Counted from the first letter of the stretch, positions 1 to 64,000 are shown. The stretch: DNA of 64,000 nt from Bacteroidaceae bacterium (GCA_017557635.1 JAFYYH010000021.1:110363-174362), one strand, 5' to 3'. Program-made: numbers and translations. The notes: generated by a model not told the origin, from the sequence alone.

Positions 1-266
1 AATGGTCTTTCATACGTAAGCCCTTCATCAGCCGTAACCTGTGGATAGGGTTTACATCGGCCGTACTCACATGTATCATCATCTGGTACGGACTCAAGAT
101 TGGCCTCAAGTACGAGCCGTGGCTTGTAATGCTGGCCGAACCCAGAATCATCATCCCCGTTTTCGCTGTGGTAATGTTTATCGGACTGCTTATTACAGGC
201 GTCTGCGCCCTGCACTCCGTAAACCGTTTCCTGCGTATGAAATCGGGAGAACTCCATTATGTATAA
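1..266 (+). CDS. ftsX: C-terminal fragment of FtsX-like cell-division permease (5' end outside window)
   Basis: Frame 3 is open from the window edge to TAA at 264-266. The translation ...FIRKPFISRNLWIGFTSAVLTCIIIWYGL...[15 protein letters not shown] is TM-rich like FtsX C-termini. The order ftsX-DUF3098-uppP-truB is typical of Bacteroidales. It is absent from the ORF track because it has no start. Confidence 0.55.
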   Translation, partial: WSFIRKPFISRNLWIGFTSAVLTCIIIWYGLKIGLKYEPWLVMLAEPRIIIPVFAVVMFIGLLITGVCALHSVNRFLRMKSGELHYV

Positions 267-531
267 CCAATCAATCCTTGAATGTATGGACAAGAAAAAA
301 TTCGCATTTACCAAGACCAACTACATTCTGATCGCTATCGGAATGGCAATCATTATCATCGGCCTTCTGCTGATGACCGGTCCCAACTGCACCAACGAAT
401 ACTTTGAACCCGATATCTTCAGCCCCCGCCGTATCAAGGTGGCTCCCATAGTTACCCTCATCGGATTCATCACGATAATAGGAGCAATCGCTTACAAGCC
501 CAAAGCCGATAAGGAGGACAAGGAAGCATGA
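259..531 (+). CDS. small two-TM membrane protein, DUF3098-like
   Basis: 90-aa [31 protein letters not shown] plus a second hydrophobic helix. It lies between ftsX and uppP, and its stop overlaps the uppP ATG (ATGA). An alternative start is ATG 286 (MDKKK). Confidence 0.6.
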
Positions 532-1349
532 ACTGGTTGGAATCACTCTTGCTGGGACTGCTGCAGGGACTGACTGAATATCTTCCTATTAGCAGCAGCG
601 GACACCTGGCCATTGCCTCTTCCCTCTTTGGAATAGACGGTGAGCAGAACATGGCATTCACGGTGCTGGTACACGTGGCTACTGTCCTGAGTACCCTTGT
701 CATCCTGTGGAAGGAGATTGTCTGGATTTTCCGTGACCTGTTCACCAAGCAGTCATGGAGGAGTTACAGCGGGCTGAATGAAGGTACCCGATATGCCATC
801 AACATCATCATTTCTATGATTCCGGTGGGCATTGTAGGCGTTTTCTTCAAAGACAACATTGAGGCCATTTTCGGTTCAGGCACAACAGTTGTAGGCTGCT
901 GCCTGCTTGTTACCGCAGCCCTGCTCACATTCTCCTACTATGCAAAACCGCGCCAGAGGGAGAACATCTCAGGATGGCACGCTTTCATCATAGGAATTGC
1001 ACAGGCCGTTGCAGTACTTCCGGGAATATCTCGCTCCGGATCAACCATTGCGACCGGTATCATGTTAGGAAACAAGAAGGAGCGACTGGCACAGTTCTCA
1101 TTCCTGATGGTGATACCTCCCATACTGGGTGAGGCCCTTCTGGATATGAAAGACCTGATTGAGTCTGCTGGAACGGGTGTAGCTGGAACTGAAACAAGTT
1201 TCGGCGTGCTGGCCATCGGCTTCATAGCAGCATTCCTTTCAGGTTGCGCTGCCTGCAAATGGATGATATCAATTGTGCGCAAAGGCAAACTGATCTGGTT
1301 CGGTGTCTACTGCGCCATTGTAGGACTTATAACCATACTGTTCCTGTAA
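528..1349 (+). CDS. uppP: undecaprenyl-diphosphate phosphatase
   Basis: 273 aa, polytopic. N-terminal [17 protein letters not shown] and GISRSG motifs typical of BacA/UppP. Confidence 0.93.
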
Positions 1350-1350
1350 G

Positions 1351-2049
1351 ATGAATTTCCAGGAAGGAGTAATACTCGCGTTCGACAAGCCGTACCGCTG
1401 GACATCATTTGATGTGGTGGGTAAGATCCGATGGCTCATATGCCGCCGTCTTGGAGTAAAGAAACTCAAGGTGGGACATGCAGGCACTCTGGACCCTCTG
1501 GCCACAGGCGTACTGATAGTATGCACAGGCAGGGCAACCAAACGCATTGAGGAACTTCAGTCAGGTACCAAAGAGTACTACGCTACCATACGGTTGGGAG
1601 CGACCACTCCGTCGTACGACCTGGAAAAACCCATTGACGCCACCTACCCCACGCAGCACATCACCCGTGAGATGGTGGAACAGGTACTGGAGCGTTTCAA
1701 GGGAACAATCGAGCAGGTGCCGCCCACATTCTCGGCCTGTAAGGTTGACGGTAAGCGCGCCTACAAGATGGCCCGCAACGGCGACGAGGTGGAACTCAAG
1801 CCCAAGACGCTGGTAATAGATGAGATTGAACTGACCGAGTGCAACCTGCCCGACATAACCATCAGGGTGGTTTGCAGCAAGGGAACATACATAAGGGCAC
1901 TGGCCCGTGACATTGGCGAGGCATTGCAGAGCGGAGGACATCTGATAGCCCTGAGGCGTACCCGTGTAGGTGAGTACAGGGTCGAGGATTGCCTGAACCC
2001 CGAAAAGTTCAGCGAGTGGTTGGATGAACATCCTATTCAAGAACCGTAA
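1351..2049 (+). CDS. truB: tRNA pseudouridine(55) synthase
   Basis: 232 aa with the KVGHAGTLDPLATGVL catalytic-Asp motif. Confidence 0.93.
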   Translation: MNFQEGVILAFDKPYRWTSFDVVGKIRWLICRRLGVKKLKVGHAGTLDPLATGVLIVCTGRATKRIEELQSGTKEYYATIRLGATTPSYDLEKPIDATYPTQHITREMVEQVLERFKGTIEQVPPTFSACKVDGKRAYKMARNGDEVELKPKTLVIDEIELTECNLPDITIRVVCSKGTYIRALARDIGEALQSGGHLIALRRTRVGEYRVEDCLNPEKFSEWLDEHPIQEP

Positions 2050-2060
2050 AAAGGATTGTA

Positions 2061-2762
2061 ATGAACATAGCGATTATTCTGTCAGGAGGAACTGGAACCC
2101 GCATGGGGCTTTCAACACCCAAACAATATGTGGAAGTGAATGACAAACCCATCATTCAATATTGTTTGGATACCATTTTGAATCACAAAACAGTTGATTA
2201 TGCAGTCATTGCCGTAGCCGATGACTGGGTTGATTTTGTTAGGGAATGTGTAGAACGATCAGCATCAGGGAAACCTGTATACTATTCCAAACCTGGTGAA
2301 ACCAGACAGGGTTCAATCATCAACGCTCTGAAAGTGGCAAAGGAGAAGGGAGCAGCACATGAGGACATTGTTCTCATTCATGATGCCGCACGTCCGCTCC
2401 TGACATCACAGTTAATAACAGAGTGTTTCCAGGCCTGTAAAAATGCAGATGCAGTATTGCCCGTCATCCCTGTCAAGGATACCGTCTATATGAGTAAGGA
2501 CGGCCAAATTATTGACTCACTCCTGGAACGCAAAACCCTGTGGAACGGACAGGCCCCCGAAGCTTTCAGGTTCGGCTCATACTATGAAGCCAACATGAAA
2601 CTGACAAGCGATGATCTACTCCGCATAACCGGCAGTACCGAGGTCTCCTACAGAGCCGGACTCAAATGCGTACTCATTCCTGGAGATACAAACAACTTCA
2701 AGATTACAACCCAGGAAGATTTGTCCAACTTTGAATCAATGGTTAAGAATGAAAGCATATAA
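2061..2762 (+). CDS. tarI: IspD/TarI-family cytidylyltransferase, likely D-ribitol-5-phosphate cytidylyltransferase
   Basis: 233 aa with N-terminal IILSGGTGTRMG...PKQY nucleotidyltransferase signature. It overlaps the start of a Zn-dependent dehydrogenase, the classic tarI-tarJ arrangement. Confidence 0.75.
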   Translation: MNIAIILSGGTGTRMGLSTPKQYVEVNDKPIIQYCLDTILNHKTVDYAVIAVADDWVDFVRECVERSASGKPVYYSKPGETRQGSIINALKVAKEKGAAHEDIVLIHDAARPLLTSQLITECFQACKNADAVLPVIPVKDTVYMSKDGQIIDSLLERKTLWNGQAPEAFRFGSYYEANMKLTSDDLLRITGSTEVSYRAGLKCVLIPGDTNNFKITTQEDLSNFESMVKNESI

Positions 2763-3762
2763 TCTACATTCAATAGGCGATCTCCGATACGAGGAAGTAC
2801 CTATGCCGCAATGCGAAAGCGGTTGGGCCATTGTAAAGGTAAAGGCCGCCGGAATATGCAGTTCAGATATCTCCCGCGTTTTTACCAAGGGTACATACCA
2901 CTTTCCTACCATACCCGGTCATGAGTTCTCGGGTATAGTAGAATCCGTTGCCGATGCAGAAAACAGTAAATGGATAGGCAAACATGTGGGAGTTTTCCCG
3001 CTTATTCCATGTCGCAAATGCCGTCCATGTGCCGATAGGCATTATGAGATGTGCGAGCATTATGACTACGTAGGCTCCCGTCGCGACGGCGCTTTTGCCG
3101 AATATGTAGCCGTTCCTGTATGGAATCTGATTGAGATTCCCACCGAAATTCCTTTTGAAGTCACTGCCATGCTCGAGCCATTTTCTGTTGCTCTTCATGC
3201 AATAAAGTTCGGCCAGGTATCGGCCCAGGACAAGGTTGCAATTATAGGCACCGGCATGATCGGAATAGCTGCAGGACTGTGGGCAAAAATGCGCAAGGCC
3301 GGACAGGTTTCCGTTATTGGCCGAAGCGAACAGAAACGCACCATGATTGAGAAGTTCGGACTTGAGTATAAGGTCCAGGACGGTACGGTAGAGAATGAAT
3401 ATGACTTCGTCCTTGAGGCCGTAGGTACGCCCTCCTCAATTGAGACCGCAATCAATGCCACACGCCGCGGAGGCAGGCTGGTACTGATGGGTAATCCCAG
3501 CGGTGATATCATGCTTAACCAGAACGTCTACTGGAAAATACTGCGCAAGCAGCTTATAATTACCGGAACATGGAACTCCTCATATGACGGCACCAATCCG
3601 TCTGATTGGACCGATGTTGTTGAAGCATTGGCTGACAAAAAGATTGACGGGAAGAGTCTCATAACCCACCGTTTCAGCCAGAACAAACTCATGGAAGGGC
3701 TTGAACTGATGAAAAAACATCTGGAGCCTTACTGTAAAGTTATGACTATTTGGAACGAATAA
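2749..3762 (+). CDS. tarJ: zinc-dependent medium-chain dehydrogenase, likely ribulose-5-phosphate reductase
   Basis: GHEFSG catalytic-zinc motif, structural-zinc Cys cluster CRKCRPCADRHYEMC, Rossmann IIGTGMIG. The ORF-track start 2731 is TTG. ATG 2749 (MKAYNL...) is preferred and overlaps tarI by 14 nt. Confidence 0.7.
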   Translation: MKAYNLHSIGDLRYEEVPMPQCESGWAIVKVKAAGICSSDISRVFTKGTYHFPTIPGHEFSGIVESVADAENSKWIGKHVGVFPLIPCRKCRPCADRHYEMCEHYDYVGSRRDGAFAEYVAVPVWNLIEIPTEIPFEVTAMLEPFSVALHAIKFGQVSAQDKVAIIGTGMIGIAAGLWAKMRKAGQVSVIGRSEQKRTMIEKFGLEYKVQDGTVENEYDFVLEAVGTPSSIETAINATRRGGRLVLMGNPSGDIMLNQNVYWKILRKQLIITGTWNSSYDGTNPSDWTDVVEALADKKIDGKSLITHRFSQNKLMEGLELMKKHLEPYCKVMTIWNE

Positions 3763-3781
3763 AACTGTAAAACAAGACAAT

Positions 3782-4462
3782 ATGCAATCACACAAGAAAG
3801 AGATTTCGGCATCGATGATGTGTTCGGACCTCATCAACCTTAAAGAAACTCTGAAAATCTTTGAGGATGAAGGAGTAGAGCACCTGCACATTGATGTGAT
3901 GGATGGAACATTTGTTCCCAACTTTGGACTTGGCGTTGACTACATCCGCAGTCTTCGTGAACTGACTGATATACCCATGGACCTTCATCTTATGATTAAG
4001 GATCCTGAATATAAATTCCAGTGGGTAGGAATAAAAGAGAACGATATCGTTTCCGTTCATTACGAAAGTACCTTCCAGGTTCAGCGTGCATTGGATTTTC
4101 TGGAGCCTTTTGGCTGCAAGAGATTCCTTGCCATCAACCCTGCCACGCCTGTCTATTCACTCGAAGAGGTGCTTGATTACATTGACGGTATTCACCTTCT
4201 GATGGTAAATCCCGGATTTGCCGGTCAGAACATCGTACCCTCCACCATAAAGAAAGCCGAGAAAGTAATGCAACTTCTTAAGGAAAAAAACCATGAAGAC
4301 GTTATCATGGAAGTGGATGGCAATATAACGCTTGAACATGCCGAAGTACTCAGCAAAATAGGAGCCAGCATCTTTGTGGCTGGTACTTCATGCCTTTTTA
4401 CCGGAGATATAAAGGACTATGCAAAGAATCTTGAGAACCTCCGTAAAGCCATCAACCAGTAA
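3782..4462 (+). CDS. rpe: ribulose-phosphate 3-epimerase family protein
   Basis: 226 aa with LHIDVMDGTFVPNFG and MVNPGFAGQ motifs of the RPE TIM-barrel family. Adjacent to tarI-tarJ. Confidence 0.8.
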   Translation: MQSHKKEISASMMCSDLINLKETLKIFEDEGVEHLHIDVMDGTFVPNFGLGVDYIRSLRELTDIPMDLHLMIKDPEYKFQWVGIKENDIVSVHYESTFQVQRALDFLEPFGCKRFLAINPATPVYSLEEVLDYIDGIHLLMVNPGFAGQNIVPSTIKKAEKVMQLLKEKNHEDVIMEVDGNITLEHAEVLSKIGASIFVAGTSCLFTGDIKDYAKNLENLRKAINQ

Positions 4463-4496
4463 AAACAGAAGATTAATAACAACTAAATACTAGGGA

Positions 4497-5615
4497 ATGA
4501 AACTATCACAATTTAAATTCAAACTCCCCGAAGACAGGATTGCACAGTATCCTGTAGAACACCGCGACGAATCAAGACTGATGGTCGTGCACAAGAAATC
4601 CGATGAAATCGAACATGTATTGTTCAAGGACATCCTGAACTATTTCGATGAAAAGGATGTATTTGTATTCAATGACACTCGTGTTTTCCCTGCCCGTATG
4701 TACGGTAACAAGGAGAAGACCGGCGCCTGCATTGAGGTTTTCCTGCTGCGTGAGCTGCGTGAGGAGAACCTGCTTTGGGATGTACAGGTGGATCCCGCCC
4801 GTAAGATCCGTATCGGTAACAAACTCTACTTTGGCGAGGACAACTCAATGGTAGCCGAGGTTATCGACAACACCACTTCACGCGGCCGTGTATTGCGTTT
4901 CCTTTACGACGGCCCGCATGATGAATTCAAGAAAGCCCTCTATGCACTTGGTGAGGCTCCCATTCCTACCTACATGAAGCGTAAAGCCTGCGCTTGGACC
5001 TACGACGAGGAGGGTAAGGTAACCGCCAAACCTATGGCTCAGAAAGAGAACGGCGACTTCTGCGACGAGGACAGTTTCCAGACCATCTTCGCTACAAACG
5101 AAGGTGCTGTAACCGCTCCTACCGCCGGCCTTCACTTCAGCCGTGAGCTGATGAAGCGCATGGAGATCAAGGGCATTGACCGTGCATTCATAACCATGCA
5201 CTGCGGTCTTGGCAACTTCCGCGAGATTGACGTTGAGGACCTGACCAAGCATAAGATGGAATCCGAGGAGATGTATGTGACACAGGAGTGCACAGACATC
5301 GTAAACAACGCTAAGTTAAGCGGCCACAAGATTTGCGCTATCGGTAATACCGTAAACCGCGCTCTTGAGACAGTAGTGGGAACAGATCACCTGATCAAGC
5401 CTTTCGACGGCTGGACCAACAAGTTCATCTTCCCGCCTTACACATTCAGCGTAGCAGACAGCATGGTAAGCAACTTCCAGTTGCCCGAATCCGTACAGCT
5501 CATGCTCACCTGCGCTTATGGCGGCTATGAGAAGGTCATGGCAGCCTACAACCTTGCAGTCAAGGAGGGTTACCGCTTTGGTTGCTACGGTGACGCAATG
5601 CTGATTACAGACTGA
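4497..5615 (+). CDS. queA: S-adenosylmethionine:tRNA ribosyltransferase-isomerase
   Basis: [19 protein letters not shown]...ESRLMVV N-terminus and [12 protein letters not shown] motif. 372 aa, somewhat long (see finding on the insertion). Confidence 0.93.
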
Positions 5616-5622
5616 TAGACTG

Positions 5623-6042
5623 ATGGCGACACTGTACCTCTCACTCGGAACCAATCTGGGCGACAGGCAGAAGAATCTCTCTCTTGCCCTGGAACTCATA
5701 GGCCGTGAGGTAGGTACTGTCGTGTCGGCATCGGACATTATTGAAACTGATCCGTGGGGATTTGAGAGTCCCAACCGTTTCCTGAACATGGCGATAAAGG
5801 TGGAGACCACCCTGCAACCCCTTGAGGTATTGCACGCTACACAGGAGATAGAACGTAAGTTGGGACGCAATCATAAAACGGCTGCCGGAGAGTATCATGA
5901 CCGCCTTATCGATATTGACATACTCCTGTATGACAATCTGGTCATGAACACACCCCAGTTGACCATTCCCCACCCGCTCATGTACCAGCGGGAGTTCGTA
6001 ATGAAACCGCTGGCGCAGATAGCACCGGAACTGAAAAAGTAG
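5623..6042 (+). CDS. folK: 2-amino-4-hydroxy-6-hydroxymethyldihydropteridine diphosphokinase
   Basis: 139 aa with LGTNLGDR, DRLIDIDILLY and IPHP motifs of HPPK. Confidence 0.9.
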   Translation: MATLYLSLGTNLGDRQKNLSLALELIGREVGTVVSASDIIETDPWGFESPNRFLNMAIKVETTLQPLEVLHATQEIERKLGRNHKTAAGEYHDRLIDIDILLYDNLVMNTPQLTIPHPLMYQREFVMKPLAQIAPELKK

Positions 6043-6048
6043 TTGACT

Positions 6049-6183
6049 ATGGCAGACAACTATCTGGAGAAACATTATGAGGACTATCTCAAGCGCAAGG
6101 CGGCTTGGGAGAAAAACAAAGGAAGGAGCGGCATTTCAAAGAAAACCACTCCTCCTGTCAAACCGGATGACGAAGCTTTGTGA
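6049..6183 (+). CDS. 44-aa basic small protein of unknown function (below ORF-track cutoff)
   Basis: ATG 6049 to TGA 6181-6183 translates to MADNYLEKHYEDYLKRKAAWEKNKGRSGISKKTTPPVKPDDEAL. It fills the whole folK/WbsX gap, starting 7 nt after the folK stop and ending immediately before the convergent gene's stop. Confidence 0.4.
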   Translation: MADNYLEKHYEDYLKRKAAWEKNKGRSGISKKTTPPVKPDDEAL

Positions 6184-7251
6184 TTATTTGAAAGCTTCGC
6201 CAGTCTTTTCTATATAGGTTTTTCCGAACTTCAGATCAGGCTCAAGATAATTGCCTTCACCCCACTCGTTCCATGCCTTGATGAACACCAGACGTTCATC
6301 GTCGTTCTTGGACTCCTCCAGTTTCCTTACTTCCTTACAGTACTCATACCATCTCTCTGGAGTGCTGTCCACCAGAATTGTTCCTTTAAGACCTGAACGC
6401 GGCGAATGGTCAAAATTGGGAATCATGCATGGAATGTATTCCTTGTGCTCATTGAAGAAGGCAAGCGCCTCTTTTACATACCTTGAATAATCAATGGTGA
6501 CAGGGCAGTTGATACGACCTTTTATACGATTCAGCCAAGTGCCCCTGACCTCCTTTGCCACGGTAGTCATATGCTCATACACAATTGCATCAAAACCCAG
6601 TTCCTGAGTCTTGGGCAGTCTGTGGGCTCCCTGACAGAAACCAAAGAAATAAAAACCGGGCAGTCCGTTCTGGGCAGCCAGTCTTTCCCATGTCTCTTTC
6701 ATCACCGGGAAATCCTTGATATTGTCGGCATCAAAAATTCCGTATATCAGTTTTCCGTCAGCCTTCATGTAACGTTTGTCCTTGAATGCCGGCAGCATGG
6801 CATTGAACTGATCGATGTAATCCTGCTCACCGGGATAAGTCTGTTCTATCAGCAGTTTGTCAGGACTTGACGGATCCCAAGTCTTCTGATACCAGCTGTG
6901 ATTGGCCCAGCAAAGGCAGAACGGATAATCAGGATGACCTGACTCTACCACCTCGGTAAAGACTCTATCCAGCAGTCTGCGGCCTGCAAACCAGTAATGC
7001 CAGTAGCAGAAACCTTCAATACCCGCCTCACGTGCCAAAGCAGCCTGTTGCTCGCGAACTTGGGGTACTCTAAGGTCATAGTAACCCAGGTCTGCAGGAA
7101 CACGCGGCTGGTAATGCCCTTTGAACTGAGGTTTGGCATTACCCACATTGGTCCACTCCGTAAAACCTTTACGCCACCATTCATCATTCTCGGGTGTAGG
7201 ATAGAACTGTGGCAGATAAAAAGCTATCAGACGCGGTTTCTTGTTACTCAT
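6184..7251 (-). CDS. WbsX-family glycosyltransferase-like protein
   Basis: N-terminus RLIAFYLPQFYPTPENDEWWRKGFTEWTNV is the WbsX-family signature. ATG at 7251 is preferred. The ORF-track start 7254 is GTG. Confidence 0.75.
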   Translation of the reverse strand: MSNKKPRLIAFYLPQFYPTPENDEWWRKGFTEWTNVGNAKPQFKGHYQPRVPADLGYYDLRVPQVREQQAALAREAGIEGFCYWHYWFAGRRLLDRVFTEVVESGHPDYPFCLCWANHSWYQKTWDPSSPDKLLIEQTYPGEQDYIDQFNAMLPAFKDKRYMKADGKLIYGIFDADNIKDFPVMKETWERLAAQNGLPGFYFFGFCQGAHRLPKTQELGFDAIVYEHMTTVAKEVRGTWLNRIKGRINCPVTIDYSRYVKEALAFFNEHKEYIPCMIPNFDHSPRSGLKGTILVDSTPERWYEYCKEVRKLEESKNDDERLVFIKAWNEWGEGNYLEPDLKFGKTYIEKTGEAFK

Positions 7252-8411
7252 CACTTGGTCTGTTTTGATTTGACATCGTCGTTATATGCGCTCTCTATTT
7301 GAGACAGGACACCGCTTATATCTGATTCTTTCAGATTATTGATGAGCGCCACCCTGTTGTAGATTCCGTTCCTCTCAAACGCCCCCTTGAACTTGTAACT
7401 ATAAGCAAGACCAAACACAGGCGTGCCAGTAAATATAGCCGCAAAGTTGGCATGCATACGGGTACCGATAAAGAAGTCCATCTGGGAAATCAGGTACTTT
7501 ATCTGAGGAGAAACCAGATTCCTGTCAATAAAGAATACATTCTCTTTTTGGGCCAGTCCGTCATAGAACAGTTTTGAGGCCTCCATGTCATCATTATTGA
7601 CTTCTTTACTCTGGGTATTGTATGAATGAGGTATTATATAGACGTTGCAACCCTTGGATTGGAACATTCTTACAATACCTTCCATGAGTGCCGGATAGCA
7701 GTCAAACTCTCCCGCCAGGTTTCCGAACCTGTTGGAATAGGCCAGACCGCTTACGTTAACTCCCACGCACGGGTGTTTGATTTCAACGTCCACCGGCTCA
7801 GGCTGCATATAATAAGAGAGGTCATTGTCAACCTCATATTGCAAGCCCTTATCCTCCAGCTCTTTCACGAAATTCGTATCCCTGACATATATCTTCTGCG
7901 CCTTGCCCAGTATGGAAAGGATTCTCTCCTTGTTGGCCGGATCCAGAAAAGGTCCGATGGTTTGGGGCATTACTATGAACGGTATACGTGACTCTATGGC
8001 CAGCTTCATCTCAGGCAGTCGTGAATCCAACAGCTTGTTGCCGTAAAGGTCCGTAAGTCCGTCACCTCCGTTGATGGCAGCCACAATCCTTACATTACTG
8101 ATGGTACGGCGGTACAATGTATTGAGGAAATGAAGCCTGAACCTGTAGAGATATCTCTCCAACGCCCATACGGAGAGTTCATGGAGTTTCCATTTCTTTC
8201 CGTTGATATCCAGTTCACTGACTTTCTCCTTTGGAATCTTGCTCCAGGGATAACGGTGAAAACGGATTTTTACTATCTCAAAGCCGTCATCAATATAACC
8301 TTTGCTCTGCAGAAAGGCCAACGCCCCATATCCAAGCGCAGCGGTACCGCGGTTGTTTGAGCGGACATTGAAGTCCGATAAAATCACATATTTCGTCGTT
8401 CCGGCTTTCAT
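7251..8411 (-). CDS. polysaccharide pyruvyl transferase family protein
   Basis: 386 aa. N-terminal NRGTAAL and C-terminal FFIGTRMHANFAAIFTGTP motifs are typical of WcaK/CsaB-type pyruvyl transferases. Start and stop overlap the neighbouring genes. Confidence 0.75.
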   Translation of the reverse strand: MKAGTTKYVILSDFNVRSNNRGTAALGYGALAFLQSKGYIDDGFEIVKIRFHRYPWSKIPKEKVSELDINGKKWKLHELSVWALERYLYRFRLHFLNTLYRRTISNVRIVAAINGGDGLTDLYGNKLLDSRLPEMKLAIESRIPFIVMPQTIGPFLDPANKERILSILGKAQKIYVRDTNFVKELEDKGLQYEVDNDLSYYMQPEPVDVEIKHPCVGVNVSGLAYSNRFGNLAGEFDCYPALMEGIVRMFQSKGCNVYIIPHSYNTQSKEVNNDDMEASKLFYDGLAQKENVFFIDRNLVSPQIKYLISQMDFFIGTRMHANFAAIFTGTPVFGLAYSYKFKGAFERNGIYNRVALINNLKESDISGVLSQIESAYNDDVKSKQTK

Positions 8412-10105
8412 TTCTTTATGGATGATATGCCTCTTTTGACGCGTCCTGCAATCTTCTGAACGACGGAAAGCGGGGTGCTGTTGGCATTTTTGATTGCACA
8501 GTATGCATCAGATTCATTGATATCGGAGGTGATGACCTCTACCAGAATCGGAGCATCCGATTTCTCAACCAGTCTGCCTTTAATATTCCGGAATTCATCG
8601 GCCGTTTTTACGGAATGGTATTCAAATCCATTGGTAACAGCCCAACCCTCAGCACCTTTGAAGTGCCCTGCTGCGGCAATGTAACGGTCAATGTTTCCGT
8701 ATTTTTCCGGTGCTCCTCCCAGTTTGAACTCAATGCCTCCGTTGTTGTTGACCAACACTATGCGGACGTTGTTGCCGATGTAACGTATTCCCAGTGAATT
8801 CATGTCATAGAAGAAAGAGAGGTCACCCACAAACATGAAACACAGGTCATCCACCATCACGCTCTGTCCCAGGAACGTAGACATGCAGCCGTCAATACCG
8901 AATGCACCTACATTGCAGAAGCACTTTACCCTATTCCTGAACTTGAAAAGATTCCAGGTCCTGAGGGAGTTCAATATTGAGAAATTCACGTAAGAGTTCT
9001 CAGGAATAAGTTCACACATCTGCTGTGCCACAAATGCAGCCGACAGCGGCAGATCATTAACCGGCACGTACTTGCCGACAGCCTCTTTCCAGACATTGAA
9101 ATACTCATTCTCCGTCCCCTTAAGGGTGAATGATGAGAAGAAGTCGGAAGCGGAGCACTCGAACACCTTGGTCAGATGGTCATAGGTATCGGCTATATCA
9201 CCGGTTTCCGATATACGCCAGTGCTCATACTCCCTGCCTGTCTCTGCCAGTTTGTGATAGAAAGGATAATCACCTGTCTGTCCGCCTATCGAAATCAGGA
9301 TATCGGGACAGAATGCATCATCAAACTCTTTCTGGGTAAGACAGGTAAGCAGAAGATTTCCATTCACGGTATAGTCATTCTGCATATTCGAAAGGTGGTT
9401 AACGTATATGGCAGTATTGGTGCGTGAAGCGAATTCCACCAGTGCCGAATCATCCATGCCTCTGTTCTCGCCCACAACCACAAGGATACGCCGGTTGTCA
9501 AGTGCGATATCTGAAATATCCTTTTTCTGATATCTCCTGATAACTTTTACATCAGGAAGAGGATCAGATGAATCACGGGTGAGTTCAGTATCCAGCATGG
9601 GTACGTTAAGCTGTACGGGAGCCGGCACGGTATGAGTAAGGTTCAATATGGCCTCGTTGATGAGACGCTCGCAAAGCATACGGTCGTGCTCATCGGAAAC
9701 ATACGGAAGTGAATAAGTTGCCCTGACTGCATCCTTGGGAAGCGATGTCTGGTCAGGTGCCTGCATATACTCCTGATAAGTGTACTGCGGATGCTTGGAG
9801 AAAGTGATAGCCAGAATAGGCACATGCTTATAATAGGCTTCAGTCAGTCCGGGAATATAGTTTCTGGTTGCCTGTGCACTGGTGCAGCAGACAGCCACAG
9901 GCTTTCCGGTGGAAAGATATATTCCTATAGCGAAATAGAGCGCACTCCTTTCATCAACAACCGAGAAGCATTTAAAGAAAGGATCGTCCTGTACGCCCCT
10001 TACAAAAGCGGCATTCGTTCCACCGGGACTCAAAACCAGTTGATTTATGTCATGCTTCTTCAATAAAGCTATTACCAGACGAACGTTCTTTGCTATCGAA
10101 TACAT
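8408..10105 (-). CDS. thiamine-diphosphate-dependent enzyme, MenD-like
   Basis: 565 aa. ThDP-binding motif GDLSFFYDMNSLGIRYIGNNVRIVLVNNNGG resembles the MenD motif GDLS..YD.N......NNNGG. N-terminal pyrimidine-binding region LVLSPGGTNAAF...DERSALYFAIG...AVCCTS. Confidence 0.7.
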   Translation of the reverse strand: MYSIAKNVRLVIALLKKHDINQLVLSPGGTNAAFVRGVQDDPFFKCFSVVDERSALYFAIGIYLSTGKPVAVCCTSAQATRNYIPGLTEAYYKHVPILAITFSKHPQYTYQEYMQAPDQTSLPKDAVRATYSLPYVSDEHDRMLCERLINEAILNLTHTVPAPVQLNVPMLDTELTRDSSDPLPDVKVIRRYQKKDISDIALDNRRILVVVGENRGMDDSALVEFASRTNTAIYVNHLSNMQNDYTVNGNLLLTCLTQKEFDDAFCPDILISIGGQTGDYPFYHKLAETGREYEHWRISETGDIADTYDHLTKVFECSASDFFSSFTLKGTENEYFNVWKEAVGKYVPVNDLPLSAAFVAQQMCELIPENSYVNFSILNSLRTWNLFKFRNRVKCFCNVGAFGIDGCMSTFLGQSVMVDDLCFMFVGDLSFFYDMNSLGIRYIGNNVRIVLVNNNGGIEFKLGGAPEKYGNIDRYIAAAGHFKGAEGWAVTNGFEYHSVKTADEFRNIKGRLVEKSDAPILVEVITSDINESDAYCAIKNANSTPLSVVQKIAGRVKRGISSIKK

Positions 10106-10110
10106 AGTTG

Positions 10111-10968
10111 CTATTTTAAAGTATAACCACCGTCACATACTATTGTCTGACCTACTATGGCATTGCCGGAATCACTCATAAGGAAGAGGGCAAGTTCAGC
10201 AATCTCCTCCGGGAGGATGACACGTTCAATGGGATTCTGGTCAGTATACAGGTTCTCACCCTGCTGGAGAGAGAACTGTTGCATTGATGTCTTTACCACT
10301 CCGGGAGCGATTCCGTTCACTATTATGCGGTCTTTGACAAGGGTCTTTCCCAACCCTTCGGTCAGTCCTCTGACATCCCACTTTACCATCCTGTACGGAT
10401 AGGTTGCTCCCACAAAACCTCCCTGCGATGATATATTGAGAATCTTCCTGTATTCATCGGAAGAAATCTGTTTTTTCCAACGCTCAGCTAATGACTGAGT
10501 CAGAAAAAACATACCCTTGAGATTTGTGGAATATATTTTATCCCACTCCTCTTCATCAACATTGCCCCAGAACCTGGACGGAGCAACACCTGCATTATTC
10601 ACAAGGGCCGATATCTCTCCTCCCAGCAAGGACTCACATACATCCAGTCTCTTCTCAATCTCGGAAGTCCGGGATATATCCCATGTCATGGGGAAGCAGT
10701 GATCCTTTCCGATTTCATTCACCGCTGCCTGGAGTTTTTCGCCGTTACGGCCGGTAATAATCACATCGGCCCCGCATTCAACGAACTTTTTTGCAATGGC
10801 AAGACCTATGCCGGAACTGCCTCCGGTAACAAGAATCCTCTTTCCGGCCAGTATATCCCCATATGCCGGATATGATATCCGGGCAGTGGAATTGCCTCCA
10901 TACCTGTATCCCTGGACAGCGCACTTGAGAGCCTGTCGGATCCTTTTAAAGAAACGTGCCTTACTCAT
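10111..10968 (-). CDS. short-chain dehydrogenase/reductase (SDR)
   Basis: VTGGSSGIGLAIA Rossmann motif, NNAG, and YxxxK (YRMVK). ATGA overlap with the upstream flippase gene. Confidence 0.9.
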   Translation of the reverse strand: MSKARFFKRIRQALKCAVQGYRYGGNSTARISYPAYGDILAGKRILVTGGSSGIGLAIAKKFVECGADVIITGRNGEKLQAAVNEIGKDHCFPMTWDISRTSEIEKRLDVCESLLGGEISALVNNAGVAPSRFWGNVDEEEWDKIYSTNLKGMFFLTQSLAERWKKQISSDEYRKILNISSQGGFVGATYPYRMVKWDVRGLTEGLGKTLVKDRIIVNGIAPGVVKTSMQQFSLQQGENLYTDQNPIERVILPEEIAELALFLMSDSGNAIVGQTIVCDGGYTLK

Positions 10969-12485
10969 TGTCTTACTGACTTAATTGACGGGAATAGCCC
11001 GAACACTTTCAAAAGTACAAAGAAACATAACAGCCATATAGCCGAATTAACCCCGAAAAGCAGAACATTTGACCAGCGCGGAACCAGATTCAATGAATCA
11101 AACATGGAAACATCCAGATGCACCAAATAGGGTATTACGCAGGCAATAACGGCCAGCAACAGAGGTTTGATAAACGACTTGGCAAGAATCCAACGGTCCA
11201 GATTCAGATAACGCTTATAGATGTATATGTAGTAAACCAGGACCAGGATCGTCATGTAAACACTATAACCTATGACAGCCGATCCCACCGGTACTATCTT
11301 GCACAAAGCGGCATTGATTATCATGGAAATCAGGCAGGCTATTCCCGTGGCGCATACAAGAGCCTTGGTCTTGCCGTTTGCGACTATCAGGCTGAATGCC
11401 GGTGTGGAATGAAGCTGCAATATCAGGAAAACGCACCAGAGAGCCATCCACTTGCCAAGATGCGAGAGAGACTCTCCCACATAAGCCGTGATGATTGTTG
11501 AATGTGACAAAATGAACGGGAAACAAAGTACGCAGACGATGATTGTTGTGATTGAAGTCCATTTCTTAAGGAAGGCCATTATCTCGTCGTGGTCATTCCT
11601 GACAATCATTTCGGACGTTTTAGGCAGGAATATACTGGTAAATGATCCGCAAAGCGTGATGATGAAGGCGGGTATAACCTCTACCACCTTGAAATCTGCT
11701 ACGGCATCGGCACCGTTGTCGCAGAAGATGCTCAATAGTATCGGGCGTGATTGTGAAGCAGTAACCTGGAAAAGGGACAATGCAAAAAGAGAAAGACTGA
11801 AAACAAGTACAGTCTTGAATTCTGACCAGTACATGGCCGGCTTGATGGAATCAATCAAATTGTCTTTCCTGCATTTCCAGGCATAAGGAACGATTGCCAG
11901 GGCAATTATCAGTGTAAGCCAGAAGAAATACTGAAACAACATCATACCGCCCTTGATCGTTATGAAGATGAGGACCATTTTAAGAATGGTCTGAAGAGTC
12001 TGGACTTTCATCGTGAAATCAAGCTGCTTATCTGCTATGAGCAACTGGTTGAATGATGTAGCGCCCCAACTGATTACCGTGAAGAGAGCCAGGATAAAGA
12101 AACAGATGCGCAACTGCAGGAACTCCTCATGTGAAATGGAGAAAAGGAATTCTCCCCAGAAAGCCAATGCAAGCAGAAAGAGCGCATTTACCAGGGCTAC
12201 AAACATGTAAAAAGTAATGTTGGTTCTTGCCACACGGTAGATTTTTGCTCTGTCACCATTTGCAGCCCATTGGGAGAAGAACTTTACAGCACCGGTGTTC
12301 ATTCCCAGGTCCAACAGGTGCATGTAAGCATTCCAGGATGTGGCTATGGCAATGATTCCATACTCTGCCTTACCGAAATAGCCCAGCAGCAACGGAACGG
12401 TAATGAATCCCAGAACTGCATTCAAGAATTTCGATACAGTACTCCAGAAGAAACTACTCAAATAATAGTTGTTTCCTGAACTCAT
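10965..12485 (-). CDS. oligosaccharide/polysaccharide flippase (MOP/Wzx-like)
   Basis: ~506 aa, highly hydrophobic with more than 12 predicted helices. The N-terminus (FWSTVSKFLNAVLGFITVPLLLGYFGKAEYG) is typical of polysaccharide biosynthesis/flippase proteins. ATG 12485 is preferred over the TTG at 12488. Confidence 0.75.
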   Translation of the reverse strand: MSSGNNYYLSSFFWSTVSKFLNAVLGFITVPLLLGYFGKAEYGIIAIATSWNAYMHLLDLGMNTGAVKFFSQWAANGDRAKIYRVARTNITFYMFVALVNALFLLALAFWGEFLFSISHEEFLQLRICFFILALFTVISWGATSFNQLLIADKQLDFTMKVQTLQTILKMVLIFITIKGGMMLFQYFFWLTLIIALAIVPYAWKCRKDNLIDSIKPAMYWSEFKTVLVFSLSLFALSLFQVTASQSRPILLSIFCDNGADAVADFKVVEVIPAFIITLCGSFTSIFLPKTSEMIVRNDHDEIMAFLKKWTSITTIIVCVLCFPFILSHSTIITAYVGESLSHLGKWMALWCVFLILQLHSTPAFSLIVANGKTKALVCATGIACLISMIINAALCKIVPVGSAVIGYSVYMTILVLVYYIYIYKRYLNLDRWILAKSFIKPLLLAVIACVIPYLVHLDVSMFDSLNLVPRWSNVLLFGVNSAIWLLCFFVLLKVFGLFPSIKSVRQ

Positions 12486-12510
12486 CAACTTTTGCTATTA
12501 TCTCTTTATG

Positions 12511-12518
12511 CAAAGATA
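12511..12518 (-). promoter_or_regulatory. Bacteroidota -7 promoter box (TATCTTTG) for the flippase operon
   Basis: The reverse complement of caaagata matches TAnnTTTG, 25 nt upstream of ATG 12485. Confidence 0.45.
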
Positions 12519-12562
12519 GCAAAATCTTACTTCAACACTCACTATTAATGGCTTATTAATCG

Positions 12563-12570
12563 TACCTTTG
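12563..12570 (+). promoter_or_regulatory. Bacteroidota -7 promoter box (TACCTTTG) for the GT2/TagF operon
   Basis: TAnnTTTG match 35 nt upstream of ATG 12606, divergent from the box at 12511-12518. Confidence 0.45.
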
Positions 12571-12605
12571 AATGCTTTACTATAAAGAGACATCCGTAAC
12601 ATCCG

Positions 12606-13571
12606 ATGAACACTGTTCCTGTATCCGTAATTGTAGCCGTCTACAACGCCCAAAAGACCATCTGCCGACTGACCGATAGCCTGAAGGCGCAGACCATGCC
12701 GGATTTTGAGGTGCTGCTCATTGATGACGGAAGCACTGACGCATCAGGTTCCATCTGCGACAGCATTGCGGAGTCCGATGCCCGGTTCAAGGTGTTCCAT
12801 AAGCCCAATCAGGGCATAGGTGCTACAAGACAGTTCGGCATTGAGCATGCAACGGGAGAGTATACTATCCACGCCGATTCAGATGATTGGGTGGAACCGG
12901 ACTTTTTGGACTCTCTTTATAATGAGGCTGTCTCAACTGGAGCAGATATGGTAATCTGTGATTTTGTGGTTGAAGATGGGAAAAAGTCTGTACGCCATAA
13001 CCAGAAGCCTTTAGCTTTTGACAAAGATAGTTTGACAGATGAGTTGCTCTGTCGTCTACAGAAAGGTCCCTGCAACAAACTGATAAGACGTTCAGCTTAT
13101 ATTGACCGTAACATACGATACACTGACGGTCTTGATATAGGTGAGGATTTCCTTTTCAACCTGCAGTTGATTATGGGCGGCATTTCTGTTGGGTATACAC
13201 CCAATGCCATCTACCATTATGACACCGTCACCAATCCTTATTCAGCATCCCGTGGCGCTTCACTCAAGAAACTGGAACAGGGTGAAAAACTCATATCTTT
13301 ACTTGAAAAACTCCTGCCCCGGAAATATCAGTATGGCATAGATGACAAGCATCTTGATATTGTTTACATTGCCATAAAAACCAAGGCACTGACAAAGCTT
13401 GAGTTTAAAGAGAGGTATTCAATCCTGAAACGTGTGAAATGGAGGAACTATTATAACAAGCCTTTCTCCTACAAACTCATAATCTGGACTTCTCTGCATA
13501 TTTCATATAGACTGGCTGTTTTTCTGTTTGATGTCAAGTCTGCCATTAGAAAACTTAGACAATCGCTTTAA
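12606..13571 (+). CDS. family 2 glycosyltransferase
   Basis: VSVIVAVYNAQKTI, LIDDGSTD and ADSDDW (DxD) motifs. Confidence 0.9.
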   Translation: MNTVPVSVIVAVYNAQKTICRLTDSLKAQTMPDFEVLLIDDGSTDASGSICDSIAESDARFKVFHKPNQGIGATRQFGIEHATGEYTIHADSDDWVEPDFLDSLYNEAVSTGADMVICDFVVEDGKKSVRHNQKPLAFDKDSLTDELLCRLQKGPCNKLIRRSAYIDRNIRYTDGLDIGEDFLFNLQLIMGGISVGYTPNAIYHYDTVTNPYSASRGASLKKLEQGEKLISLLEKLLPRKYQYGIDDKHLDIVYIAIKTKALTKLEFKERYSILKRVKWRNYYNKPFSYKLIIWTSLHISYRLAVFLFDVKSAIRKLRQSL

Positions 13572-13588
13572 CTCAAAAACAAGAAAGA

Positions 13589-14782
13589 ATGAAACTTCTG
13601 GCATACATAATCTGCTATATCATATATCCGTTCTCGTTTCTGTTCCCACGCAGCAAACGCAAATATGCATTCGGAAGCTACAGGGGTACTTTTGCGGATA
13701 ATGCAAAATACCTGTTCCTTTATGCGGTTGAACACGGAGATCCTGACTACAAGTATATCTGGCTTTCGACAAACAGAACTACAATAAAGAAAGTACGCAG
13801 TTACGGATTGCGGGCATATTGGGTGTTAGAGCCACGCGGTGTGTGGCATGCCCTTACATCAAAATACTGGATATTCAATTCTTATACATCGGACATCATG
13901 TTCTGCCTTTCGGGAGGAGCCACATGTATCAACCTTTGGCATGGTGTAGGACTTAAGAGAATTGAATTCAATACCGTAGCCGGACCTCTTGCAAACCGTT
14001 TCAGCAAGAAGGATAAATATGATGTGTTCTGTCACCCGGAGTCTTTCCGCCGTCCTGACTGGCTGCTTTCATCTACCCATTTCCAGACATACTCTCTTGC
14101 ACGGGCATTCCGTATACCTGAGTCCAAATGCATTGAGATGGGTTATCCACGTAACAGCATCCTTACCGCGCCAGACCAGGAACGTTCACGGTTCATTGGC
14201 AGATACGAACCCGAACAGACGGCATCACTGATAGAGAAGACTAAGGATTATGACAAGGTCCTGATATATATGCCTACATGGCGTGATTCCCAAAGGAACA
14301 TTTTTACCCAAGGCATGGATCTTGACAAACTAAACGGGATATTGGCCTCAAAGAATCAATTGCTTATTCTGAAACCACACTCCAACGTGATTCTGGATGA
14401 TAACATACACTCTTTCTCAAATATTCTGCTGGCATCACCCCGAATGGACATCTACCCTGTCCTTCCTTATGCCCATGTTCTCATAACTGACTATTCATCG
14501 ATATTGTATGACTGGTTGTTGATGGAAAACAAAGATGTCATCCTGTATCTATACGACTATAAGGATTACATCAACGAAAGAGATTTTTATTATCCGTTTG
14601 ATGAGAACGTGACAGGATGCCGGGTTGAAACATTTGAGGAGTTGTGCTCAGTCATTGAAACGGGTAAATACACTATTGATTCCGCTGAACGTACGAGGAT
14701 GATTGAAAAGTTTTGGGGAAAAACTGCAGGATTTGATTCATCAAAAATGATTCTGGGCTTCATAAAAGACCTACGCAAATGA
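13589..14782 (+). CDS. CDP-glycerol/CDP-ribitol polyol-phosphate transferase (TagF/TarL family)
   Basis: 397 aa with LIYMPTWRD and LITDYSSILYDW motifs characteristic of TagF-like glycerophosphotransferases. Confidence 0.8.
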   Translation: MKLLAYIICYIIYPFSFLFPRSKRKYAFGSYRGTFADNAKYLFLYAVEHGDPDYKYIWLSTNRTTIKKVRSYGLRAYWVLEPRGVWHALTSKYWIFNSYTSDIMFCLSGGATCINLWHGVGLKRIEFNTVAGPLANRFSKKDKYDVFCHPESFRRPDWLLSSTHFQTYSLARAFRIPESKCIEMGYPRNSILTAPDQERSRFIGRYEPEQTASLIEKTKDYDKVLIYMPTWRDSQRNIFTQGMDLDKLNGILASKNQLLILKPHSNVILDDNIHSFSNILLASPRMDIYPVLPYAHVLITDYSSILYDWLLMENKDVILYLYDYKDYINERDFYYPFDENVTGCRVETFEELCSVIETGKYTIDSAERTRMIEKFWGKTAGFDSSKMILGFIKDLRK

Positions 14783-15684
14783 TATCAGTAATAATCTGCA
14801 CATATAACCGCGATAAGTACATCTACAATGTACTCAAGAGTCTGGCTTTGGGAACACTGGAGCACAGCGCCTATGAGATCATACTTGTAGACAACAACTG
14901 TACTGACAATACCCGCAAGGAGGTTGATCATTTCTGCAATGTCTTTCCTCAGGTGAATCTGCGCTATTTCGTGGAAACGAACCAGGGTCTGTCACATGCC
15001 CGTAACCGCGGCATCAAAGAGTCAAAAGGAGATATTCTGGTCTATGTTGACGATGACGCCACCGTCAATCCGGAGTACCTGAAAACATATGCTGACTGGT
15101 TTGAATCACATCCCGAGACCGATGCCGCCGGAGGTCCCATCATACCCCATTACGAGACAGGCAGCGAGCCCAAGTGGATGACCTATTTCATTAAGCGTCT
15201 GCTCACCGGTTATCTCTATTTCGGTGACAAGGCAAAACCGTTCCCGGGTGACAACTATCCCGGCGGAGGCAATGCCGCTTACCGTAGCCGCGTATTCGAG
15301 AAAGTGGGCCTTTACAACGTTGAATTGGGCCGAAACGGAGACAGTCTGGGCGGAGGCGAAGAGAAGGATATATTTGACAAGATGAAACGTGAGGGCATGC
15401 AGTTTGTTTACCTGCCCGGCGCAATACTTTACCACAGCATTCCGGGTTACAAACTGGAGGCCGATTACTTTAACCGCCTGACCACGGGCATCGGCCAAAG
15501 CGAAAGGGCACGTACACTCAGGATAGGCAAGTCTTCATACCGCAAGCGCCTGCTTTCCGAACTCAAGAAGTGGTGCGCAACCATTGTACTGTGGTGCTTC
15601 TATCTCGTCACATTCAGGCCGCAGCGTGGAAATATGCTGATACGTTTCCGCCGTAACGTAACAAAAGCTTTGCTGGGAAAATGA
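14779..15684 (+). CDS. family 2 glycosyltransferase
   Basis: ISVIICTYNRDKYI, VDNNCTDNT and VDDDA motifs. ATGA overlaps at both ends. Confidence 0.9.
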   Translation: MISVIICTYNRDKYIYNVLKSLALGTLEHSAYEIILVDNNCTDNTRKEVDHFCNVFPQVNLRYFVETNQGLSHARNRGIKESKGDILVYVDDDATVNPEYLKTYADWFESHPETDAAGGPIIPHYETGSEPKWMTYFIKRLLTGYLYFGDKAKPFPGDNYPGGGNAAYRSRVFEKVGLYNVELGRNGDSLGGGEEKDIFDKMKREGMQFVYLPGAILYHSIPGYKLEADYFNRLTTGIGQSERARTLRIGKSSYRKRLLSELKKWCATIVLWCFYLVTFRPQRGNMLIRFRRNVTKALLGK

Positions 15685-16634
15685 AAAGACAAGGCAAATT
15701 CTTTTTCCATGTGCTGGCTTTCCTGACCATGGCTCTGTGGGGTGTGACCTTTGTCTCCACAAAGACCCTTATCAATCATGGTCTTACTCCGGCTCAGATC
15801 TTTACCATAAGGTTCATAATTGCATACTTGGGACTTCTGGCAGTCTGCCTGTTCCGCGGGGGTCGTGACAAGAGGGCTTTTTCACATTCTCTGCGTCATG
15901 AACTGGTATTTGTCATTACCGGAATTACCGGTGGATCCCTCTATTTCTGGACCGAGAACTCAGCACTCAGTTATACCCAGGCATGTAACGTATCATTCAT
16001 AGTATGCATTGCACCGCTCCTGACGGTTCTGCTTACCTTGGCTCTCAAGAAAATGTTCAAAGGTCCGTTCATGGACGGACTTGAGGATGTCAAGGTCCGA
16101 TTCCCGCTTGTGGCAGGTACAATCCTTGCTTTGTCAGGAATGGTAATGGTGATCTTTGACGGTAACGGTGTGAGTCTGTCGCCCAAGGGTGATATACTGG
16201 CTTTCCTGGCCGCTCTCTGCTGGGCAGTCTACAGCCAGTTCATGGGACAGATGACAGACCGTTACGGTTCTCTTTTTGCCACCCGCAAGGTTTTCTTCTG
16301 GGGCCTGGTAACAATAGTGCCTTTCCTGCTTCTTACTGACAACTCCAATCTGGCTCAGGTCAGATTCGATCACATACAGGTTTGGGGTAACCTGCTGTTC
16401 CTGTCAACCATAGCATCACTGGTATGCTTCGTGGTATGGAACAGGGTAATGCTTGCCATCGGCAATGTTACCGCCACCAACTATGTATATCTGAATCCCG
16501 TTTTCACACTTATAGCCGCGGTCATCATTCTGGATGAAAGGATGACTCTGGTATCCGGACTGGGATCGGCCATGATTCTGGGCGGTGTGATACTGGCGGG
16601 AGCAAAGAAAAGGACTGAACAAACAAAAAAATAA
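15681..16634 (+). CDS. EamA/DMT-family transporter
   Basis: 317 aa, ~10 hydrophobic helices in two repeats. Translationally coupled to the preceding GT2. Confidence 0.8.
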   Translation: MKRQGKFFFHVLAFLTMALWGVTFVSTKTLINHGLTPAQIFTIRFIIAYLGLLAVCLFRGGRDKRAFSHSLRHELVFVITGITGGSLYFWTENSALSYTQACNVSFIVCIAPLLTVLLTLALKKMFKGPFMDGLEDVKVRFPLVAGTILALSGMVMVIFDGNGVSLSPKGDILAFLAALCWAVYSQFMGQMTDRYGSLFATRKVFFWGLVTIVPFLLLTDNSNLAQVRFDHIQVWGNLLFLSTIASLVCFVVWNRVMLAIGNVTATNYVYLNPVFTLIAAVIILDERMTLVSGLGSAMILGGVILAGAKKRTEQTKK

Positions 16635-16637
16635 ACG

Positions 16638-18632
16638 ATGAAAACAATCTTTAAAGTTATGATGATGACTGGTGTACTGGCCATAACAGCCGGTTGCGGA
16701 CAGAAAAAGAGTGATTTCAAGTATCTGCTTGATGAGTTTGCAGACCTCAAGGTCATGCGTTATCAGATTCCCGGCTGGGATGAGCTGACACTGCAGCAGA
16801 AAGAGTACGCCTACCATCTGGCCGAGGCTGCCAAGTGGGGCCGTGACATACACTGGGACCAGAACTGCAAGTGGAACATTCCCATCCGTCACGTCGTAGA
16901 AAACATTATTGAGAACTATAAGGGTGACCGTGAGTCAAAGGAATTCGATCAGTTCATGGTTTATGCCAAGCGTCTTTTCTTTGCAAACGGCATACATCAT
17001 CACTACGCCGAGGACAAGTTCTTCCCCGAGTGCTCACAGGCTTACTTCAAGTCTCTGATGGAGGCTGTAGGCGAGGGTGACAAGTGCGCAGAACTGTTGG
17101 ATATAATCTACAATCCCGACATACTTCAGCAGCGCCGTTCAACCTCAACCGATGGTGACATCGTCGTTCTGTCAGCAGGCAACTTCTATGAGGGTGTTAC
17201 CCGTGCAGAGGTTGAGAAATACTACGAATCCATCGAGGATAAGACCGATGAGACTCCCATTGCATACGGCCTGAACACCAAGGTTACAAAGGATGACAAA
17301 GGCAACATCGTTGAGATTCCCTGGAAGATTGACGGTATGTACGGACCTGCCATCAAGAAGATCTGTGAGGAACTCAAGCTGGCTGCCGCCTGCGCCGAGA
17401 ACGATATCCAGAAGCGTGCCCTTGGCCTGCTGGTAAAATACTACGAGACAGGTGACCTGAAGGTTTGGGATGAGTTCAACATCGAATGGGTAAAGGATAC
17501 CATCGGAACTGTTGATTTCATCAACGGATTCATTGAGGATTACAACGACCCCCTGGGCCGCAAGGGTGCATGGGAAGGTTATGTAAACATCAAGGACCAC
17601 AAGGCATCAGAGCGTTCAGTTATACTGAGTGCCAACGCACAGTGGTTCGAGGACAATTCACCGGTTGATCCGCGCTTCAAGAAAAAGGAGTGCAAGGGCA
17701 TATCGGCCAAGGTCATCAACGCCGTCTGCCTGGCAGGTGACTCATATCCCTCAACTCCCATAGGCATCAACCTGCCTAACGCCGACTGGATCCGTAAGAT
17801 GTACGGAAGCAAGTCAGTAACCATTGCCAACATCACACACGCATATGACTACGCCGCTCAGGAGTCACCCACCAGCACGCTCGACGAGTTTGCATGGGAT
17901 GAGGCCGAAAAGGCATTCTACCGCGAGTGGGGTTCATGGGCCGATGAGATTCACACCGACCTCCATGAGTGCCTTGGTCACGGTTCAGGTCAGCTGCTGC
18001 CGGGTGTTGCCACAACCGCTATGGGCGAGTATGCATCGGCCCTGGAGGAGGCTCGCGCCGACCTCTTTGGACTCTACTTCACTGCAGATCCCAAGATGGT
18101 TGAACTGGGTATCATGCCCAACAAGGATGCCTACAAGGCAGAGTACGCCAACTACATCCGCAACGGTCTGATGGTTCAGTTCACACGTGTTGAGCTGGGA
18201 CGTCCCAACACCGAGGCACACATGCAGAACCGCAAGCTCATTGCCGAGTGGTGCTATGAGAAGGGTGCCAAGGATAATGTCATTGAAAAGAAGGTACGTG
18301 ATGGCAAGACCTACTTTGTAGTCAACGACTACGAGAAACTGCGTACCCTCTTTGCCGAACTGCTGGCCGAGATCCAGCGCATAAAGTCAGAAGGTGACTA
18401 TGAAGCCGGCAAGAACCTGATTGAGACATATGCCGTAAATATCGACCCCGTCCTGCATAAGGAGGTCAAGGAACGTTATGAGGCCCTGAACCTGAAGCCT
18501 TACGGCGGATTCATCAACCCCGACATCGTTCCGGTTGAGAAAGACGGCAAGATTGTTGACTACAAGGTGGTTTACAATGACAACTACCTGCAGCAACAAC
18601 TTGATTACGGTAAAAAATACAGCGCACTTTAA
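16638..18632 (+). CDS. dipeptidyl-peptidase III-like M49 metallopeptidase, lipoprotein
   Basis: HECLGHGSG (HExxGH) and EEARADL zinc motifs of family M49. N-terminal lipobox LAITAGC. Confidence 0.8.
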   Translation: MKTIFKVMMMTGVLAITAGCGQKKSDFKYLLDEFADLKVMRYQIPGWDELTLQQKEYAYHLAEAAKWGRDIHWDQNCKWNIPIRHVVENIIENYKGDRESKEFDQFMVYAKRLFFANGIHHHYAEDKFFPECSQAYFKSLMEAVGEGDKCAELLDIIYNPDILQQRRSTSTDGDIVVLSAGNFYEGVTRAEVEKYYESIEDKTDETPIAYGLNTKVTKDDKGNIVEIPWKIDGMYGPAIKKICEELKLAAACAENDIQKRALGLLVKYYETGDLKVWDEFNIEWVKDTIGTVDFINGFIEDYNDPLGRKGAWEGYVNIKDHKASERSVILSANAQWFEDNSPVDPRFKKKECKGISAKVINAVCLAGDSYPSTPIGINLPNADWIRKMYGSKSVTIANITHAYDYAAQESPTSTLDEFAWDEAEKAFYREWGSWADEIHTDLHECLGHGSGQLLPGVATTAMGEYASALEEARADLFGLYFTADPKMVELGIMPNKDAYKAEYANYIRNGLMVQFTRVELGRPNTEAHMQNRKLIAEWCYEKGAKDNVIEKKVRDGKTYFVVNDYEKLRTLFAELLAEIQRIKSEGDYEAGKNLIETYAVNIDPVLHKEVKERYEALNLKPYGGFINPDIVPVEKDGKIVDYKVVYNDNYLQQQLDYGKKYSAL

Positions 18633-18642
18633 AAAAAAGTTG

Positions 18643-18650
18643 TACCTTTG
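18643..18650 (+). promoter_or_regulatory. Bacteroidota -7 promoter box (TACCTTTG) for the metK leader
   Basis: TAnnTTTG match 11 nt after the M49 peptidase stop and 156 nt upstream of the metK ATG. Confidence 0.5.
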
Positions 18651-18654
18651 CAGC

Positions 18655-18798
18655 GGACAATGTGGAAAGATTTGAGGACCGTAAGGTTCCTGACAGCTTG
18701 CAACCACACAAAAAAATGCTAAAAGTCACACTTACTGACAGCATATAATTTGAATTGCAGCCCCATTGTCCCAATAGACAGTGGGGCTATATTTTTAT
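18655..18798 (+). ncRNA. structured 5' leader of metK, candidate SAM-responsive riboswitch with terminator expression platform
   Basis: ~145-nt untranslated leader between the promoter box and the metK ATG. GNRA-capped hairpin GGACC-GUAA-GGUUCC (18676-18690). GCAACC (18700-18705) and UGCUAAA (18717-18723) strings are reminiscent of the SAM-I clan core. The leader ends in an intrinsic terminator. The riboswitch class is not established. Confidence 0.45.
18760..18798 (+). terminator. intrinsic terminator/attenuator inside the metK leader
   Basis: 11-bp stem GCCCCAUUGUC/GACAGUGGGGC (one G-U pair), loop CCAAUA, followed by UAUAUUUUUAU. It ends 8 nt before the metK ATG. Confidence 0.7.
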
Positions 18799-18805
18799 AC
18801 TTGAT

Positions 18806-20098
18806 ATGTCATATTTATTCACATCCGAATCGGTGTCTGAGGGACACCCTGACAAGGTAGCGGATCAGATATCCGATGCCGTCGTAGACGAACTCCTGGC
18901 TTTTGACCCCGAGTCAAAGGTAGCATGTGAGACACTTGTCACCACCGGACAGGTGGTGCTTGCCGGTGAGGTAAAATCCAAGGCCTACATTGACCTTCAG
19001 GAGACAGCCCGCCGAGTAATTAACCGTATTGGCTATACCCGCTCCGAGTACAAGTTTGACGGAGACTCATGCGGTGTATTCAGTGCCATTCATGAGCAGA
19101 GCGCCGACATCAACCGCGGCGTAGAGCGTGAGGACCCCGAGAACCAGGGTGCCGGTGATCAGGGAATGATGTTCGGTTACGCCACAAACGAGACCGATGA
19201 GTACTTGCCCGTATCACTTGCCCTCTCACACCGTATACTGCGTGTTTTGGCCGATATCCGCCGCGAGGGTAAGGTGATGACCTACCTGCGTCCCGACTCC
19301 AAGAGCCAGGTAACGGTCGAGTATAACGACAACGGCAAACCCGTACGCATCGACACCATCGTGGTTTCAACCCAGCACGATGAGTTCATCGCTCCTGAGA
19401 ATGCCACTGTCGAGGCCCAGTTGGAGGCTGACCGCAAGATGCTGGCCCAGATTGAATCGGACGTAAAGAACATACTGATACCGCGTGTTATCAGTACTAT
19501 TTCATCGGACAAGGTCAAGGCCCTGTTCAACGGTGAAATCAAGTATTTCGTTAATCCTACCGGCAAGTTCGTCATTGGCGGACCTCACGGAGACTCCGGT
19601 CTTACCGGCCGTAAGATCATCGTTGATACCTACGGAGGCAAGGGAGCCCACGGCGGCGGTGCATTCAGCGGCAAGGACCCCTCGAAGGTTGACCGCTCTG
19701 CTGCCTATGCAACACGCCACATCGCCAAGAACCTGGTAGCAGCAGGTGTGGCCGATGAGGTTCTGGTGCAGGTTTCATACGCCATCGGCGTTGCCAAGCC
19801 CATCAACATCTTTGTAAATACATACGGTACCAGCCACGTAAAACTGACCGATGCCCAGATTGCCGCAAAGGTGAATGAGATATTCGATATGCGCCCCAAG
19901 GCCATTGAGAACCGCCTCAAGCTTCGCAACCCCATCTACAGCGAAACCGCAGCCTACGGACACATGGGTCGTGAGCCGCAGACCGTAACCAAGGTCTTCA
20001 CATCACACTACATGCCCGCCAAGACCATAGAGGTGGAACTCTTCACCTGGGAAAAGCTGGACTATGTAGATAAGATCAAGCAAGCTTTCAACTTGTGA
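18806..20098 (+). CDS. metK: S-adenosylmethionine synthase
   Basis: [37 protein letters not shown] and [19 protein letters not shown] motifs. The ORF-track start 18755 lies inside the leader terminator, so ATG 18806 is preferred. Confidence 0.95.
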
Positions 20099-20106
20099 TA
20101 AAAAAA

Positions 20107-20133
20107 GAAAGGCCTGAGTTGTTCAGGCCTTTC
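20107..20133. terminator. bidirectional intrinsic terminator between convergent metK and the transglycosylase gene
   Basis: Perfect 11-bp stem GAAAGGCCTGA/TCAGGCCTTTC with a 5-nt loop, an A-tract upstream and a T-rich tract downstream. Confidence 0.8.
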
Positions 20134-20134
20134 T

Positions 20135-21058
20135 TCATTTTACCCATGCTGGGTTATGAACTTTGGTTTTTGAAGGATTGTAATGCTCGGCCTTTACATC
20201 GGGTATGTCGATGTAGTAGGTGCGGTGGGACTTGTTGTTGAGTTTGGACTCACGGAGCCACAGATTAGCACGCTTCAGGTCAGCGTAGGTTATCTTGTGG
20301 TCCTCGGCGAACTTTACCAGGTCCTCTACCGGGTCGGTGATCTTGATCTGCTCCTTGATGGGGATGTAAGGATAGAGGTCCTCGGTCTTGAAACGGAATC
20401 CGAATTTGCCGGGATCCTCAAACATCATCTTGGCGGCAAGGATGCGGAACATATAGCGTGAGGTCTCATCAACCAGCCACATGTCAAGGCCGTCCTTGGT
20501 GTGCTGGGCCTCAATGCGGCGGTCCATACCCTGCTGTCCTCCGTTGTAACTGGCGGCCACCGTCATCCAGTTTCCGTACTTGCCGTATGCCTCAAGCAGG
20601 TAACGGCATGCTGCCTCTGTTGCCTTTACGGTGTTATAGCGTTCATCGATGTTGGCGTTAACCTCAAGTCCATAGGCACGGCCCGTAGCCTGTGTGAACT
20701 GCCACAGTCCTGCGGCACCTGCTCCTGATACGGCCTGGGGATCAAGGTTGCTCTCTATTACCATCAGATACTTAAGGTCATCGGGCACACCCATGCGCTG
20801 AAGGATAGGTTCAATCTGGGGGAACAGTCGGTTGGCCCTCTTGATCATGAGGGTTGACATGTTGTGCGAGTATGTGAATGCTATCAGTTCACGGTCCATA
20901 CGCTCCCTGAGGTCTGCGCGGTCAAATTTGATCTTCTGACCTGCAAACACCACTGACTCCGGTACTGAAGGCGGAAGCTGCTGTGCTGTCTGACCATTAA
21001 TGGGGAAACAGACTGACAATAAAATAACTGAAAGTATAAGAAGTAATTGCTTTCTCAT
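20135..21058 (-). CDS. lytic transglycosylase (SLT domain, MltD-like), secreted
   Basis: Signal peptide. VIESNLDPQAVSGAGAAGLWQFTQATG contains the catalytic ES and AGLWQF motifs of family 1 lytic transglycosylases. Confidence 0.85.
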   Translation of the reverse strand: MRKQLLLILSVILLSVCFPINGQTAQQLPPSVPESVVFAGQKIKFDRADLRERMDRELIAFTYSHNMSTLMIKRANRLFPQIEPILQRMGVPDDLKYLMVIESNLDPQAVSGAGAAGLWQFTQATGRAYGLEVNANIDERYNTVKATEAACRYLLEAYGKYGNWMTVAASYNGGQQGMDRRIEAQHTKDGLDMWLVDETSRYMFRILAAKMMFEDPGKFGFRFKTEDLYPYIPIKEQIKITDPVEDLVKFAEDHKITYADLKRANLWLRESKLNNKSHRTYYIDIPDVKAEHYNPSKTKVHNPAWVK

Positions 21059-21101
21059 AAATCATTGACTTAACGTGGCGGCAAAATTAGATTGTTTTCA
21101 T

Positions 21102-21109
21102 TAAATTTG
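21102..21109 (+). promoter_or_regulatory. Bacteroidota -7 promoter box (TAAATTTG)
   Basis: TAnnTTTG match 26 nt upstream of ATG 21136. Confidence 0.4.
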
Positions 21110-21135
21110 TAGCACTAACCCAAAATTTATCTCTG

Positions 21136-23499
21136 ATGAAAAGACTATCCCTGGTTCTTATCCTTACAACCCTGACTTTTTCAGCCTGCCGGCACGTAAC
21201 GGTTAACGTCGATGATTATTCCGCAATTATCGGTATGTCCGATGGTTCACTGACAATTACTCCGTTGAATGATAATGCCATTAGGGTGCAGTTTACCCCC
21301 AATGGAATAGAACTGCCCAGGCTTGAGAACCTTATCTACACGGAAACGCCGGATCACCACTATATAAGTTGCTCCCAAAACCTAAGGGGTCAGGTAATAG
21401 TCAGATGTGAGGATGGTAATCTGAAGGCGGTTGTAAACACCCGCAACGGAAAAATCACATTCAAGGATTCACAGGGAAACGTCATCCTTTCAGAGTCTGC
21501 CCGCTCACGTTCTGTTGTGGCAGGCAAAACCGGCAAATTCAACTCTCTTGCAGTTAGTCAGTCTTTCGTAACCGCACCCGATGAGTTCCTGTTCGGCACC
21601 GGTCAGTTCCAGGACGGATATCTGAACATACGCGGACTTACCCGCCGCCTCACCCAGGTGAACACCCAGATTTCTATCCCTATGATCATATCAAACAAGG
21701 GCTATGGAATTCTTTGGAACAACTACGGACTTACTGATTACAACCCGTCTGAAAGCATAATTGAACTGCAGCAGGGCGGCAGTGACGGAACATCGGTCAC
21801 GGTTAATGCCACCGGAACGGCAGGTAATGTTCGTGAACGCCGCTTCTTCAATGATTTCAACGGAGAATTGACCATAAAGAAATCAGCCGATTACTCCATC
21901 CTGCTTGATGTAGGCCAGGATATGGCGCGCAAGCACTTCATGAAGATTGATGATGACACGGTGATCAACGCCAACAACACCTGGCTGCCGCCCACATCAT
22001 CGGTTATAGTACATCTTGAAAAAGGTACTCACAAGGTTTTTGTAAGCGGCTCACGCGGTGACAAGCCTACCGTTGGAATACGTGAGGTTACAAATACCAC
22101 CACTTTCAGTTCACCCGTGGCAGTAGCACTTGACTATACCGTATTTGCCGGTTCGGCCGATGAAATCATCAGTTCATACCGCAACCTGACCGGTAAGGTT
22201 CCCGAAATGCCTGACTGGGCTTTCGGCTACATTCACTGCCGCGAGCGTTATGACTCCCAGAAAGAGTTGCTTGAGAATGCCCGCCGTCTCAAGACCGAGA
22301 ACTACAAGACCAGCGTGATTGTACAGGACTGGCAGTGGTGGGGCAAGTATGGTTGGAACGCCATGCAGTTTGACGAGGACAAGTATCCCGATCCCAAGGC
22401 CATGACCGATGAACTGCACCGAAACGATATGAAATTAATGCTGTCCGTATGGTCCAAGATAGACAAGAACAGTGAGGTGGGCCGTGAGATGAATGCAGCC
22501 GGATATTACATTGAGGGCACAGACTGGATAGATTTTTTCAATCCCGATGCTGCCGATGCATACTGGAAGAATTTCAGCCAGAGGCTGCTGCCCACAGGTA
22601 TTGACGCCTGGTGGCAGGATGCAACCGAGCCTGAGAACGATGACCTTAAGAGCCGTATGGTGGCAGGCGGTAAAATACCCGGTGAATTCTACCGAAACGC
22701 ATATCCCAACAAGGTAAACGAGACCGTCTATAACGGACTCAAGAAGGACCAGCCCGACCGCGACCCCATGATTCTGACCCGCAGCGGATTTACCGGAATA
22801 CAGCGTTACGGTGCCATCAACTGGTCAGGTGATGTAGGCAATGACTGGGAGACATTGAAGCGCCAGATAGCAGGCGGACTCAACCTCATGGCAACCGGCC
22901 AGCCCTGGTGGACATTTGATGCAGGCGGTTTTTTCCGTCCGGGCAACCAATACACAGACCCCGATTATCAGGAGCGTATGATGCGCTGGATACAGGTTGC
23001 AGTATATCTGCCGTTCATGCGCGTTCACGGCTACATGAGCCGCACCGAGCCCTGGAACTACTCAGAGGAGACACAACGTAACTTCCGTGAGCAGATAAAC
23101 CTGCGACAACAACTGCTTCCATACATACTGGAGTGTGCTAAAAAGGTCTCCCAAGAGAACTACACCATGATGCGCCCTCTGGTATTTGATTTCCCCGATG
23201 ACACAGAGGCTCTCAAACAGCAAACGGAATATATGTTCGGACCGTCACTGCTGGTATGCCCGGTAACCGAACCCGGCATCAAGACCATGCGCGTATATCT
23301 GCCTGAATATGAGAATGGATGGGTAACATTTGAACCTTATGACACAGACCGTACCGGAACAAAGAAACTTGTTTACAAGGGCGGGAGCTATGTAGATGTT
23401 CAGGTTAACGCCAACAGGATACCTGTGTTCCGTAAGGCAGACCAGACGGTACTCTGTGCTCCATTGGCCGTTCCACTTGGTCCTATTACATGGAATTAA
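21136..23499 (+). CDS. glycoside hydrolase family 31 (alpha-glucosidase/alpha-xylosidase-like), secreted
   Basis: 787 aa. Signal/lipobox LTFSAC. GIDAWWQDATEPE nucleophile-region motif and WSGD motif typical of GH31. Confidence 0.85.
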   Translation: MKRLSLVLILTTLTFSACRHVTVNVDDYSAIIGMSDGSLTITPLNDNAIRVQFTPNGIELPRLENLIYTETPDHHYISCSQNLRGQVIVRCEDGNLKAVVNTRNGKITFKDSQGNVILSESARSRSVVAGKTGKFNSLAVSQSFVTAPDEFLFGTGQFQDGYLNIRGLTRRLTQVNTQISIPMIISNKGYGILWNNYGLTDYNPSESIIELQQGGSDGTSVTVNATGTAGNVRERRFFNDFNGELTIKKSADYSILLDVGQDMARKHFMKIDDDTVINANNTWLPPTSSVIVHLEKGTHKVFVSGSRGDKPTVGIREVTNTTTFSSPVAVALDYTVFAGSADEIISSYRNLTGKVPEMPDWAFGYIHCRERYDSQKELLENARRLKTENYKTSVIVQDWQWWGKYGWNAMQFDEDKYPDPKAMTDELHRNDMKLMLSVWSKIDKNSEVGREMNAAGYYIEGTDWIDFFNPDAADAYWKNFSQRLLPTGIDAWWQDATEPENDDLKSRMVAGGKIPGEFYRNAYPNKVNETVYNGLKKDQPDRDPMILTRSGFTGIQRYGAINWSGDVGNDWETLKRQIAGGLNLMATGQPWWTFDAGGFFRPGNQYTDPDYQERMMRWIQVAVYLPFMRVHGYMSRTEPWNYSEETQRNFREQINLRQQLLPYILECAKKVSQENYTMMRPLVFDFPDDTEALKQQTEYMFGPSLLVCPVTEPGIKTMRVYLPEYENGWVTFEPYDTDRTGTKKLVYKGGSYVDVQVNANRIPVFRKADQTVLCAPLAVPLGPITWN

Positions 23500-23516
23500 A
23501 AAACAACATTCAGAAT

Positions 23517-25910
23517 ATGAAAAAATTACTGACCCTTTGCATTGCGATCGCCTCCATTCCGGGCGTCGTATCAGCCCAATCCAACACCCGTGTCGAGGTG
23601 ACATTCTTCACCCCGTCCATAGTTCACATCTACAAGGCTCCGGCCCAGAACAAGGATGTGAAACAGAGCCTTTCAGTGACCATGCAGCCCGAGCAGGTCA
23701 AGGTTACCCAGTCAAAGGACAAACTCTCTGACAACGTGATTGTGGATGTTTACAAATCCTCTGAACTGACCGTAAACGTCTACAACAACAGCGTTACCTT
23801 CAAGGACAAGAAGGGCAACACCATACTTCAGGAACTTGCCTACAATTTCGGCACACCCACCCAGGACAAACCCTCTTATGCCGATGTCAATGTCAAGCAG
23901 ACCTTCAGCCTTGACGAGGACGAGCCCATTTACGGACTTGGAATCCTTCAGGAGGGACGCATGGACATGCGCGGCACCGACCGCCGCATGATACAGGGCA
24001 ACACCGATGACTACTGCAATATCATCCAATCCATCAAGGGATACGGCCTGTTCTGGGATAACTACTCGCCCACCACATTCACGGCCGATGACAAGAGCAT
24101 CCAGTTCAGTTCCGATAACGGAGGCTGCATAGACTACTACTTCATCTGGGGCGGCGATGCCGACGGCGTCATTGCAGGCATCCGCCAGCTTACCGGTACC
24201 GTGCCCATGCTCCCGCTCTGGAGTTACGGATTCATGCAGAGCCGTGAGCGTTACAAGACATCGGCCGAACTGGTTCAGGTTCTGGACCGATACCGCTCTG
24301 ACGGTGTGCCCATTGACGTGATGATCCAGGACTGGCAGTACTGGGGTGACAACTATCTGTGGAATGCCATGGAGTTCAACAACCCCGATTTCAGCAATCC
24401 CGAGCGCTGGATCAAGCATATCCATGACCAGCATGCCAAACTGATGATCTCCATCTGGTCATCATTCGGCCCCATGACCAAGCCTTACCGCGAACTGCAG
24501 CCCAAGAACATGCTGATTGACATTCAGACATGGCCTCAGAGCGGTCTGTCCGACTGGCCTCCCCGCAGGGACTATCCTTCAGGGGTACGTCCATATGATC
24601 CATACAGCAAAGAGGCACGTGACATCTACTGGAACCATCTGACACGTCTCTTTGACCTTGACATTGACGGATGGTGGATGGATTCAACTGAGCCCGACCA
24701 CATGGATTTCCAGGAGAGTGACCTGGACCTGCCCACCGCAATGGGTCCCTGGCGCAGGGTACGCAACGCCTTCCCGCTTATGGCAGTAGGCGGTGTTTAT
24801 GACAATCAGCGCGCCATGGCCAACGGCAATGACAAACGCGTGCTCATACTGACCCGTTCTGTATTTGCCGGCCAGCAGCGCTACGGCTCCAACACCTGGT
24901 CTGGTGACGTGCAGTCCAACTGGAACTCACTGCGCAACCAGGTTCCCGCAGGCCTGAACTTTGCCCTGACCGGCAACCCCAACTTCAACAGTGACCTGGG
25001 CGGATTCTTTGCCAACAGTTACAACGAGCGTTCACAGGACGGCAGCGCCACTCAGAACCCGCTCTATCAGGAGCTCTACGTACGTTGGATGCAGTACGGC
25101 GTGTTCTGCCCCATGATGCGCAGCCACGGTACCGAAGTTCCGCGTGAACTCTACTACTACGGCAGCGCAGGCGAGCCTGTCTATGACGCCCTGCTGGGTG
25201 CAGTCAAACTGCGTTACACCCTGCTCCCCTACATCTACTCGCTGGCTCATGACGTCAATGCCAACAACGGCACCTACCAGCGCGCCCTGATGATGGACTT
25301 CAGGGATGACCATAACGTATGGAACATAGGTAATGAGTTCATGTTCGGACGTTCACTGCTGGCTGCTCCGGTACTTGAGGCCAAATACACCCCGGAGAGA
25401 GCCATGAGCAAGAGCCGCGCGGGCATCGGAACAGTTGATTTCATCGAGCCCAAGAGCACCAAGGTATATCTGCCGGCAGGAACCCGCTGGTATGACTATG
25501 AGACCCTGCAGATGTTTGAGGGAGGTCAGGAGATTGAGCGCAGCGTCAACATCAAGAGCATTCCGCTCTACGTAAAGGCAGGCAGCATCGTACCCATCGG
25601 ACCCGATGTACAATGGTCTACTGAGAAACCCTGGGATGACCTTGAGATACGCGTATTCTCAGGAGCCGACGGAACGTTCTGTCTCTATGAGGATGAGTTT
25701 GACAACTACAACTATGAGAACGGCGCCTTCACCACCATTGACTTCAAGTATGACAACAAGGCCCGTCAGCTTACCATAGGCGCCCGCAAGGGTTCATATG
25801 AAGGAATGATTCAGGAGCGGACCTTCCGCATAACGGTGGTTACCGACGGACACAAGAGAGAAGTTAAAAATGTAACATATACCGGTAAGAAAGTTTCGGT
25901 TAATCTCTGA
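23517..25910 (+). CDS. glycoside hydrolase family 31, secreted (tandem paralogue)
   Basis: ~797 aa from MKKLLTLCIAIAS. DIDGWWMDSTEPD and NTWSGDV motifs. Collinear similarity to the preceding GH31. Confidence 0.85.
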   Translation: MKKLLTLCIAIASIPGVVSAQSNTRVEVTFFTPSIVHIYKAPAQNKDVKQSLSVTMQPEQVKVTQSKDKLSDNVIVDVYKSSELTVNVYNNSVTFKDKKGNTILQELAYNFGTPTQDKPSYADVNVKQTFSLDEDEPIYGLGILQEGRMDMRGTDRRMIQGNTDDYCNIIQSIKGYGLFWDNYSPTTFTADDKSIQFSSDNGGCIDYYFIWGGDADGVIAGIRQLTGTVPMLPLWSYGFMQSRERYKTSAELVQVLDRYRSDGVPIDVMIQDWQYWGDNYLWNAMEFNNPDFSNPERWIKHIHDQHAKLMISIWSSFGPMTKPYRELQPKNMLIDIQTWPQSGLSDWPPRRDYPSGVRPYDPYSKEARDIYWNHLTRLFDLDIDGWWMDSTEPDHMDFQESDLDLPTAMGPWRRVRNAFPLMAVGGVYDNQRAMANGNDKRVLILTRSVFAGQQRYGSNTWSGDVQSNWNSLRNQVPAGLNFALTGNPNFNSDLGGFFANSYNERSQDGSATQNPLYQELYVRWMQYGVFCPMMRSHGTEVPRELYYYGSAGEPVYDALLGAVKLRYTLLPYIYSLAHDVNANNGTYQRALMMDFRDDHNVWNIGNEFMFGRSLLAAPVLEAKYTPERAMSKSRAGIGTVDFIEPKSTKVYLPAGTRWYDYETLQMFEGGQEIERSVNIKSIPLYVKAGSIVPIGPDVQWSTEKPWDDLEIRVFSGADGTFCLYEDEFDNYNYENGAFTTIDFKYDNKARQLTIGARKGSYEGMIQERTFRITVVTDGHKREVKNVTYTGKKVSVNL

Positions 25911-25921
25911 CAAAAAATATG

Positions 25922-25929
25922 TACCTTTG
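25922..25929 (+). promoter_or_regulatory. Bacteroidota -7 promoter box (TACCTTTG)
   Basis: TAnnTTTG match 22 nt upstream of ATG 25952. Confidence 0.45.
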
Positions 25930-25951
25930 CAGGCTGAAACATCATCCATAG

Positions 25952-27412
25952 ATGACAGAATTTGAAATGATAGCCAAGACCTTCCAGGGGCTGGAAGAGA
26001 TTCTTGCAAAAGAACTTATTGATCTGGGAGCCAATGGGGTGGCCATTGGTAACCGAATGGTGTCCTTCAAAGGAGACAAGGCCCTGATGTACAAGGCCAA
26101 CTTTCACCTGCGTACCGCAATCCGTATCCTCAAACCTTTCCTTCACTTCAAGGCCGACAGTGCCGATGAGGTTTATGACATCTGCCGTAAGGTTGATTGG
26201 GAAAAGTATATGGACCTGAGTGACAGTTTCGCTGTCGATTCAGTGGTATACAGTGAGGATTTCCGCCACTCAAAGTTTGTGGCTTACCGCGTCAAGGATG
26301 CCATAGCCGACTACTTCCGTGACAAATACGGCAAGCGCCCCAATGTAAGCGTTGCCAATCCGGACCTTACGTTCCACATCCACATCTCACATGACGACTG
26401 CTCACTCTCACTTGACAGCTCCGGCGAGTCACTGCACAAGCGCGGTTACCGTCAGGAGGCCATGGAGGCTCCTCTGAATGAGGTGCTGGCAGCAGGCATG
26501 ATACTCATGTCGGGCTGGGACGGCAAGTCCGATTTCGTTGACCCCATGTGCGGATCGGGCACAATTCCCATCGAGGCCGCACTCATAGCCAAGAACATGG
26601 CACCCGGTCTGTTCCGCAGCCACTTTGCTTTTGAGAAGTGGAAGGATTTTGACCGTGACCTGTTTGAGGAGATATATAACGATGACTCCGCAGAGCGTGA
26701 GTTCGAGTTCACCATCAAGGGATATGACAAGGATCCCAAGGCCATCCTGACAGCCAAGCGCAATGCCAAGGCTGCCGGTCTGCTTGATACCATCCAGTTC
26801 GAGCAGCGTGACTTCAAGGACTTTGAACCCGTCAAGGAGCGCACCGTCATCATTACCAACCCTCCCTACGGCGAGCGTCTGGTCGAGGATAACCTGCTTG
26901 GACTCTATGAGATGATCGGCGAGCGCCTCAAGCACGCCCTCATCGGCGGTGAGGCCTGGATCATCAGTTACCATTACGAGTGCTTTGACAAGATAGGCCT
27001 TAAGCCTTCTGCAAAGATTCCTCTCTTTAACGGAGCACTGCCCTGCGAACTGCGCAAGTACGAGATCTTTGACGGACGTTACAATGATTTCCGCGGTGGT
27101 GACCGCCGTCTCAAAAAGGACGATCTGCCCACCCGCCGCAGCAGTACCCTGCGCCATAAGGCCCGTCTGGCCGAGAAGCAGGAGGCACGTGATGCCGAGA
27201 AACCGTTCCGTAAGGATGAGGAGAGAAAGCCTTTCCACAAAACAGAAGGAAAGAAACCCTTCCGCAAGACCGAAGGTGGCAAGCCCTTCCACAAGAGTGA
27301 AGGTGGTAAACCCTTCCACAAGAGTGAGGGAGGCAAGCCTTTCCGCAAGAGTGAGGGAAAGAAACCTTTCCGTAAAACTGAAAACAAACCGTTCAGAAAC
27401 AATAAGAAATGA
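25952..27412 (+). CDS. THUMP-domain class I SAM-dependent RNA methyltransferase (RlmL/UPF0020-like) with repetitive basic C-terminal tail
   Basis: DPMCGSGTI (SAM-binding) and [10 protein letters not shown] (N-methyltransferase NPPY) motifs. The C-terminal 70 aa consist of KPF[RH]K[ST]EGG repeats. Confidence 0.8.
27200..27400 (+). repeat. in-frame 27-nt tandem repeat (~7.5 units) encoding KPF[RH]K[ST]EG[GK]
   Basis: The translation reads [70 protein letters not shown]. Confidence 0.9.
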
Positions 27413-28680
27413 AGATTCTGTTACTTGGAAGCGGAGGCCGCGAGCATGCTCTGGCCTGGAAAATAGCCCAAAGCCCACAGCTTGACAAGCTTTACATCGC
27501 TCCGGGCAATGCCGGTACCGCAAACGTAGGTGAGAACGTAGCAATCAAGGCAAATGACTTTGAGGCAATCAAGGCATTCGTTCTTGACAAGAAGATCGAT
27601 ATGGTGGTTGTAGGCCCCGAGGATCCTCTGGTAAACGGCATTTATGACTATTTCCAGAATGACGCCGCACTGAAAGCCATCCCCGTCATCGGCCCCTCAA
27701 AGGAAGCCGCACAGATGGAGGGCAGCAAGGACTTTGCAAAGCGTTTCATGCAGCGCCACAACATCCCCACCGCAGCATATCAGACATTCACAGGTGAGAA
27801 TCTGGAGGAGGGACTCAAGTTCCTGGAGACACTCAAGGCTCCTTACGTACTCAAGGCCGATGGCCTGTGCGCCGGCAAGGGCGTGCTGATACTGCCCACT
27901 CTTGAGGAGGCCAAGAAGGAACTTAAGGAGATGCTGAGCGGTATGTTCGGAAACGCCTCATCACGAGTTGTGATTGAGGAGTTCATGAGCGGAATCGAGT
28001 GCTCTGTTTTCGTTCTGACCGACGGCAAGCACTACAAGATACTCCCCGAGGCAAAGGACTACAAGCGTGTAGGCGAGCATGACACCGGTCTGAATACCGG
28101 CGGCATGGGATCCGTTTCACCCGTTCCGTTTGCTACCAAGGAGTGGATGAAGAAGGTCGAGGACCGAATCATCCGTCCTACCGTCGAGGGTCTGGCCCAG
28201 GAGGGTCTGGTTTACAAAGGATTCATATTCTTTGGCCTGATCAACGTGGACGGCGAACCCAAGGTGATTGAGTACAACTGCCGTATGGGTGATCCCGAGA
28301 CCGAGAGCGTGATGCTCCGTCTCAAGAGCGACATCGTTGAACTGTTCAAGGGTGTGGCTGCAGGCAACCTCGACACCAAGACTCTTGAGCAGGATCCCCG
28401 CTCGGCTGTATGCGTGATGCTTGTATCCGGAGGCTATCCTCAGCACTATGACAAAGGCTTTGTAATAAGCGGAATCGATAAGGTAAAGGACAGCGTGGTA
28501 TTCCATGCAGGTACTGCTTTCGATGCTGACGGCAACGTTGTTACCGCCGGCGGCCGCGTCATAGCCGTAAGTTCATACGGTAAGGACAAGGAGGAGGCTT
28601 TGGCTCTCTCTTTCAAGGGTGCAAGCCTTATCGATTTTGAGAAGAAATATTTCCGCAGAGACATCGGCCAGGACCTCTGA
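27409..28680 (+). CDS. purD: phosphoribosylamine--glycine ligase
   Basis: [19 protein letters not shown]-terminus and ATP-grasp core. ATGA overlap with the upstream gene. Confidence 0.95.
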
Positions 28681-28740
28681 CCCCGCCTCTGCAATAACAA
28701 TAAATAACTGTCAATTGATAGCCGTTAACCTTTAAAGGAC

Positions 28741-28748
28741 TATCTTTG
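28741..28748 (+). promoter_or_regulatory. Bacteroidota -7 promoter box (TATCTTTG)
   Basis: TAnnTTTG match 31 nt upstream of ATG 28780. Confidence 0.45.
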
Positions 28749-28779
28749 GGACTCTCTAATTACTTAGTTCATAGCAAAA

Positions 28780-31700
28780 ATGAATTACAAAAGACTGAAC
28801 ACTATCCTCGGATGGCTCGTGTTTGTAATTGCCGCAGTTACCTATTGCATGACAATTGAGCCGACCGCCAGTTTCTGGGATTGCCCGGAGTTCATTACAA
28901 CCGGTTATAAGATGGAAGTAGGACACCCGCCTGGGGCACCTATCTTCATGCTTACAGCAAACCTGTTCTCACAGTTTACAAGTGATCCCACCAAGGTTGC
29001 CATGATGGTCAACACCATGTCCGCCCTGCTGAGTGCGCTCTGCATACTGTTCCTTTTCTGGAGCATAACCATGCTCGTTAAGAAACTGGTTGCAGGCACC
29101 AAGGACCCCGACATGTGGCAGATGATAACCATATTCGGTTCAGGAATTGTGGGTGCTCTTGCATATACATGGTCCGATACCTTCTGGTTCAGTGCCGTTG
29201 AGGGTGAGGTCTATGCCTATTCTTCATTCTGCACCGCTGTCACATTCTGGCTCATCCTTAAGTGGGAGGAGAATGCAGATCAGCCTCACAGTGCACGCTG
29301 GCTCGTACTCATTGCATACCTGATAGGTGTTTCAGTAGGCGTTCACCTGCTGAACTTGCTCTGTATCACAGCCATCGTACTTGTTTACTATTTCAAGAAA
29401 TCCGAAAACCCCACATGGAAGGGCGGTATCCTGGCTTTCATACTTTCAGGCGTAATCATTGCAGCCGTACTCTACGGTATCGTTCCCGGTATCGTTAAGG
29501 TTGGCGGATGGTTCGAACTCCTGTTTGTGAACGGACTCGGACTGCCTTTCAACACAGGTCTGATTATCTATATCATCCTGCTTGTAGGACTTCTGGTATG
29601 GGGCGTATATGAGACACAGCGCGGTGACCGCAAATCACTCATGTACCTTTCATTCCTGCTTACCGTGGCTTTCGCCGGCATACCGTTCTACGGTCACAAG
29701 GCAGGCGGTATCGTACTGGGAATTGTCATCCTGGCTGCAGCTGCCGTATTCCTGTTCTCCAACGGAGTCTCCGAGAAGTTCAAGCCGTCGGCAACTCTTC
29801 TGAATACCATTATGCTCTGCGTGATGATGATCACCATCGGTTATTCATCTTACGCTGTCATAGTGATACGTTCAACCGCCAACCCGCCCATGGACCAGAA
29901 CTCACCCGAGGACATTTTCTCACTTGGAGATTATCTGGCCCGCGAACAGTACGGTTCAAGACCTCTGCTTTACGGACAGGCTTTCAGTTCTGAGATTCAG
30001 TACCAGATCATAAACGAGAAGAAATACTCCTACTACTCACCCGTTACCAAGTCCAAAGGCAAGGTATACGGACGTAAGGAGAAGGCCAGTGATTCCGAAA
30101 AGGACACCTACTATGTAATGGATGACAAGCGTGAGTATGTATACGCCCAGAACATGCTGTTCCCGCGCATGTACAGCAGGGACGCCGACCACGTTGCCCA
30201 GTACAAGTCATGGTGCGGAGGCATCAAGGGACGTACCGTCACCTATAACCAGCGCGGAAACAATATTAAGGTAACAATACCCACACAGGCCGAGAACCTC
30301 AAGTTCTTCTTCAGATACCAGGTCAACTTCATGTACTGGCGTTACTTCATGTGGAACTTCGCCGGCCGTCAGAATGACATCCAGAACCGCGATGGAAACA
30401 TTGAGGACGGTAACTGGATAACAGGTATCAACTTCATTGACAAGATGCTTGTGGGCGGTGACAATAACGAGTTGCCCGATTCCCTGTCCGGAAAGGGACA
30501 TAACGTATTCTACTGCCTGCCGCTGTTACTTGGTCTTTTAGGACTGCTCTGGCAGATTGGAAAGGGTCGTGAGGGAGCACACCAGTTCGTAGTGGTTCTG
30601 GCACTCTTCTTCATGACAGGTCTGGCTATCGTAGTTTACCTTAATCAGACTCCTATACAGCCGCGTGAGCGAGATTACGCATATGCCGGATCCTTCTATG
30701 CATTCGCCATTTGGATAGGACTTGGCGTTGCCGCCATCTCCGAGTGGCTGGGCAAGCTTGCCGGTAAGAAAATCTCTCCCGTAGTGGCAGCCGTCATCTG
30801 CCTGCTCGTTCCCATCCAGATGGTTGGCCAGACCTGGGATGACCATGACCGCAGCGGACGTTACGCATGCCGTGACTTTGGTAAGGATTATCTGATAACA
30901 CTTCCTGAGAAGGGTAATCCCATCATCTTTACCAACGGTGACAACGACACCTTCCCCCTGTGGTACAATTTTGAGACAGAAGGTTTCCGTACCGATGCAC
31001 GCTGCTGCAACCTTAGTTACCTAAATACAGACTGGTACATAGACCAGATGAAACGTCCCGCATACGATTCACCTGCTCTGCCTATCTCATTCAAGAGGAT
31101 AGAGTACCAGACAGGTACCGATGATTACGTGCCCATCAATCCCGAAGACAAGGAGATTCTGCTCAAGAACAACAGCAAGGAGGCTGTTGACAGGTCATTC
31201 GAGCTCCATAATGTCATGGACTATTGGATCAAGCAGCATCACATGATACCTACTGATACCATCTGGCTCAGCATTGACAAGGATGCAGTGCTCCGTTCAG
31301 GCATGATGATCCCCGAGAAGTATATTGGAGCTACCGATGAGGAGACAAAAGCCAATATGCCGGACCGCATGATAATCTCCCTGAAAGGCAAACAAGGACT
31401 TATCAAGAGCGAGATAATGATGCTTGACCTGATTGCACAATGCAACTGGGAGAGACCTCTGTTCATAGCCACCACAGTACCCAGCTCAAGTTATCTGGGT
31501 CTTGGAAACTATTTCCTGCTCGAAGGTCTGGCATACAGAATCACTCCTTTCAACTGGAACGAGGCTACAGGCCAGGACCGTGAACTCGGTTACATCGATA
31601 CTGAAAAGATGTACACCAACATGATTAACTTCAAGTACGGCGGTCTTGACCAGCCCGGTGTATATCTCGACGAGACTTACCGCAGGATGTGTCAGTCCAT

Positions 31701-32118
31701 CCGCCGTCTTGCCACACAGCTTTCAATTGAACTCTTCAACGAGGGAAAGAAAGACAAGGCTCTGGCAATTCTTGAATCAGTTGATGCCGGTATCTGCGAT
31801 GATGTCCTGCCCATGAATGATCCTATTTACGGTTCAACCTGCGAGATAACAAACCTCTACCTGAACCTTGACAGGAAGGATAGGGCACGCGAGATCATTC
31901 TCTCAACTACCGTTGATCAACTTCAGTTGATGAGATGGTATCTGAGTATGAATAACCGTAATCTCAGACGCGCAGCAGTTAAATTCACTAAGACCGCTGA
32001 ACTTGTCTATTCATACATATTCCCGCTTGTAAGACAGAGTGTGGATAAGGATCAGTTTGAAGAGGTCTTTGCTGACTGGCAGAACATGTGCGATGAATTT
32101 GAACGTCGTATAAACTGA
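28780..32118 (+). CDS. large polytopic DUF2723-type (GT-C-like, TMEM260-like) membrane protein
   Basis: 1112 aa. N-terminal TIEPTASFWDCPEFITTGYKMEVGHPPGAPIFML and ~12 helices are typical of DUF2723 proteins. Large soluble C-terminal half. Confidence 0.7.
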   Translation: MNYKRLNTILGWLVFVIAAVTYCMTIEPTASFWDCPEFITTGYKMEVGHPPGAPIFMLTANLFSQFTSDPTKVAMMVNTMSALLSALCILFLFWSITMLVKKLVAGTKDPDMWQMITIFGSGIVGALAYTWSDTFWFSAVEGEVYAYSSFCTAVTFWLILKWEENADQPHSARWLVLIAYLIGVSVGVHLLNLLCITAIVLVYYFKKSENPTWKGGILAFILSGVIIAAVLYGIVPGIVKVGGWFELLFVNGLGLPFNTGLIIYIILLVGLLVWGVYETQRGDRKSLMYLSFLLTVAFAGIPFYGHKAGGIVLGIVILAAAAVFLFSNGVSEKFKPSATLLNTIMLCVMMITIGYSSYAVIVIRSTANPPMDQNSPEDIFSLGDYLAREQYGSRPLLYGQAFSSEIQYQIINEKKYSYYSPVTKSKGKVYGRKEKASDSEKDTYYVMDDKREYVYAQNMLFPRMYSRDADHVAQYKSWCGGIKGRTVTYNQRGNNIKVTIPTQAENLKFFFRYQVNFMYWRYFMWNFAGRQNDIQNRDGNIEDGNWITGINFIDKMLVGGDNNELPDSLSGKGHNVFYCLPLLLGLLGLLWQIGKGREGAHQFVVVLALFFMTGLAIVVYLNQTPIQPRERDYAYAGSFYAFAIWIGLGVAAISEWLGKLAGKKISPVVAAVICLLVPIQMVGQTWDDHDRSGRYACRDFGKDYLITLPEKGNPIIFTNGDNDTFPLWYNFETEGFRTDARCCNLSYLNTDWYIDQMKRPAYDSPALPISFKRIEYQTGTDDYVPINPEDKEILLKNNSKEAVDRSFELHNVMDYWIKQHHMIPTDTIWLSIDKDAVLRSGMMIPEKYIGATDEETKANMPDRMIISLKGKQGLIKSEIMMLDLIAQCNWERPLFIATTVPSSSYLGLGNYFLLEGLAYRITPFNWNEATGQDRELGYIDTEKMYTNMINFKYGGLDQPGVYLDETYRRMCQSIRRLATQLSIELFNEGKKDKALAILESVDAGICDDVLPMNDPIYGSTCEITNLYLNLDRKDRAREIILSTTVDQLQLMRWYLSMNNRNLRRAAVKFTKTAELVYSYIFPLVRQSVDKDQFEEVFADWQNMCDEFERRIN

Positions 32119-32726
32119 TGATACTCGAACAGCCGACATCAATACTGAGTAAAATCTACCCGAATGGCATCTTCCGGAAAAACCCGGAAGACCATTCGGT
32201 TTATCTCACCTTCGATGACGGTCCCATTCCCGAAGTAACCCCGTGGGTCCTTGACATTCTGGACTGGTACGGCATAAAAGCCACCTTCTTCATGGTTGGT
32301 GACAACGTACGCAAACACCCGGATACATACAAAATGGTGGTGGAACGCGGGCATCACATCGGCAACCATACCTTCAATCATGTTCGCGGAATGCGCATGC
32401 GCAACCACGATTACATTGACAACGTACACAAGTGTGACAGTTATTTCAACACACGTCTGTTCCGTCCTCCGCACGGAGTACTGCGCCGTTGGACATACCG
32501 TTACATGAGAGGGGATTACGACATTGTATTCTACGATGTGATAACACGTGACTACAATGAGAAACTCAATCCCGAGAAGGTTTTGGAGATAGTCAAGAAA
32601 TACACACGCAACGGCTCAATAATTGTATTCCATGACTCTCTGCGCAGTGAGAAGAATCTGCGCTACGCTTTACCCAAAGCCATAGAATGGCTCAAGGAGC
32701 AGGGATACGAATTCAAACAGCTGTAG
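32118..32726 (+). CDS. polysaccharide deacetylase (CE4) family protein
   Basis: YLTFDDGP and GHHIGNHTFNH metal-binding motifs. 1-nt overlap with the upstream stop. Confidence 0.85.
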   Translation: MILEQPTSILSKIYPNGIFRKNPEDHSVYLTFDDGPIPEVTPWVLDILDWYGIKATFFMVGDNVRKHPDTYKMVVERGHHIGNHTFNHVRGMRMRNHDYIDNVHKCDSYFNTRLFRPPHGVLRRWTYRYMRGDYDIVFYDVITRDYNEKLNPEKVLEIVKKYTRNGSIIVFHDSLRSEKNLRYALPKAIEWLKEQGYEFKQL

Positions 32727-32727
32727 A

Positions 32728-34143
32728 TTAAAGACCAAGTTCACACAGGACGGTGCAGATCTTGTCCTGGACATTTCTTGAGGGTGGCATCTTGATGGCA
32801 CCCTCATTCATTATGCAGAATGCCAGGTCACGGCCGTCGGCTGTATGGATATAGCCGGCAAGTGTGCATGACCCTGTCACTGATCCTGTCTTGGCGTGAA
32901 CCTTGTTCAGTGTAGTCTTGCCGCTCAGACGCGTCTTGAGCGTACCGTCCACACCCGATATGGGAAGGCTCTTATACATGATCTTATACAGGTCCTGATC
33001 CTTGTAAATGAGTGAGAGCATATCGACAATGAACTGCGGCGAGCACATGTCATACATAGAGAGTCCGCTGCCGTCCACGATATTGTATGACGATGAGAAC
33101 ATGCCGAACTTGCGGTTCACAAACTCCTGCAGGTACTTGGCGGCATCCTTGAATTTTATCTCCCTGGGGTACTGCAGACGTCCTGTCTGGAGGAACATTG
33201 CCTCGGCAAAGAGGTTGTTGCTCTCCTTCAACGCCTCCTTGACTATCTGGGGCAGGTCATGTGATACTGTGGATACTTCTCGTCCGATGACCGGGCATCG
33301 GCCCCAGTCATATTTGCCGTAACTGATTCCGGCCTCGTCAAGGTACTGACGGAACAGGGCGAAGGTGAAATCGGCCGAGCCCACCACACTCAGGTCTGTT
33401 GACTGACGGCGTTTGCAGTTTCCCTCAACGATTATGGTGTTGTCATTATGCATCCAGTCACGGGTTATGGTGAGCGGACCAAGCGTATCACAAAGGGTAA
33501 GCGATTTGTTCACCACCCTGATGTGGGTGTTGGCGGGATAGATGTTCACCTCGGGAGCCTTGCCCTTGGAGGTGGGTTTTACCTCGATGCCCACAAATCC
33601 CTGATGAACCATGAGCGGTGAGATATAGGGCTGGAAACTGGCAGGTGCATCATCCCAGCACCATCCTGTGGCCCAGTACATGGTGTCCATTATGGAGACG
33701 TCGGCGTAGATGGTTCCGTTTATACGGTTCACTCCCGCTTGCTTGAGGTCACTTACCATACTGCGCAGTTCATGCTCGTTAAGTGCGGGATCCAGACCGC
33801 CCACCAGATAGAGGTTTCCGTTCAGGACGCTGTCGCTGCCTATTGTTCCATGGGCTTTCAGCGTTGTCTTGAACTTGTAGTCGGCACCAAGTGAGGTAAG
33901 CGCCGTGACTGAAGTAATGACCTTCTGCACCGAAGCGGGGCGGCACATGATTTTCTCGCGGTAGGCGTAGAGGGTTGTGTCGTTGGTAAGGTCATAAACC
34001 ATCAGGGCTACATCGGTTCCCTCGGGCATATCCTCATATATGATCTGGTCTATACGCTCGGTAAGTGAATCCAGGTCAATGCTGACCGCCGGCAGGGAAA
34101 CTGACAGCAGGAGGGAAAGAATGATAGTCCTTATATTTTTCAT
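32728..34143 (-). CDS. dacB: D-alanyl-D-alanine carboxypeptidase/endopeptidase (PBP4, S13 family)
   Basis: SVQK (SxxK) active-site motif, KTGS motif (AKTGSVTG), signal peptide. ATG 34143 (MKNIRTII...) is preferred over the TTG at 34167. Confidence 0.8.
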   Translation of the reverse strand: MKNIRTIILSLLLSVSLPAVSIDLDSLTERIDQIIYEDMPEGTDVALMVYDLTNDTTLYAYREKIMCRPASVQKVITSVTALTSLGADYKFKTTLKAHGTIGSDSVLNGNLYLVGGLDPALNEHELRSMVSDLKQAGVNRINGTIYADVSIMDTMYWATGWCWDDAPASFQPYISPLMVHQGFVGIEVKPTSKGKAPEVNIYPANTHIRVVNKSLTLCDTLGPLTITRDWMHNDNTIIVEGNCKRRQSTDLSVVGSADFTFALFRQYLDEAGISYGKYDWGRCPVIGREVSTVSHDLPQIVKEALKESNNLFAEAMFLQTGRLQYPREIKFKDAAKYLQEFVNRKFGMFSSSYNIVDGSGLSMYDMCSPQFIVDMLSLIYKDQDLYKIMYKSLPISGVDGTLKTRLSGKTTLNKVHAKTGSVTGSCTLAGYIHTADGRDLAFCIMNEGAIKMPPSRNVQDKICTVLCELGL

Positions 34144-34144
34144 T

Positions 34145-34921
34145 TCAATACGATACTGATGTTTCAAGACCGTTCTCCCTGAGTTTTGCCGCTATGCCGT
34201 CAAGGGTTTCGCGGCTTGCCTTGCGCAAGGTGGAGACCGGAGTCTCACGGTCAATGGTGTAAATCATAACCTGACTGGGTGCAATCTTCTTTACCGTCTC
34301 TATCCACGGCAGCACGTAACGGTCAGCGGTGTTGTCCATGTCACGGCCGTCAAGCGTTCCGGTCAGGAACATGGTCTGAATGATTACATGTCCCTTGAAA
34401 TCACACAGAGCCTTGATTATGGCATCCAGGTCATAGTGTCCCACAGGGTTGTCTATGAGACGGATGTAGTCAATGTCCACAGTGTCCAGTTTCTGGATGT
34501 TGTTGTCCAGCTTGAGCAGCGCCTTGAATATGGCGGGATCCGTCACGCGGGTGCCGTTGCTCAGCACGCTCACTTTGGCCTGAGGGAAGAACTCGTCACG
34601 CAGAGCCAGCACATCGTCAACTATCTCCGGGAACTCGGGGTTGGCGGTGGGCTCGCCGTTACCGGCAAACGTAAGCACGTTGGGTTCGGGCCCATCGGCC
34701 TTCATCCTGGCAAGAGTTGCGCGCAGGGCCTCATAGACCTCAGTTCTTGTGGGCCGATGATGATGCGGATGGTGCTCGCTGTTACGGCCGCACTCGCAGT
34801 ATATGCAGTCAAAGGTGCATATCTTACCGTCGGCGGGCATCAGGTTGATTCCCAAAGATACACCCAGGCGGCGGCTGTGAACGGGACCGAATATCGGCGA
34901 ACTGTATAAAACTGTAGACAT
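34145..34921 (-). CDS. radical SAM protein of unknown specific function
   Basis: CTFDCIYCEC (CxxxCxxC) cluster motif near the N-terminus. ATG 34921 (MSTVLYSSPIFGPV...) is preferred over the TTG at 34942. Confidence 0.75.
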   Translation of the reverse strand: MSTVLYSSPIFGPVHSRRLGVSLGINLMPADGKICTFDCIYCECGRNSEHHPHHHRPTRTEVYEALRATLARMKADGPEPNVLTFAGNGEPTANPEFPEIVDDVLALRDEFFPQAKVSVLSNGTRVTDPAIFKALLKLDNNIQKLDTVDIDYIRLIDNPVGHYDLDAIIKALCDFKGHVIIQTMFLTGTLDGRDMDNTADRYVLPWIETVKKIAPSQVMIYTIDRETPVSTLRKASRETLDGIAAKLRENGLETSVSY

Positions 34922-34948
34922 AACGAGCGCAAAAATAGTCAAATTCTG

Positions 34949-36937
34949 TCAGAACTTGGCTATGAACTGCAGCGATATGTCCTCCTTGTGATTGGATGCT
35001 ATACGCTGCTGCGCGGAACTTATCTCGTCACGGTCCAGGTAGTATGTTCCGCCTGCCTTGAGATTCAGCTGCATGTTTTTGCCCATCCGGTATTTTACTG
35101 TCAGCGCCAACCGCCCGCCTTTGCCGTACAGGCTTATGAAGTTGTATGAATACCTGAGTCCGCTTTCATAGACCGAAACACGGCAGTCATAACTCTCAGT
35201 ATGGAATGCCGCTGCCGTCAGGTTCACGTCAAGTCTCTCCTTAAAAAGACTGCGGCTGTAACTCCCGGTCAGCGCATAGCCGTTGGTAATGGTCTCGGCT
35301 ATGAAATCATACCTTACGTAAAAAAACTGGGTCCTCATTTCCGATCCATCCTTGAATTCATGTGTCCAGCGCAGACGGTAACGTCCCGTAAGGCAGTACT
35401 CCAACTGACCCGTGTACTTGCAGTCCTTCTGCTTGGCTTTGAAACGGGCGGTAACATAGAGAGCGTCCCAGCGTCCCGCTCTCCAATCGGCCTCCATGCG
35501 CAGGTCCATCCCGTTACTCGGGGCCGATGCCCCATACCTGGGCTCAGGATGCATGAACAGGTCGGCATAACCGCTCACTTTCAGGTTATGACCGCTATGG
35601 ACCAAACCCGTGAGCAGACCCGTTTCATTCTGGACGCCTCCCTCGGACATGGAATTAGAGTGAAGTGACTGATACTTGGGGCTGTAATGACGGAATACGG
35701 AATTGAGTGTCCACCCCTTGTGCAGCCGGAATGTCTGTGATGCAATCAACGCCGGCTCGGAATTCAGCAGGGAGAATTCAGCCTTCAGCGAGTACCAAGA
35801 CCTGTTCACTGAACAGTCTGCCGCCACTCCCGCATAACGGCTGCCGCCCTTATAGGGAAGAGACAGTTCCTCATACAGGGCGGTGACACCATATCTCAGA
35901 CCACGGAAACCGTAACGCACATTGGCAGCATAAGTGCTGAGCGTTACATTGTGTTTCTTGGACAGTTCCAGCCCAGTGCGATGATATCCGTCCTCCTTCA
36001 GCGACCCTATCACAGTGTCGCCTTTGATTGTAGCGTCAAGAGGTGTCAAGGCCCCCAGTAACGTAAATGTGGTATGTCCCCACTCCAGTGCCACACCCGC
36101 TCCCCGCAGGTAACCGTACTCCTGGGTTGATGAGTGCGGCTTAAGTCCCTGCGTCTGACGGCTCATGGTTGACAGCGCCATGTTCTTACCCACACTGAAT
36201 CCTCCGCCCATCAGCAGACCCTGTCCGAACTGTGCCTTGAAGTTTCCTAGTGCCAACTCCTTGAGAGCACCCACATCCTTTATGAACAGATAGGGTGACC
36301 AGAAGTCATAACCCTTTTCTCCCGCGTCCTTATCGGCCGATATCCCCAGCCTTATCCGGTTATGCCAGTTGAATGAGTAGCGCAGGTTGTGTGACAGCCG
36401 GCCGCCCCGGTATGTCCGGTTGGGATAACGCTGCAACTCCTCGGGTGAGTGGTATCGGAAGCCGTCTCTCAGGTAGAGCGGTATGTCCATGCGCACCAAC
36501 AGTTCGCTGTGTCCGTTGCGCAGCACATCGGCCAGTCTGATTCTCTCCTTCTGCGGCGGGACAGGGCCTGCATAGACAAAGTGGCGCAGCAGACGGCGGG
36601 TCTCAAGGTCCAGACTTCCGGTCAGCTGGAGTTCGCCCAGCGTGAGCATCGGACCGTGCATGTAGACGTATGCGTGGATGTCCTCGATCTGTCGGTCGCT
36701 AAGGAACGGCAGCATGGAGAGTTCATCCCTTGTGGCCGTGTTGATGTTTAAGGGTGATTCATGAATGGACTCGTAAATGCAGCACAACTCCTCAATGGCA
36801 TTGTCTGTGAGTTCTTCATCGGACAGGAGCGTCTCAAGTACGCTCTCCCACCCGCGGGTTTCGGGTTCCTGGGGGTAAACGGCGGTCATGGGAAATGACA
36901 GCAGGGCAAACCAGGAGATTAACAATCTCGATTTCAT
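34949..36937 (-). CDS. secreted helix-hairpin-helix (ComEA-like) domain protein with large beta-rich, OMP-like C-terminal region
   Basis: Signal peptide. NINTATRDELSMLPFLSDRQIEDI matches the ComEA-type HhH motif. The remainder is rich in alternating aromatic/Gly beta-strand patterns and ends ...LQFIAKF (C-terminal Phe as in outer-membrane barrels). Confidence 0.55.
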   Translation of the reverse strand: MKSRLLISWFALLSFPMTAVYPQEPETRGWESVLETLLSDEELTDNAIEELCCIYESIHESPLNINTATRDELSMLPFLSDRQIEDIHAYVYMHGPMLTLGELQLTGSLDLETRRLLRHFVYAGPVPPQKERIRLADVLRNGHSELLVRMDIPLYLRDGFRYHSPEELQRYPNRTYRGGRLSHNLRYSFNWHNRIRLGISADKDAGEKGYDFWSPYLFIKDVGALKELALGNFKAQFGQGLLMGGGFSVGKNMALSTMSRQTQGLKPHSSTQEYGYLRGAGVALEWGHTTFTLLGALTPLDATIKGDTVIGSLKEDGYHRTGLELSKKHNVTLSTYAANVRYGFRGLRYGVTALYEELSLPYKGGSRYAGVAADCSVNRSWYSLKAEFSLLNSEPALIASQTFRLHKGWTLNSVFRHYSPKYQSLHSNSMSEGGVQNETGLLTGLVHSGHNLKVSGYADLFMHPEPRYGASAPSNGMDLRMEADWRAGRWDALYVTARFKAKQKDCKYTGQLEYCLTGRYRLRWTHEFKDGSEMRTQFFYVRYDFIAETITNGYALTGSYSRSLFKERLDVNLTAAAFHTESYDCRVSVYESGLRYSYNFISLYGKGGRLALTVKYRMGKNMQLNLKAGGTYYLDRDEISSAQQRIASNHKEDISLQFIAKF

Positions 36938-37009
36938 AGTATAACAGTATTAGAAACAAATGTTTTCCAAAGGATTTGCTCAAAAGTAGGTCTTTTTTGG
37001 GAGAATTGA

Positions 37010-37017
37010 TAATTTTG
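37010..37017 (+). promoter_or_regulatory. Bacteroidota -7 promoter box (TAATTTTG)
   Basis: TAnnTTTG match 5 nt upstream of ATG 37023, which implies a very short leader. Confidence 0.35.
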
Positions 37018-37022
37018 CAGAC

Positions 37023-37631
37023 ATGAAACGTATCGTCATACTGTTGCTGACCATGGTAATGTGCATTCCCGCCTTTTGCGCAGAGCCCGATGATGACGAC
37101 AAGCAGAAGCGTGTGCTTGTGGCTTTGGCCACCATCATCGACGGCGATACGGTCCCCACTTTCGAGATGATGGAGGTGGTCATTTACGGAAAGCGCATCT
37201 ACCCCAGCGCCCGCAAGCAGCGCAAATACGATAAACTTACCCGCAACGTACAGAAGATGTACCCCATTGCCCTTGAGGTCAAGGCCATATTGGTGGAGAC
37301 CTATCTCTACATGCAGACCCTGCAGGATGACGACGCCCGCAAGGAGCATCTTGAAAAGGTGGAGCAGGGCGTATGGGACCAGTACTACCCCATCATGAGA
37401 CGGTGCACCCTGGCGCAGGGCAAACTGCTTATCAAACTCATTGACCGCGAATGTAACCAGACCAGTTATGACCTGATCAGAGCCTTCATTGGCGGTTTCA
37501 AGGCCAAGTTCTACCAGACATTCGCCGCCCTCTTCGGAGCCTCGCTCAAGAAGGAGTATGATCCCGAGCATGATGATGAGGACGCCATGATCGAGGAGAT
37601 TATCTGGATGATAGACAACGATATGCTCTAA
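37023..37631 (+). CDS. secreted protein of unknown function (DUF4294-like)
   Basis: 202 aa with a signal peptide. The QGKLLIKLIDRECNQTSYDLI segment is recalled from the DUF4294 family. That assignment is from memory only. Confidence 0.45.
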   Translation: MKRIVILLLTMVMCIPAFCAEPDDDDKQKRVLVALATIIDGDTVPTFEMMEVVIYGKRIYPSARKQRKYDKLTRNVQKMYPIALEVKAILVETYLYMQTLQDDDARKEHLEKVEQGVWDQYYPIMRRCTLAQGKLLIKLIDRECNQTSYDLIRAFIGGFKAKFYQTFAALFGASLKKEYDPEHDDEDAMIEEIIWMIDNDML

Positions 37632-37644
37632 CGCAAATTTTTGC

Positions 37645-37652
37645 TACCTTTG
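37645..37652 (+). promoter_or_regulatory. promoter-like box (TACCTTTG), distal
   Basis: TAnnTTTG match 110 nt upstream of ychF. A second box follows at 37728. Confidence 0.3.
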
Positions 37653-37727
37653 ACCTTCGGTCCTAGATAAGCTTCGCCTCGGGATAAAAAACAAACAAGT
37701 TTGTTTTATTCTCCTCTCGGCTTGCAT

Positions 37728-37735
37728 TATCTTTG
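37728..37735 (+). promoter_or_regulatory. Bacteroidota -7 promoter box (TATCTTTG) for ychF
   Basis: TAnnTTTG match 26 nt upstream of ATG 37762. Confidence 0.45.
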
Positions 37736-37761
37736 CACCGTTATTTCAAAAGTAGTATCAA

Positions 37762-38862
37762 ATGTCATTGCAATGCGGCATAGTGGGCCTGCCCAACGTA
37801 GGTAAATCCACACTTTTCAACTGTCTGTCAAGCGCCAAGGCGCAGGCAGCGAACTTCCCTTTCTGCACAATCGAACCCAACGTAGGAACCATCACCGTCC
37901 CCGATGAGCGCCTGACCAAACTGGCCGAGCTGGTACATCCGGGCCGAATCGTTCCCGCCACCGTTGAAATAGTCGATATCGCCGGTCTGGTAAAAGGCGC
38001 AAGCAAGGGTGAGGGTCTGGGCAACAAGTTTCTGGGCAACATCCGTGAGTGCGACGCCATAATCCATGTTCTGCGCTGCTTTGACGATGAGAACGTGACA
38101 CATGTTGACGGCACTGTCAACCCAGTCCGTGACAAGGAGATAATTGACACCGAACTTCAGATAAAGGACCTTGAGACAATTGAGCAGCGTCTCCAGAAGG
38201 TAGCCAAGCAGGCTGCCGTTGGTGACAAACAGGCTAAGATTGTATGCGATGTCCTGAACGCCTACCGCGACGTTCTGCTGCAGGGCAAATCGGCCCGTAC
38301 CGTAACCTTCGAATCAAAGGATGAAGAGAAGATTGCCCATGACCTGTTCCTGCTCACCTCAAAACCCGTGCTCTATGTGTGCAACGTGGATGAGGGCAGC
38401 GTAAAGACAGGCAACGCATATGTGGAGCAGGTGCGTGAGGCCATCAAGGACGAGAACGCACAGCTGCTGGTAATTGCAGCCAAGACCGAGAGTGAGATTG
38501 CCGAGCTTGAGAGTTATGAGGACCGTCAGATGTTCCTTGAGGAACTGGGTCTGGAGGAATCGGGCGTAAACCGTCTGGTCAAGTCAGCTTTCAGCCTCTT
38601 GAACCTTGAGACATTCATCACCGCCGGACCCATGGAGGTCAAGGCCTGGACATACCGCAAGGGTTGGAAGGCACCGCAGTGCGCCGGTGTTATCCATACC
38701 GACTTTGAGAAGGGCTTTATCCGTGCCGAGGTCATCAAGTACAACGATTACGTTGAACTTGGTTCCGAAGCCGCCGTACGCGATGCCGGCAAGCTCTACG
38801 TGGAGGGTAAGGATTACGTGGTTGAGGACGGTGATATCATGCACTTCCGTTTCAACGTATAA
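37762..38862 (+). CDS. ychF: redox-regulated ribosome-binding ATPase YchF
   Basis: GIVGLPNVGKSTLFN P-loop, 366 aa, C-terminal TGS-like region ...MHFRFNV. Confidence 0.95.
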   Translation: MSLQCGIVGLPNVGKSTLFNCLSSAKAQAANFPFCTIEPNVGTITVPDERLTKLAELVHPGRIVPATVEIVDIAGLVKGASKGEGLGNKFLGNIRECDAIIHVLRCFDDENVTHVDGTVNPVRDKEIIDTELQIKDLETIEQRLQKVAKQAAVGDKQAKIVCDVLNAYRDVLLQGKSARTVTFESKDEEKIAHDLFLLTSKPVLYVCNVDEGSVKTGNAYVEQVREAIKDENAQLLVIAAKTESEIAELESYEDRQMFLEELGLEESGVNRLVKSAFSLLNLETFITAGPMEVKAWTYRKGWKAPQCAGVIHTDFEKGFIRAEVIKYNDYVELGSEAAVRDAGKLYVEGKDYVVEDGDIMHFRFNV

Positions 38863-38874
38863 AACTCATTGACT

Positions 38875-39705
38875 ATGGATACCTTTCTTGCTGTAATCTG
38901 GAATCCGGACATTGAATTATGCCGGGTCTTTGGACACCCCATACGTTACTACTCCATCATGTGGATGGTAGGCCTGGTTGCAGCATACTTCATCGTCAAG
39001 AAACTCTATAAGGACCGCGGCATCAAGCAGGAGACTTTCGAACCGCTGTTCTTCTACTGTTTCCTGGGTATCCTCATCGGAGCACGTTTAGGTCATTGCA
39101 TCTTCTACGAGCCCGACTATTACCTTCACGGGGGCAAGCATTTCATTGAGATGCTGCTTCCAATCCGGTTCCTTCCTCAGGGAGGAATCATACTGTCCGG
39201 TTACAGCGGCCTGGCCAGTCACGGCGGAACCATCGGCATCATCATTGCCATGATCATGTACTGCCACAAGTACAAGGTCAAGATTTTTGAATGCATCGAT
39301 ATGGTCTGCGTGGCAACTCCGCTCACTGCAGCATGCATCCGTTTAGGCAACCTCATCAACTCAGAGATCGTAGGCAAGCCCACCGGCACGGACTGGGGAT
39401 TCATCTTTGTCCAGAACGGCGAGGACTTTGCACGCCATCCGGCACAGCTCTACGAGGCAATCGCCTACCTCATAATCTTTGCGGTTATCGTTCTTATCTA
39501 CCGCAAGCACAAGGAAAAGATAGGCTCCGGATTCTACTTTGGATTCTGCATAGCCACCATCTTCACATTCCGCTTCTTCATTGAGTTCTGCAAAGAGGTC
39601 CAGGTGGACTTTGAGCAGGGCATGACCCTTGACATGGGTCAGATTCTGAGCATCCCGTTCGTCATAGGCGGCATCTGGCTCATGCTCCACTCCCGCAAAA
39701 AATAG
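38875..39705 (+). CDS. lgt: prolipoprotein diacylglyceryl transferase
   Basis: Polytopic. IRYYSIMWMVGL and GLASHGGTIG motifs of Lgt. ATG 38875 is preferred over the TTG at 38869. Confidence 0.9.
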   Translation: MDTFLAVIWNPDIELCRVFGHPIRYYSIMWMVGLVAAYFIVKKLYKDRGIKQETFEPLFFYCFLGILIGARLGHCIFYEPDYYLHGGKHFIEMLLPIRFLPQGGIILSGYSGLASHGGTIGIIIAMIMYCHKYKVKIFECIDMVCVATPLTAACIRLGNLINSEIVGKPTGTDWGFIFVQNGEDFARHPAQLYEAIAYLIIFAVIVLIYRKHKEKIGSGFYFGFCIATIFTFRFFIEFCKEVQVDFEQGMTLDMGQILSIPFVIGGIWLMLHSRKK

Positions 39706-39740
39706 TACCATTGGGGACGGTTCCGTTTGGTACTATTTTC
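39701..39740 (+). terminator. hairpin terminator after lgt
   Basis: 10-bp outer stem AATAGTACCA/TGGTACTATT with inner ACGG/CCGT pairing, followed by TTT. The lgt stop codon lies in the 5' arm. Confidence 0.55.
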
Positions 39741-39741
39741 C

Positions 39742-39749
39742 TATCTTTG
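39742..39749 (+). promoter_or_regulatory. Bacteroidota -7 promoter box (TATCTTTG)
   Basis: TAnnTTTG match 25 nt upstream of ATG 39775. It lies inside the ORF-track N-terminal extension. Confidence 0.45.
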
Positions 39750-39774
39750 GAAGATTAATGGAAAAGCAACTATT

Positions 39775-41193
39775 ATGCTATTGTCATCAAACGGTATCGC
39801 AGTGACTTCGTTCGCTGCTCCTGAAGTGTGGAGTGCACTCGTTCAGGTTTTCATCATTGCCCTGGCCGTACTGGCCGGAAACATACTCCGTCGTAAAGTC
39901 AAGGTTCTTCGCCGCAGTCTCATACCCTCAGCTCTGCTGGGAGGTCTCATCATCCTGCTGCTTAAGATGTGGGCCGATTTCAACGGCATCATTGACAAGC
40001 GTTTCATGGAGACAGTCACCTACCACACATTGGCACTGGGTTTCATCGCCATGTCACTGCGTGCATCAAAGGAGACTGACCGCGCCAACACACGCACCGT
40101 TATCGATACCGGTACGCTGACCATCGGAACATATATCATCCAGGGTATCATCGGCCTTCTGGTTACAATCCCCATGTACCTGTGGTGGAGAAATCCCGAG
40201 GCAGGCCGTGACATCTTCTATTCAGGAGGTCTTCTGTTGCCGATGGGCTATGGACAGGGTCCCGGCCAGGCTCTCAACTTCGGAACTATCTACCAGCTGG
40301 GTGCAGCCGATCAGGGTATCAACTTCCATGGCATTGACTTCGGCCTTTCAATAGCCGCCATCGGATTCCTGGTAGGCAGCGTGATAGGTGTGATCTATAT
40401 GAACATACTTAACGGCAGGGGCAAGCTCAAGATCCATGAGCAGGAGAACGTTCAGCGCCATACCCTTAAGGATTATGAGCAGGGCAACGAACTGCCCCAC
40501 TCTGAGTCTGTGGATAAGCTGACCATCGTAGTGAGCATAGTTCTTCTGACCTACTTCCTGGTTTATCTGCTCATGTCGTTCATAGGCAAACTTGAGTTAG
40601 GAAACTTCGGCGAGAAGACTCTCAAGCCACTGGTTTACGGATTCAACTTCTTCTGGGGCATACTGTTCGGTTCACTTGTAAAGATTGTCATCCGCGGTCT
40701 GCGCAAGAGAGGCTGGATGACCCGTGAGTACCTGAATGAGTTCCTGCTGAACCGTGTAAGCGGTATCTGCTTTGACATAATGATCGTAGCCGGAACCGCT
40801 GCCATCAGCTTTGAGAACCTCAAGGCCATCTGGCTGCCGCTCACTCTCGTATGTGTTGCCGGTGCGTTCATCACATTCGTCTATGTTCGCTGGGTATCGT
40901 TCCGCATCTATCCCGATTACAAGTATGAAGGATTCTTCTCAATGTTCGGAATGCTTACCGGTACCGCCAGCAACGGTATGATCCTGCTGCGTGAGATTGA
41001 CCCGCGCTACCAGACTCCTGCCGCCAACAACCTGGTGCTCCAGAACATCCCGGCCATGATAATGGGATTCCCGGTTCTGCTGCTGTTGGGCTTTGCACCC
41101 CATAACCTCAAGGCAACACTGATAACCCTTGGAATACTCATTGCAGCTTTCATAGCAGCAACCCTGTTCCTCTTCAAAAAGCGCAAGAAATAA
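39775..41193 (+). CDS. gltS: sodium/glutamate symporter-like (GltS/ESS family) transporter
   Basis: 472 aa, polytopic. The N-terminus (ALVQVFIIALAVLAGNILRRKVKVLRRSLIPSALLGGLIILLL) resembles the GltS signature. The start was moved to ATG 39775 behind the promoter box. Confidence 0.65.
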   Translation: MLLSSNGIAVTSFAAPEVWSALVQVFIIALAVLAGNILRRKVKVLRRSLIPSALLGGLIILLLKMWADFNGIIDKRFMETVTYHTLALGFIAMSLRASKETDRANTRTVIDTGTLTIGTYIIQGIIGLLVTIPMYLWWRNPEAGRDIFYSGGLLLPMGYGQGPGQALNFGTIYQLGAADQGINFHGIDFGLSIAAIGFLVGSVIGVIYMNILNGRGKLKIHEQENVQRHTLKDYEQGNELPHSESVDKLTIVVSIVLLTYFLVYLLMSFIGKLELGNFGEKTLKPLVYGFNFFWGILFGSLVKIVIRGLRKRGWMTREYLNEFLLNRVSGICFDIMIVAGTAAISFENLKAIWLPLTLVCVAGAFITFVYVRWVSFRIYPDYKYEGFFSMFGMLTGTASNGMILLREIDPRYQTPAANNLVLQNIPAMIMGFPVLLLLGFAPHNLKATLITLGILIAAFIAATLFLFKKRKK

Positions 41194-43815
41194 ATGGCAC
41201 AGAGCAAGCCCGAAGAGACGCCGATGATGCGGCAGTTCTACAGTCTGAAGGAGAAACATCCCGATGCTGTACTGCTGTTCCGCTGTGGAGATTTTTACGA
41301 GACATACGCACAGGATGCTGTTCAGGCAGCCGAGATACTCGGTATCACCCTGACCCGCCGAAACAACGGCAAGAATGGTGCCATGGCACTTGAAATGGCC
41401 GGTTTCCCGCATCACGCCCTTGACGTATATCTGCCCAAACTCATCCGCGCCGGCCGCCGTGTGGCTATCTGTGACCAGCTTGAAGACCCCAAACTCACCA
41501 AGACTCTTGTAAAGCGCGGCATCACCGAACTTGTAACGCCGGGTGTCGCCATGAGTGACAACGTGCTGCAGAACAAGGAGAACAACTTCCTGGCAGCCGT
41601 ACACTTTGGCAAGGGTGCATGGGGCATTTCCTTCCTTGACATATCAACCGGTGAGTACCTCATAGCCGAGGGCCCCGCCGACCATATAGACAAACTGCTC
41701 TCCAACTTCGCTCCCAAGGAGACCCTCATTGAGCGCGGTCACCGCCAGCAGTTCGAGCAGTCTTTCGGCACCCGCTACTGCGTACGCGAACTCGATGACT
41801 GGGTATTTACCGAGGAGTTCGCCCGCGAGAAACTCAACCGCCACTTCAAGGTACGCAACCTCAAGGGATTCGGCGTTGACCATCTGAGCAACGGAAAGGT
41901 TGCCGCCGGCGCCATCCTGGAGTATCTGGCCGAGACGCTGCACAACAACATCGGCCACATCTCATCCATCCGCATGATTGATGAGGAGCGTTACGTGCGT
42001 CTGGACAAGTTCACGGTTCGCAACCTGGAACTGCTCTCATCAAACAATGAGGACGGCGTGTCACTGCTCAAGGTGATTGATCACACATCATCACCCATGG
42101 GCGCCCGTCTGCTGCGCCGCTGGATGCTCTTCCCGCTTAAGGATCCCGCAGCCATCAACAACCGTCTTGACGTTGTTGACCACCTGTTCCGTTATCCCGA
42201 TACGGCCGATGCCCTTACCGATGCACTGCAGCGTATGGGTGACCTGGAACGTCTGGTTTCAAAGGCTGCCGTGGGCCGGATCAACCCGCGTGAAGTCCTC
42301 TCACTGGGTCTGGCACTCAAGCAGCTGGAGCCCGTCAAACTGATATGTGAAGCATCCGAGAATCCGCAGCTCCGTGAGGTCGGTAAAAAGATTGACCTGT
42401 GCGAGACACTTCGTGACAACATAATACGCACCATACGCCCTGACACCCCCATCCTGGTAAGCAAGGGCGGCGTGATTGCCGAGGGCATCGACCCCCAACT
42501 GGATGAACTGCGCAGCATTGCCTACAGCGGCAAGGACTACCTTATGCAGATTCAGCAGCGTGAGGCCGAGCAGACCGGAATATCCAGCCTGAAGATTGCC
42601 TACAACAACGTGTTCGGCTACTATCTTGAGGTACGCAACACCTTCAAGGACAAGGTTCCCGCAGAGTGGATCCGCAAGCAGACGCTGGTCAATGCCGAGC
42701 GTTACATCACCCCTGAACTCAAGGAGTATGAGGAGAAGATCCTGGGGGCCGAGGACAAGATACTTGCGCTTGAATCACAGATATTCTCACAGCTGGCCGC
42801 ATCAATTCTGGAGTACGTTCCCGCCATTCAGGTAAACGCCACCGAGGTGAGCCGCATAGACTGCCTGCTCTCATTTGCCCGCGTGGCACGTGAGCACCGC
42901 TATGTACGCCCCGTGGTTGACGAGAGTCAGATAATAGATATCAAGGAGGGCCGTCATCCGGTAATCGAGACCCAGATGGCGCCGGGTGAGAGTTACATCT
43001 CAAACAACGTCTTTGTCGATAGTGACAGCCAGCAGATACTCATTATCACCGGTCCCAACATGGCGGGTAAATCGGCCCTGCTGCGTCAGACCGCACTCAT
43101 CACGCTGCTTGCCCAGATGGGCTGCTACGTGCCTGCCGACAGCGCACGCATCGGCGTTGTGGACCGCATATTCACCCGCGTGGGAGCCAGCGATAACATA
43201 TCGGCCGGAGAGTCAACCTTCATGGTCGAGATGACCGAGGCCGCCAGCATCCTGAACAACCTGACCGCACGCAGCCTGGTGCTCTTTGACGAGCTGGGCC
43301 GCGGTACATCAACATATGACGGTATTTCAATTGCGTGGGCAATCGTAGAGTACATTCACGAGCACCCGTCGGCCCACGCCCGCACGCTGTTTGCCACCCA
43401 CTACCACGAACTCAATGAGATGGCGCAGTCGTTCAGCCGCATCCGCAACTTCAACGTTTCTGTAAAGGAGACCGACGGCAAGGTGCTGTTCCTGCGCAAG
43501 CTGGTACCCGGAGGCAGCGAGCACTCGTTCGGTATCCATGTGGCCGAGATGGCAGGCATGCCGCGCAGCATCGTTAAGCGCGCCGGCACAATCCTCAAGG
43601 AGATGGAGGCCACCAGCACCGGCAAGGGCATTTCACGTCCCAGCGTAGAGACCGGTCAGCACCGCGAGGGCCTGCAGATGAGTTTCTTCCAGCTGGACGA
43701 TCCCGTGCTCTGCCAGATCCGCGACCAGCTGCTCTCAATTGATGTCAACAACCTCACCCCCATTGAGGCCCTGAACAAACTCAACGACATCAAGAAGATC
43801 CTGAAGGGAAAATGA
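41194..43815 (+). CDS. mutS: DNA mismatch repair protein MutS
   Basis: TPMMRQF N-terminus, Walker [23 protein letters not shown]. 873 aa. Confidence 0.95.
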
Positions 43816-43849
43816 TACCATTGGGGTCTGACCACTTTTGTATGTGTCA

Positions 43850-44953
43850 TTACTCACAGACGGGACGTACGGGCCGTGGCCATGCGCGGTAGCAGGAACC
43901 GGACCACGCAAGATCTGAGTACAAATGAATCCAAAGACAGTCCGCACTGTCAGGATTGTCGGGATCTGTAGAACCAGCCCAGTAACTCAGGTCACCTGAA
44001 GTGCCGAAAAAGGCATAAGGAAGGAAAATGGAGCGGTCCGTGTAACCGGGTTTATTACTTGTTATGAGGAAACCTATCTGGCCGTTCATTGACGCCCAGC
44101 TCCATGTGCAGTTGTAAATGAGTTCATTTATCTCATCTGTAGTGGGCATGCGCCAGCTAGCGCCCCATTTGACGTGAGCTATGTCATCTTCACTCCAGGA
44201 ATATAATCCACCCATTTCATCAGGTCCGGAAGCGTCAACGTTACGTGAGGCCCATTTTACACTCAAGCCCAGGTCAACATACTCTGAGTTGCCACCAACC
44301 AGGTCTGGGGATACATCCGGATAATATTCTATTATGATATGTGCTTCATCTGTCAACTCTTCATGGTATATCCGTTGCTTTATTTGTACATAAACAGTTC
44401 CAGTGCTCAGTTTTGTATCATCTGTATAAGTGAGACGACTGAAATTTCTTGATGAATCACTTATTGACTGTATAGGGGCTGTTACCAGTTTAATATCATT
44501 GGTATAATATGGATCATAGGAATCATTAAAAAGTACAAATTGATTATTGAAACCTATTTGGATTACACTGCTTTTCCTTTCTTTTGTGATAAACCTGCCC
44601 GCTTTATCTATTTCAATGCCAGGCAGGCTGGTGATCAGTTCTTTAAATGTTATCCCCTCTGGTACTTTATATGTCTTTTTGGTGTAGTTTTCTTTGTCTT
44701 CACGTCTTGCCCTTGCTTTTTTAGAAATCTTTCCAATCTTAATGACATACTCAGACTCTATTGATTTCCTTTGTAACTCGCGATATTCCTCACGGGTCAT
44801 ACCATAATGATAAGGCCTGACCTTTTCAATCATATCGGCTGTAAGTTGCGAAAGGCTAACTGTGGAATCACTTTGTGGCTGCTGGGCAATGGCAGGAATG
44901 CAGAGTGACATCAGCACGGATGTCAATGCAAGCAAGAGGACTTTTTTTCTCAT
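43850..44953 (-). CDS. secreted paralogue 1 with C-terminal EYVDLGLSVKW...RPVC domain (shortened version)
   Basis: Signal peptide MRKKVLLLALTSVLMSLCIP. The C-terminus EYVDLGLSVKWASRNV...DIAHVKWGASWRMPT...IFLP...VRPVCE aligns with the C-termini of 45750-46631, 46738-47643 and 47666-49561. It lacks ~35 aa present in the other three. Confidence 0.7.
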   Translation of the reverse strand: MRKKVLLLALTSVLMSLCIPAIAQQPQSDSTVSLSQLTADMIEKVRPYHYGMTREEYRELQRKSIESEYVIKIGKISKKARARREDKENYTKKTYKVPEGITFKELITSLPGIEIDKAGRFITKERKSSVIQIGFNNQFVLFNDSYDPYYTNDIKLVTAPIQSISDSSRNFSRLTYTDDTKLSTGTVYVQIKQRIYHEELTDEAHIIIEYYPDVSPDLVGGNSEYVDLGLSVKWASRNVDASGPDEMGGLYSWSEDDIAHVKWGASWRMPTTDEINELIYNCTWSWASMNGQIGFLITSNKPGYTDRSIFLPYAFFGTSGDLSYWAGSTDPDNPDSADCLWIHLYSDLAWSGSCYRAWPRPVRPVCE

Positions 44954-45051
44954 AATGCCATTTATTTGCTTTGTTCACTATCTAATCTGATTTATAGTGA
45001 AAATGCGTCTTGTGTTAAAGGCGCATTTTCATAATAAACCATAAATGAGAG
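44895..45051 (-). repeat. 157-nt promoter/leader/signal-peptide cassette, copy A
   Basis: Aligns with 46573-46729 without gaps, about 10 mismatches by eye. It spans the first ~20 codons plus ~98 nt upstream and includes the conserved hairpin 44999-45030 (GAAAATGCG N14 CGCATTTTC). Confidence 0.85.
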
Positions 45052-45078
45052 AACGCAAATAGATTACTTTGCTTCTCG

Positions 45079-45384
45079 TTACTTGTTCATTTTGGCAGGG
45101 AGGATTCTATCAACTATTACATAATCCCTTTCTATATGGTAAACATAGATCCATCGGCGATTGTGAGAAACCATTCTTCGACCATTTGGATGTATTGAGC
45201 GTACAGTATCGGATGATGAACGTCCTATACAATCCGCAAACACAGATAGAGATTCTATTTCGTTTCTCATGTTATTGGCATATTGGATAGCACTCTTCTC
45301 AGATAGGATGCTATCCAAAAAAGTCCGAAGATTATCCATATCCGCCTGTGCGGACAGGTTAATCCTCACTTCATAAATTTTCAT
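45079..45384 (-). CDS. type II toxin, RelE/ParE superfamily
   Basis: 101 aa. MKIYEVRINLSAQADMDNL... N-terminus and C-terminal ...WIYVYHIERDYVIVDRILP pattern typical of ParE/RelE toxins. 14-nt overlap with the small upstream ORF. Confidence 0.7.
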   Translation of the reverse strand: MKIYEVRINLSAQADMDNLRTFLDSILSEKSAIQYANNMRNEIESLSVFADCIGRSSSDTVRSIHPNGRRMVSHNRRWIYVYHIERDYVIVDRILPAKMNK

Positions 45385-45574
45385 AATCCTGGTGTACTAG
45401 CGAGATGAGTTTGTCAAAGTACTCATCTACAGATATTGTGTTTTTCAAAATACTTTCTCTAGAAGAAGGAATAGTCCCCATCGCATTAGAACCGCTATTG
45501 ATTCCATATGAAATCATCGGCTCTGAAACAGCAAAAGGTTGTTCTTGTTGCGTGTCTTTTCTTTTCTTACTCAT
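45371..45574 (-). CDS. putative cognate antitoxin
   Basis: 67-aa ORF immediately upstream of, and overlapping, the toxin gene. No family recognised. The call rests on position only. Confidence 0.45.
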   Translation of the reverse strand: MSKKRKDTQQEQPFAVSEPMISYGINSGSNAMGTIPSSRESILKNTISVDEYFDKLISLVHQDYENL

Positions 45575-45603
45575 GATTAAATAGATTGTTTAAAGTCATA
45601 TCG

Positions 45604-45611
45604 CAAAGATA
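45604..45611 (-). promoter_or_regulatory. Bacteroidota -7 promoter box (TATCTTTG) for the toxin-antitoxin pair
   Basis: The reverse complement of caaagata lies 29 nt upstream of ATG 45574. Confidence 0.4.
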
Positions 45612-45696
45612 TATTAATAATTAAAAATACTTTATCTCCCAGAATATTTTTCGTCGGATTTCGGGAAGGGTAGTTCCTTAGGAGATACCATATGCG

Positions 45697-45719
45697 GTTG
45701 GTAACAATCTGTTACCAAC
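45697..45719 (-). terminator. hairpin downstream of paralogue 2
   Basis: Perfect 10-bp stem GTTGGTAACA/TGTTACCAAC with a 3-nt loop, 31 nt after the stop of 45750-46631. No clear U-tract. Confidence 0.4.
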
Positions 45720-45749
45720 TCAAATCCTTCGTCTATACTTTAATTATTG

Positions 45750-46631
45750 TTACGGGCAGACAGGACGGATGGAGCGGCCTTCGTTGCGGTAAGAGCCGTT
45801 TCCCATAGACGCATCACGGCAGAACCATATTCCGTTAGCGTGATCCCAACCGCCCATCAGGAAACTGCCAGTCTCATGACTGAGTGTACTTGACCAATAT
45901 ACGCCGTATTCCGGATACTGATGTTGAGTAGTTACAGCCACCGAGTCGTTAAACATGTTGACAGGAAGGAAAATTGAGTTTTCCTCAAACCCCTCTTTCT
46001 TGCCCGATACCCGGAATCCTTTTACACCGTTTTCTGTTGTCCAGGTCCAATTACACTCTCGCCGCAGTTCATCCATTTCTGCACTAGTAGGAATACGCCA
46101 GTTGCCGCCCCACTTGGCATGGGCCACATCATCCTCCAAGTCCAATACAGTCTTATTGTCTTCATTGCAATACTTGGTATAATTGCCACGGACTCCGTCC
46201 ACACTGTACTTATAGGTGGAGTAACTGTATTCCGTCTTAGTTGTAGTCTCACCCCAGGCAAAGAATCCTCCTACCTCCTCAGGATTAGCGGCTCCCACGT
46301 TACATGTAGCCCATTTTACAGACAATCCCAGGTCAACGTATTCATGCTCCGGGAAATACTGTTTGCCATTTACAAGAATCCGGGTAATTGATTTGCCGTT
46401 TACAGTTATGGTGCCGTCATCGTGCATCTGGGCCCCGGGTAGTTTACGGACCAAATCTTCGGCCGTTTTTATATCATCTCCGTCATACTTGGCAGAATTG
46501 AAAAATAAGGCTGAATCAGTCAACAATTCTCTGTCATCTATATGAGCGATGACAACTTCTTGAGCACACAAGGGAATGCAGAGTGACATCAGCATGGATG
46601 TCAATGCAAGCAAGAGGACTTTCTTTCTCAT
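45750..46631 (-). CDS. secreted paralogue 2 with C-terminal EYVDLGLSVKW...RPVC domain
   Basis: Signal peptide MRKKVLLLALTSMLMSLCIP. EYVDLGLSVKWATCNVGA...WGGNWRIPTSAEMDEL...IFLP...SIRPVCP. Confidence 0.75.
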   Translation of the reverse strand: MRKKVLLLALTSMLMSLCIPLCAQEVVIAHIDDRELLTDSALFFNSAKYDGDDIKTAEDLVRKLPGAQMHDDGTITVNGKSITRILVNGKQYFPEHEYVDLGLSVKWATCNVGAANPEEVGGFFAWGETTTKTEYSYSTYKYSVDGVRGNYTKYCNEDNKTVLDLEDDVAHAKWGGNWRIPTSAEMDELRRECNWTWTTENGVKGFRVSGKKEGFEENSIFLPVNMFNDSVAVTTQHQYPEYGVYWSSTLSHETGSFLMGGWDHANGIWFCRDASMGNGSYRNEGRSIRPVCP

Positions 46632-46729
46632 AATGCTATTAATTTGGTTTGTTCATTATCTAAACTGATTTACAGTGAAAATGCGTCTTGTGTTAAAGGC
46701 GCATTTTCATAATAAAACGTAAATGAGAG
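46573..46729 (-). repeat. 157-nt promoter/leader/signal-peptide cassette, copy B
   Basis: See copy A (44895-45051). Its conserved hairpin is at 46677-46708. Confidence 0.85.
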
Positions 46730-46737
46730 TTTTTGCG

Positions 46738-47643
46738 TTACTCGCAGACGGGACGGATAGCACGGCCCAAGTTGCGTTGCACCATTGATGCATGGAAGTT
46801 CACATCCGGCTCAAGCCACATACCCCACGCATCACAGATACCGTTCAGTTGCAGTACAAGTTGGTCATCAACAAGGAAGCATGTCCAATAGAGGCCTGCA
46901 TACTGGCCTTCACCTATAGACTCACCCTCTACAACGCTCGTAGAATCTCTATATACAGTAAAGGGAAGAAAAATGGAGCGATCTCTATAGCCTCGCTTAT
47001 TACCTCTTATACGGAACCCTTCGGTTCCATCCTTCATCTTTACATAACTCCAGGTACACTTACCCATCAACTCTTTCCATTCACCTGTTGTGGGAATACG
47101 CCAGTTTCCGCCCCATTTTACATGAGCCGCGTCATCTTCAGGATCCAATCTGTTCTTACGGTCTTTATAGTTATACTTGGTAAAGTCATCATAACTGCCG
47201 TTTATGCTGAACTTATAATTGGACATAGTGTATTCAGACTTGGGCTCAGTCTCACCCCAGGCAAAGAGATCGCCTTTATCCTGGGGTCTTTCAGCACCCA
47301 CATTACAGGTGGCCCACTTTACTGATAAGCCCAGGTCAACGTATTCATGTTCAGGGTGGTTATTTTTATCTATTCCCTGAGATTCCTCACTATATACTAC
47401 CTTGCTGTTTTCAGGTAATTGATGCGTTTCGTTTCCTTTTATCATCAATACGTCGTTATCTTTAAACTTTACGAAGTCCTGATTACTGCGGAAGACTTCT
47501 TCAACAGACGCTCTGTTATTAATTGTATTGAGATTGAAAGGCTGTGTTGATTCAACAGGATATCGTATCTGTTGAGCACTCACAGTAAAGCCGATCGACA
47601 TCAGTATGCATGTCAATGCTATATGATGGACAGTCTTTTTCAT
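46738..47643 (-). CDS. secreted paralogue 3 with C-terminal EYVDLGLSVKW...RPVC domain, last gene of the blaI-blaR operon
   Basis: Signal peptide. EYVDLGLSVKWATCNVGA...WGGNWRIPTTGEWKEL...IFLP...AIRPVCE. Its start is only 22 nt downstream of the BlaR1-like gene's stop. Confidence 0.75.
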   Translation of the reverse strand: MKKTVHHIALTCILMSIGFTVSAQQIRYPVESTQPFNLNTINNRASVEEVFRSNQDFVKFKDNDVLMIKGNETHQLPENSKVVYSEESQGIDKNNHPEHEYVDLGLSVKWATCNVGAERPQDKGDLFAWGETEPKSEYTMSNYKFSINGSYDDFTKYNYKDRKNRLDPEDDAAHVKWGGNWRIPTTGEWKELMGKCTWSYVKMKDGTEGFRIRGNKRGYRDRSIFLPFTVYRDSTSVVEGESIGEGQYAGLYWTCFLVDDQLVLQLNGICDAWGMWLEPDVNFHASMVQRNLGRAIRPVCE

Positions 47644-47665
47644 AATGCATTTTTAATTGATAATG

Positions 47666-49561
47666 TTACGGGCAGACGGGACGGACAGAAAGACCAGCCA
47701 TTCGATCCTCCCAACCAATATTAGCTTGATTATTATTAAAACGGATACAGGCTGCAGTACCACATGTTACACTACCATCTCCATAAGGATCTGTCATAAG
47801 CGAACGCGACCAATAGTTACCATTTCTTCCATATTCGTAAAATCCGTTTGCTTTGTATCCGGATGCAGGAAGGAATATGGAACGGTTTGTATAACCCTGT
47901 TTCTTACTTGTAACCCGATATCCGTTTACACCGTTGATAGTTGTCCACTCCCAAGTGCAGTTGTCATGCAACTCATCCATTTCTTCTCTAGTGGGCATAC
48001 GCCAGTTGCCTCCCCAAGTTACATGAGCGACATCATCTTCAAGGTCAAGTGTGGTCTTGTTGTCAACTGTGCCTTGTTCACTGTTTATATTATATTTTTT
48101 CAATGAAAAGGGCATAAATCCCCACTTGCTTGTCCTCATAGTGTATTGTTCTTTGACCTCCGTTTCTCCCCAAGCATACAGATTACCATTATCCTCTGGC
48201 TTACTGGCACCCACATTGCAGGTGGCCCATTTCACAGACAAGCCAAGGTCAACATATTCATGGGTGGTTTTGTCATTATCAGATAACACAGACTGTTTTG
48301 TTTCACTGTCCCAGTTAGAAGCACTATTGGTTACATATACAATAACGCCATTTTCTGCCTCCGGGCCGTACAAGTCAACAGCAGCTTTATCTCTGACTAA
48401 CGTTTGGGATTTAATATCAGAATAAGAGAGTTTTTCAATTGTTGCCTTGTCAACTCTTTTTCCGTCCAGGAAGTAAAGATACTCTTTTCCGTCAGTTCTG
48501 GTTGGCGCCCCCCCAAAAGGAGAAGGTACTTCTCCCATTGGGGTTGTAAAGATATTTACCCCCTTTATAGAATCAGGTTGAACCGCAGTTTCTGGTTCCG
48601 CAGAAACCTTGTCAAACGCAACATTTGCGCTCATTGTAAGCGAAACACACATGACAACCGGTAAATAAAGGAACCTGAGCATCTGACGGCGACCGGACCT
48701 TTTACGGTTCATCATGTCAATGCGGCTCTCTACGCCGTTGCCGTTGAAACTTGCCACTATATTGAATGCCAAGCCGCCTTGTGACTGGCTGAGCAGCATA
48801 AACTGGTACGGACGGGCATCGGACAGGGAGTTGAGGACATCGGCATCGGCCTGCTGCTCATGTACAAGGCACAGGTCACGACGCAGCACCCAGACGGCAG
48901 GGTTGAACCACTGGAACAGCGACATGAAATCAAGCAGCATGAGTTCCATCGGATGGCGGTGTGCTATGTGAGCTTTCTCATGCCTTAAGATGTTGCTGTC
49001 TATGCCGGCATAGTCCTTTTGACTCACCACTATGGTTCCAAGCCAGCTGAACGGGCTTACGTTCTTACGGGTCACAACAATCCTATAGCCGTCACCGCGC
49101 TCTACGGTCTCTCCACCCCTTACTATGGCCGATACCTTCAGGATGGAGTGTACCCTTAGCAGGAGCATCACAATGAGACCTGCCAGATATGCAGCCAGCA
49201 GAATCTGAATCACGACAGCTGTTTTGTCCTTGAGTACTGCAGGTGCCTGGACTCCTGCGCTCTCTGTGGCCGATACCAACGGTGCGGGAGCACTTGTTTG
49301 TGCAACAGGAGAGAATGGCTGGAGTTGATTTACAGGAGTAGCCGCGGGCTGAGTGGATTCGGCGGTCTGGACCACCGGGATATTGCGATGTATTGTAATT
49401 ACAGTTACAGGCAGAACATAAGAGAGTACAAGCGAAAGCATCAGGGCTGCGCGCTTAAGGCCGTGGAATGTTTCGCGGCGCAACAAAAGGCGGTACATAA
49501 GTACGAAAACAAAGGTCAGTAAGGCCGCCTTTCCAAGGAATAAAAGGACTTGAGTATTCAT
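47666..49561 (-). CDS. BlaR1/MecR1-like M56 peptidase signal transducer fused to a C-terminal EYVDLGLSVKW...RPVC domain
   Basis: 631 aa. N-terminal TM helices and the ILRHEKAHIAHRHP (HExxH) motif of family M56. A further TM segment (LRFLYLPVVMCVSLTM). C-terminal 198 aa (nt 47666-48261) HEYVDLGLSVKWATCNVGA...WGGNWRMPTREEMDEL...IFLP...SVRPVCP. 4-nt overlap with blaI. Confidence 0.8.
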   Translation of the reverse strand: MNTQVLLFLGKAALLTFVFVLMYRLLLRRETFHGLKRAALMLSLVLSYVLPVTVITIHRNIPVVQTAESTQPAATPVNQLQPFSPVAQTSAPAPLVSATESAGVQAPAVLKDKTAVVIQILLAAYLAGLIVMLLLRVHSILKVSAIVRGGETVERGDGYRIVVTRKNVSPFSWLGTIVVSQKDYAGIDSNILRHEKAHIAHRHPMELMLLDFMSLFQWFNPAVWVLRRDLCLVHEQQADADVLNSLSDARPYQFMLLSQSQGGLAFNIVASFNGNGVESRIDMMNRKRSGRRQMLRFLYLPVVMCVSLTMSANVAFDKVSAEPETAVQPDSIKGVNIFTTPMGEVPSPFGGAPTRTDGKEYLYFLDGKRVDKATIEKLSYSDIKSQTLVRDKAAVDLYGPEAENGVIVYVTNSASNWDSETKQSVLSDNDKTTHEYVDLGLSVKWATCNVGASKPEDNGNLYAWGETEVKEQYTMRTSKWGFMPFSLKKYNINSEQGTVDNKTTLDLEDDVAHVTWGGNWRMPTREEMDELHDNCTWEWTTINGVNGYRVTSKKQGYTNRSIFLPASGYKANGFYEYGRNGNYWSRSLMTDPYGDGSVTCGTAACIRFNNNQANIGWEDRMAGLSVRPVCP

Positions 49562-49917
49562 TTGCGGTTTTCAATTTTGTCAATAATACGTTTAAGATCG
49601 TCAACGGACAGACGCTCCTCCTCAACCAGTCCAAGGACTACGCTTGAGTATGAGCTGTCAAAGTATTCGTTTACCAGCCCGTGGAAACCGTCCAGACTGT
49701 ATGCCTTGCGTGACACGGCAGCTGAGTACTGGTAGTTGCTTCCAAAGGCTTTGCGCTCCAGGAACCCGTCCTCCATAAGTGTGTGCACCTGATTGGAGAG
49801 AGTGTTGAAATTGGGACGGGGTTCCTCATAATGCTCCTGCAGTTCACGTACAAACATAGGACCATAGGTCCAGAACTGCTCCATGATGATTTTTTCCTTT
49901 TTGGTGAGTTGTCTCAT
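49558..49917 (-). CDS. BlaI/MecI/CopY-family transcriptional repressor
   Basis: 119 aa from MRQLTKKEKIIMEQFW..., a winged-helix N-terminus typical of the family, translationally coupled to the M56 gene. The ORF-track start 49971 would place the operator palindromes inside the coding sequence. Confidence 0.8.
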   Translation of the reverse strand: MRQLTKKEKIIMEQFWTYGPMFVRELQEHYEEPRPNFNTLSNQVHTLMEDGFLERKAFGSNYQYSAAVSRKAYSLDGFHGLVNEYFDSSYSSVVLGLVEEERLSVDDLKRIIDKIENRK

Positions 49918-49930
49918 AAGCAAACACAAA

Positions 49931-49962
49931 TTGATTTTGACGCAAATCAAAATAATTTTGAT
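49931..49962 (-). promoter_or_regulatory. overlapping palindromes, candidate BlaI operator
   Basis: The minus strand reads ATCAAAA-TTA-TTTTGAT-TTGCGTC-AAAATCAA. This includes the 7-1-7 palindrome TCAAAAT-T-ATTTTGA and the 7-6-7 palindrome TTGATTT/AAATCAA. They sit 14-45 nt upstream of the blaI ATG and abut a near-consensus -7 box TCAATTTG. Confidence 0.4.
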
Positions 49963-49995
49963 ACACCTCACAAATCTTTTGTGTTAATAATTGTT

Positions 49996-50146
49996 ATCCC
50001 GCCAAAGTGTCCCACAGCAAACCCCGCTCATAGGCTTTGTGGCGAGGATGAGCGTGGGACATACCCTCTGGATGGGGGTGTGTAACACAGTCACCGGGGC
50101 GAGAATACGCTCTGGCGGGGGTTATTGTGGGACACTTTGGCGGGAT
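49996..50146. repeat. 151-nt GC-rich element bounded by perfect 21-bp inverted repeats (MITE/REP-like or structured RNA)
   Basis: ATCCCGCCAAAGTGTCCCACA (49996-50016) is the exact reverse complement of TGTGGGACACTTTGGCGGGAT (50126-50146). The interior carries further imperfect pairing (AACCCCGC/GCGGGGGTT), an internal 10-bp hairpin ACATACCCTC/GGGGGTGTGT and a third GTGGGACA copy. Confidence 0.85.
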
Positions 50147-50165
50147 TAGCGGGGTCGGGCTGGGT

Positions 50166-52550
50166 TTACTCGCTCTTGATTACATCAGCGGGATTCTCTG
50201 TCATTGCCCGGCGTATGTTGCCAAAAACGGTAACAGCGATGATAATGAGCATGCAAACAAATACGGAGAGATATACCCAGATTGTTATTGGTGTCTGGCG
50301 GACGTAGACGGAGAGCCAGCGGTGCATAATGGTTGCTCCTACCGAGAAGGCTGCAATGGCACTCAAAATAATGATGGGCATATATTCTTTCACGAATATC
50401 ATAAGGATGTCATTCATCCTGGCGCCGTTTATCTTACGGATGGCAATCTCCTTGCGGCGTTTCTGACACAACAGTGATACTATGCTGTAAAGACCGCTTA
50501 CGGCTACGATTACGCAAACCAGGGTTATGATCATCAGCAACAAACTTAACATCGACTCGGACTTAATGAATTGCATATAATTCATTTCCAGATTATTGCT
50601 GTTATACATTGCATCCGGTCTTATCTCACGCATTGTCTCCACTATTTTCCTCTCCAATTCATACCAGTTGACACCCTCCTTGTATTTGAAAAAGAAATAG
50701 GAATCTGCATTCATTCCGGTTACATTGTCCTCCTTCTTGTATTGATACACCAATGGAGAAATCTCCTCTTTGGGATCCAGATAACACAAATCCTTTATAA
50801 CGCCCTTGACAAGGTACGGAGTGCCTAGACTGGCTATCTCTTTACCTACAACCTTATCGGCCCCTCCCAGCAAATTGGCAAGAGTCTCATTTATCACAAT
50901 AACGTTGCCCTGTTCTTCCTGGCTGAACAGTTCACCGGCCACAGGTTTCACTTCTATAATGTCAAGGTAATCCCTGTTGGCTTTTATCATGACGGTTTTT
51001 ATTTTGACAGGCTCACCACCCACGCTATCACCTTCGACCGATGAATATGAGGAGTAGGTTCCTGCGGGACGATATCCATAGACAACCTTTTCCAGCTCAG
51101 GCATCATCTTGAGTTTTTCCCTTGCTGCCATGACATCGGTCTCTGTCATTCCATACTGATAGCAGACACCGACATTGTGTTTGGTATATCCCATGTCCGA
51201 TGACAACAGCAGATGATGTAACTGTCGGTTTATGATTACAGAGCAGAAAATGGCACAGAGACTTACTGTCAACTGGAAACCTATGCTTATCTTGTATCCG
51301 ATTGCAGTTCCTGTAATACTTACACTGCTGCCGAAATACTGTGCCAACTGTTTACGCCCGGTCACGGCAATGAATACCATCGCAACCAATAATGACAACA
51401 ACCCTATGATTGCACCCGATACAAAATAGCTCGTTATAAAGAACGTAACGGACTTGTCCATCACACTCAGGACTTTAAAGAACGGCAAGACAAACATGAA
51501 TATGACGACACCTGCCAAAAGAGAGAGCAAAAGAACAATCAGTATTTCAGTACAGAACAGCATCACAATCTGCTTCATGCCGGCTCCGTTGGCATAGCGC
51601 AGTGATATTTCCCTGACCCTCATTCTGATTTTGGTCACAAACAGGGTAAAGTAGTTGGTCAGTGAACATACTATCAGCACAATGCCCAACAACATCAGGA
51701 TGTATACATATTGTAAGTTTACATTCTTTTCAACTGCATTGTAAATTTCTGCTTCCGCCCTGACTTTAGATAAGGGCAGAAGTTTGAACTTCATTTCAAA
51801 TGTTTGTTGCCATGTTACTTCATAACCGCTGGATAATGTCATTGAGCCATTATAGATAACTGTATCAGTCTCTATTTCCCGAGCTAACATATCCAGGTTT
51901 TCATCACTTACTCTGACAAACAGATTTGTAGATATATAACCTCTGGTATCATATTTCTCCAAATCATATCCCATCAGAAAATCATAAGGAAAAGAAGTCG
52001 GTCTTTTAGGATCCTCTATTACGGATTTGACTGTAACAACGCCCATGTTTGTATACAATGTCTGACCTGCTGCGTTGCCGTTTTCAAACAACTTGTCGGC
52101 CTGACTCTTTGTCAATGCAATCTCATCCTTTGAAAGATTCAGTATATTATCGCCTTCCAGCACCTTGACTTCAAAGAAATCCTGATAAGTATCATCTACG
52201 CACTGTCCGTTCAGTTGTACAGCGTTTCCTTCACGGAAAACATTGAGATCTTGCCCCATACATCTTGCAACCCCCTCTATCTGCGGGTATTTCTCTACCA
52301 AAAAAGTTCCGTCACTATATGATACATAGCTCCTGTAACTCTTTTCGACATAGGTAGGATCATTGCTCAATACAAGGTAAATGTCGTCGCAGTTACTGTA
52401 GAATGAATCGTAACTCCGTTCATACCGTATCCACATAAGTGTAAGTGAACAGAAAACCATTCCCAAAGCGATTGACAAAACTGCTATAATGCTCTGGAGC
52501 TTATACTTGGCAATATTACGGACTGCAATTTTTAGATAATGACTGAACAT
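50166..52550 (-). CDS. FtsX/MacB-type ABC transporter permease (two FtsX domains)
   Basis: 794 aa. N-terminus MFSHYLKIAVRNIAKYKLQSIIAVLSIALG is typical of Bacteroidota FtsX-like permeases, with two TM clusters separated by large extracytoplasmic domains. There is no adjacent ATPase gene. Confidence 0.8.
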   Translation of the reverse strand: MFSHYLKIAVRNIAKYKLQSIIAVLSIALGMVFCSLTLMWIRYERSYDSFYSNCDDIYLVLSNDPTYVEKSYRSYVSYSDGTFLVEKYPQIEGVARCMGQDLNVFREGNAVQLNGQCVDDTYQDFFEVKVLEGDNILNLSKDEIALTKSQADKLFENGNAAGQTLYTNMGVVTVKSVIEDPKRPTSFPYDFLMGYDLEKYDTRGYISTNLFVRVSDENLDMLAREIETDTVIYNGSMTLSSGYEVTWQQTFEMKFKLLPLSKVRAEAEIYNAVEKNVNLQYVYILMLLGIVLIVCSLTNYFTLFVTKIRMRVREISLRYANGAGMKQIVMLFCTEILIVLLLSLLAGVVIFMFVLPFFKVLSVMDKSVTFFITSYFVSGAIIGLLSLLVAMVFIAVTGRKQLAQYFGSSVSITGTAIGYKISIGFQLTVSLCAIFCSVIINRQLHHLLLSSDMGYTKHNVGVCYQYGMTETDVMAAREKLKMMPELEKVVYGYRPAGTYSSYSSVEGDSVGGEPVKIKTVMIKANRDYLDIIEVKPVAGELFSQEEQGNVIVINETLANLLGGADKVVGKEIASLGTPYLVKGVIKDLCYLDPKEEISPLVYQYKKEDNVTGMNADSYFFFKYKEGVNWYELERKIVETMREIRPDAMYNSNNLEMNYMQFIKSESMLSLLLMIITLVCVIVAVSGLYSIVSLLCQKRRKEIAIRKINGARMNDILMIFVKEYMPIIILSAIAAFSVGATIMHRWLSVYVRQTPITIWVYLSVFVCMLIIIAVTVFGNIRRAMTENPADVIKSE

Positions 52551-52582
52551 AAGGACTTTTCTGAATTACCGGGACAAAAGTA

Positions 52583-52601
52583 AGGGCGGTAATTCCGCCC
52601 T
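52583..52601 (-). terminator. intrinsic terminator after the threonine aldolase-like gene
   Basis: The minus strand reads AGGGCGG-AATTA-CCGCCCT followed by TACTTTTG, 79 nt after the stop at 52680. Confidence 0.6.
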
Positions 52602-52679
52602 CCAAGTAAAAAGAACAAAAACCTCCTTTTTGCTCCAAAAGTGTCCAATTATTAGACACCTGACTCAACAGAAGAGTTG

Positions 52680-53702
52680 TCAGAGTTTGCTGATGAATTC
52701 GTCGATCATCTGGTCCGATGTGTTCCAGCTGGTTACAAAGCGGACTACGCTCTGCTGGGGTCCGCAGGGAGCCCAGATCTCAAATGATGCGAACTTGCTG
52801 ATACGCTCAATTTCCTTCTTGGGAAGGCAGAAGAACTGCTGGTTGGTAGGTGAGTCAACGTACGGTGAGAAACCTTTGGCAATCATAGCCTTCTTGAGTC
52901 TCAAGGCCTGGGCTACAGCATTGCCGGCAATTTCAAGATAGAGATTGTCCGTGAACAATGTGCTGAACTGTACGCCCAGCAGACGACCCTTGGCCAGCAT
53001 TGCTCCGTGCTGCTTCACGAATGTAAAGAAACGGGGCAACAGTTCTGGATGTGCCGTAACCACAGCCTCACCGAACATTGCACCAACCTTAGTTCCGCCG
53101 ATGTAGAAGACATCGCATAGGCGTGCTATATCCTTAAGCGTTACATCCTTGGATGCAGCCAAGCCATAGCCCAGACGGGCACCATCCATATAAAGAGGAA
53201 TATTGTACTTATGGCACACACGGCTCAAGGCCTCCAACTCACCAAGTGAGTAAAGCGTACCCCACTCTGTCGGGAATGAAAGATAAAGAGCTCCCGGTGA
53301 AACCATATGCTGATGGTTCTCATTCTCATAGAACTCGGTCAAATATCGCTCAATATCATATGCTGCAACCTTGCCCTGATGTGAGGGTACAATCAGAATC
53401 TTATGGCCCGATGACTCAACGGCACCTGCCTCAAGGTTATTGATATGGGCCACATCCGATGCCATGATACCTTCATACTGATGGAGCAGACCATCAATGA
53501 CAGTAGCGTTAGCCTGAGTACCGCCCACAAGGAAACGCACCAGAGCGTCGGGACAGCCACACGCCTCGCGTATCAGATCAGCGGCGCGGCGGGTATACTC
53601 ATCCTCACCGTAACCTACGGTCTGTTCAAGATTGGTCTCAACCAGACGCTGCATCACCAGCGGATGCGCGCCCTCCATATAATCGGAATCAAAATGCAGC
53701 AT
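52680..53702 (-). CDS. ltaE: low-specificity threonine aldolase / beta-eliminating lyase family PLP enzyme
   Basis: 340 aa from [14 protein letters not shown]... with the [12 protein letters not shown]-lysine motif. ATG 53702 was chosen because the -7 box at 53725-53732 lies inside the longer ORF. Confidence 0.75.
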
Positions 53703-53724
53703 ATCGGAATAACTTTTGTGAATG

Positions 53725-53732
53725 CAAATGTA
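53725..53732 (-). promoter_or_regulatory. Bacteroidota -7 promoter box (TACATTTG) for the aldolase gene
   Basis: The reverse complement of caaatgta lies 22 nt upstream of ATG 53702. Confidence 0.45.
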
Positions 53733-53767
53733 ATAAATATCCAATTGCGTTTGTGCCTGAAATTGTG

Positions 53768-53775
53768 TAATTTTG
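53768..53775 (+). promoter_or_regulatory. Bacteroidota -7 promoter box (TAATTTTG) for leuS
   Basis: TAnnTTTG match 29 nt upstream of ATG 53805. Confidence 0.45.
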
Positions 53776-53804
53776 CGCGTCAAAACGAATCATTCGAAGC
53801 AATA

Positions 53805-56639
53805 ATGGAATACGATTTCAGAGCTATTGAGAAAAAGTGGCAGGAAAAGTGGGCCAAGGAGGGAACTTATAAGGTAACTGAGGATGCCTCCAGACCCAAG
53901 TATTACGTACTCAACATGTTCCCCTACCCGTCAGGCGCAGGCCTGCACGTAGGACACCCGCTGGGATACATTGCATCCGATATCTACGCACGCTACAAGC
54001 GCCAGTGCGGATTCAACGTCCTGAACCCCATGGGTTACGATGCATACGGCCTGCCCGCCGAGCAGTACGCCATACAGACCGGCCAGCACCCCGCAATTAC
54101 GACTGAAAAGAACATAAACCGCTACCGCGAGCAGCTGGACAAAATAGGATTCTCATTTGATTGGGACCGTGAGGTCAGGACATGTGAGCCCGGCTACTAC
54201 CACTGGACCCAGTGGGCATTCCAGAAGATGTTCGGCTCATTCTACTGCAACAAGTGCCAGAGCGCCCAGCCCATTGAGAAACTCATTGAGCGTTTTGAGC
54301 AGAAGGGAACCGAGGGTCTTGACGTAGCCCAGAGCGAGGAACTCAACTTTACTGCAGCCGAGTGGAAGGCCATGGACGAGAAGCAGAAGTCAGACGTTCT
54401 GATGAACTACCGCATAGCCTACCTGGGCGAGACCATGGTAAACTGGTGCGCCGGACTGGGTACCGTGCTTGCCAACGACGAGGTAGTTGAGGGCGTATCG
54501 GTCCGCGGCGGATTCCCCGTAGAGCAGAAGAAGATGCGTCAGTGGTGTCTCCGTGTATCAGCCTACGCACAGCGCCTGCTTGACGGTCTGGATACCATAG
54601 ACTGGTCCGATTCCATCAAGGAGACCCAGCGCAACTGGATTGGCCGCTCCGAGGGTACCGAGATGCAGTTCCACGTAAAGGACAGCGACATAGAATTCAC
54701 CATATTCACCACCCGTGCCGATACCATATTCGGTGTAACATTCATGGTACTTGCTCCTGAGAGCGAGCTGGTGACACAGCTCACCACACCCGCCCAGAAG
54801 AAGGAGGTTGATGCATACGTAGCAGCCGTAAAGAAGCGTACCGAGCGCGAGCGTATAGCAGACCGCCGCGTTACCGGCGTATTCAGCGGCTCATACGCAA
54901 TCAACCCGCTTACCGGTGAGGATGTACCCGTATGGATCAGTGACTACGTACTGGCCGGTTACGGTACAGGCGCCATCATGGCCGTACCTGCACATGACAG
55001 CCGTGACTACGCATTCGCAAAGCACTTTGGCCTTGAGATCCGTCCGCTCATTGAGGGTTGCGACGTATCTGAGGAGAGCTTCGATGCCAAGGAGGGTACA
55101 ATGATGAACTCACCCCGTCCCGACCAGATCCGTGAGGGCGGTCTCAACCTGAACGGACTCTCAGTCAAGGAGGCTATCGCAGCCACCAAGAAATATGTAC
55201 AGGAGAACAAACTGGGTAAGGTAAAGGTCAACTACCGTCTGCGTGACGCCATATTCAGCCGTCAGCGCTACTGGGGTGAGCCGTTCCCTGTTTACTACAA
55301 GAACGGTATTCCTACCATGGTACCCGAGCAGTGCCTGCCGCTGGAACTCCCCGAGATCAGTGAGTACAAGCCCACCGAGACCGGTGAACCCCCTCTGGGT
55401 CATGCCAAGGTTTGGGCCTTTGACGAGAAGAACAACAAGGTTGTTGACAAGTCACTCATCGACAACAAGACCGTATTCCCGCTGGAGCTCAACACCATGC
55501 CCGGATTCGCAGGCTCATCGGCCTACTATCTGCGTTACATGGATCCCCATAACAATAAGGCTCTGGTAAGCAAGGAGGCCGATAACTACTGGAAGTGCGT
55601 TGACCTCTATCTGGGAGGTTCCGAGCACGCCACCGGTCACCTTATCTACTCACGTTTCTGGAACAAGTTCCTCAAGGACCTGGGAGTAAGCGAGGTCGAG
55701 GAGCCGTTCAGCAAGCTGATCAACCAGGGTATGATCCAGGGCCGCAGTAACTTTGTATACCGTATCAAGGATACAAACAAGTTCGTATCATACGGCCTCA
55801 AGGACCAGTATGACACCACTCCCATACACGTTGACGTAAACATTGTAAGTGCCGATGTTCTGGACGTAGAGGCATTCAAGAACTGGCGTCCCGAGTACAA
55901 CAACGCTGAATTCATCCTTGAGAACGGCAAGTACATCTGCGGATGGGCCGTTGAGAAGATGAGTAAGTCAATGTTCAACGTAGTCAACCCCGATGACATC
56001 ATTGAGAAATACGGTGCCGATACACTGCGCATGTACGAGATGTTTCTTGGACCGCTTGAGCAGTCAAAGCCCTGGGATACCAACGGTATTGACGGCTGCC
56101 ACCGCTTTATCCGCAAGATGTGGGCTCTCTACTTTGACCGCGACGGCAAGCTTGCAGTAAGTGATGAGCAGGCTTCAAAGGACGAACTCAAGTCAATCCA
56201 CAAGCTCATAAAGAAGGTAACTGAGGATATTGAGAACTTCTCATTCAACACATCGGTTGCCGCATTCATGATATGCGTAAACGAGCTGTCAGGTCTTAAG
56301 TGCAACAAGCGTTCGGTACTGGCTGACCTGGCCAAGGTGATCGCTCCCTTTGCACCTCACACCGCTGAGGAACTCTGGTCATCACTCGGCAATGCCGGTT
56401 CAGTATGTGACGCTGAATGGCCCAAGTTCAACGAGGAGTACCTCAAGGAGGACAGCATAACCTACTCCATCTCATTCAACGGCAGGACCCGCTTCACAAT
56501 GGACTTCCCGGCCGATGCAACCCAGCAGGAGATTCAGGATGCAGTCCTTGCCAATGAGAAGGCTCAGAGCTACATTGAAGGCAAGCCCATCCGCAAGGTG
56601 ATTGTTGTACCGCGCAAGATCGTGAACATAGTTCTCTAA
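53805..56639 (+). CDS. leuS: leucine--tRNA ligase
   Basis: [16 protein letters not shown]..., HIGH-type motif [15 protein letters not shown] motif. 944 aa. The ORF-track start 53445 is an antisense run-on. Confidence 0.95.
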
Positions 56640-56644
56640 TAAAG

Positions 56645-57220
56645 ATGGATTTGGTATTTGCCACAAACAACGCCCACAAGCTGGATGAGGTTCGCCAGAT
56701 TCTTGGCGATGGCTTCAAGGTGCTTTCACTGAATGATATAGATTGCCACGAGGATATCCCCGAGACAGCCGATACATTCCAGGGAAACGCCCTCCAGAAG
56801 GCCCGTTACGTCAAGGAGCATTACGGTTATGACTGTTTTGCCGATGACACCGGACTTGAGGTAAAGGCACTTGACGGAGCACCCGGAGTACACTCTGCAC
56901 GCTACGCAGGTGACCATGACTCGGAGGCCAATATGACCAAACTTCTCCATGAACTTGAAAAAAAATCGGACCGCAGCGCACAATTCCGCACTGTTATTGC
57001 GTTAATACTTAACGGACAGGAAGTTCTGTTTGAGGGAATTGTTACCGGACAGATTGCAACTGAGCGTCATTACGGTGACGGAGGATTCGGTTATGATCCG
57101 ATTTTTGTCCCGGACGGCTATACCGAGACATTCTCTCAGATGAGCGCCCAAGGCAAGAACCTGATTAGCCACAGGGGACGCGCCGTAAGGAAACTGGCAG
57201 ATTATCTGAAAACATTATGA
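56645..57220 (+). CDS. rdgB: non-canonical purine NTP pyrophosphatase (RdgB/HAM1)
   Basis: [19 protein letters not shown] and GFGYDPIF motifs. Confidence 0.9.
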
Positions 57221-59544
57221 TAAAGAAACTGACAAGAGGAGCCATTATCGCAATCACTGCGGTAATGCTCCTTTTGCCTTTTAATAAGGTCTGTGCGGGC
57301 ATACCCGTAGGTACTTGGAGAGCACATCCTGCCTACAATGACGCCACTTTCTCACTCAAGGCTTTCGGTTACGTATGCGTACTCAGTGACGGAGCCTTAT
57401 ATTTCTATGACCCTTCAGACAACGGTCTTTACACCATTGACAAAACCGGAGGACTGGGTGATACCGACATTTCGGCAATAGGTTACTGTGAGCCTGAAAA
57501 AGCTGTCATCCTTGTCTATTCAAACGGTAACATAGACCTTCTTTACGACGATTTTACCATATACAACTTCACGGACATAAAGAACAACAGCACCGGAAGC
57601 GTATCGGTCAATGAACTCAAAGTTACAGGCAGCAAGGCATACATATCTACCAATATCGGACTCATTGTCTTTGATATCAAACGCCGGGAGATAAGCAATA
57701 CATACAGGTTCGATACGCAGGTCCATTCATCGCTTATACTGAACGACAGCATTATCTGTTCCACTGACGGCGGAATGTATCTTGGCCTCCTTTCAGACAA
57801 TCTTCTGGACAACAGCAAATGGAAACTGCTGCGCAACATAAAATTCCGTAACCTGTTTGAGTTTGACGGTGAACTTACCGGATACTCTTTCGATAACCGC
57901 ATACTGACAGTAGACCGCAACACTATCGGAATAACATCGGTCGTAAAGGAAAAGGTGACCGGAGTTTCATTTCAGAATGACGGCCGATTGACACTTATCC
58001 AGGATACTGCAGTTACATTCTACAATACTCTTTCTGACTTTTCAGAGTTTGTTTTCCCCTCACATGTCAATCATATCATGACCGACGGGAACAATATCTG
58101 GGCAAGTCAGGGTGTCTTGGGATTATGTCAGTATTCGTCCGCTGACGATATGCTGATAATGAAGGCCAGAGGCATTAAGCCGGACAGTCCCAGACGCAAC
58201 TGGTTCCATTCCGTTTCATGGCCTCAGAGCGGCAGGTTACTTGTTGTGGGAGGTTGTCATAATTACTCCGGAATTGATTATCCCGGAACGGTTATGATTT
58301 ATGAGAATGACCGATGGAGATATCTTGATGAAGACATTGAATCAAAGACAGGAATCAAATACCAGAACCTTACTGAAGCCATCCAGGATCCTGATGATCC
58401 GGATCATATTTATGTAGGTTCAACCGGTCAGGGTCTTTATGAATTCAGGTCAGGCAAATTCGTTAAACTGCATACTTGGAGTAACAGTGGTCTGACAAGT
58501 ATTCTTAATAACTCGGAGATGATTAAGAATATCTACGTCAGGATAAGTGCTCTTCAATTTGACAAAGACGGTAACCTGTGGATGGCAAATAATGAGACCG
58601 ATACCATTATCAAGGTTCTTCAGAAAGACGGAACATGGTTCGGACTCTATTATAATGAGATTGCAAAACTGCCTACTTTCAAACAACTCAGGTTTGACGG
58701 CAAAGGCAGAGTTTGGATTAATTCATCACGTTATATTGCCGGTTTGGTTTGTATAGATACAAAAGGTACTTTAAAGGATAACTCAGATGATCTTATAAAG
58801 TTCTCAGGTCCTTACTTTGTAAATCAGGACGGTAATACTGAAGAGGTCTCAAATCTTACTTTCTATGAGACAGACCTTAACGGTGAAATGTGGATTGGAA
58901 CCAACAGAGGTCTGTTTGTATTGAAGGATCCTGACAGTTTCATTACCGATGACAATCCTGTTTTTGAAAGAATAAAGATATCACGTAATGACGGTTCCGG
59001 ACTGGCTGATTATCTTTTCAGCGGTGTTTATACTACAGCCATTTATATTGATCAGGGTAACCGTAAATGGATAGGTACTCTTGATGACGGCGTATTCCTT
59101 TTAAGCTCTGACGGAACTCAGGTTTTGGAGCATTTCACAACATCAAACAGCCCGCTTCCTTCAAACAATATACTGAGCATAACAGAAAATGGTCAGGATG
59201 GCTCTTTATTCTTTGGTACAAGCCTTGGAATGGTTGAATACGGGGGACAAGCCAGAGATCCTGAAGAAAGGCTCTCAGAGTCAAATATTCTTGTTTATCC
59301 GAATCCTGTAAAGCCTGATTTTGACGGTTATGTTACAATAACAGGTCTTACTGAATTCAGCAGCATAAGAATAATGTCAAATTCAGGACATCTTGTCCAT
59401 ATGGGTACATCAAACGGAGGTTCATACAGCTGGAACCTTACTGATATGAACGGACGCCAGGTACCTTCAGGAATCTATCACGCAATAATTACAAATCAGG
59501 AAAACAACAAAAGTGAAAGTACATCCATTACCGTCATCAGGTAA
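57217..59544 (+). CDS. porZ: double beta-propeller protein with T9SS C-terminal sorting domain, PorZ-like
   Basis: 775 aa. Signal peptide. Repeated Reg_prop-like strands ([37 protein letters not shown]). C-terminal ~80 aa [19 protein letters not shown]...[10 protein letters not shown]...ITVIR matches the T9SS CTD pattern. Size and architecture match PorZ. Confidence 0.5.
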
Positions 59545-59985
59545 TAATGTATATGTATGTTTTTCTTTTTAATTCTTCTCTATTTTGTTGTTTATAGGCT
59601 GTTGAAACTGTTGATATCTTTTTGCCTTAAACAGAATATTTATTTATCAACTTGAAACATAGTTTTTAAACAGGTATATAAACAATTTAAATTATTATAT
59701 ATCAATTAAATAAGAAGAAATAAACAATTTGTGTTGATATTGAATTTTATATTATTCCAGTCATTATACAAATTGTCTCTGTTAATTCCCTGTTTGTAAA
59801 AACTCATATAAAAATTGAATCTCAACAGGCTTTTTTCAGAATTTGTTTCATATCGGACTCTATTTTGGAAAAGCAATTTTTAAGTTCACTTTTTTTGTTT
59901 TTCTTTTGAACACTTATTTACACTGTTTTCAACAGGAATAGTCACTTAAATGAACTAATTTTACACCGTCAAACTCAGTTATCAT
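59545..59985. other. 441-nt AT-rich noncoding region with reiterated TGTTGA/TCAACA motifs
   Basis: Hand count gives 86 G+C in 360 nt (59581-59940), about 24%, against roughly 45-60% in flanking genes. There is no ORF of 60 aa or more. TGTTGA occurs at 59600, 59609 and 59732, and TCAACA at 59822 and 59929. Palindrome CTGTT-TTC-AACAG at 59923-59935. Confidence 0.8.
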
Positions 59986-60528
59986 ATGAGAAAGCTTAAT
60001 GTAACGGAACTTGGCAGAATTGACGTTGAACAATTCAAGAACAGCCGTAAACTGCCTCTTACCATTATATTGGACGATGTAAGGAGCCTTTATAATGTAG
60101 GATCAGTGTTCCGTACATCGGATGCTTTCAGAGTTGAACGTATAATACTTTGCGGAATAACCGCCACTCCTGATAATTCACTGGTTGAGATACATAAGAC
60201 TGCACTTGGTGCAGAGGAGAGTGTTGAATGGATTTACTCTCCGGATTGTGTCAGTGTTGTCAAAGAACTGGGTGACAAAGGTTATATAACCGTTGCCGTA
60301 GAACAGGTTGAGGATAGCATAAAGCTGGATAACCTTGTTGTTGATAAGACCAGGAGATATGCACTGGTTTTGGGTAATGAGGTAAAAGGTGTGGGTCAGG
60401 ATGTGGTTGATATCTGCAATTACTCACTTGAAATACCTCAATACGGAACAAAACACTCACTGAACGTATCAGTGAGTGCAGGTCTTGTTATCTGGGAGTT
60501 TGCCCGTCAGCTGAAGGATATTTTTTAA
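59986..60528 (+). CDS. TrmH/SpoU-family RNA 2'-O-methyltransferase
   Basis: 180 aa. LVLGNEVKGV and IPQYGTKHSLNVSVSAGLVIWEF (SPOUT knot) motifs. Confidence 0.85.
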   Translation: MRKLNVTELGRIDVEQFKNSRKLPLTIILDDVRSLYNVGSVFRTSDAFRVERIILCGITATPDNSLVEIHKTALGAEESVEWIYSPDCVSVVKELGDKGYITVAVEQVEDSIKLDNLVVDKTRRYALVLGNEVKGVGQDVVDICNYSLEIPQYGTKHSLNVSVSAGLVIWEFARQLKDIF

Positions 60529-63359
60529 TGAGCTTCGAGCCAGTTGTTACCCCATCCGCAATCAGCGATAAGAGGTACTGACATAGGCCATGCCTTCTGC
60601 ATCTCCTCAATCACAATATTCTGAACTTTCTCTTCCTCGCCGGGAACTACGTTGAAGTTCAATTCATCATGTACCTGAAGTATCATGGTTGACTTGATGT
60701 TCTCCTGTCTGAAACGGCGGTAGATTGCAATCATTGCGATCTTGATGATATCGGCCGCACTTCCCTGAATGGGAGCGTTGATGGCGTTGCGCTCGGCAAA
60801 ACCTCTGACTGTTGCGTTGTGTGAGTTGATATCAGGCAGGTAACGCTTGCGTTTGAGTATGGTTTCAATATAACCTTTTGCACGGGCATCCTCTATGGAG
60901 CGGTCCATATAGTTCTTTATGCCGCTGTATGTCTTGAAATAGTTTTCAATCAGTTCTTTGGCTTCGGTTCTGCTTACACCCATACGCTGTGCCAGACCAA
61001 AGGCCGATATTCCGTAAATGATACCGAAGTTAGCGGTCTTGGCCTTGCTGCGCTCACTCTTGGATACCTCATCGATTGTCTTGTGGAATACCTTGGCGGC
61101 AGTAGCTGCATGGATATCATGTCCCAGTTTGAAGTCTTCGATCATATTCTGGTCCTGACTCAGATGAGCCATGATGCGGAGTTCAATCTGTGAATAGTCG
61201 GCACTGAAGAACTTGCAACCGGGTTCAGGGATGAACGCCTTGCGCACCTCCTTTCCGTCCTCGTCACGTACCGGTATATTCTGCAGGTTGGGATTGCTTG
61301 AACTGAGTCGGCCGGTGGCAGTCACAGTCTGGTTGTATGATGTATGAATCTTGCCGGTGGCAGGATTTACCAGCAGCGGCAGTGCATCGACATATGTTCC
61401 CAGGAGTTTCTTGAGTCCGCGGTACTGCAGTATCAGGTCCACGATCTTGTGTTCGGCCCTTAGTGATTCCAGTACATCCTCGGATGTAACATACTGACCG
61501 GTCTTTGTCTTCTTGGGTTTGTCCACAATCTTCATGCGGTCAAACAGTATGTCACCTACCTGTTTTGGTGACAGTATGTTGAAAGGTGTGCCGCCGGCCT
61601 CCTGGTAAATCTCTTTTTCAAGAGTCTCCATACGCTGGGTGAAATGTCTTGAAGTTTCAGCCAGGGCAGCGGGGTCAATCATAGCGCCGTTTCGTTCCAT
61701 ATAGGCAAGCACCTTTACAAGCGGCATCTCGACATCACGGAACAGAGGTGTGGTTCCGTCCTTTTCAAGTTCCTTCTCCAGAATGGACTTGAGTTGGAGG
61801 GTTACATCGGCATCCTCACATGCATATTCATATACGGCTGTCGGACTCAGGTCTGCCATGTTCTTCTGACCGCGCCCCTTCTCTCCTATGAGTTCCTCAA
61901 TATGGACGGTCTTGTAACCAAGGTAGATCTCGGCCAGGTAGTCCATGTTATGGTGGAGTTCGGGTTGGATCAGGTAATGGGCAATCATGGTGTCAAAGAG
62001 AGGACCCTCCACCTGAATTCCGTAGTTACCCAGAATCAGTATGTCATATTTTATGTTCTGTCCGATCTTGAGAGTTGATGGATTTTCAAAGACGGAGCGG
62101 AAAATCTCAAGCATCCTCTGCTTGCCTTCCCTTTCGGCCGGCATTGCCACGTACCATGCTTCATGTTCACGGAGTGCGATGCTCAATCCTACTATTTGGG
62201 CCGATATCGCATCAGTTCCGGTGGTTTCAGTGTCAAAACAGAAAAAATCCTGTGTAGCGATTTTAAGGGCTAACGTTTCAGCATCTTTTTCAGTTTCAAT
62301 CAGATAGTAGTCATGCTGCGTGTTTTTAATGTCCTTGAGATTTGAAAATTCCTTAGCAGGCTGTGCATCTGCCTGGAATAAATCAAAGAGATCGCCATGA
62401 AAACCGTCATTTTTGGGCTGTTTGGGCTGGGCGGTCTGTTCGGTCTGTCCGGCATCGGCTGCGGTCTCCGGGAAGAGTGAAGGAGCGGTTTGCTTTGACC
62501 TTACCCGATTGATAAGAGTCCGGAACTCCAGGTCTTCAAAAATCGGAAGCAGTTTCTGCTCGTCGGGTCCCTGGAATTTCAGAGACTCCATGTCAAGGTC
62601 GATGGGAACATCGGTCCTTATGGTTGCAAGCAGCCGGCTGAATTTTATCTGTTCGACATTGCCTTCGACTTTCTCCTTGAGCGCACCTTTCAGTTTGTCG
62701 GTGTTGGCAAGCAGTCCGTCAATTCCTCCGAACTCGGTTATGAGTTTGACGGCTGTTTTTTCGCCGATGCCCGGGCAGCCGGGAATGTTGTCGGAGCTGT
62801 CACCCATCAGACCGAGCATGTCGATTACCTGGCAGGTGTTGTCAAGTCCGTATTTCTGCTTGACCTCCTGGGGGCCCATTATCTCATAGCCGTTGTTACC
62901 GTAACGCGGGCGGTAGATAAGTGCCCTGTCTGTGACCAGCTGGCAATAGTCCTTATCGGGCGTCATCATGTAGGTGGTAATGCCCTTCTCATCGGCCTTT
63001 TTTGAAAGTGTGCCTATTACGTCATCGGCCTCGAATCCGGCCACCTCAAGTACGGGGATGCGGTATGCCTGAAGTATCTGCTTGATTACGGGCACTGACT
63101 CACGGATAACCTCGGGGGTCTCCTCACGCTGGGCCTTATACTCCTTATAGAGTTCATGACGGAAAGTGCCTCCCTTTGGATCAAAAGCTACGCCTATATG
63201 GGTGGGCTTTTCATTGGTCAGAATATCCTCAAGGGTGTTCACAAAGCCCAGAACGGCCGATGTGTTGAAGCCCTTAGAGTTTATCCTGGGCGCCTTGAGG
63301 AAGGCGTAGTAGGCCCTGTATATAAGTGCGTATGCATCAAGCAGAAACAGTTTGTCCAT
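60525..63359 (-). CDS. polA: DNA polymerase I
   Basis: MDKLFLLDAYALIYRAYYAF 5'-nuclease N-terminus, ADYSQIELRIMAH and LQVHDEL polymerase motifs. 944 aa from ATG 63359. The ORF-track start 63503 is a run-on. Confidence 0.95.
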   Translation of the reverse strand: MDKLFLLDAYALIYRAYYAFLKAPRINSKGFNTSAVLGFVNTLEDILTNEKPTHIGVAFDPKGGTFRHELYKEYKAQREETPEVIRESVPVIKQILQAYRIPVLEVAGFEADDVIGTLSKKADEKGITTYMMTPDKDYCQLVTDRALIYRPRYGNNGYEIMGPQEVKQKYGLDNTCQVIDMLGLMGDSSDNIPGCPGIGEKTAVKLITEFGGIDGLLANTDKLKGALKEKVEGNVEQIKFSRLLATIRTDVPIDLDMESLKFQGPDEQKLLPIFEDLEFRTLINRVRSKQTAPSLFPETAADAGQTEQTAQPKQPKNDGFHGDLFDLFQADAQPAKEFSNLKDIKNTQHDYYLIETEKDAETLALKIATQDFFCFDTETTGTDAISAQIVGLSIALREHEAWYVAMPAEREGKQRMLEIFRSVFENPSTLKIGQNIKYDILILGNYGIQVEGPLFDTMIAHYLIQPELHHNMDYLAEIYLGYKTVHIEELIGEKGRGQKNMADLSPTAVYEYACEDADVTLQLKSILEKELEKDGTTPLFRDVEMPLVKVLAYMERNGAMIDPAALAETSRHFTQRMETLEKEIYQEAGGTPFNILSPKQVGDILFDRMKIVDKPKKTKTGQYVTSEDVLESLRAEHKIVDLILQYRGLKKLLGTYVDALPLLVNPATGKIHTSYNQTVTATGRLSSSNPNLQNIPVRDEDGKEVRKAFIPEPGCKFFSADYSQIELRIMAHLSQDQNMIEDFKLGHDIHAATAAKVFHKTIDEVSKSERSKAKTANFGIIYGISAFGLAQRMGVSRTEAKELIENYFKTYSGIKNYMDRSIEDARAKGYIETILKRKRYLPDINSHNATVRGFAERNAINAPIQGSAADIIKIAMIAIYRRFRQENIKSTMILQVHDELNFNVVPGEEEKVQNIVIEEMQKAWPMSVPLIADCGWGNNWLEAH

Positions 63360-63415
63360 ATAGAGAGTATTGATACGTAAAAATACAAATTTTTCTTCAA
63401 ACGGACATTTATTGC

Positions 63416-63423
63416 TAATTTTG
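63416..63423 (+). promoter_or_regulatory. Bacteroidota -7 promoter box (TAATTTTG)
   Basis: TAnnTTTG match 8 nt upstream of ATG 63432. Confidence 0.4.
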
Positions 63424-63431
63424 CGCCCGAT

Positions 63432-64000
63432 ATGGATTACATAAAGCAGATATGTGCTCCCATTGAGCAAGAGTTTGAAGAGTTCCGTAACAGGTACTCT
63501 CAACTGTTTTCATCGGCCAATCCCGGTGTTGACCTGCTGCTCAAATTCCTTCTGGAACGCAAGGGAAAACTGATGCGTCCCATACTTGTCCTGCTGGTAG
63601 CCAAGTGCTACGGGCTGGTCAAGGACAGCACATACCATCTGGCATCGGCCGTAGAGCTGCTTCACCAGGGCAGTCTGATCCATGATGACGTTGTCGACGA
63701 GAGTGACAAGCGCCGCGGTAAGAAGTCTGCCAATGCAGTCTATGACAATAAAATGGCGGTTCTTCTGGGTGACTTTATCGTTTCCATGGCGCTTATCCAG
63801 ATTACCGCTACCGCCAATATCAAGAGTGTCGATGCTTTGTCAACCCTGATAGGAACACTTTCTGAGGGTGAGATAACCCAGCTTAACGCACTTGACAACA
63901 CCACTCTTTCCGAGGATCTCTACTTTGATATCATATCCAAGAAAACGGCTATACTGTTCTCATCCTGCACATCACTTTCAGCCCTTTTGAGCGGTGCATC
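63432..64000 (+). CDS. polyprenyl diphosphate synthase (IspB-like), 3' end outside window
   Basis: Open frame from ATG 63432 to the window end. MDYIKQICAPIEQEF...KLMRPILVLL...LLHQGSLIHDDVVDESDKRRGK contains the first aspartate-rich DDxxD/RRG motif. It is absent from the ORF track because no stop is reached. Confidence 0.85.
   Translation, partial: MDYIKQICAPIEQEFEEFRNRYSQLFSSANPGVDLLLKFLLERKGKLMRPILVLLVAKCYGLVKDSTYHLASAVELLHQGSLIHDDVVDESDKRRGKKSANAVYDNKMAVLLGDFIVSMALIQITATANIKSVDALSTLIGTLSEGEITQLNALDNTTLSEDLYFDIISKKTAILFSSCTSLSALLSGA

Follow-up and report, generated by a model that had tools for sequence, protein, structure and literature searches.

In the BlaI/BlaR1 and MecI/MecR1 systems of Staphylococcus and Bacillus (8EXP), the repressor gene lies directly upstream of, and overlaps, the gene for an M56 protein, a four-helix membrane zinc protease with HExxH and ExxxD motifs and an ectodomain after TM4, and a palindromic site precedes the operon. 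In canonical BlaR, the sensor domain is homologous to class D beta-lactamases, which are secreted (10.1101/2022.01.19.477027). A 2026 survey covered BlaR-like proteins whose ectodomains are diverse and of non-beta-lactam type, and BlaIR systems carrying other ectodomains control functions unrelated to beta-lactams (PMC13492132), for which PetR/PetP is likewise cited. Systems whose signal is not, or is not known to be, a beta-lactam include CenIR of C. difficile (PMC13492132), PvmSR of P. aeruginosa (10.64898/2026.08.03.742534), PetR/PetP of Synechocystis (10.1101/2020.07.31.226407), and BlaIR of M. tuberculosis and M. abscessus; the ectodomains of these sensors are disordered or absent. In Bacteroidota, M56 modules next to blaI are fused to TonB_C, Plug or CarboxypepD_reg (10.1101/2023.07.07.548152). 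The one studied DUF1566 protein is Lcl, whose C-type-lectin-like C-terminal domain (CTD) binds glycosaminoglycans and is an obligate trimer, properties known only for Lcl (PMC11162425).

ORF analysis of the window, the whole 64-kb stretch of DNA analyzed here, which comes from an uncultured rumen Bacteroidaceae bacterium, revealed a compact minus-strand operon of three genes. The first is blaI (49917-49558), encoding a 119-aa winged-helix repressor of the BlaI/MecI family, the second encodes a 631-aa BlaR1-like M56 protein (49561-47666), and the third, p301, encodes a 301-aa protein with a signal peptide (47643-46738). blaI and the M56 gene overlap by 4 nt, and 22 nt separate the M56 gene from p301. 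A compact operon with this blaI position and these spacings had been claimed in a sequence-only reading of the window, every sequence-level statement of which checked out. Gene order in the operon is conserved and the operon is under purifying selection. The order blaI-M56-p301 is retained in relatives L001-L005 and L016, and a second tandem module, blaI-M56(DUF1566-like)-p221, was found in L001, L003, L004 and L006. Across the blaI, membrane/protease, Plug-like, lectin-like and p301 domains dN/dS was 0.0-0.35, with higher values confined to short linkers and the signal peptide. In relatives, a GGGG-loop-CCCC-TTTT terminator-like hairpin directly follows the 3′ end of p301.

The product of blaI scored well above the Pfam cut-off for PF03965 (E=4.9e-20, 72.4 bits versus 22.6), as expected from the claim that it is a BlaI/MecI/CopY repressor, and it aligned with MecI (1SD6/1OKR, E=1e-5). 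Its gene had a dN/dS of 0.02-0.05. In this alignment the N101-F102 cleavage site of MecI corresponds to G-L, so that the N-F cleavage residues of MecI and BlaI are not those of the present protein; this difference speaks against the explanation that we favor below. Upstream of blaI, an operator-like palindrome, ATCAAAA-N3-TTTTGAT, is located at 49962-49946, with a third half-site, TCAAAAT, at 49940-49934. A −33-like TTTG (49974-49971) and a −7-like TTGATTTG (49950-49943) were also identified. Because the Bacteroides promoter consensus is TTTG / TAnnTTTG, we consider 49943..49974 on the minus strand to be a putative promoter overlapping the palindrome. The arms of the palindrome are kept in 15 relatives while the 3-nt center varies. 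The window contains it once, before blaI, and in 1.25 Mb of related loci the palindrome is found 15 out of 15 times about 28 nt before the blaI ATG and nowhere else. When up to two mismatches were allowed, no N3-spaced copy was found elsewhere in the window or before any paralogue in the 1.25 Mb of loci.

The M56 protein exceeded the cut-off for PF05569 in the Pfam profile search (E=1.4e-10, 41.3 bits versus 31), and its HEKAH (residues 194-198; 48982-48968) and HEQQAD (residues 234-239) motifs aligned with HEYAH and NEVEAD of S. aureus BlaR1 (8EXP), bearing out the proposed M56 identity and intact HEKAH site. Hydropathy analysis predicted four transmembrane helices within residues 1-316 (48614..49561, minus strand): TM1 (2-27), TM2 (37-58), TM3 (112-148) and TM4 (294-316). 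A Pro/Ala/Gln-rich loop between TM2 and TM3 (residues 59-111) is predicted to be periplasmic, the zinc-protease core containing both motifs lies between TM3 and TM4 and is predicted to be cytoplasmic, and the sensor domain follows TM4. We infer this orientation from the positive-inside rule, with the basic residues on the predicted cytoplasmic side. A full-length model placed helices at the hydropathy positions, although the model was poor (pLDDT 45.6). Residues 1-316 had a dN/dS of 0.05-0.17. The ectodomain was correctly described as having neither a penicillin-binding nor a TonB-like domain, since Pfam profile searches found no PF00905 transpeptidase, beta-lactamase family or TonB_C match in the M56 protein at E<=0.01.

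Instead of a penicillin-binding domain, the ectodomain contains a Plug-like segment followed by a lectin-like DUF1566-type domain. The first of these (residues 354-415; 48317..48502, minus strand) weakly resembles the SusC/RagA Plug signature; its matches to TIGR04056 (E=6e-5, 21.6 bits versus 368) and TIGR04057 (E=0.004, 17 bits versus 46.2) were far below the cut-offs and suggest only partial local likeness. In the full-length model this was the only moderately confident part (pLDDT 72-83). The sequence-only reading had omitted this segment. As in the Bacteroidota M56 fusions mentioned above, a Plug-like motif is present in the predicted periplasmic part, whereas the present protein has no TonB_C and a DUF1566-like domain follows the motif; neither those fusions nor this protein has been characterized experimentally.

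The sensor's C-terminal domain (residues 433-631; 47666..48265 with the stop codon included, minus strand) is homologous to the C-termini of p301 and of two neighboring proteins, p293 and p367. BLASTP with the last 199 aa matched p293 (E=5e-57, 46%), p301 (E=5e-47, 41%) and p367 (E=2e-35, 38%), far beyond chance and as first noticed from the sequence. The alignment contained 39 invariant columns, including WR.PT..E..EL, IFLP and RPVC. The likeness to the FISUMP/DUF1566 group noted in the sequence-only reading was supported. Lcl_C (PF07603, cut-off 34.9 bits) matched the full sensor with 20.1 bits and the isolated domain with 23 bits (E=1e-4), and matched p293 (18.3 bits) and p367 (17.3 bits), all below the cut-off. 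FISUMP (TIGR02145, cut-off 41.65 bits) gave 16.3 bits for p301 (E=0.012) and no match to the sensor domain even at E<=10. Among close relatives of the sensor domain, 51 of 60 matched Lcl_C at E<=1e-3 (best 1.7e-10) and one of 60 matched PF09603, and two distant M56 fusions, L017 and L024, exceeded the Lcl_C cut-off (37.2 and 40.3 bits). Public sources label relatives DUF1566 or TIGR02145, one of the TIGR02145 labels coming from JGI. These profile matches support a relationship of the sensor copy to the DUF1566/Lcl_C-FISUMP superfamily, not formal PF07603 membership.

An AF2 model of the isolated domain was confident (pLDDT 91.5). The top PDB match in Foldseek was the Lcl CTD (8q4e_A), which was not significant (E=0.44, probability 0.60, 49 aligned columns), followed at lower probability by snake-venom C-type lectin-like proteins. 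The modeled domain appears to share the WR.PT..E..EL helix motif and a C-type-lectin-like beta core with the Lcl CTD (PF07603; 8Q4E) and FISUMP (TIGR02145/PF09603). Unlike Lcl, it has an N-terminal extension of ~65 aa (HEYVDLGLSVKWATCNVGA...), conserved cysteines and no collagen stalk. DUF1566-type domains are frequent modules of very large secreted proteins with many domains, consistent with a role in binding. The lectin-like domain is 100% identical at the protein level to that of L001, with dN/dS values of 0-0.24. We also considered whether it might be the target of a diversity-generating retroelement and rejected this: the 64-kb window has no near-identical template/variable repeat pair of ~100 nt, and the domain is 96-100% identical among L001-L003 and the window.

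The p301 protein consists of a signal peptide (residues 1-24, VSA|QQ), an N-region (25-97) with no family matches, and a DUF1566-like domain (98-301; 47352-46741); its dN/dS was 0.13-0.19. Hydropathy analysis placed a single hydrophobic segment at the N-terminus of each of p301, p293 and p367, and an AxA-Q type cleavage motif comes after it. The neighboring genes are also on the minus strand: p293 (45750..46631) is the counterpart of the p221 gene in the second module of the relatives (69% identity), and p367 (43850..44953), with a shortened DUF1566-like domain (222-367), is the counterpart of p362/p319/p361. These proteins had been described as soluble copies of the sensor's own binding domain. 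Comparison of the domains indicates instead that they are old paralogues, at about 46-48% identity to the sensor domain (p301, 46%), which is no closer than any other paralogue pair in the locus, and their N-terminal regions are unrelated to that of the sensor. Among the soluble paralogues, p301 alone is tied to the switch.

Sister modules occupy the same site next to mutS and carry a BspA-LRR ectodomain on an M56 N-half that is 80-90% identical (for residues 1-316, 75-85% in the best tblastn segments and up to 90% by BLASTP). Homology to the sister proteins stops at residue 317-338 of the M56 protein. In comparison with L001, dS was 0.05-0.13 for the ectodomain and p301, versus 0.35-0.39 for blaI and the M56 N-half. 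The ectodomain and p301 thus appear to move together as one cassette, judging from this mosaic. Downstream of the LRR sister modules lies a tandem Esterase/CBM48 protein or a 196-aa protein, and no paralogue of the sensor, and distant M56+Lcl_C fusions also have no paralogous downstream gene. Because the pattern is absent from both, an effector paralogous to its sensor is no general rule. The exchange of a BspA-LRR ectodomain at the same site and the joint ectodomain/p301 cassette are new here.

Our model, which we regard as probable though far from certain, is that this is an autoregulated BlaIR-family proteolytic signaling operon with p301 as output. A BlaI dimer bound to ATCAAAA-N3-TTTTGAT, overlapping the predicted promoter, would repress all three genes of the operon. 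The M56 protein would be a zinc protease that spans the inner membrane with four helices, in whose periplasmic part a short Plug-like segment and then a DUF1566/Lcl_C-type domain replace the penicillin-binding domain of BlaR1. Engagement of the ectodomain by a periplasmic ligand or partner protein would activate the cytoplasmic protease, which would cleave BlaI and derepress the operon. Besides the regulators, the sole evident output would be the SPI-exported p301 with its paralogous domain, and the ectodomain and p301 would constitute an exchangeable cassette grafted onto a conserved blaI and M56 membrane/protease module. By analogy with BlaR1 and beta-lactamase, a sensor-effector pair with a common ligand-binding fold, the molecules that p301 binds or handles most likely belong to the class recognized by the sensor. 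The two domains are 46% identical and therefore need not bind the same ligand. The sub-threshold Lcl_C score of the sensor domain, its fold matches, none of which was significant, the poor full-length model and the modules that have no paralogous output gene also weigh against the model. The proposal of a glycan or surface ligand was guesswork; given a diderm host, the ectodomain and the SPI-exported paralogues would face the periplasm.

The sequence-only reading had recognized no described system with this logic. Given the 2026 ectodomain survey (PMC13492132) and the homology of the BlaR CTD to class D beta-lactamases (10.1101/2022.01.19.477027), the switch is an undescribed variant, with a DUF1566-type sensor, within a recently recognized broad class and not a new kind of system. 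As in BlaR1, the sensor ectodomain is related to a secreted protein, here p301 in place of class D beta-lactamases; unlike in BlaI/BlaR1 and MecI/MecR1, the output is not a resistance enzyme, and the diderm host implies a sensor facing the periplasm. It further differs from the atypical BlaIR systems in its ectodomain, a ~200-aa domain from a very large family that is predicted with confidence to be folded, in the operon paralogue of this domain and in the exchangeable ectodomain cassettes.

A more specific version of the favored model, in which the lectin-like ectodomain and p301 recognize the same envelope- or diet-derived molecule, p301 titrates or presents it, and whole cassettes of ectodomain and output gene are swapped after TM4, seems unlikely. 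If it held, DUF1566-type cassettes with p301 and BspA-LRR cassettes with an esterase would operate on a constant BlaI/M56 transducer, closely related rumen strains would sense different things at one locus, and the operon inducer would give the very large gut and rumen DUF1566/FISUMP family its first identified ligand.

Many Bacteroidales M56 proteins (Parabacteroides, Prevotella and others) end with the Plug-like motif as their sole ectodomain, so the signal could be received by this segment and not by the lectin-like domain. The segment would couple the protease to a partner in the envelope, for instance the TonB/TBDT machinery, and the DUF1566-like domain would be an add-on for binding or anchoring. 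Plug and TonB_C rank among the most frequent partners of M56 (PMC13492132), M56 domains occur in B. thetaiotaomicron TonB1 and TonB10, and the segment is under strong purifying selection. We find this reading doubtful: the matches to Plug signatures fall far short of the family cut-offs, the lectin-like domain is conserved to at least the same degree, and the whole ectodomain, not its tip alone, is exchanged between sister modules. We give similarly little credence to a role of p301 as the sensor's partner and not as an effector, forming a hetero-oligomer with the ectodomain or acting in feedback as a co-receptor or decoy that presents or withholds the ligand. Retention of the same domain family directly downstream in two module types, co-inheritance in one low-dS block and the trimeric Lcl CTD argue for it; the modest identity to the sensor domain and the modules with no paralogous downstream gene argue against it. 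A classical BlaR1 beta-lactam or CopY copper sensor is extremely improbable. Apart from family names, it could draw on weak matches to blaR1_generic (NF000326, 29 bits and only over the protease core of the M56 protein) and CopY_TcrY (TIGR02698, 31.9 bits for BlaI), which are far under the cut-offs of 400 and 121.95. The M56 protein has no transpeptidase domain, none of the 119 residues of BlaI is a cysteine and thus the CxCx4CxC metal motif of CopY is absent, and the operon contains no beta-lactamase, PBP or copper ATPase gene.

The autoregulated operon that we favor would have p301 as its output, whereas p293 and p367 had been proposed as further regulon members, through hairpins at 46677-46708 and 44999-45030. 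Both genes neighbor the module and share its strand, the arm of the hairpin (TGAAAAT) is one base off the operator half-site TCAAAAT, and the hairpin element is strictly conserved before genes of the p293/p367 class. The half-sites in the hairpin are, however, 20 nt apart instead of 3, and the palindrome is found only before blaI. The hairpin element also occurs in LRR-ectodomain loci (L008, L009, L010 and L014) and is therefore not tied to the DUF1566-type sensor. This wider regulon is thus very unlikely, and p293 is probably not under the blaI operator. The hairpins belong to a different conserved 5′ element, present on the minus strand at 46573..46729 together with the start of the p293 signal-peptide coding sequence (repeat D5 copy), and before p367 at 44895..45051; the two copies are 94% identical. 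The element at 46573..46729 had no Rfam match, and its fold gave z=-3.3. We found 12 copies of the element in 9 genomes, with an invariant loop.

In this locus, five minus-strand genes follow one another head to tail, flanked by mutS on the plus strand (41194-43815) and by a gene for a MacB/FtsX-type permease (52550-50166). The first gene, blaI (49917-49558), encodes a repressor of 119 aa and overlaps by 4 nt the M56 gene (49561-47666), which encodes a BlaR1-like sensor of 631 aa. A gap of 22 nt separates the M56 stop codon from the p301 gene (47643-46738); the ORF coordinates agree with the sequence-only reading on both spacings. Genes for two further exported DUF1566-like proteins, p293 (46631-45750) and p367 (44953-43850), follow. 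Between these two genes lie two small overlapping minus-strand ORFs (45574-45371, 67 aa, and 45384-45079, 101 aa) that are arranged like a toxin-antitoxin pair, and neither of which matched a Pfam or NCBIfam family. The G+C content is 0.40-0.47 over positions 44000-54000, which contain the blaI/DUF1566 island and the MacB/FtsX gene, versus 0.53-0.57 in mutS (40000-44000). This lowered G+C content is compatible with a variable, exchanged region.

Identification of a BlaI/M56 module held up, as both proteins exceeded their family cut-offs. BlaI matched PF03965, the penicillinase-repressor family, far above the cut-off (72.4 bits, E=4.9e-20) and aligned with MecI (E=1e-5), with G-L (residues about 96-97) at the position of the MecI cleavage site N101-F102. 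Since BlaI contains no cysteine, a CopY-type metal repressor was ruled out. The 631-aa protein scored 41.3 bits against Peptidase_M56 (cut-off 31), and in a search of solved structures its N-terminal 330 aa aligned with Staphylococcus aureus BlaR1 (8EXP, E=5e-5) such that HEKAH paired with HEYAH, the HExxH site, and HEQQAD with NEVEAD. Hydropathy analysis identified four membrane segments (2-27, 37-58, 112-148 and 294-316), and on the side predicted to face the cytoplasm these helices are bordered by basic residues. The predicted topology matches that of BlaR1 and makes residues 317-631 extracytoplasmic. Family-profile searches detected no transpeptidase or TonB_C domain in the sensor, as had been noted earlier, and likewise no beta-lactamase domain.

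The lectin-like domain of the sensor (residues 433-631) is homologous to the C-terminal domains of p293 (BLASTP E=5e-57), p301 (E=5e-47) and p367 (E=2e-35), and 39 alignment columns are invariant across the four proteins. When searched in isolation, the sensor domain scored 23 bits (E=1e-4) against Pfam Lcl_C/DUF1566, below the 34.9-bit cut-off. This profile was matched by 51 of 60 close relatives at E<=1e-3 (best 1.7e-10), relatives carry public names such as 'DUF1566 domain-containing protein' or 'TIGR02145 family', and p301 gave a weak FISUMP match. An AlphaFold2 model of the domain was confident (pLDDT 91.5); a full-length model (pLDDT 45.6, shallow alignment) was excluded from the fold search. 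Foldseek with the domain model found no significant match in the PDB or BFVD. The best PDB fold match was the Legionella Lcl C-terminal domain (8q4e_A; E=0.44, probability 0.60, not significant), followed by snake-venom C-type lectin-like proteins. A sequence search of the PDB with the isolated domain found nothing at E<=10, and the one match to a profile built from 60 sequences was at chance level. Because no Foldseek match was significant, the lectin-like label rests on the profile matches of the relatives and on the weak top fold matches. The DUF1566/FISUMP assignment of the sequence-only reading therefore stands at the superfamily level through the Lcl_C matches of relatives, and a lectin function is an analogy. 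Lcl-CTD has been described as C-type-lectin-like, trimeric and glycosaminoglycan-binding, and the general role of DUF1566 has been stated to be unclear (PMC11162425).

The full 631-aa query retrieved at least 46,041 clusters (50% identity, E<=1e-3), and nearly all of the best 150 matches cover only residues ~400-631. The top matches (P0241-P0388) are giant secreted metagenome proteins of 1,000-4,600 aa with up to 14 DUF1566-like copies, an occurrence that is compatible with a binding module. These multi-copy proteins dominated the representative-library search and masked the number of independent M56-DUF1566 fusions. A role of the domain as a diversity-generating (DGR) target was rejected: different strains have a conserved domain, and a search for a template/variable repeat pair was negative.

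Identical or near-identical sensor proteins come from uncultured rumen Bacteroidaceae MAGs. The order blaI, M56 gene with DUF1566-like domain, p301 is kept in six related loci (L001-L005 and L016), and the lectin-like domain is 100% identical to that of L001 and 96% identical to those of L002 and L003. Folded domains gave dN/dS values of 0.0-0.35, indicating purifying selection; higher, poorly determined values were confined to the signal peptide of p301 and to short linkers. Four related loci (L001, L003, L004 and L006) contain a second module in tandem, blaI-M56(DUF1566-like)-p221. In relatives with this module a GGGG-loop-CCCC-TTTT hairpin lies directly 3' of p301, which is compatible with an operon end.

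Upstream of blaI we found a palindrome, TATCAAAA-N3-TTTTGATTTGC (49962-49946), that is common to 15 relatives. Its arms are invariant and its 3-nt centre varies, the pattern expected of a dimer-binding operator. The palindrome lies between TTTG (49974-49971) and TTGATTTG (49950-49943), which are spaced by 20 nt. Bacteroides promoters have a consensus of -33 and -7 elements, and we infer that this layout resembles it. A sigma-70 promoter and terminator scan, which is not suited to Bacteroidota, gave counts near the shuffle expectation. The palindrome is unique in the window at up to 2 mismatches. Allowing up to 1 mismatch, we counted 15 occurrences in 1.25 Mb of related loci, each of them ~28 nt ahead of the start of a blaI gene. 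The blaI gene of the second module (L001, L003, L004 and L006) lacks the ATCAAAA-N3-TTTTGAT palindrome and is preceded by the palindromic, terminator-like sequence ACAAAAGGGG-TCTGT-CCCCTTTTGT (L001:12833-12892), which lies between p301 or p227 and this blaI gene. The two tandem modules may differ in their regulation, or transcription of the first may run on into the second.

On balance, we favor a model in which blaI, the M56 gene and p301 would form an autoregulated operon that is derepressed by ligand-triggered proteolysis, with a periplasmic molecule as the ligand and p301 as the single output. One rival places the real signal receiver in the Plug-like segment (residues 354-415) rather than in the lectin-like domain. 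This segment bears a weak resemblance to the beginning of the SusC/RagA Plug (TIGR04056, E=6e-5; TIGR04057, E=0.004; both far below cut-off), and the short motif also terminates many other Bacteroidales M56 proteins. Another rival takes p301 as a partner or decoy of the sensor, and the sequence-only reading had described the soluble proteins as copies of the sensor's own domain. That description did not hold: the sensor domain shares no more than 46-48% identity with any of the soluble ones, and the N-terminal regions of p301, p293 and p367 show no similarity to the juxtamembrane region of the sensor. The soluble proteins, judged by these comparisons, are old paralogues. The p293 protein is the counterpart of the second module's p221 (69% identity), and p367 is the counterpart of p319, p361 and p362 in relatives (66-68% identity for p319 and p361).

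A further rival to the three-gene operon model is a wider regulon connected through a hairpin element. A ~100-nt block precedes p293 (46573-46729, hairpin 46677-46708) and p367 (44895-45051, hairpin 44999-45030), and the two copies are 94% identical. We identified 12 copies in nine genomes, those outside the window being at L001:15925, L004:15857, L005:16142, L006:12687, L008:16662 and 19768, L009:8287, L010:4924, L014:8000 and L016:4837. The hairpin has a 9-10 bp stem and a loop of 12-14 nt with an invariant sequence, and the element folds stably (-18.5 kcal/mol, z=-3.3). Every copy is located ~45 nt upstream of the ATG start codon of a DUF1566-like gene of the 'MRKKVLLLALTS' signal-peptide class, and the element is also present in loci whose M56 protein has a leucine-rich repeat (LRR) ectodomain. 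An Rfam search of 43500-50500 gave two chance-level matches, neither at the hairpins. These hairpins had been put forward as candidate BlaI sites, but they belong to this different element, whose likeness to the BlaI site is one half-site with one mismatch and the wrong spacing. Inclusion of p293 and p367 in the BlaI regulon was likewise not supported, as the palindrome (up to 1 mismatch) never precedes the paralogue genes in the 1.25 Mb of related loci. The element could be a promoter or leader, the site of another regulator or a recombination arm.

Sister proteins are 80-90% identical to the sensor over residues 1 to ~317-338, ending just past the fourth membrane segment, and continue as ~750 aa of BspA-type LRRs. 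Their modules (L006:2947-8943, L008:10586-16630, L009:4054-8242, and L010-L014) occupy the same chromosomal site; judged by the positions of mutS and the p367 counterpart, the blaI-M56(LRR) module of L009 lies where the window module does. The downstream gene in LRR modules encodes either a protein of 196 aa or a tandem Esterase(PF00756)/CBM48 protein. As both lack similarity to the LRR ectodomain, a soluble copy of the sensor domain downstream was rejected as a rule of the lineage. Relative to L001, blaI and the N-terminal membrane/protease half of the M56 gene gave dS values of 0.35-0.39, whereas the Plug-like segment, the lectin-like domain and p301 gave 0.05-0.13. The LRR sisters at one site and this dS contrast indicate that the ectodomain and downstream gene were exchanged by recombination onto a constant transducer. 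Occurrence of one transducer half with either ectodomain at a single site suggests how sensors diversify. More distant rumen Bacteroidales M56 proteins (35-40% identity) also carry a DUF1566-like domain, which in L017 and L024 is above the Pfam cut-off and accompanied by Big_2; these fusions had no paralogous downstream gene.

BlaIR systems have long been regarded as antibiotic sensors. Kurtz et al. (2026) characterized CenIR and surveyed ~15,000 M56 proteins with 254 architectures; only ~6% have a transpeptidase domain and are able to bind beta-lactams, TonB_C and Plug are among the common partners, 96% lie near a BlaI gene, and most sensed signals are unknown (PMC13492132). Other non-beta-lactam cases are mycobacterial BlaIR, PvmSR of Pseudomonas aeruginosa (10.64898/2026.08.03.742534) and PetR/PetP of Synechocystis (10.1101/2020.07.31.226407), and M56-TonB fusions of B. 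thetaiotaomicron were noted as uncharacterised (10.1101/2023.07.07.548152). The sequence-only reading knew of no described system with this logic. However, BlaR's own C-terminal domain belongs to the class D beta-lactamase family (10.1101/2022.01.19.477027), so a sensor ectodomain that is a paralogue of a secreted protein, as here with p301, is the classical design. We found no description in the literature of an M56 sensor that has a DUF1566-type ectodomain and a paralogue of it encoded in the operon, nor of the exchange of ectodomain cassettes at a single locus. Systems of this general class have been described before, and the locus is valuable as a model case rather than as a new principle. 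Its ectodomain is well folded and strongly conserved and belongs to one of the largest uncharacterised domain families in rumen and gut Bacteroidales. With a single obvious output gene of the same family and a clean candidate operator, the locus would make a tractable reporter. Any inducer of the operon is a candidate ligand for the DUF1566-like domain family. The main value of the locus lies in this access to the ligand of so large a domain family and in its example of modular sensor exchange.

Two minor observations concern other parts of the region. The MacB/FtsX gene is missing in L012 between an ltaE-like gene and blaI. At 27189-27382 of the window there is a 27-nt tandem repeat of at least 5 copies, translation of which would give 9-residue Lys/Pro/Phe-rich units (…KPF[RH]K…).
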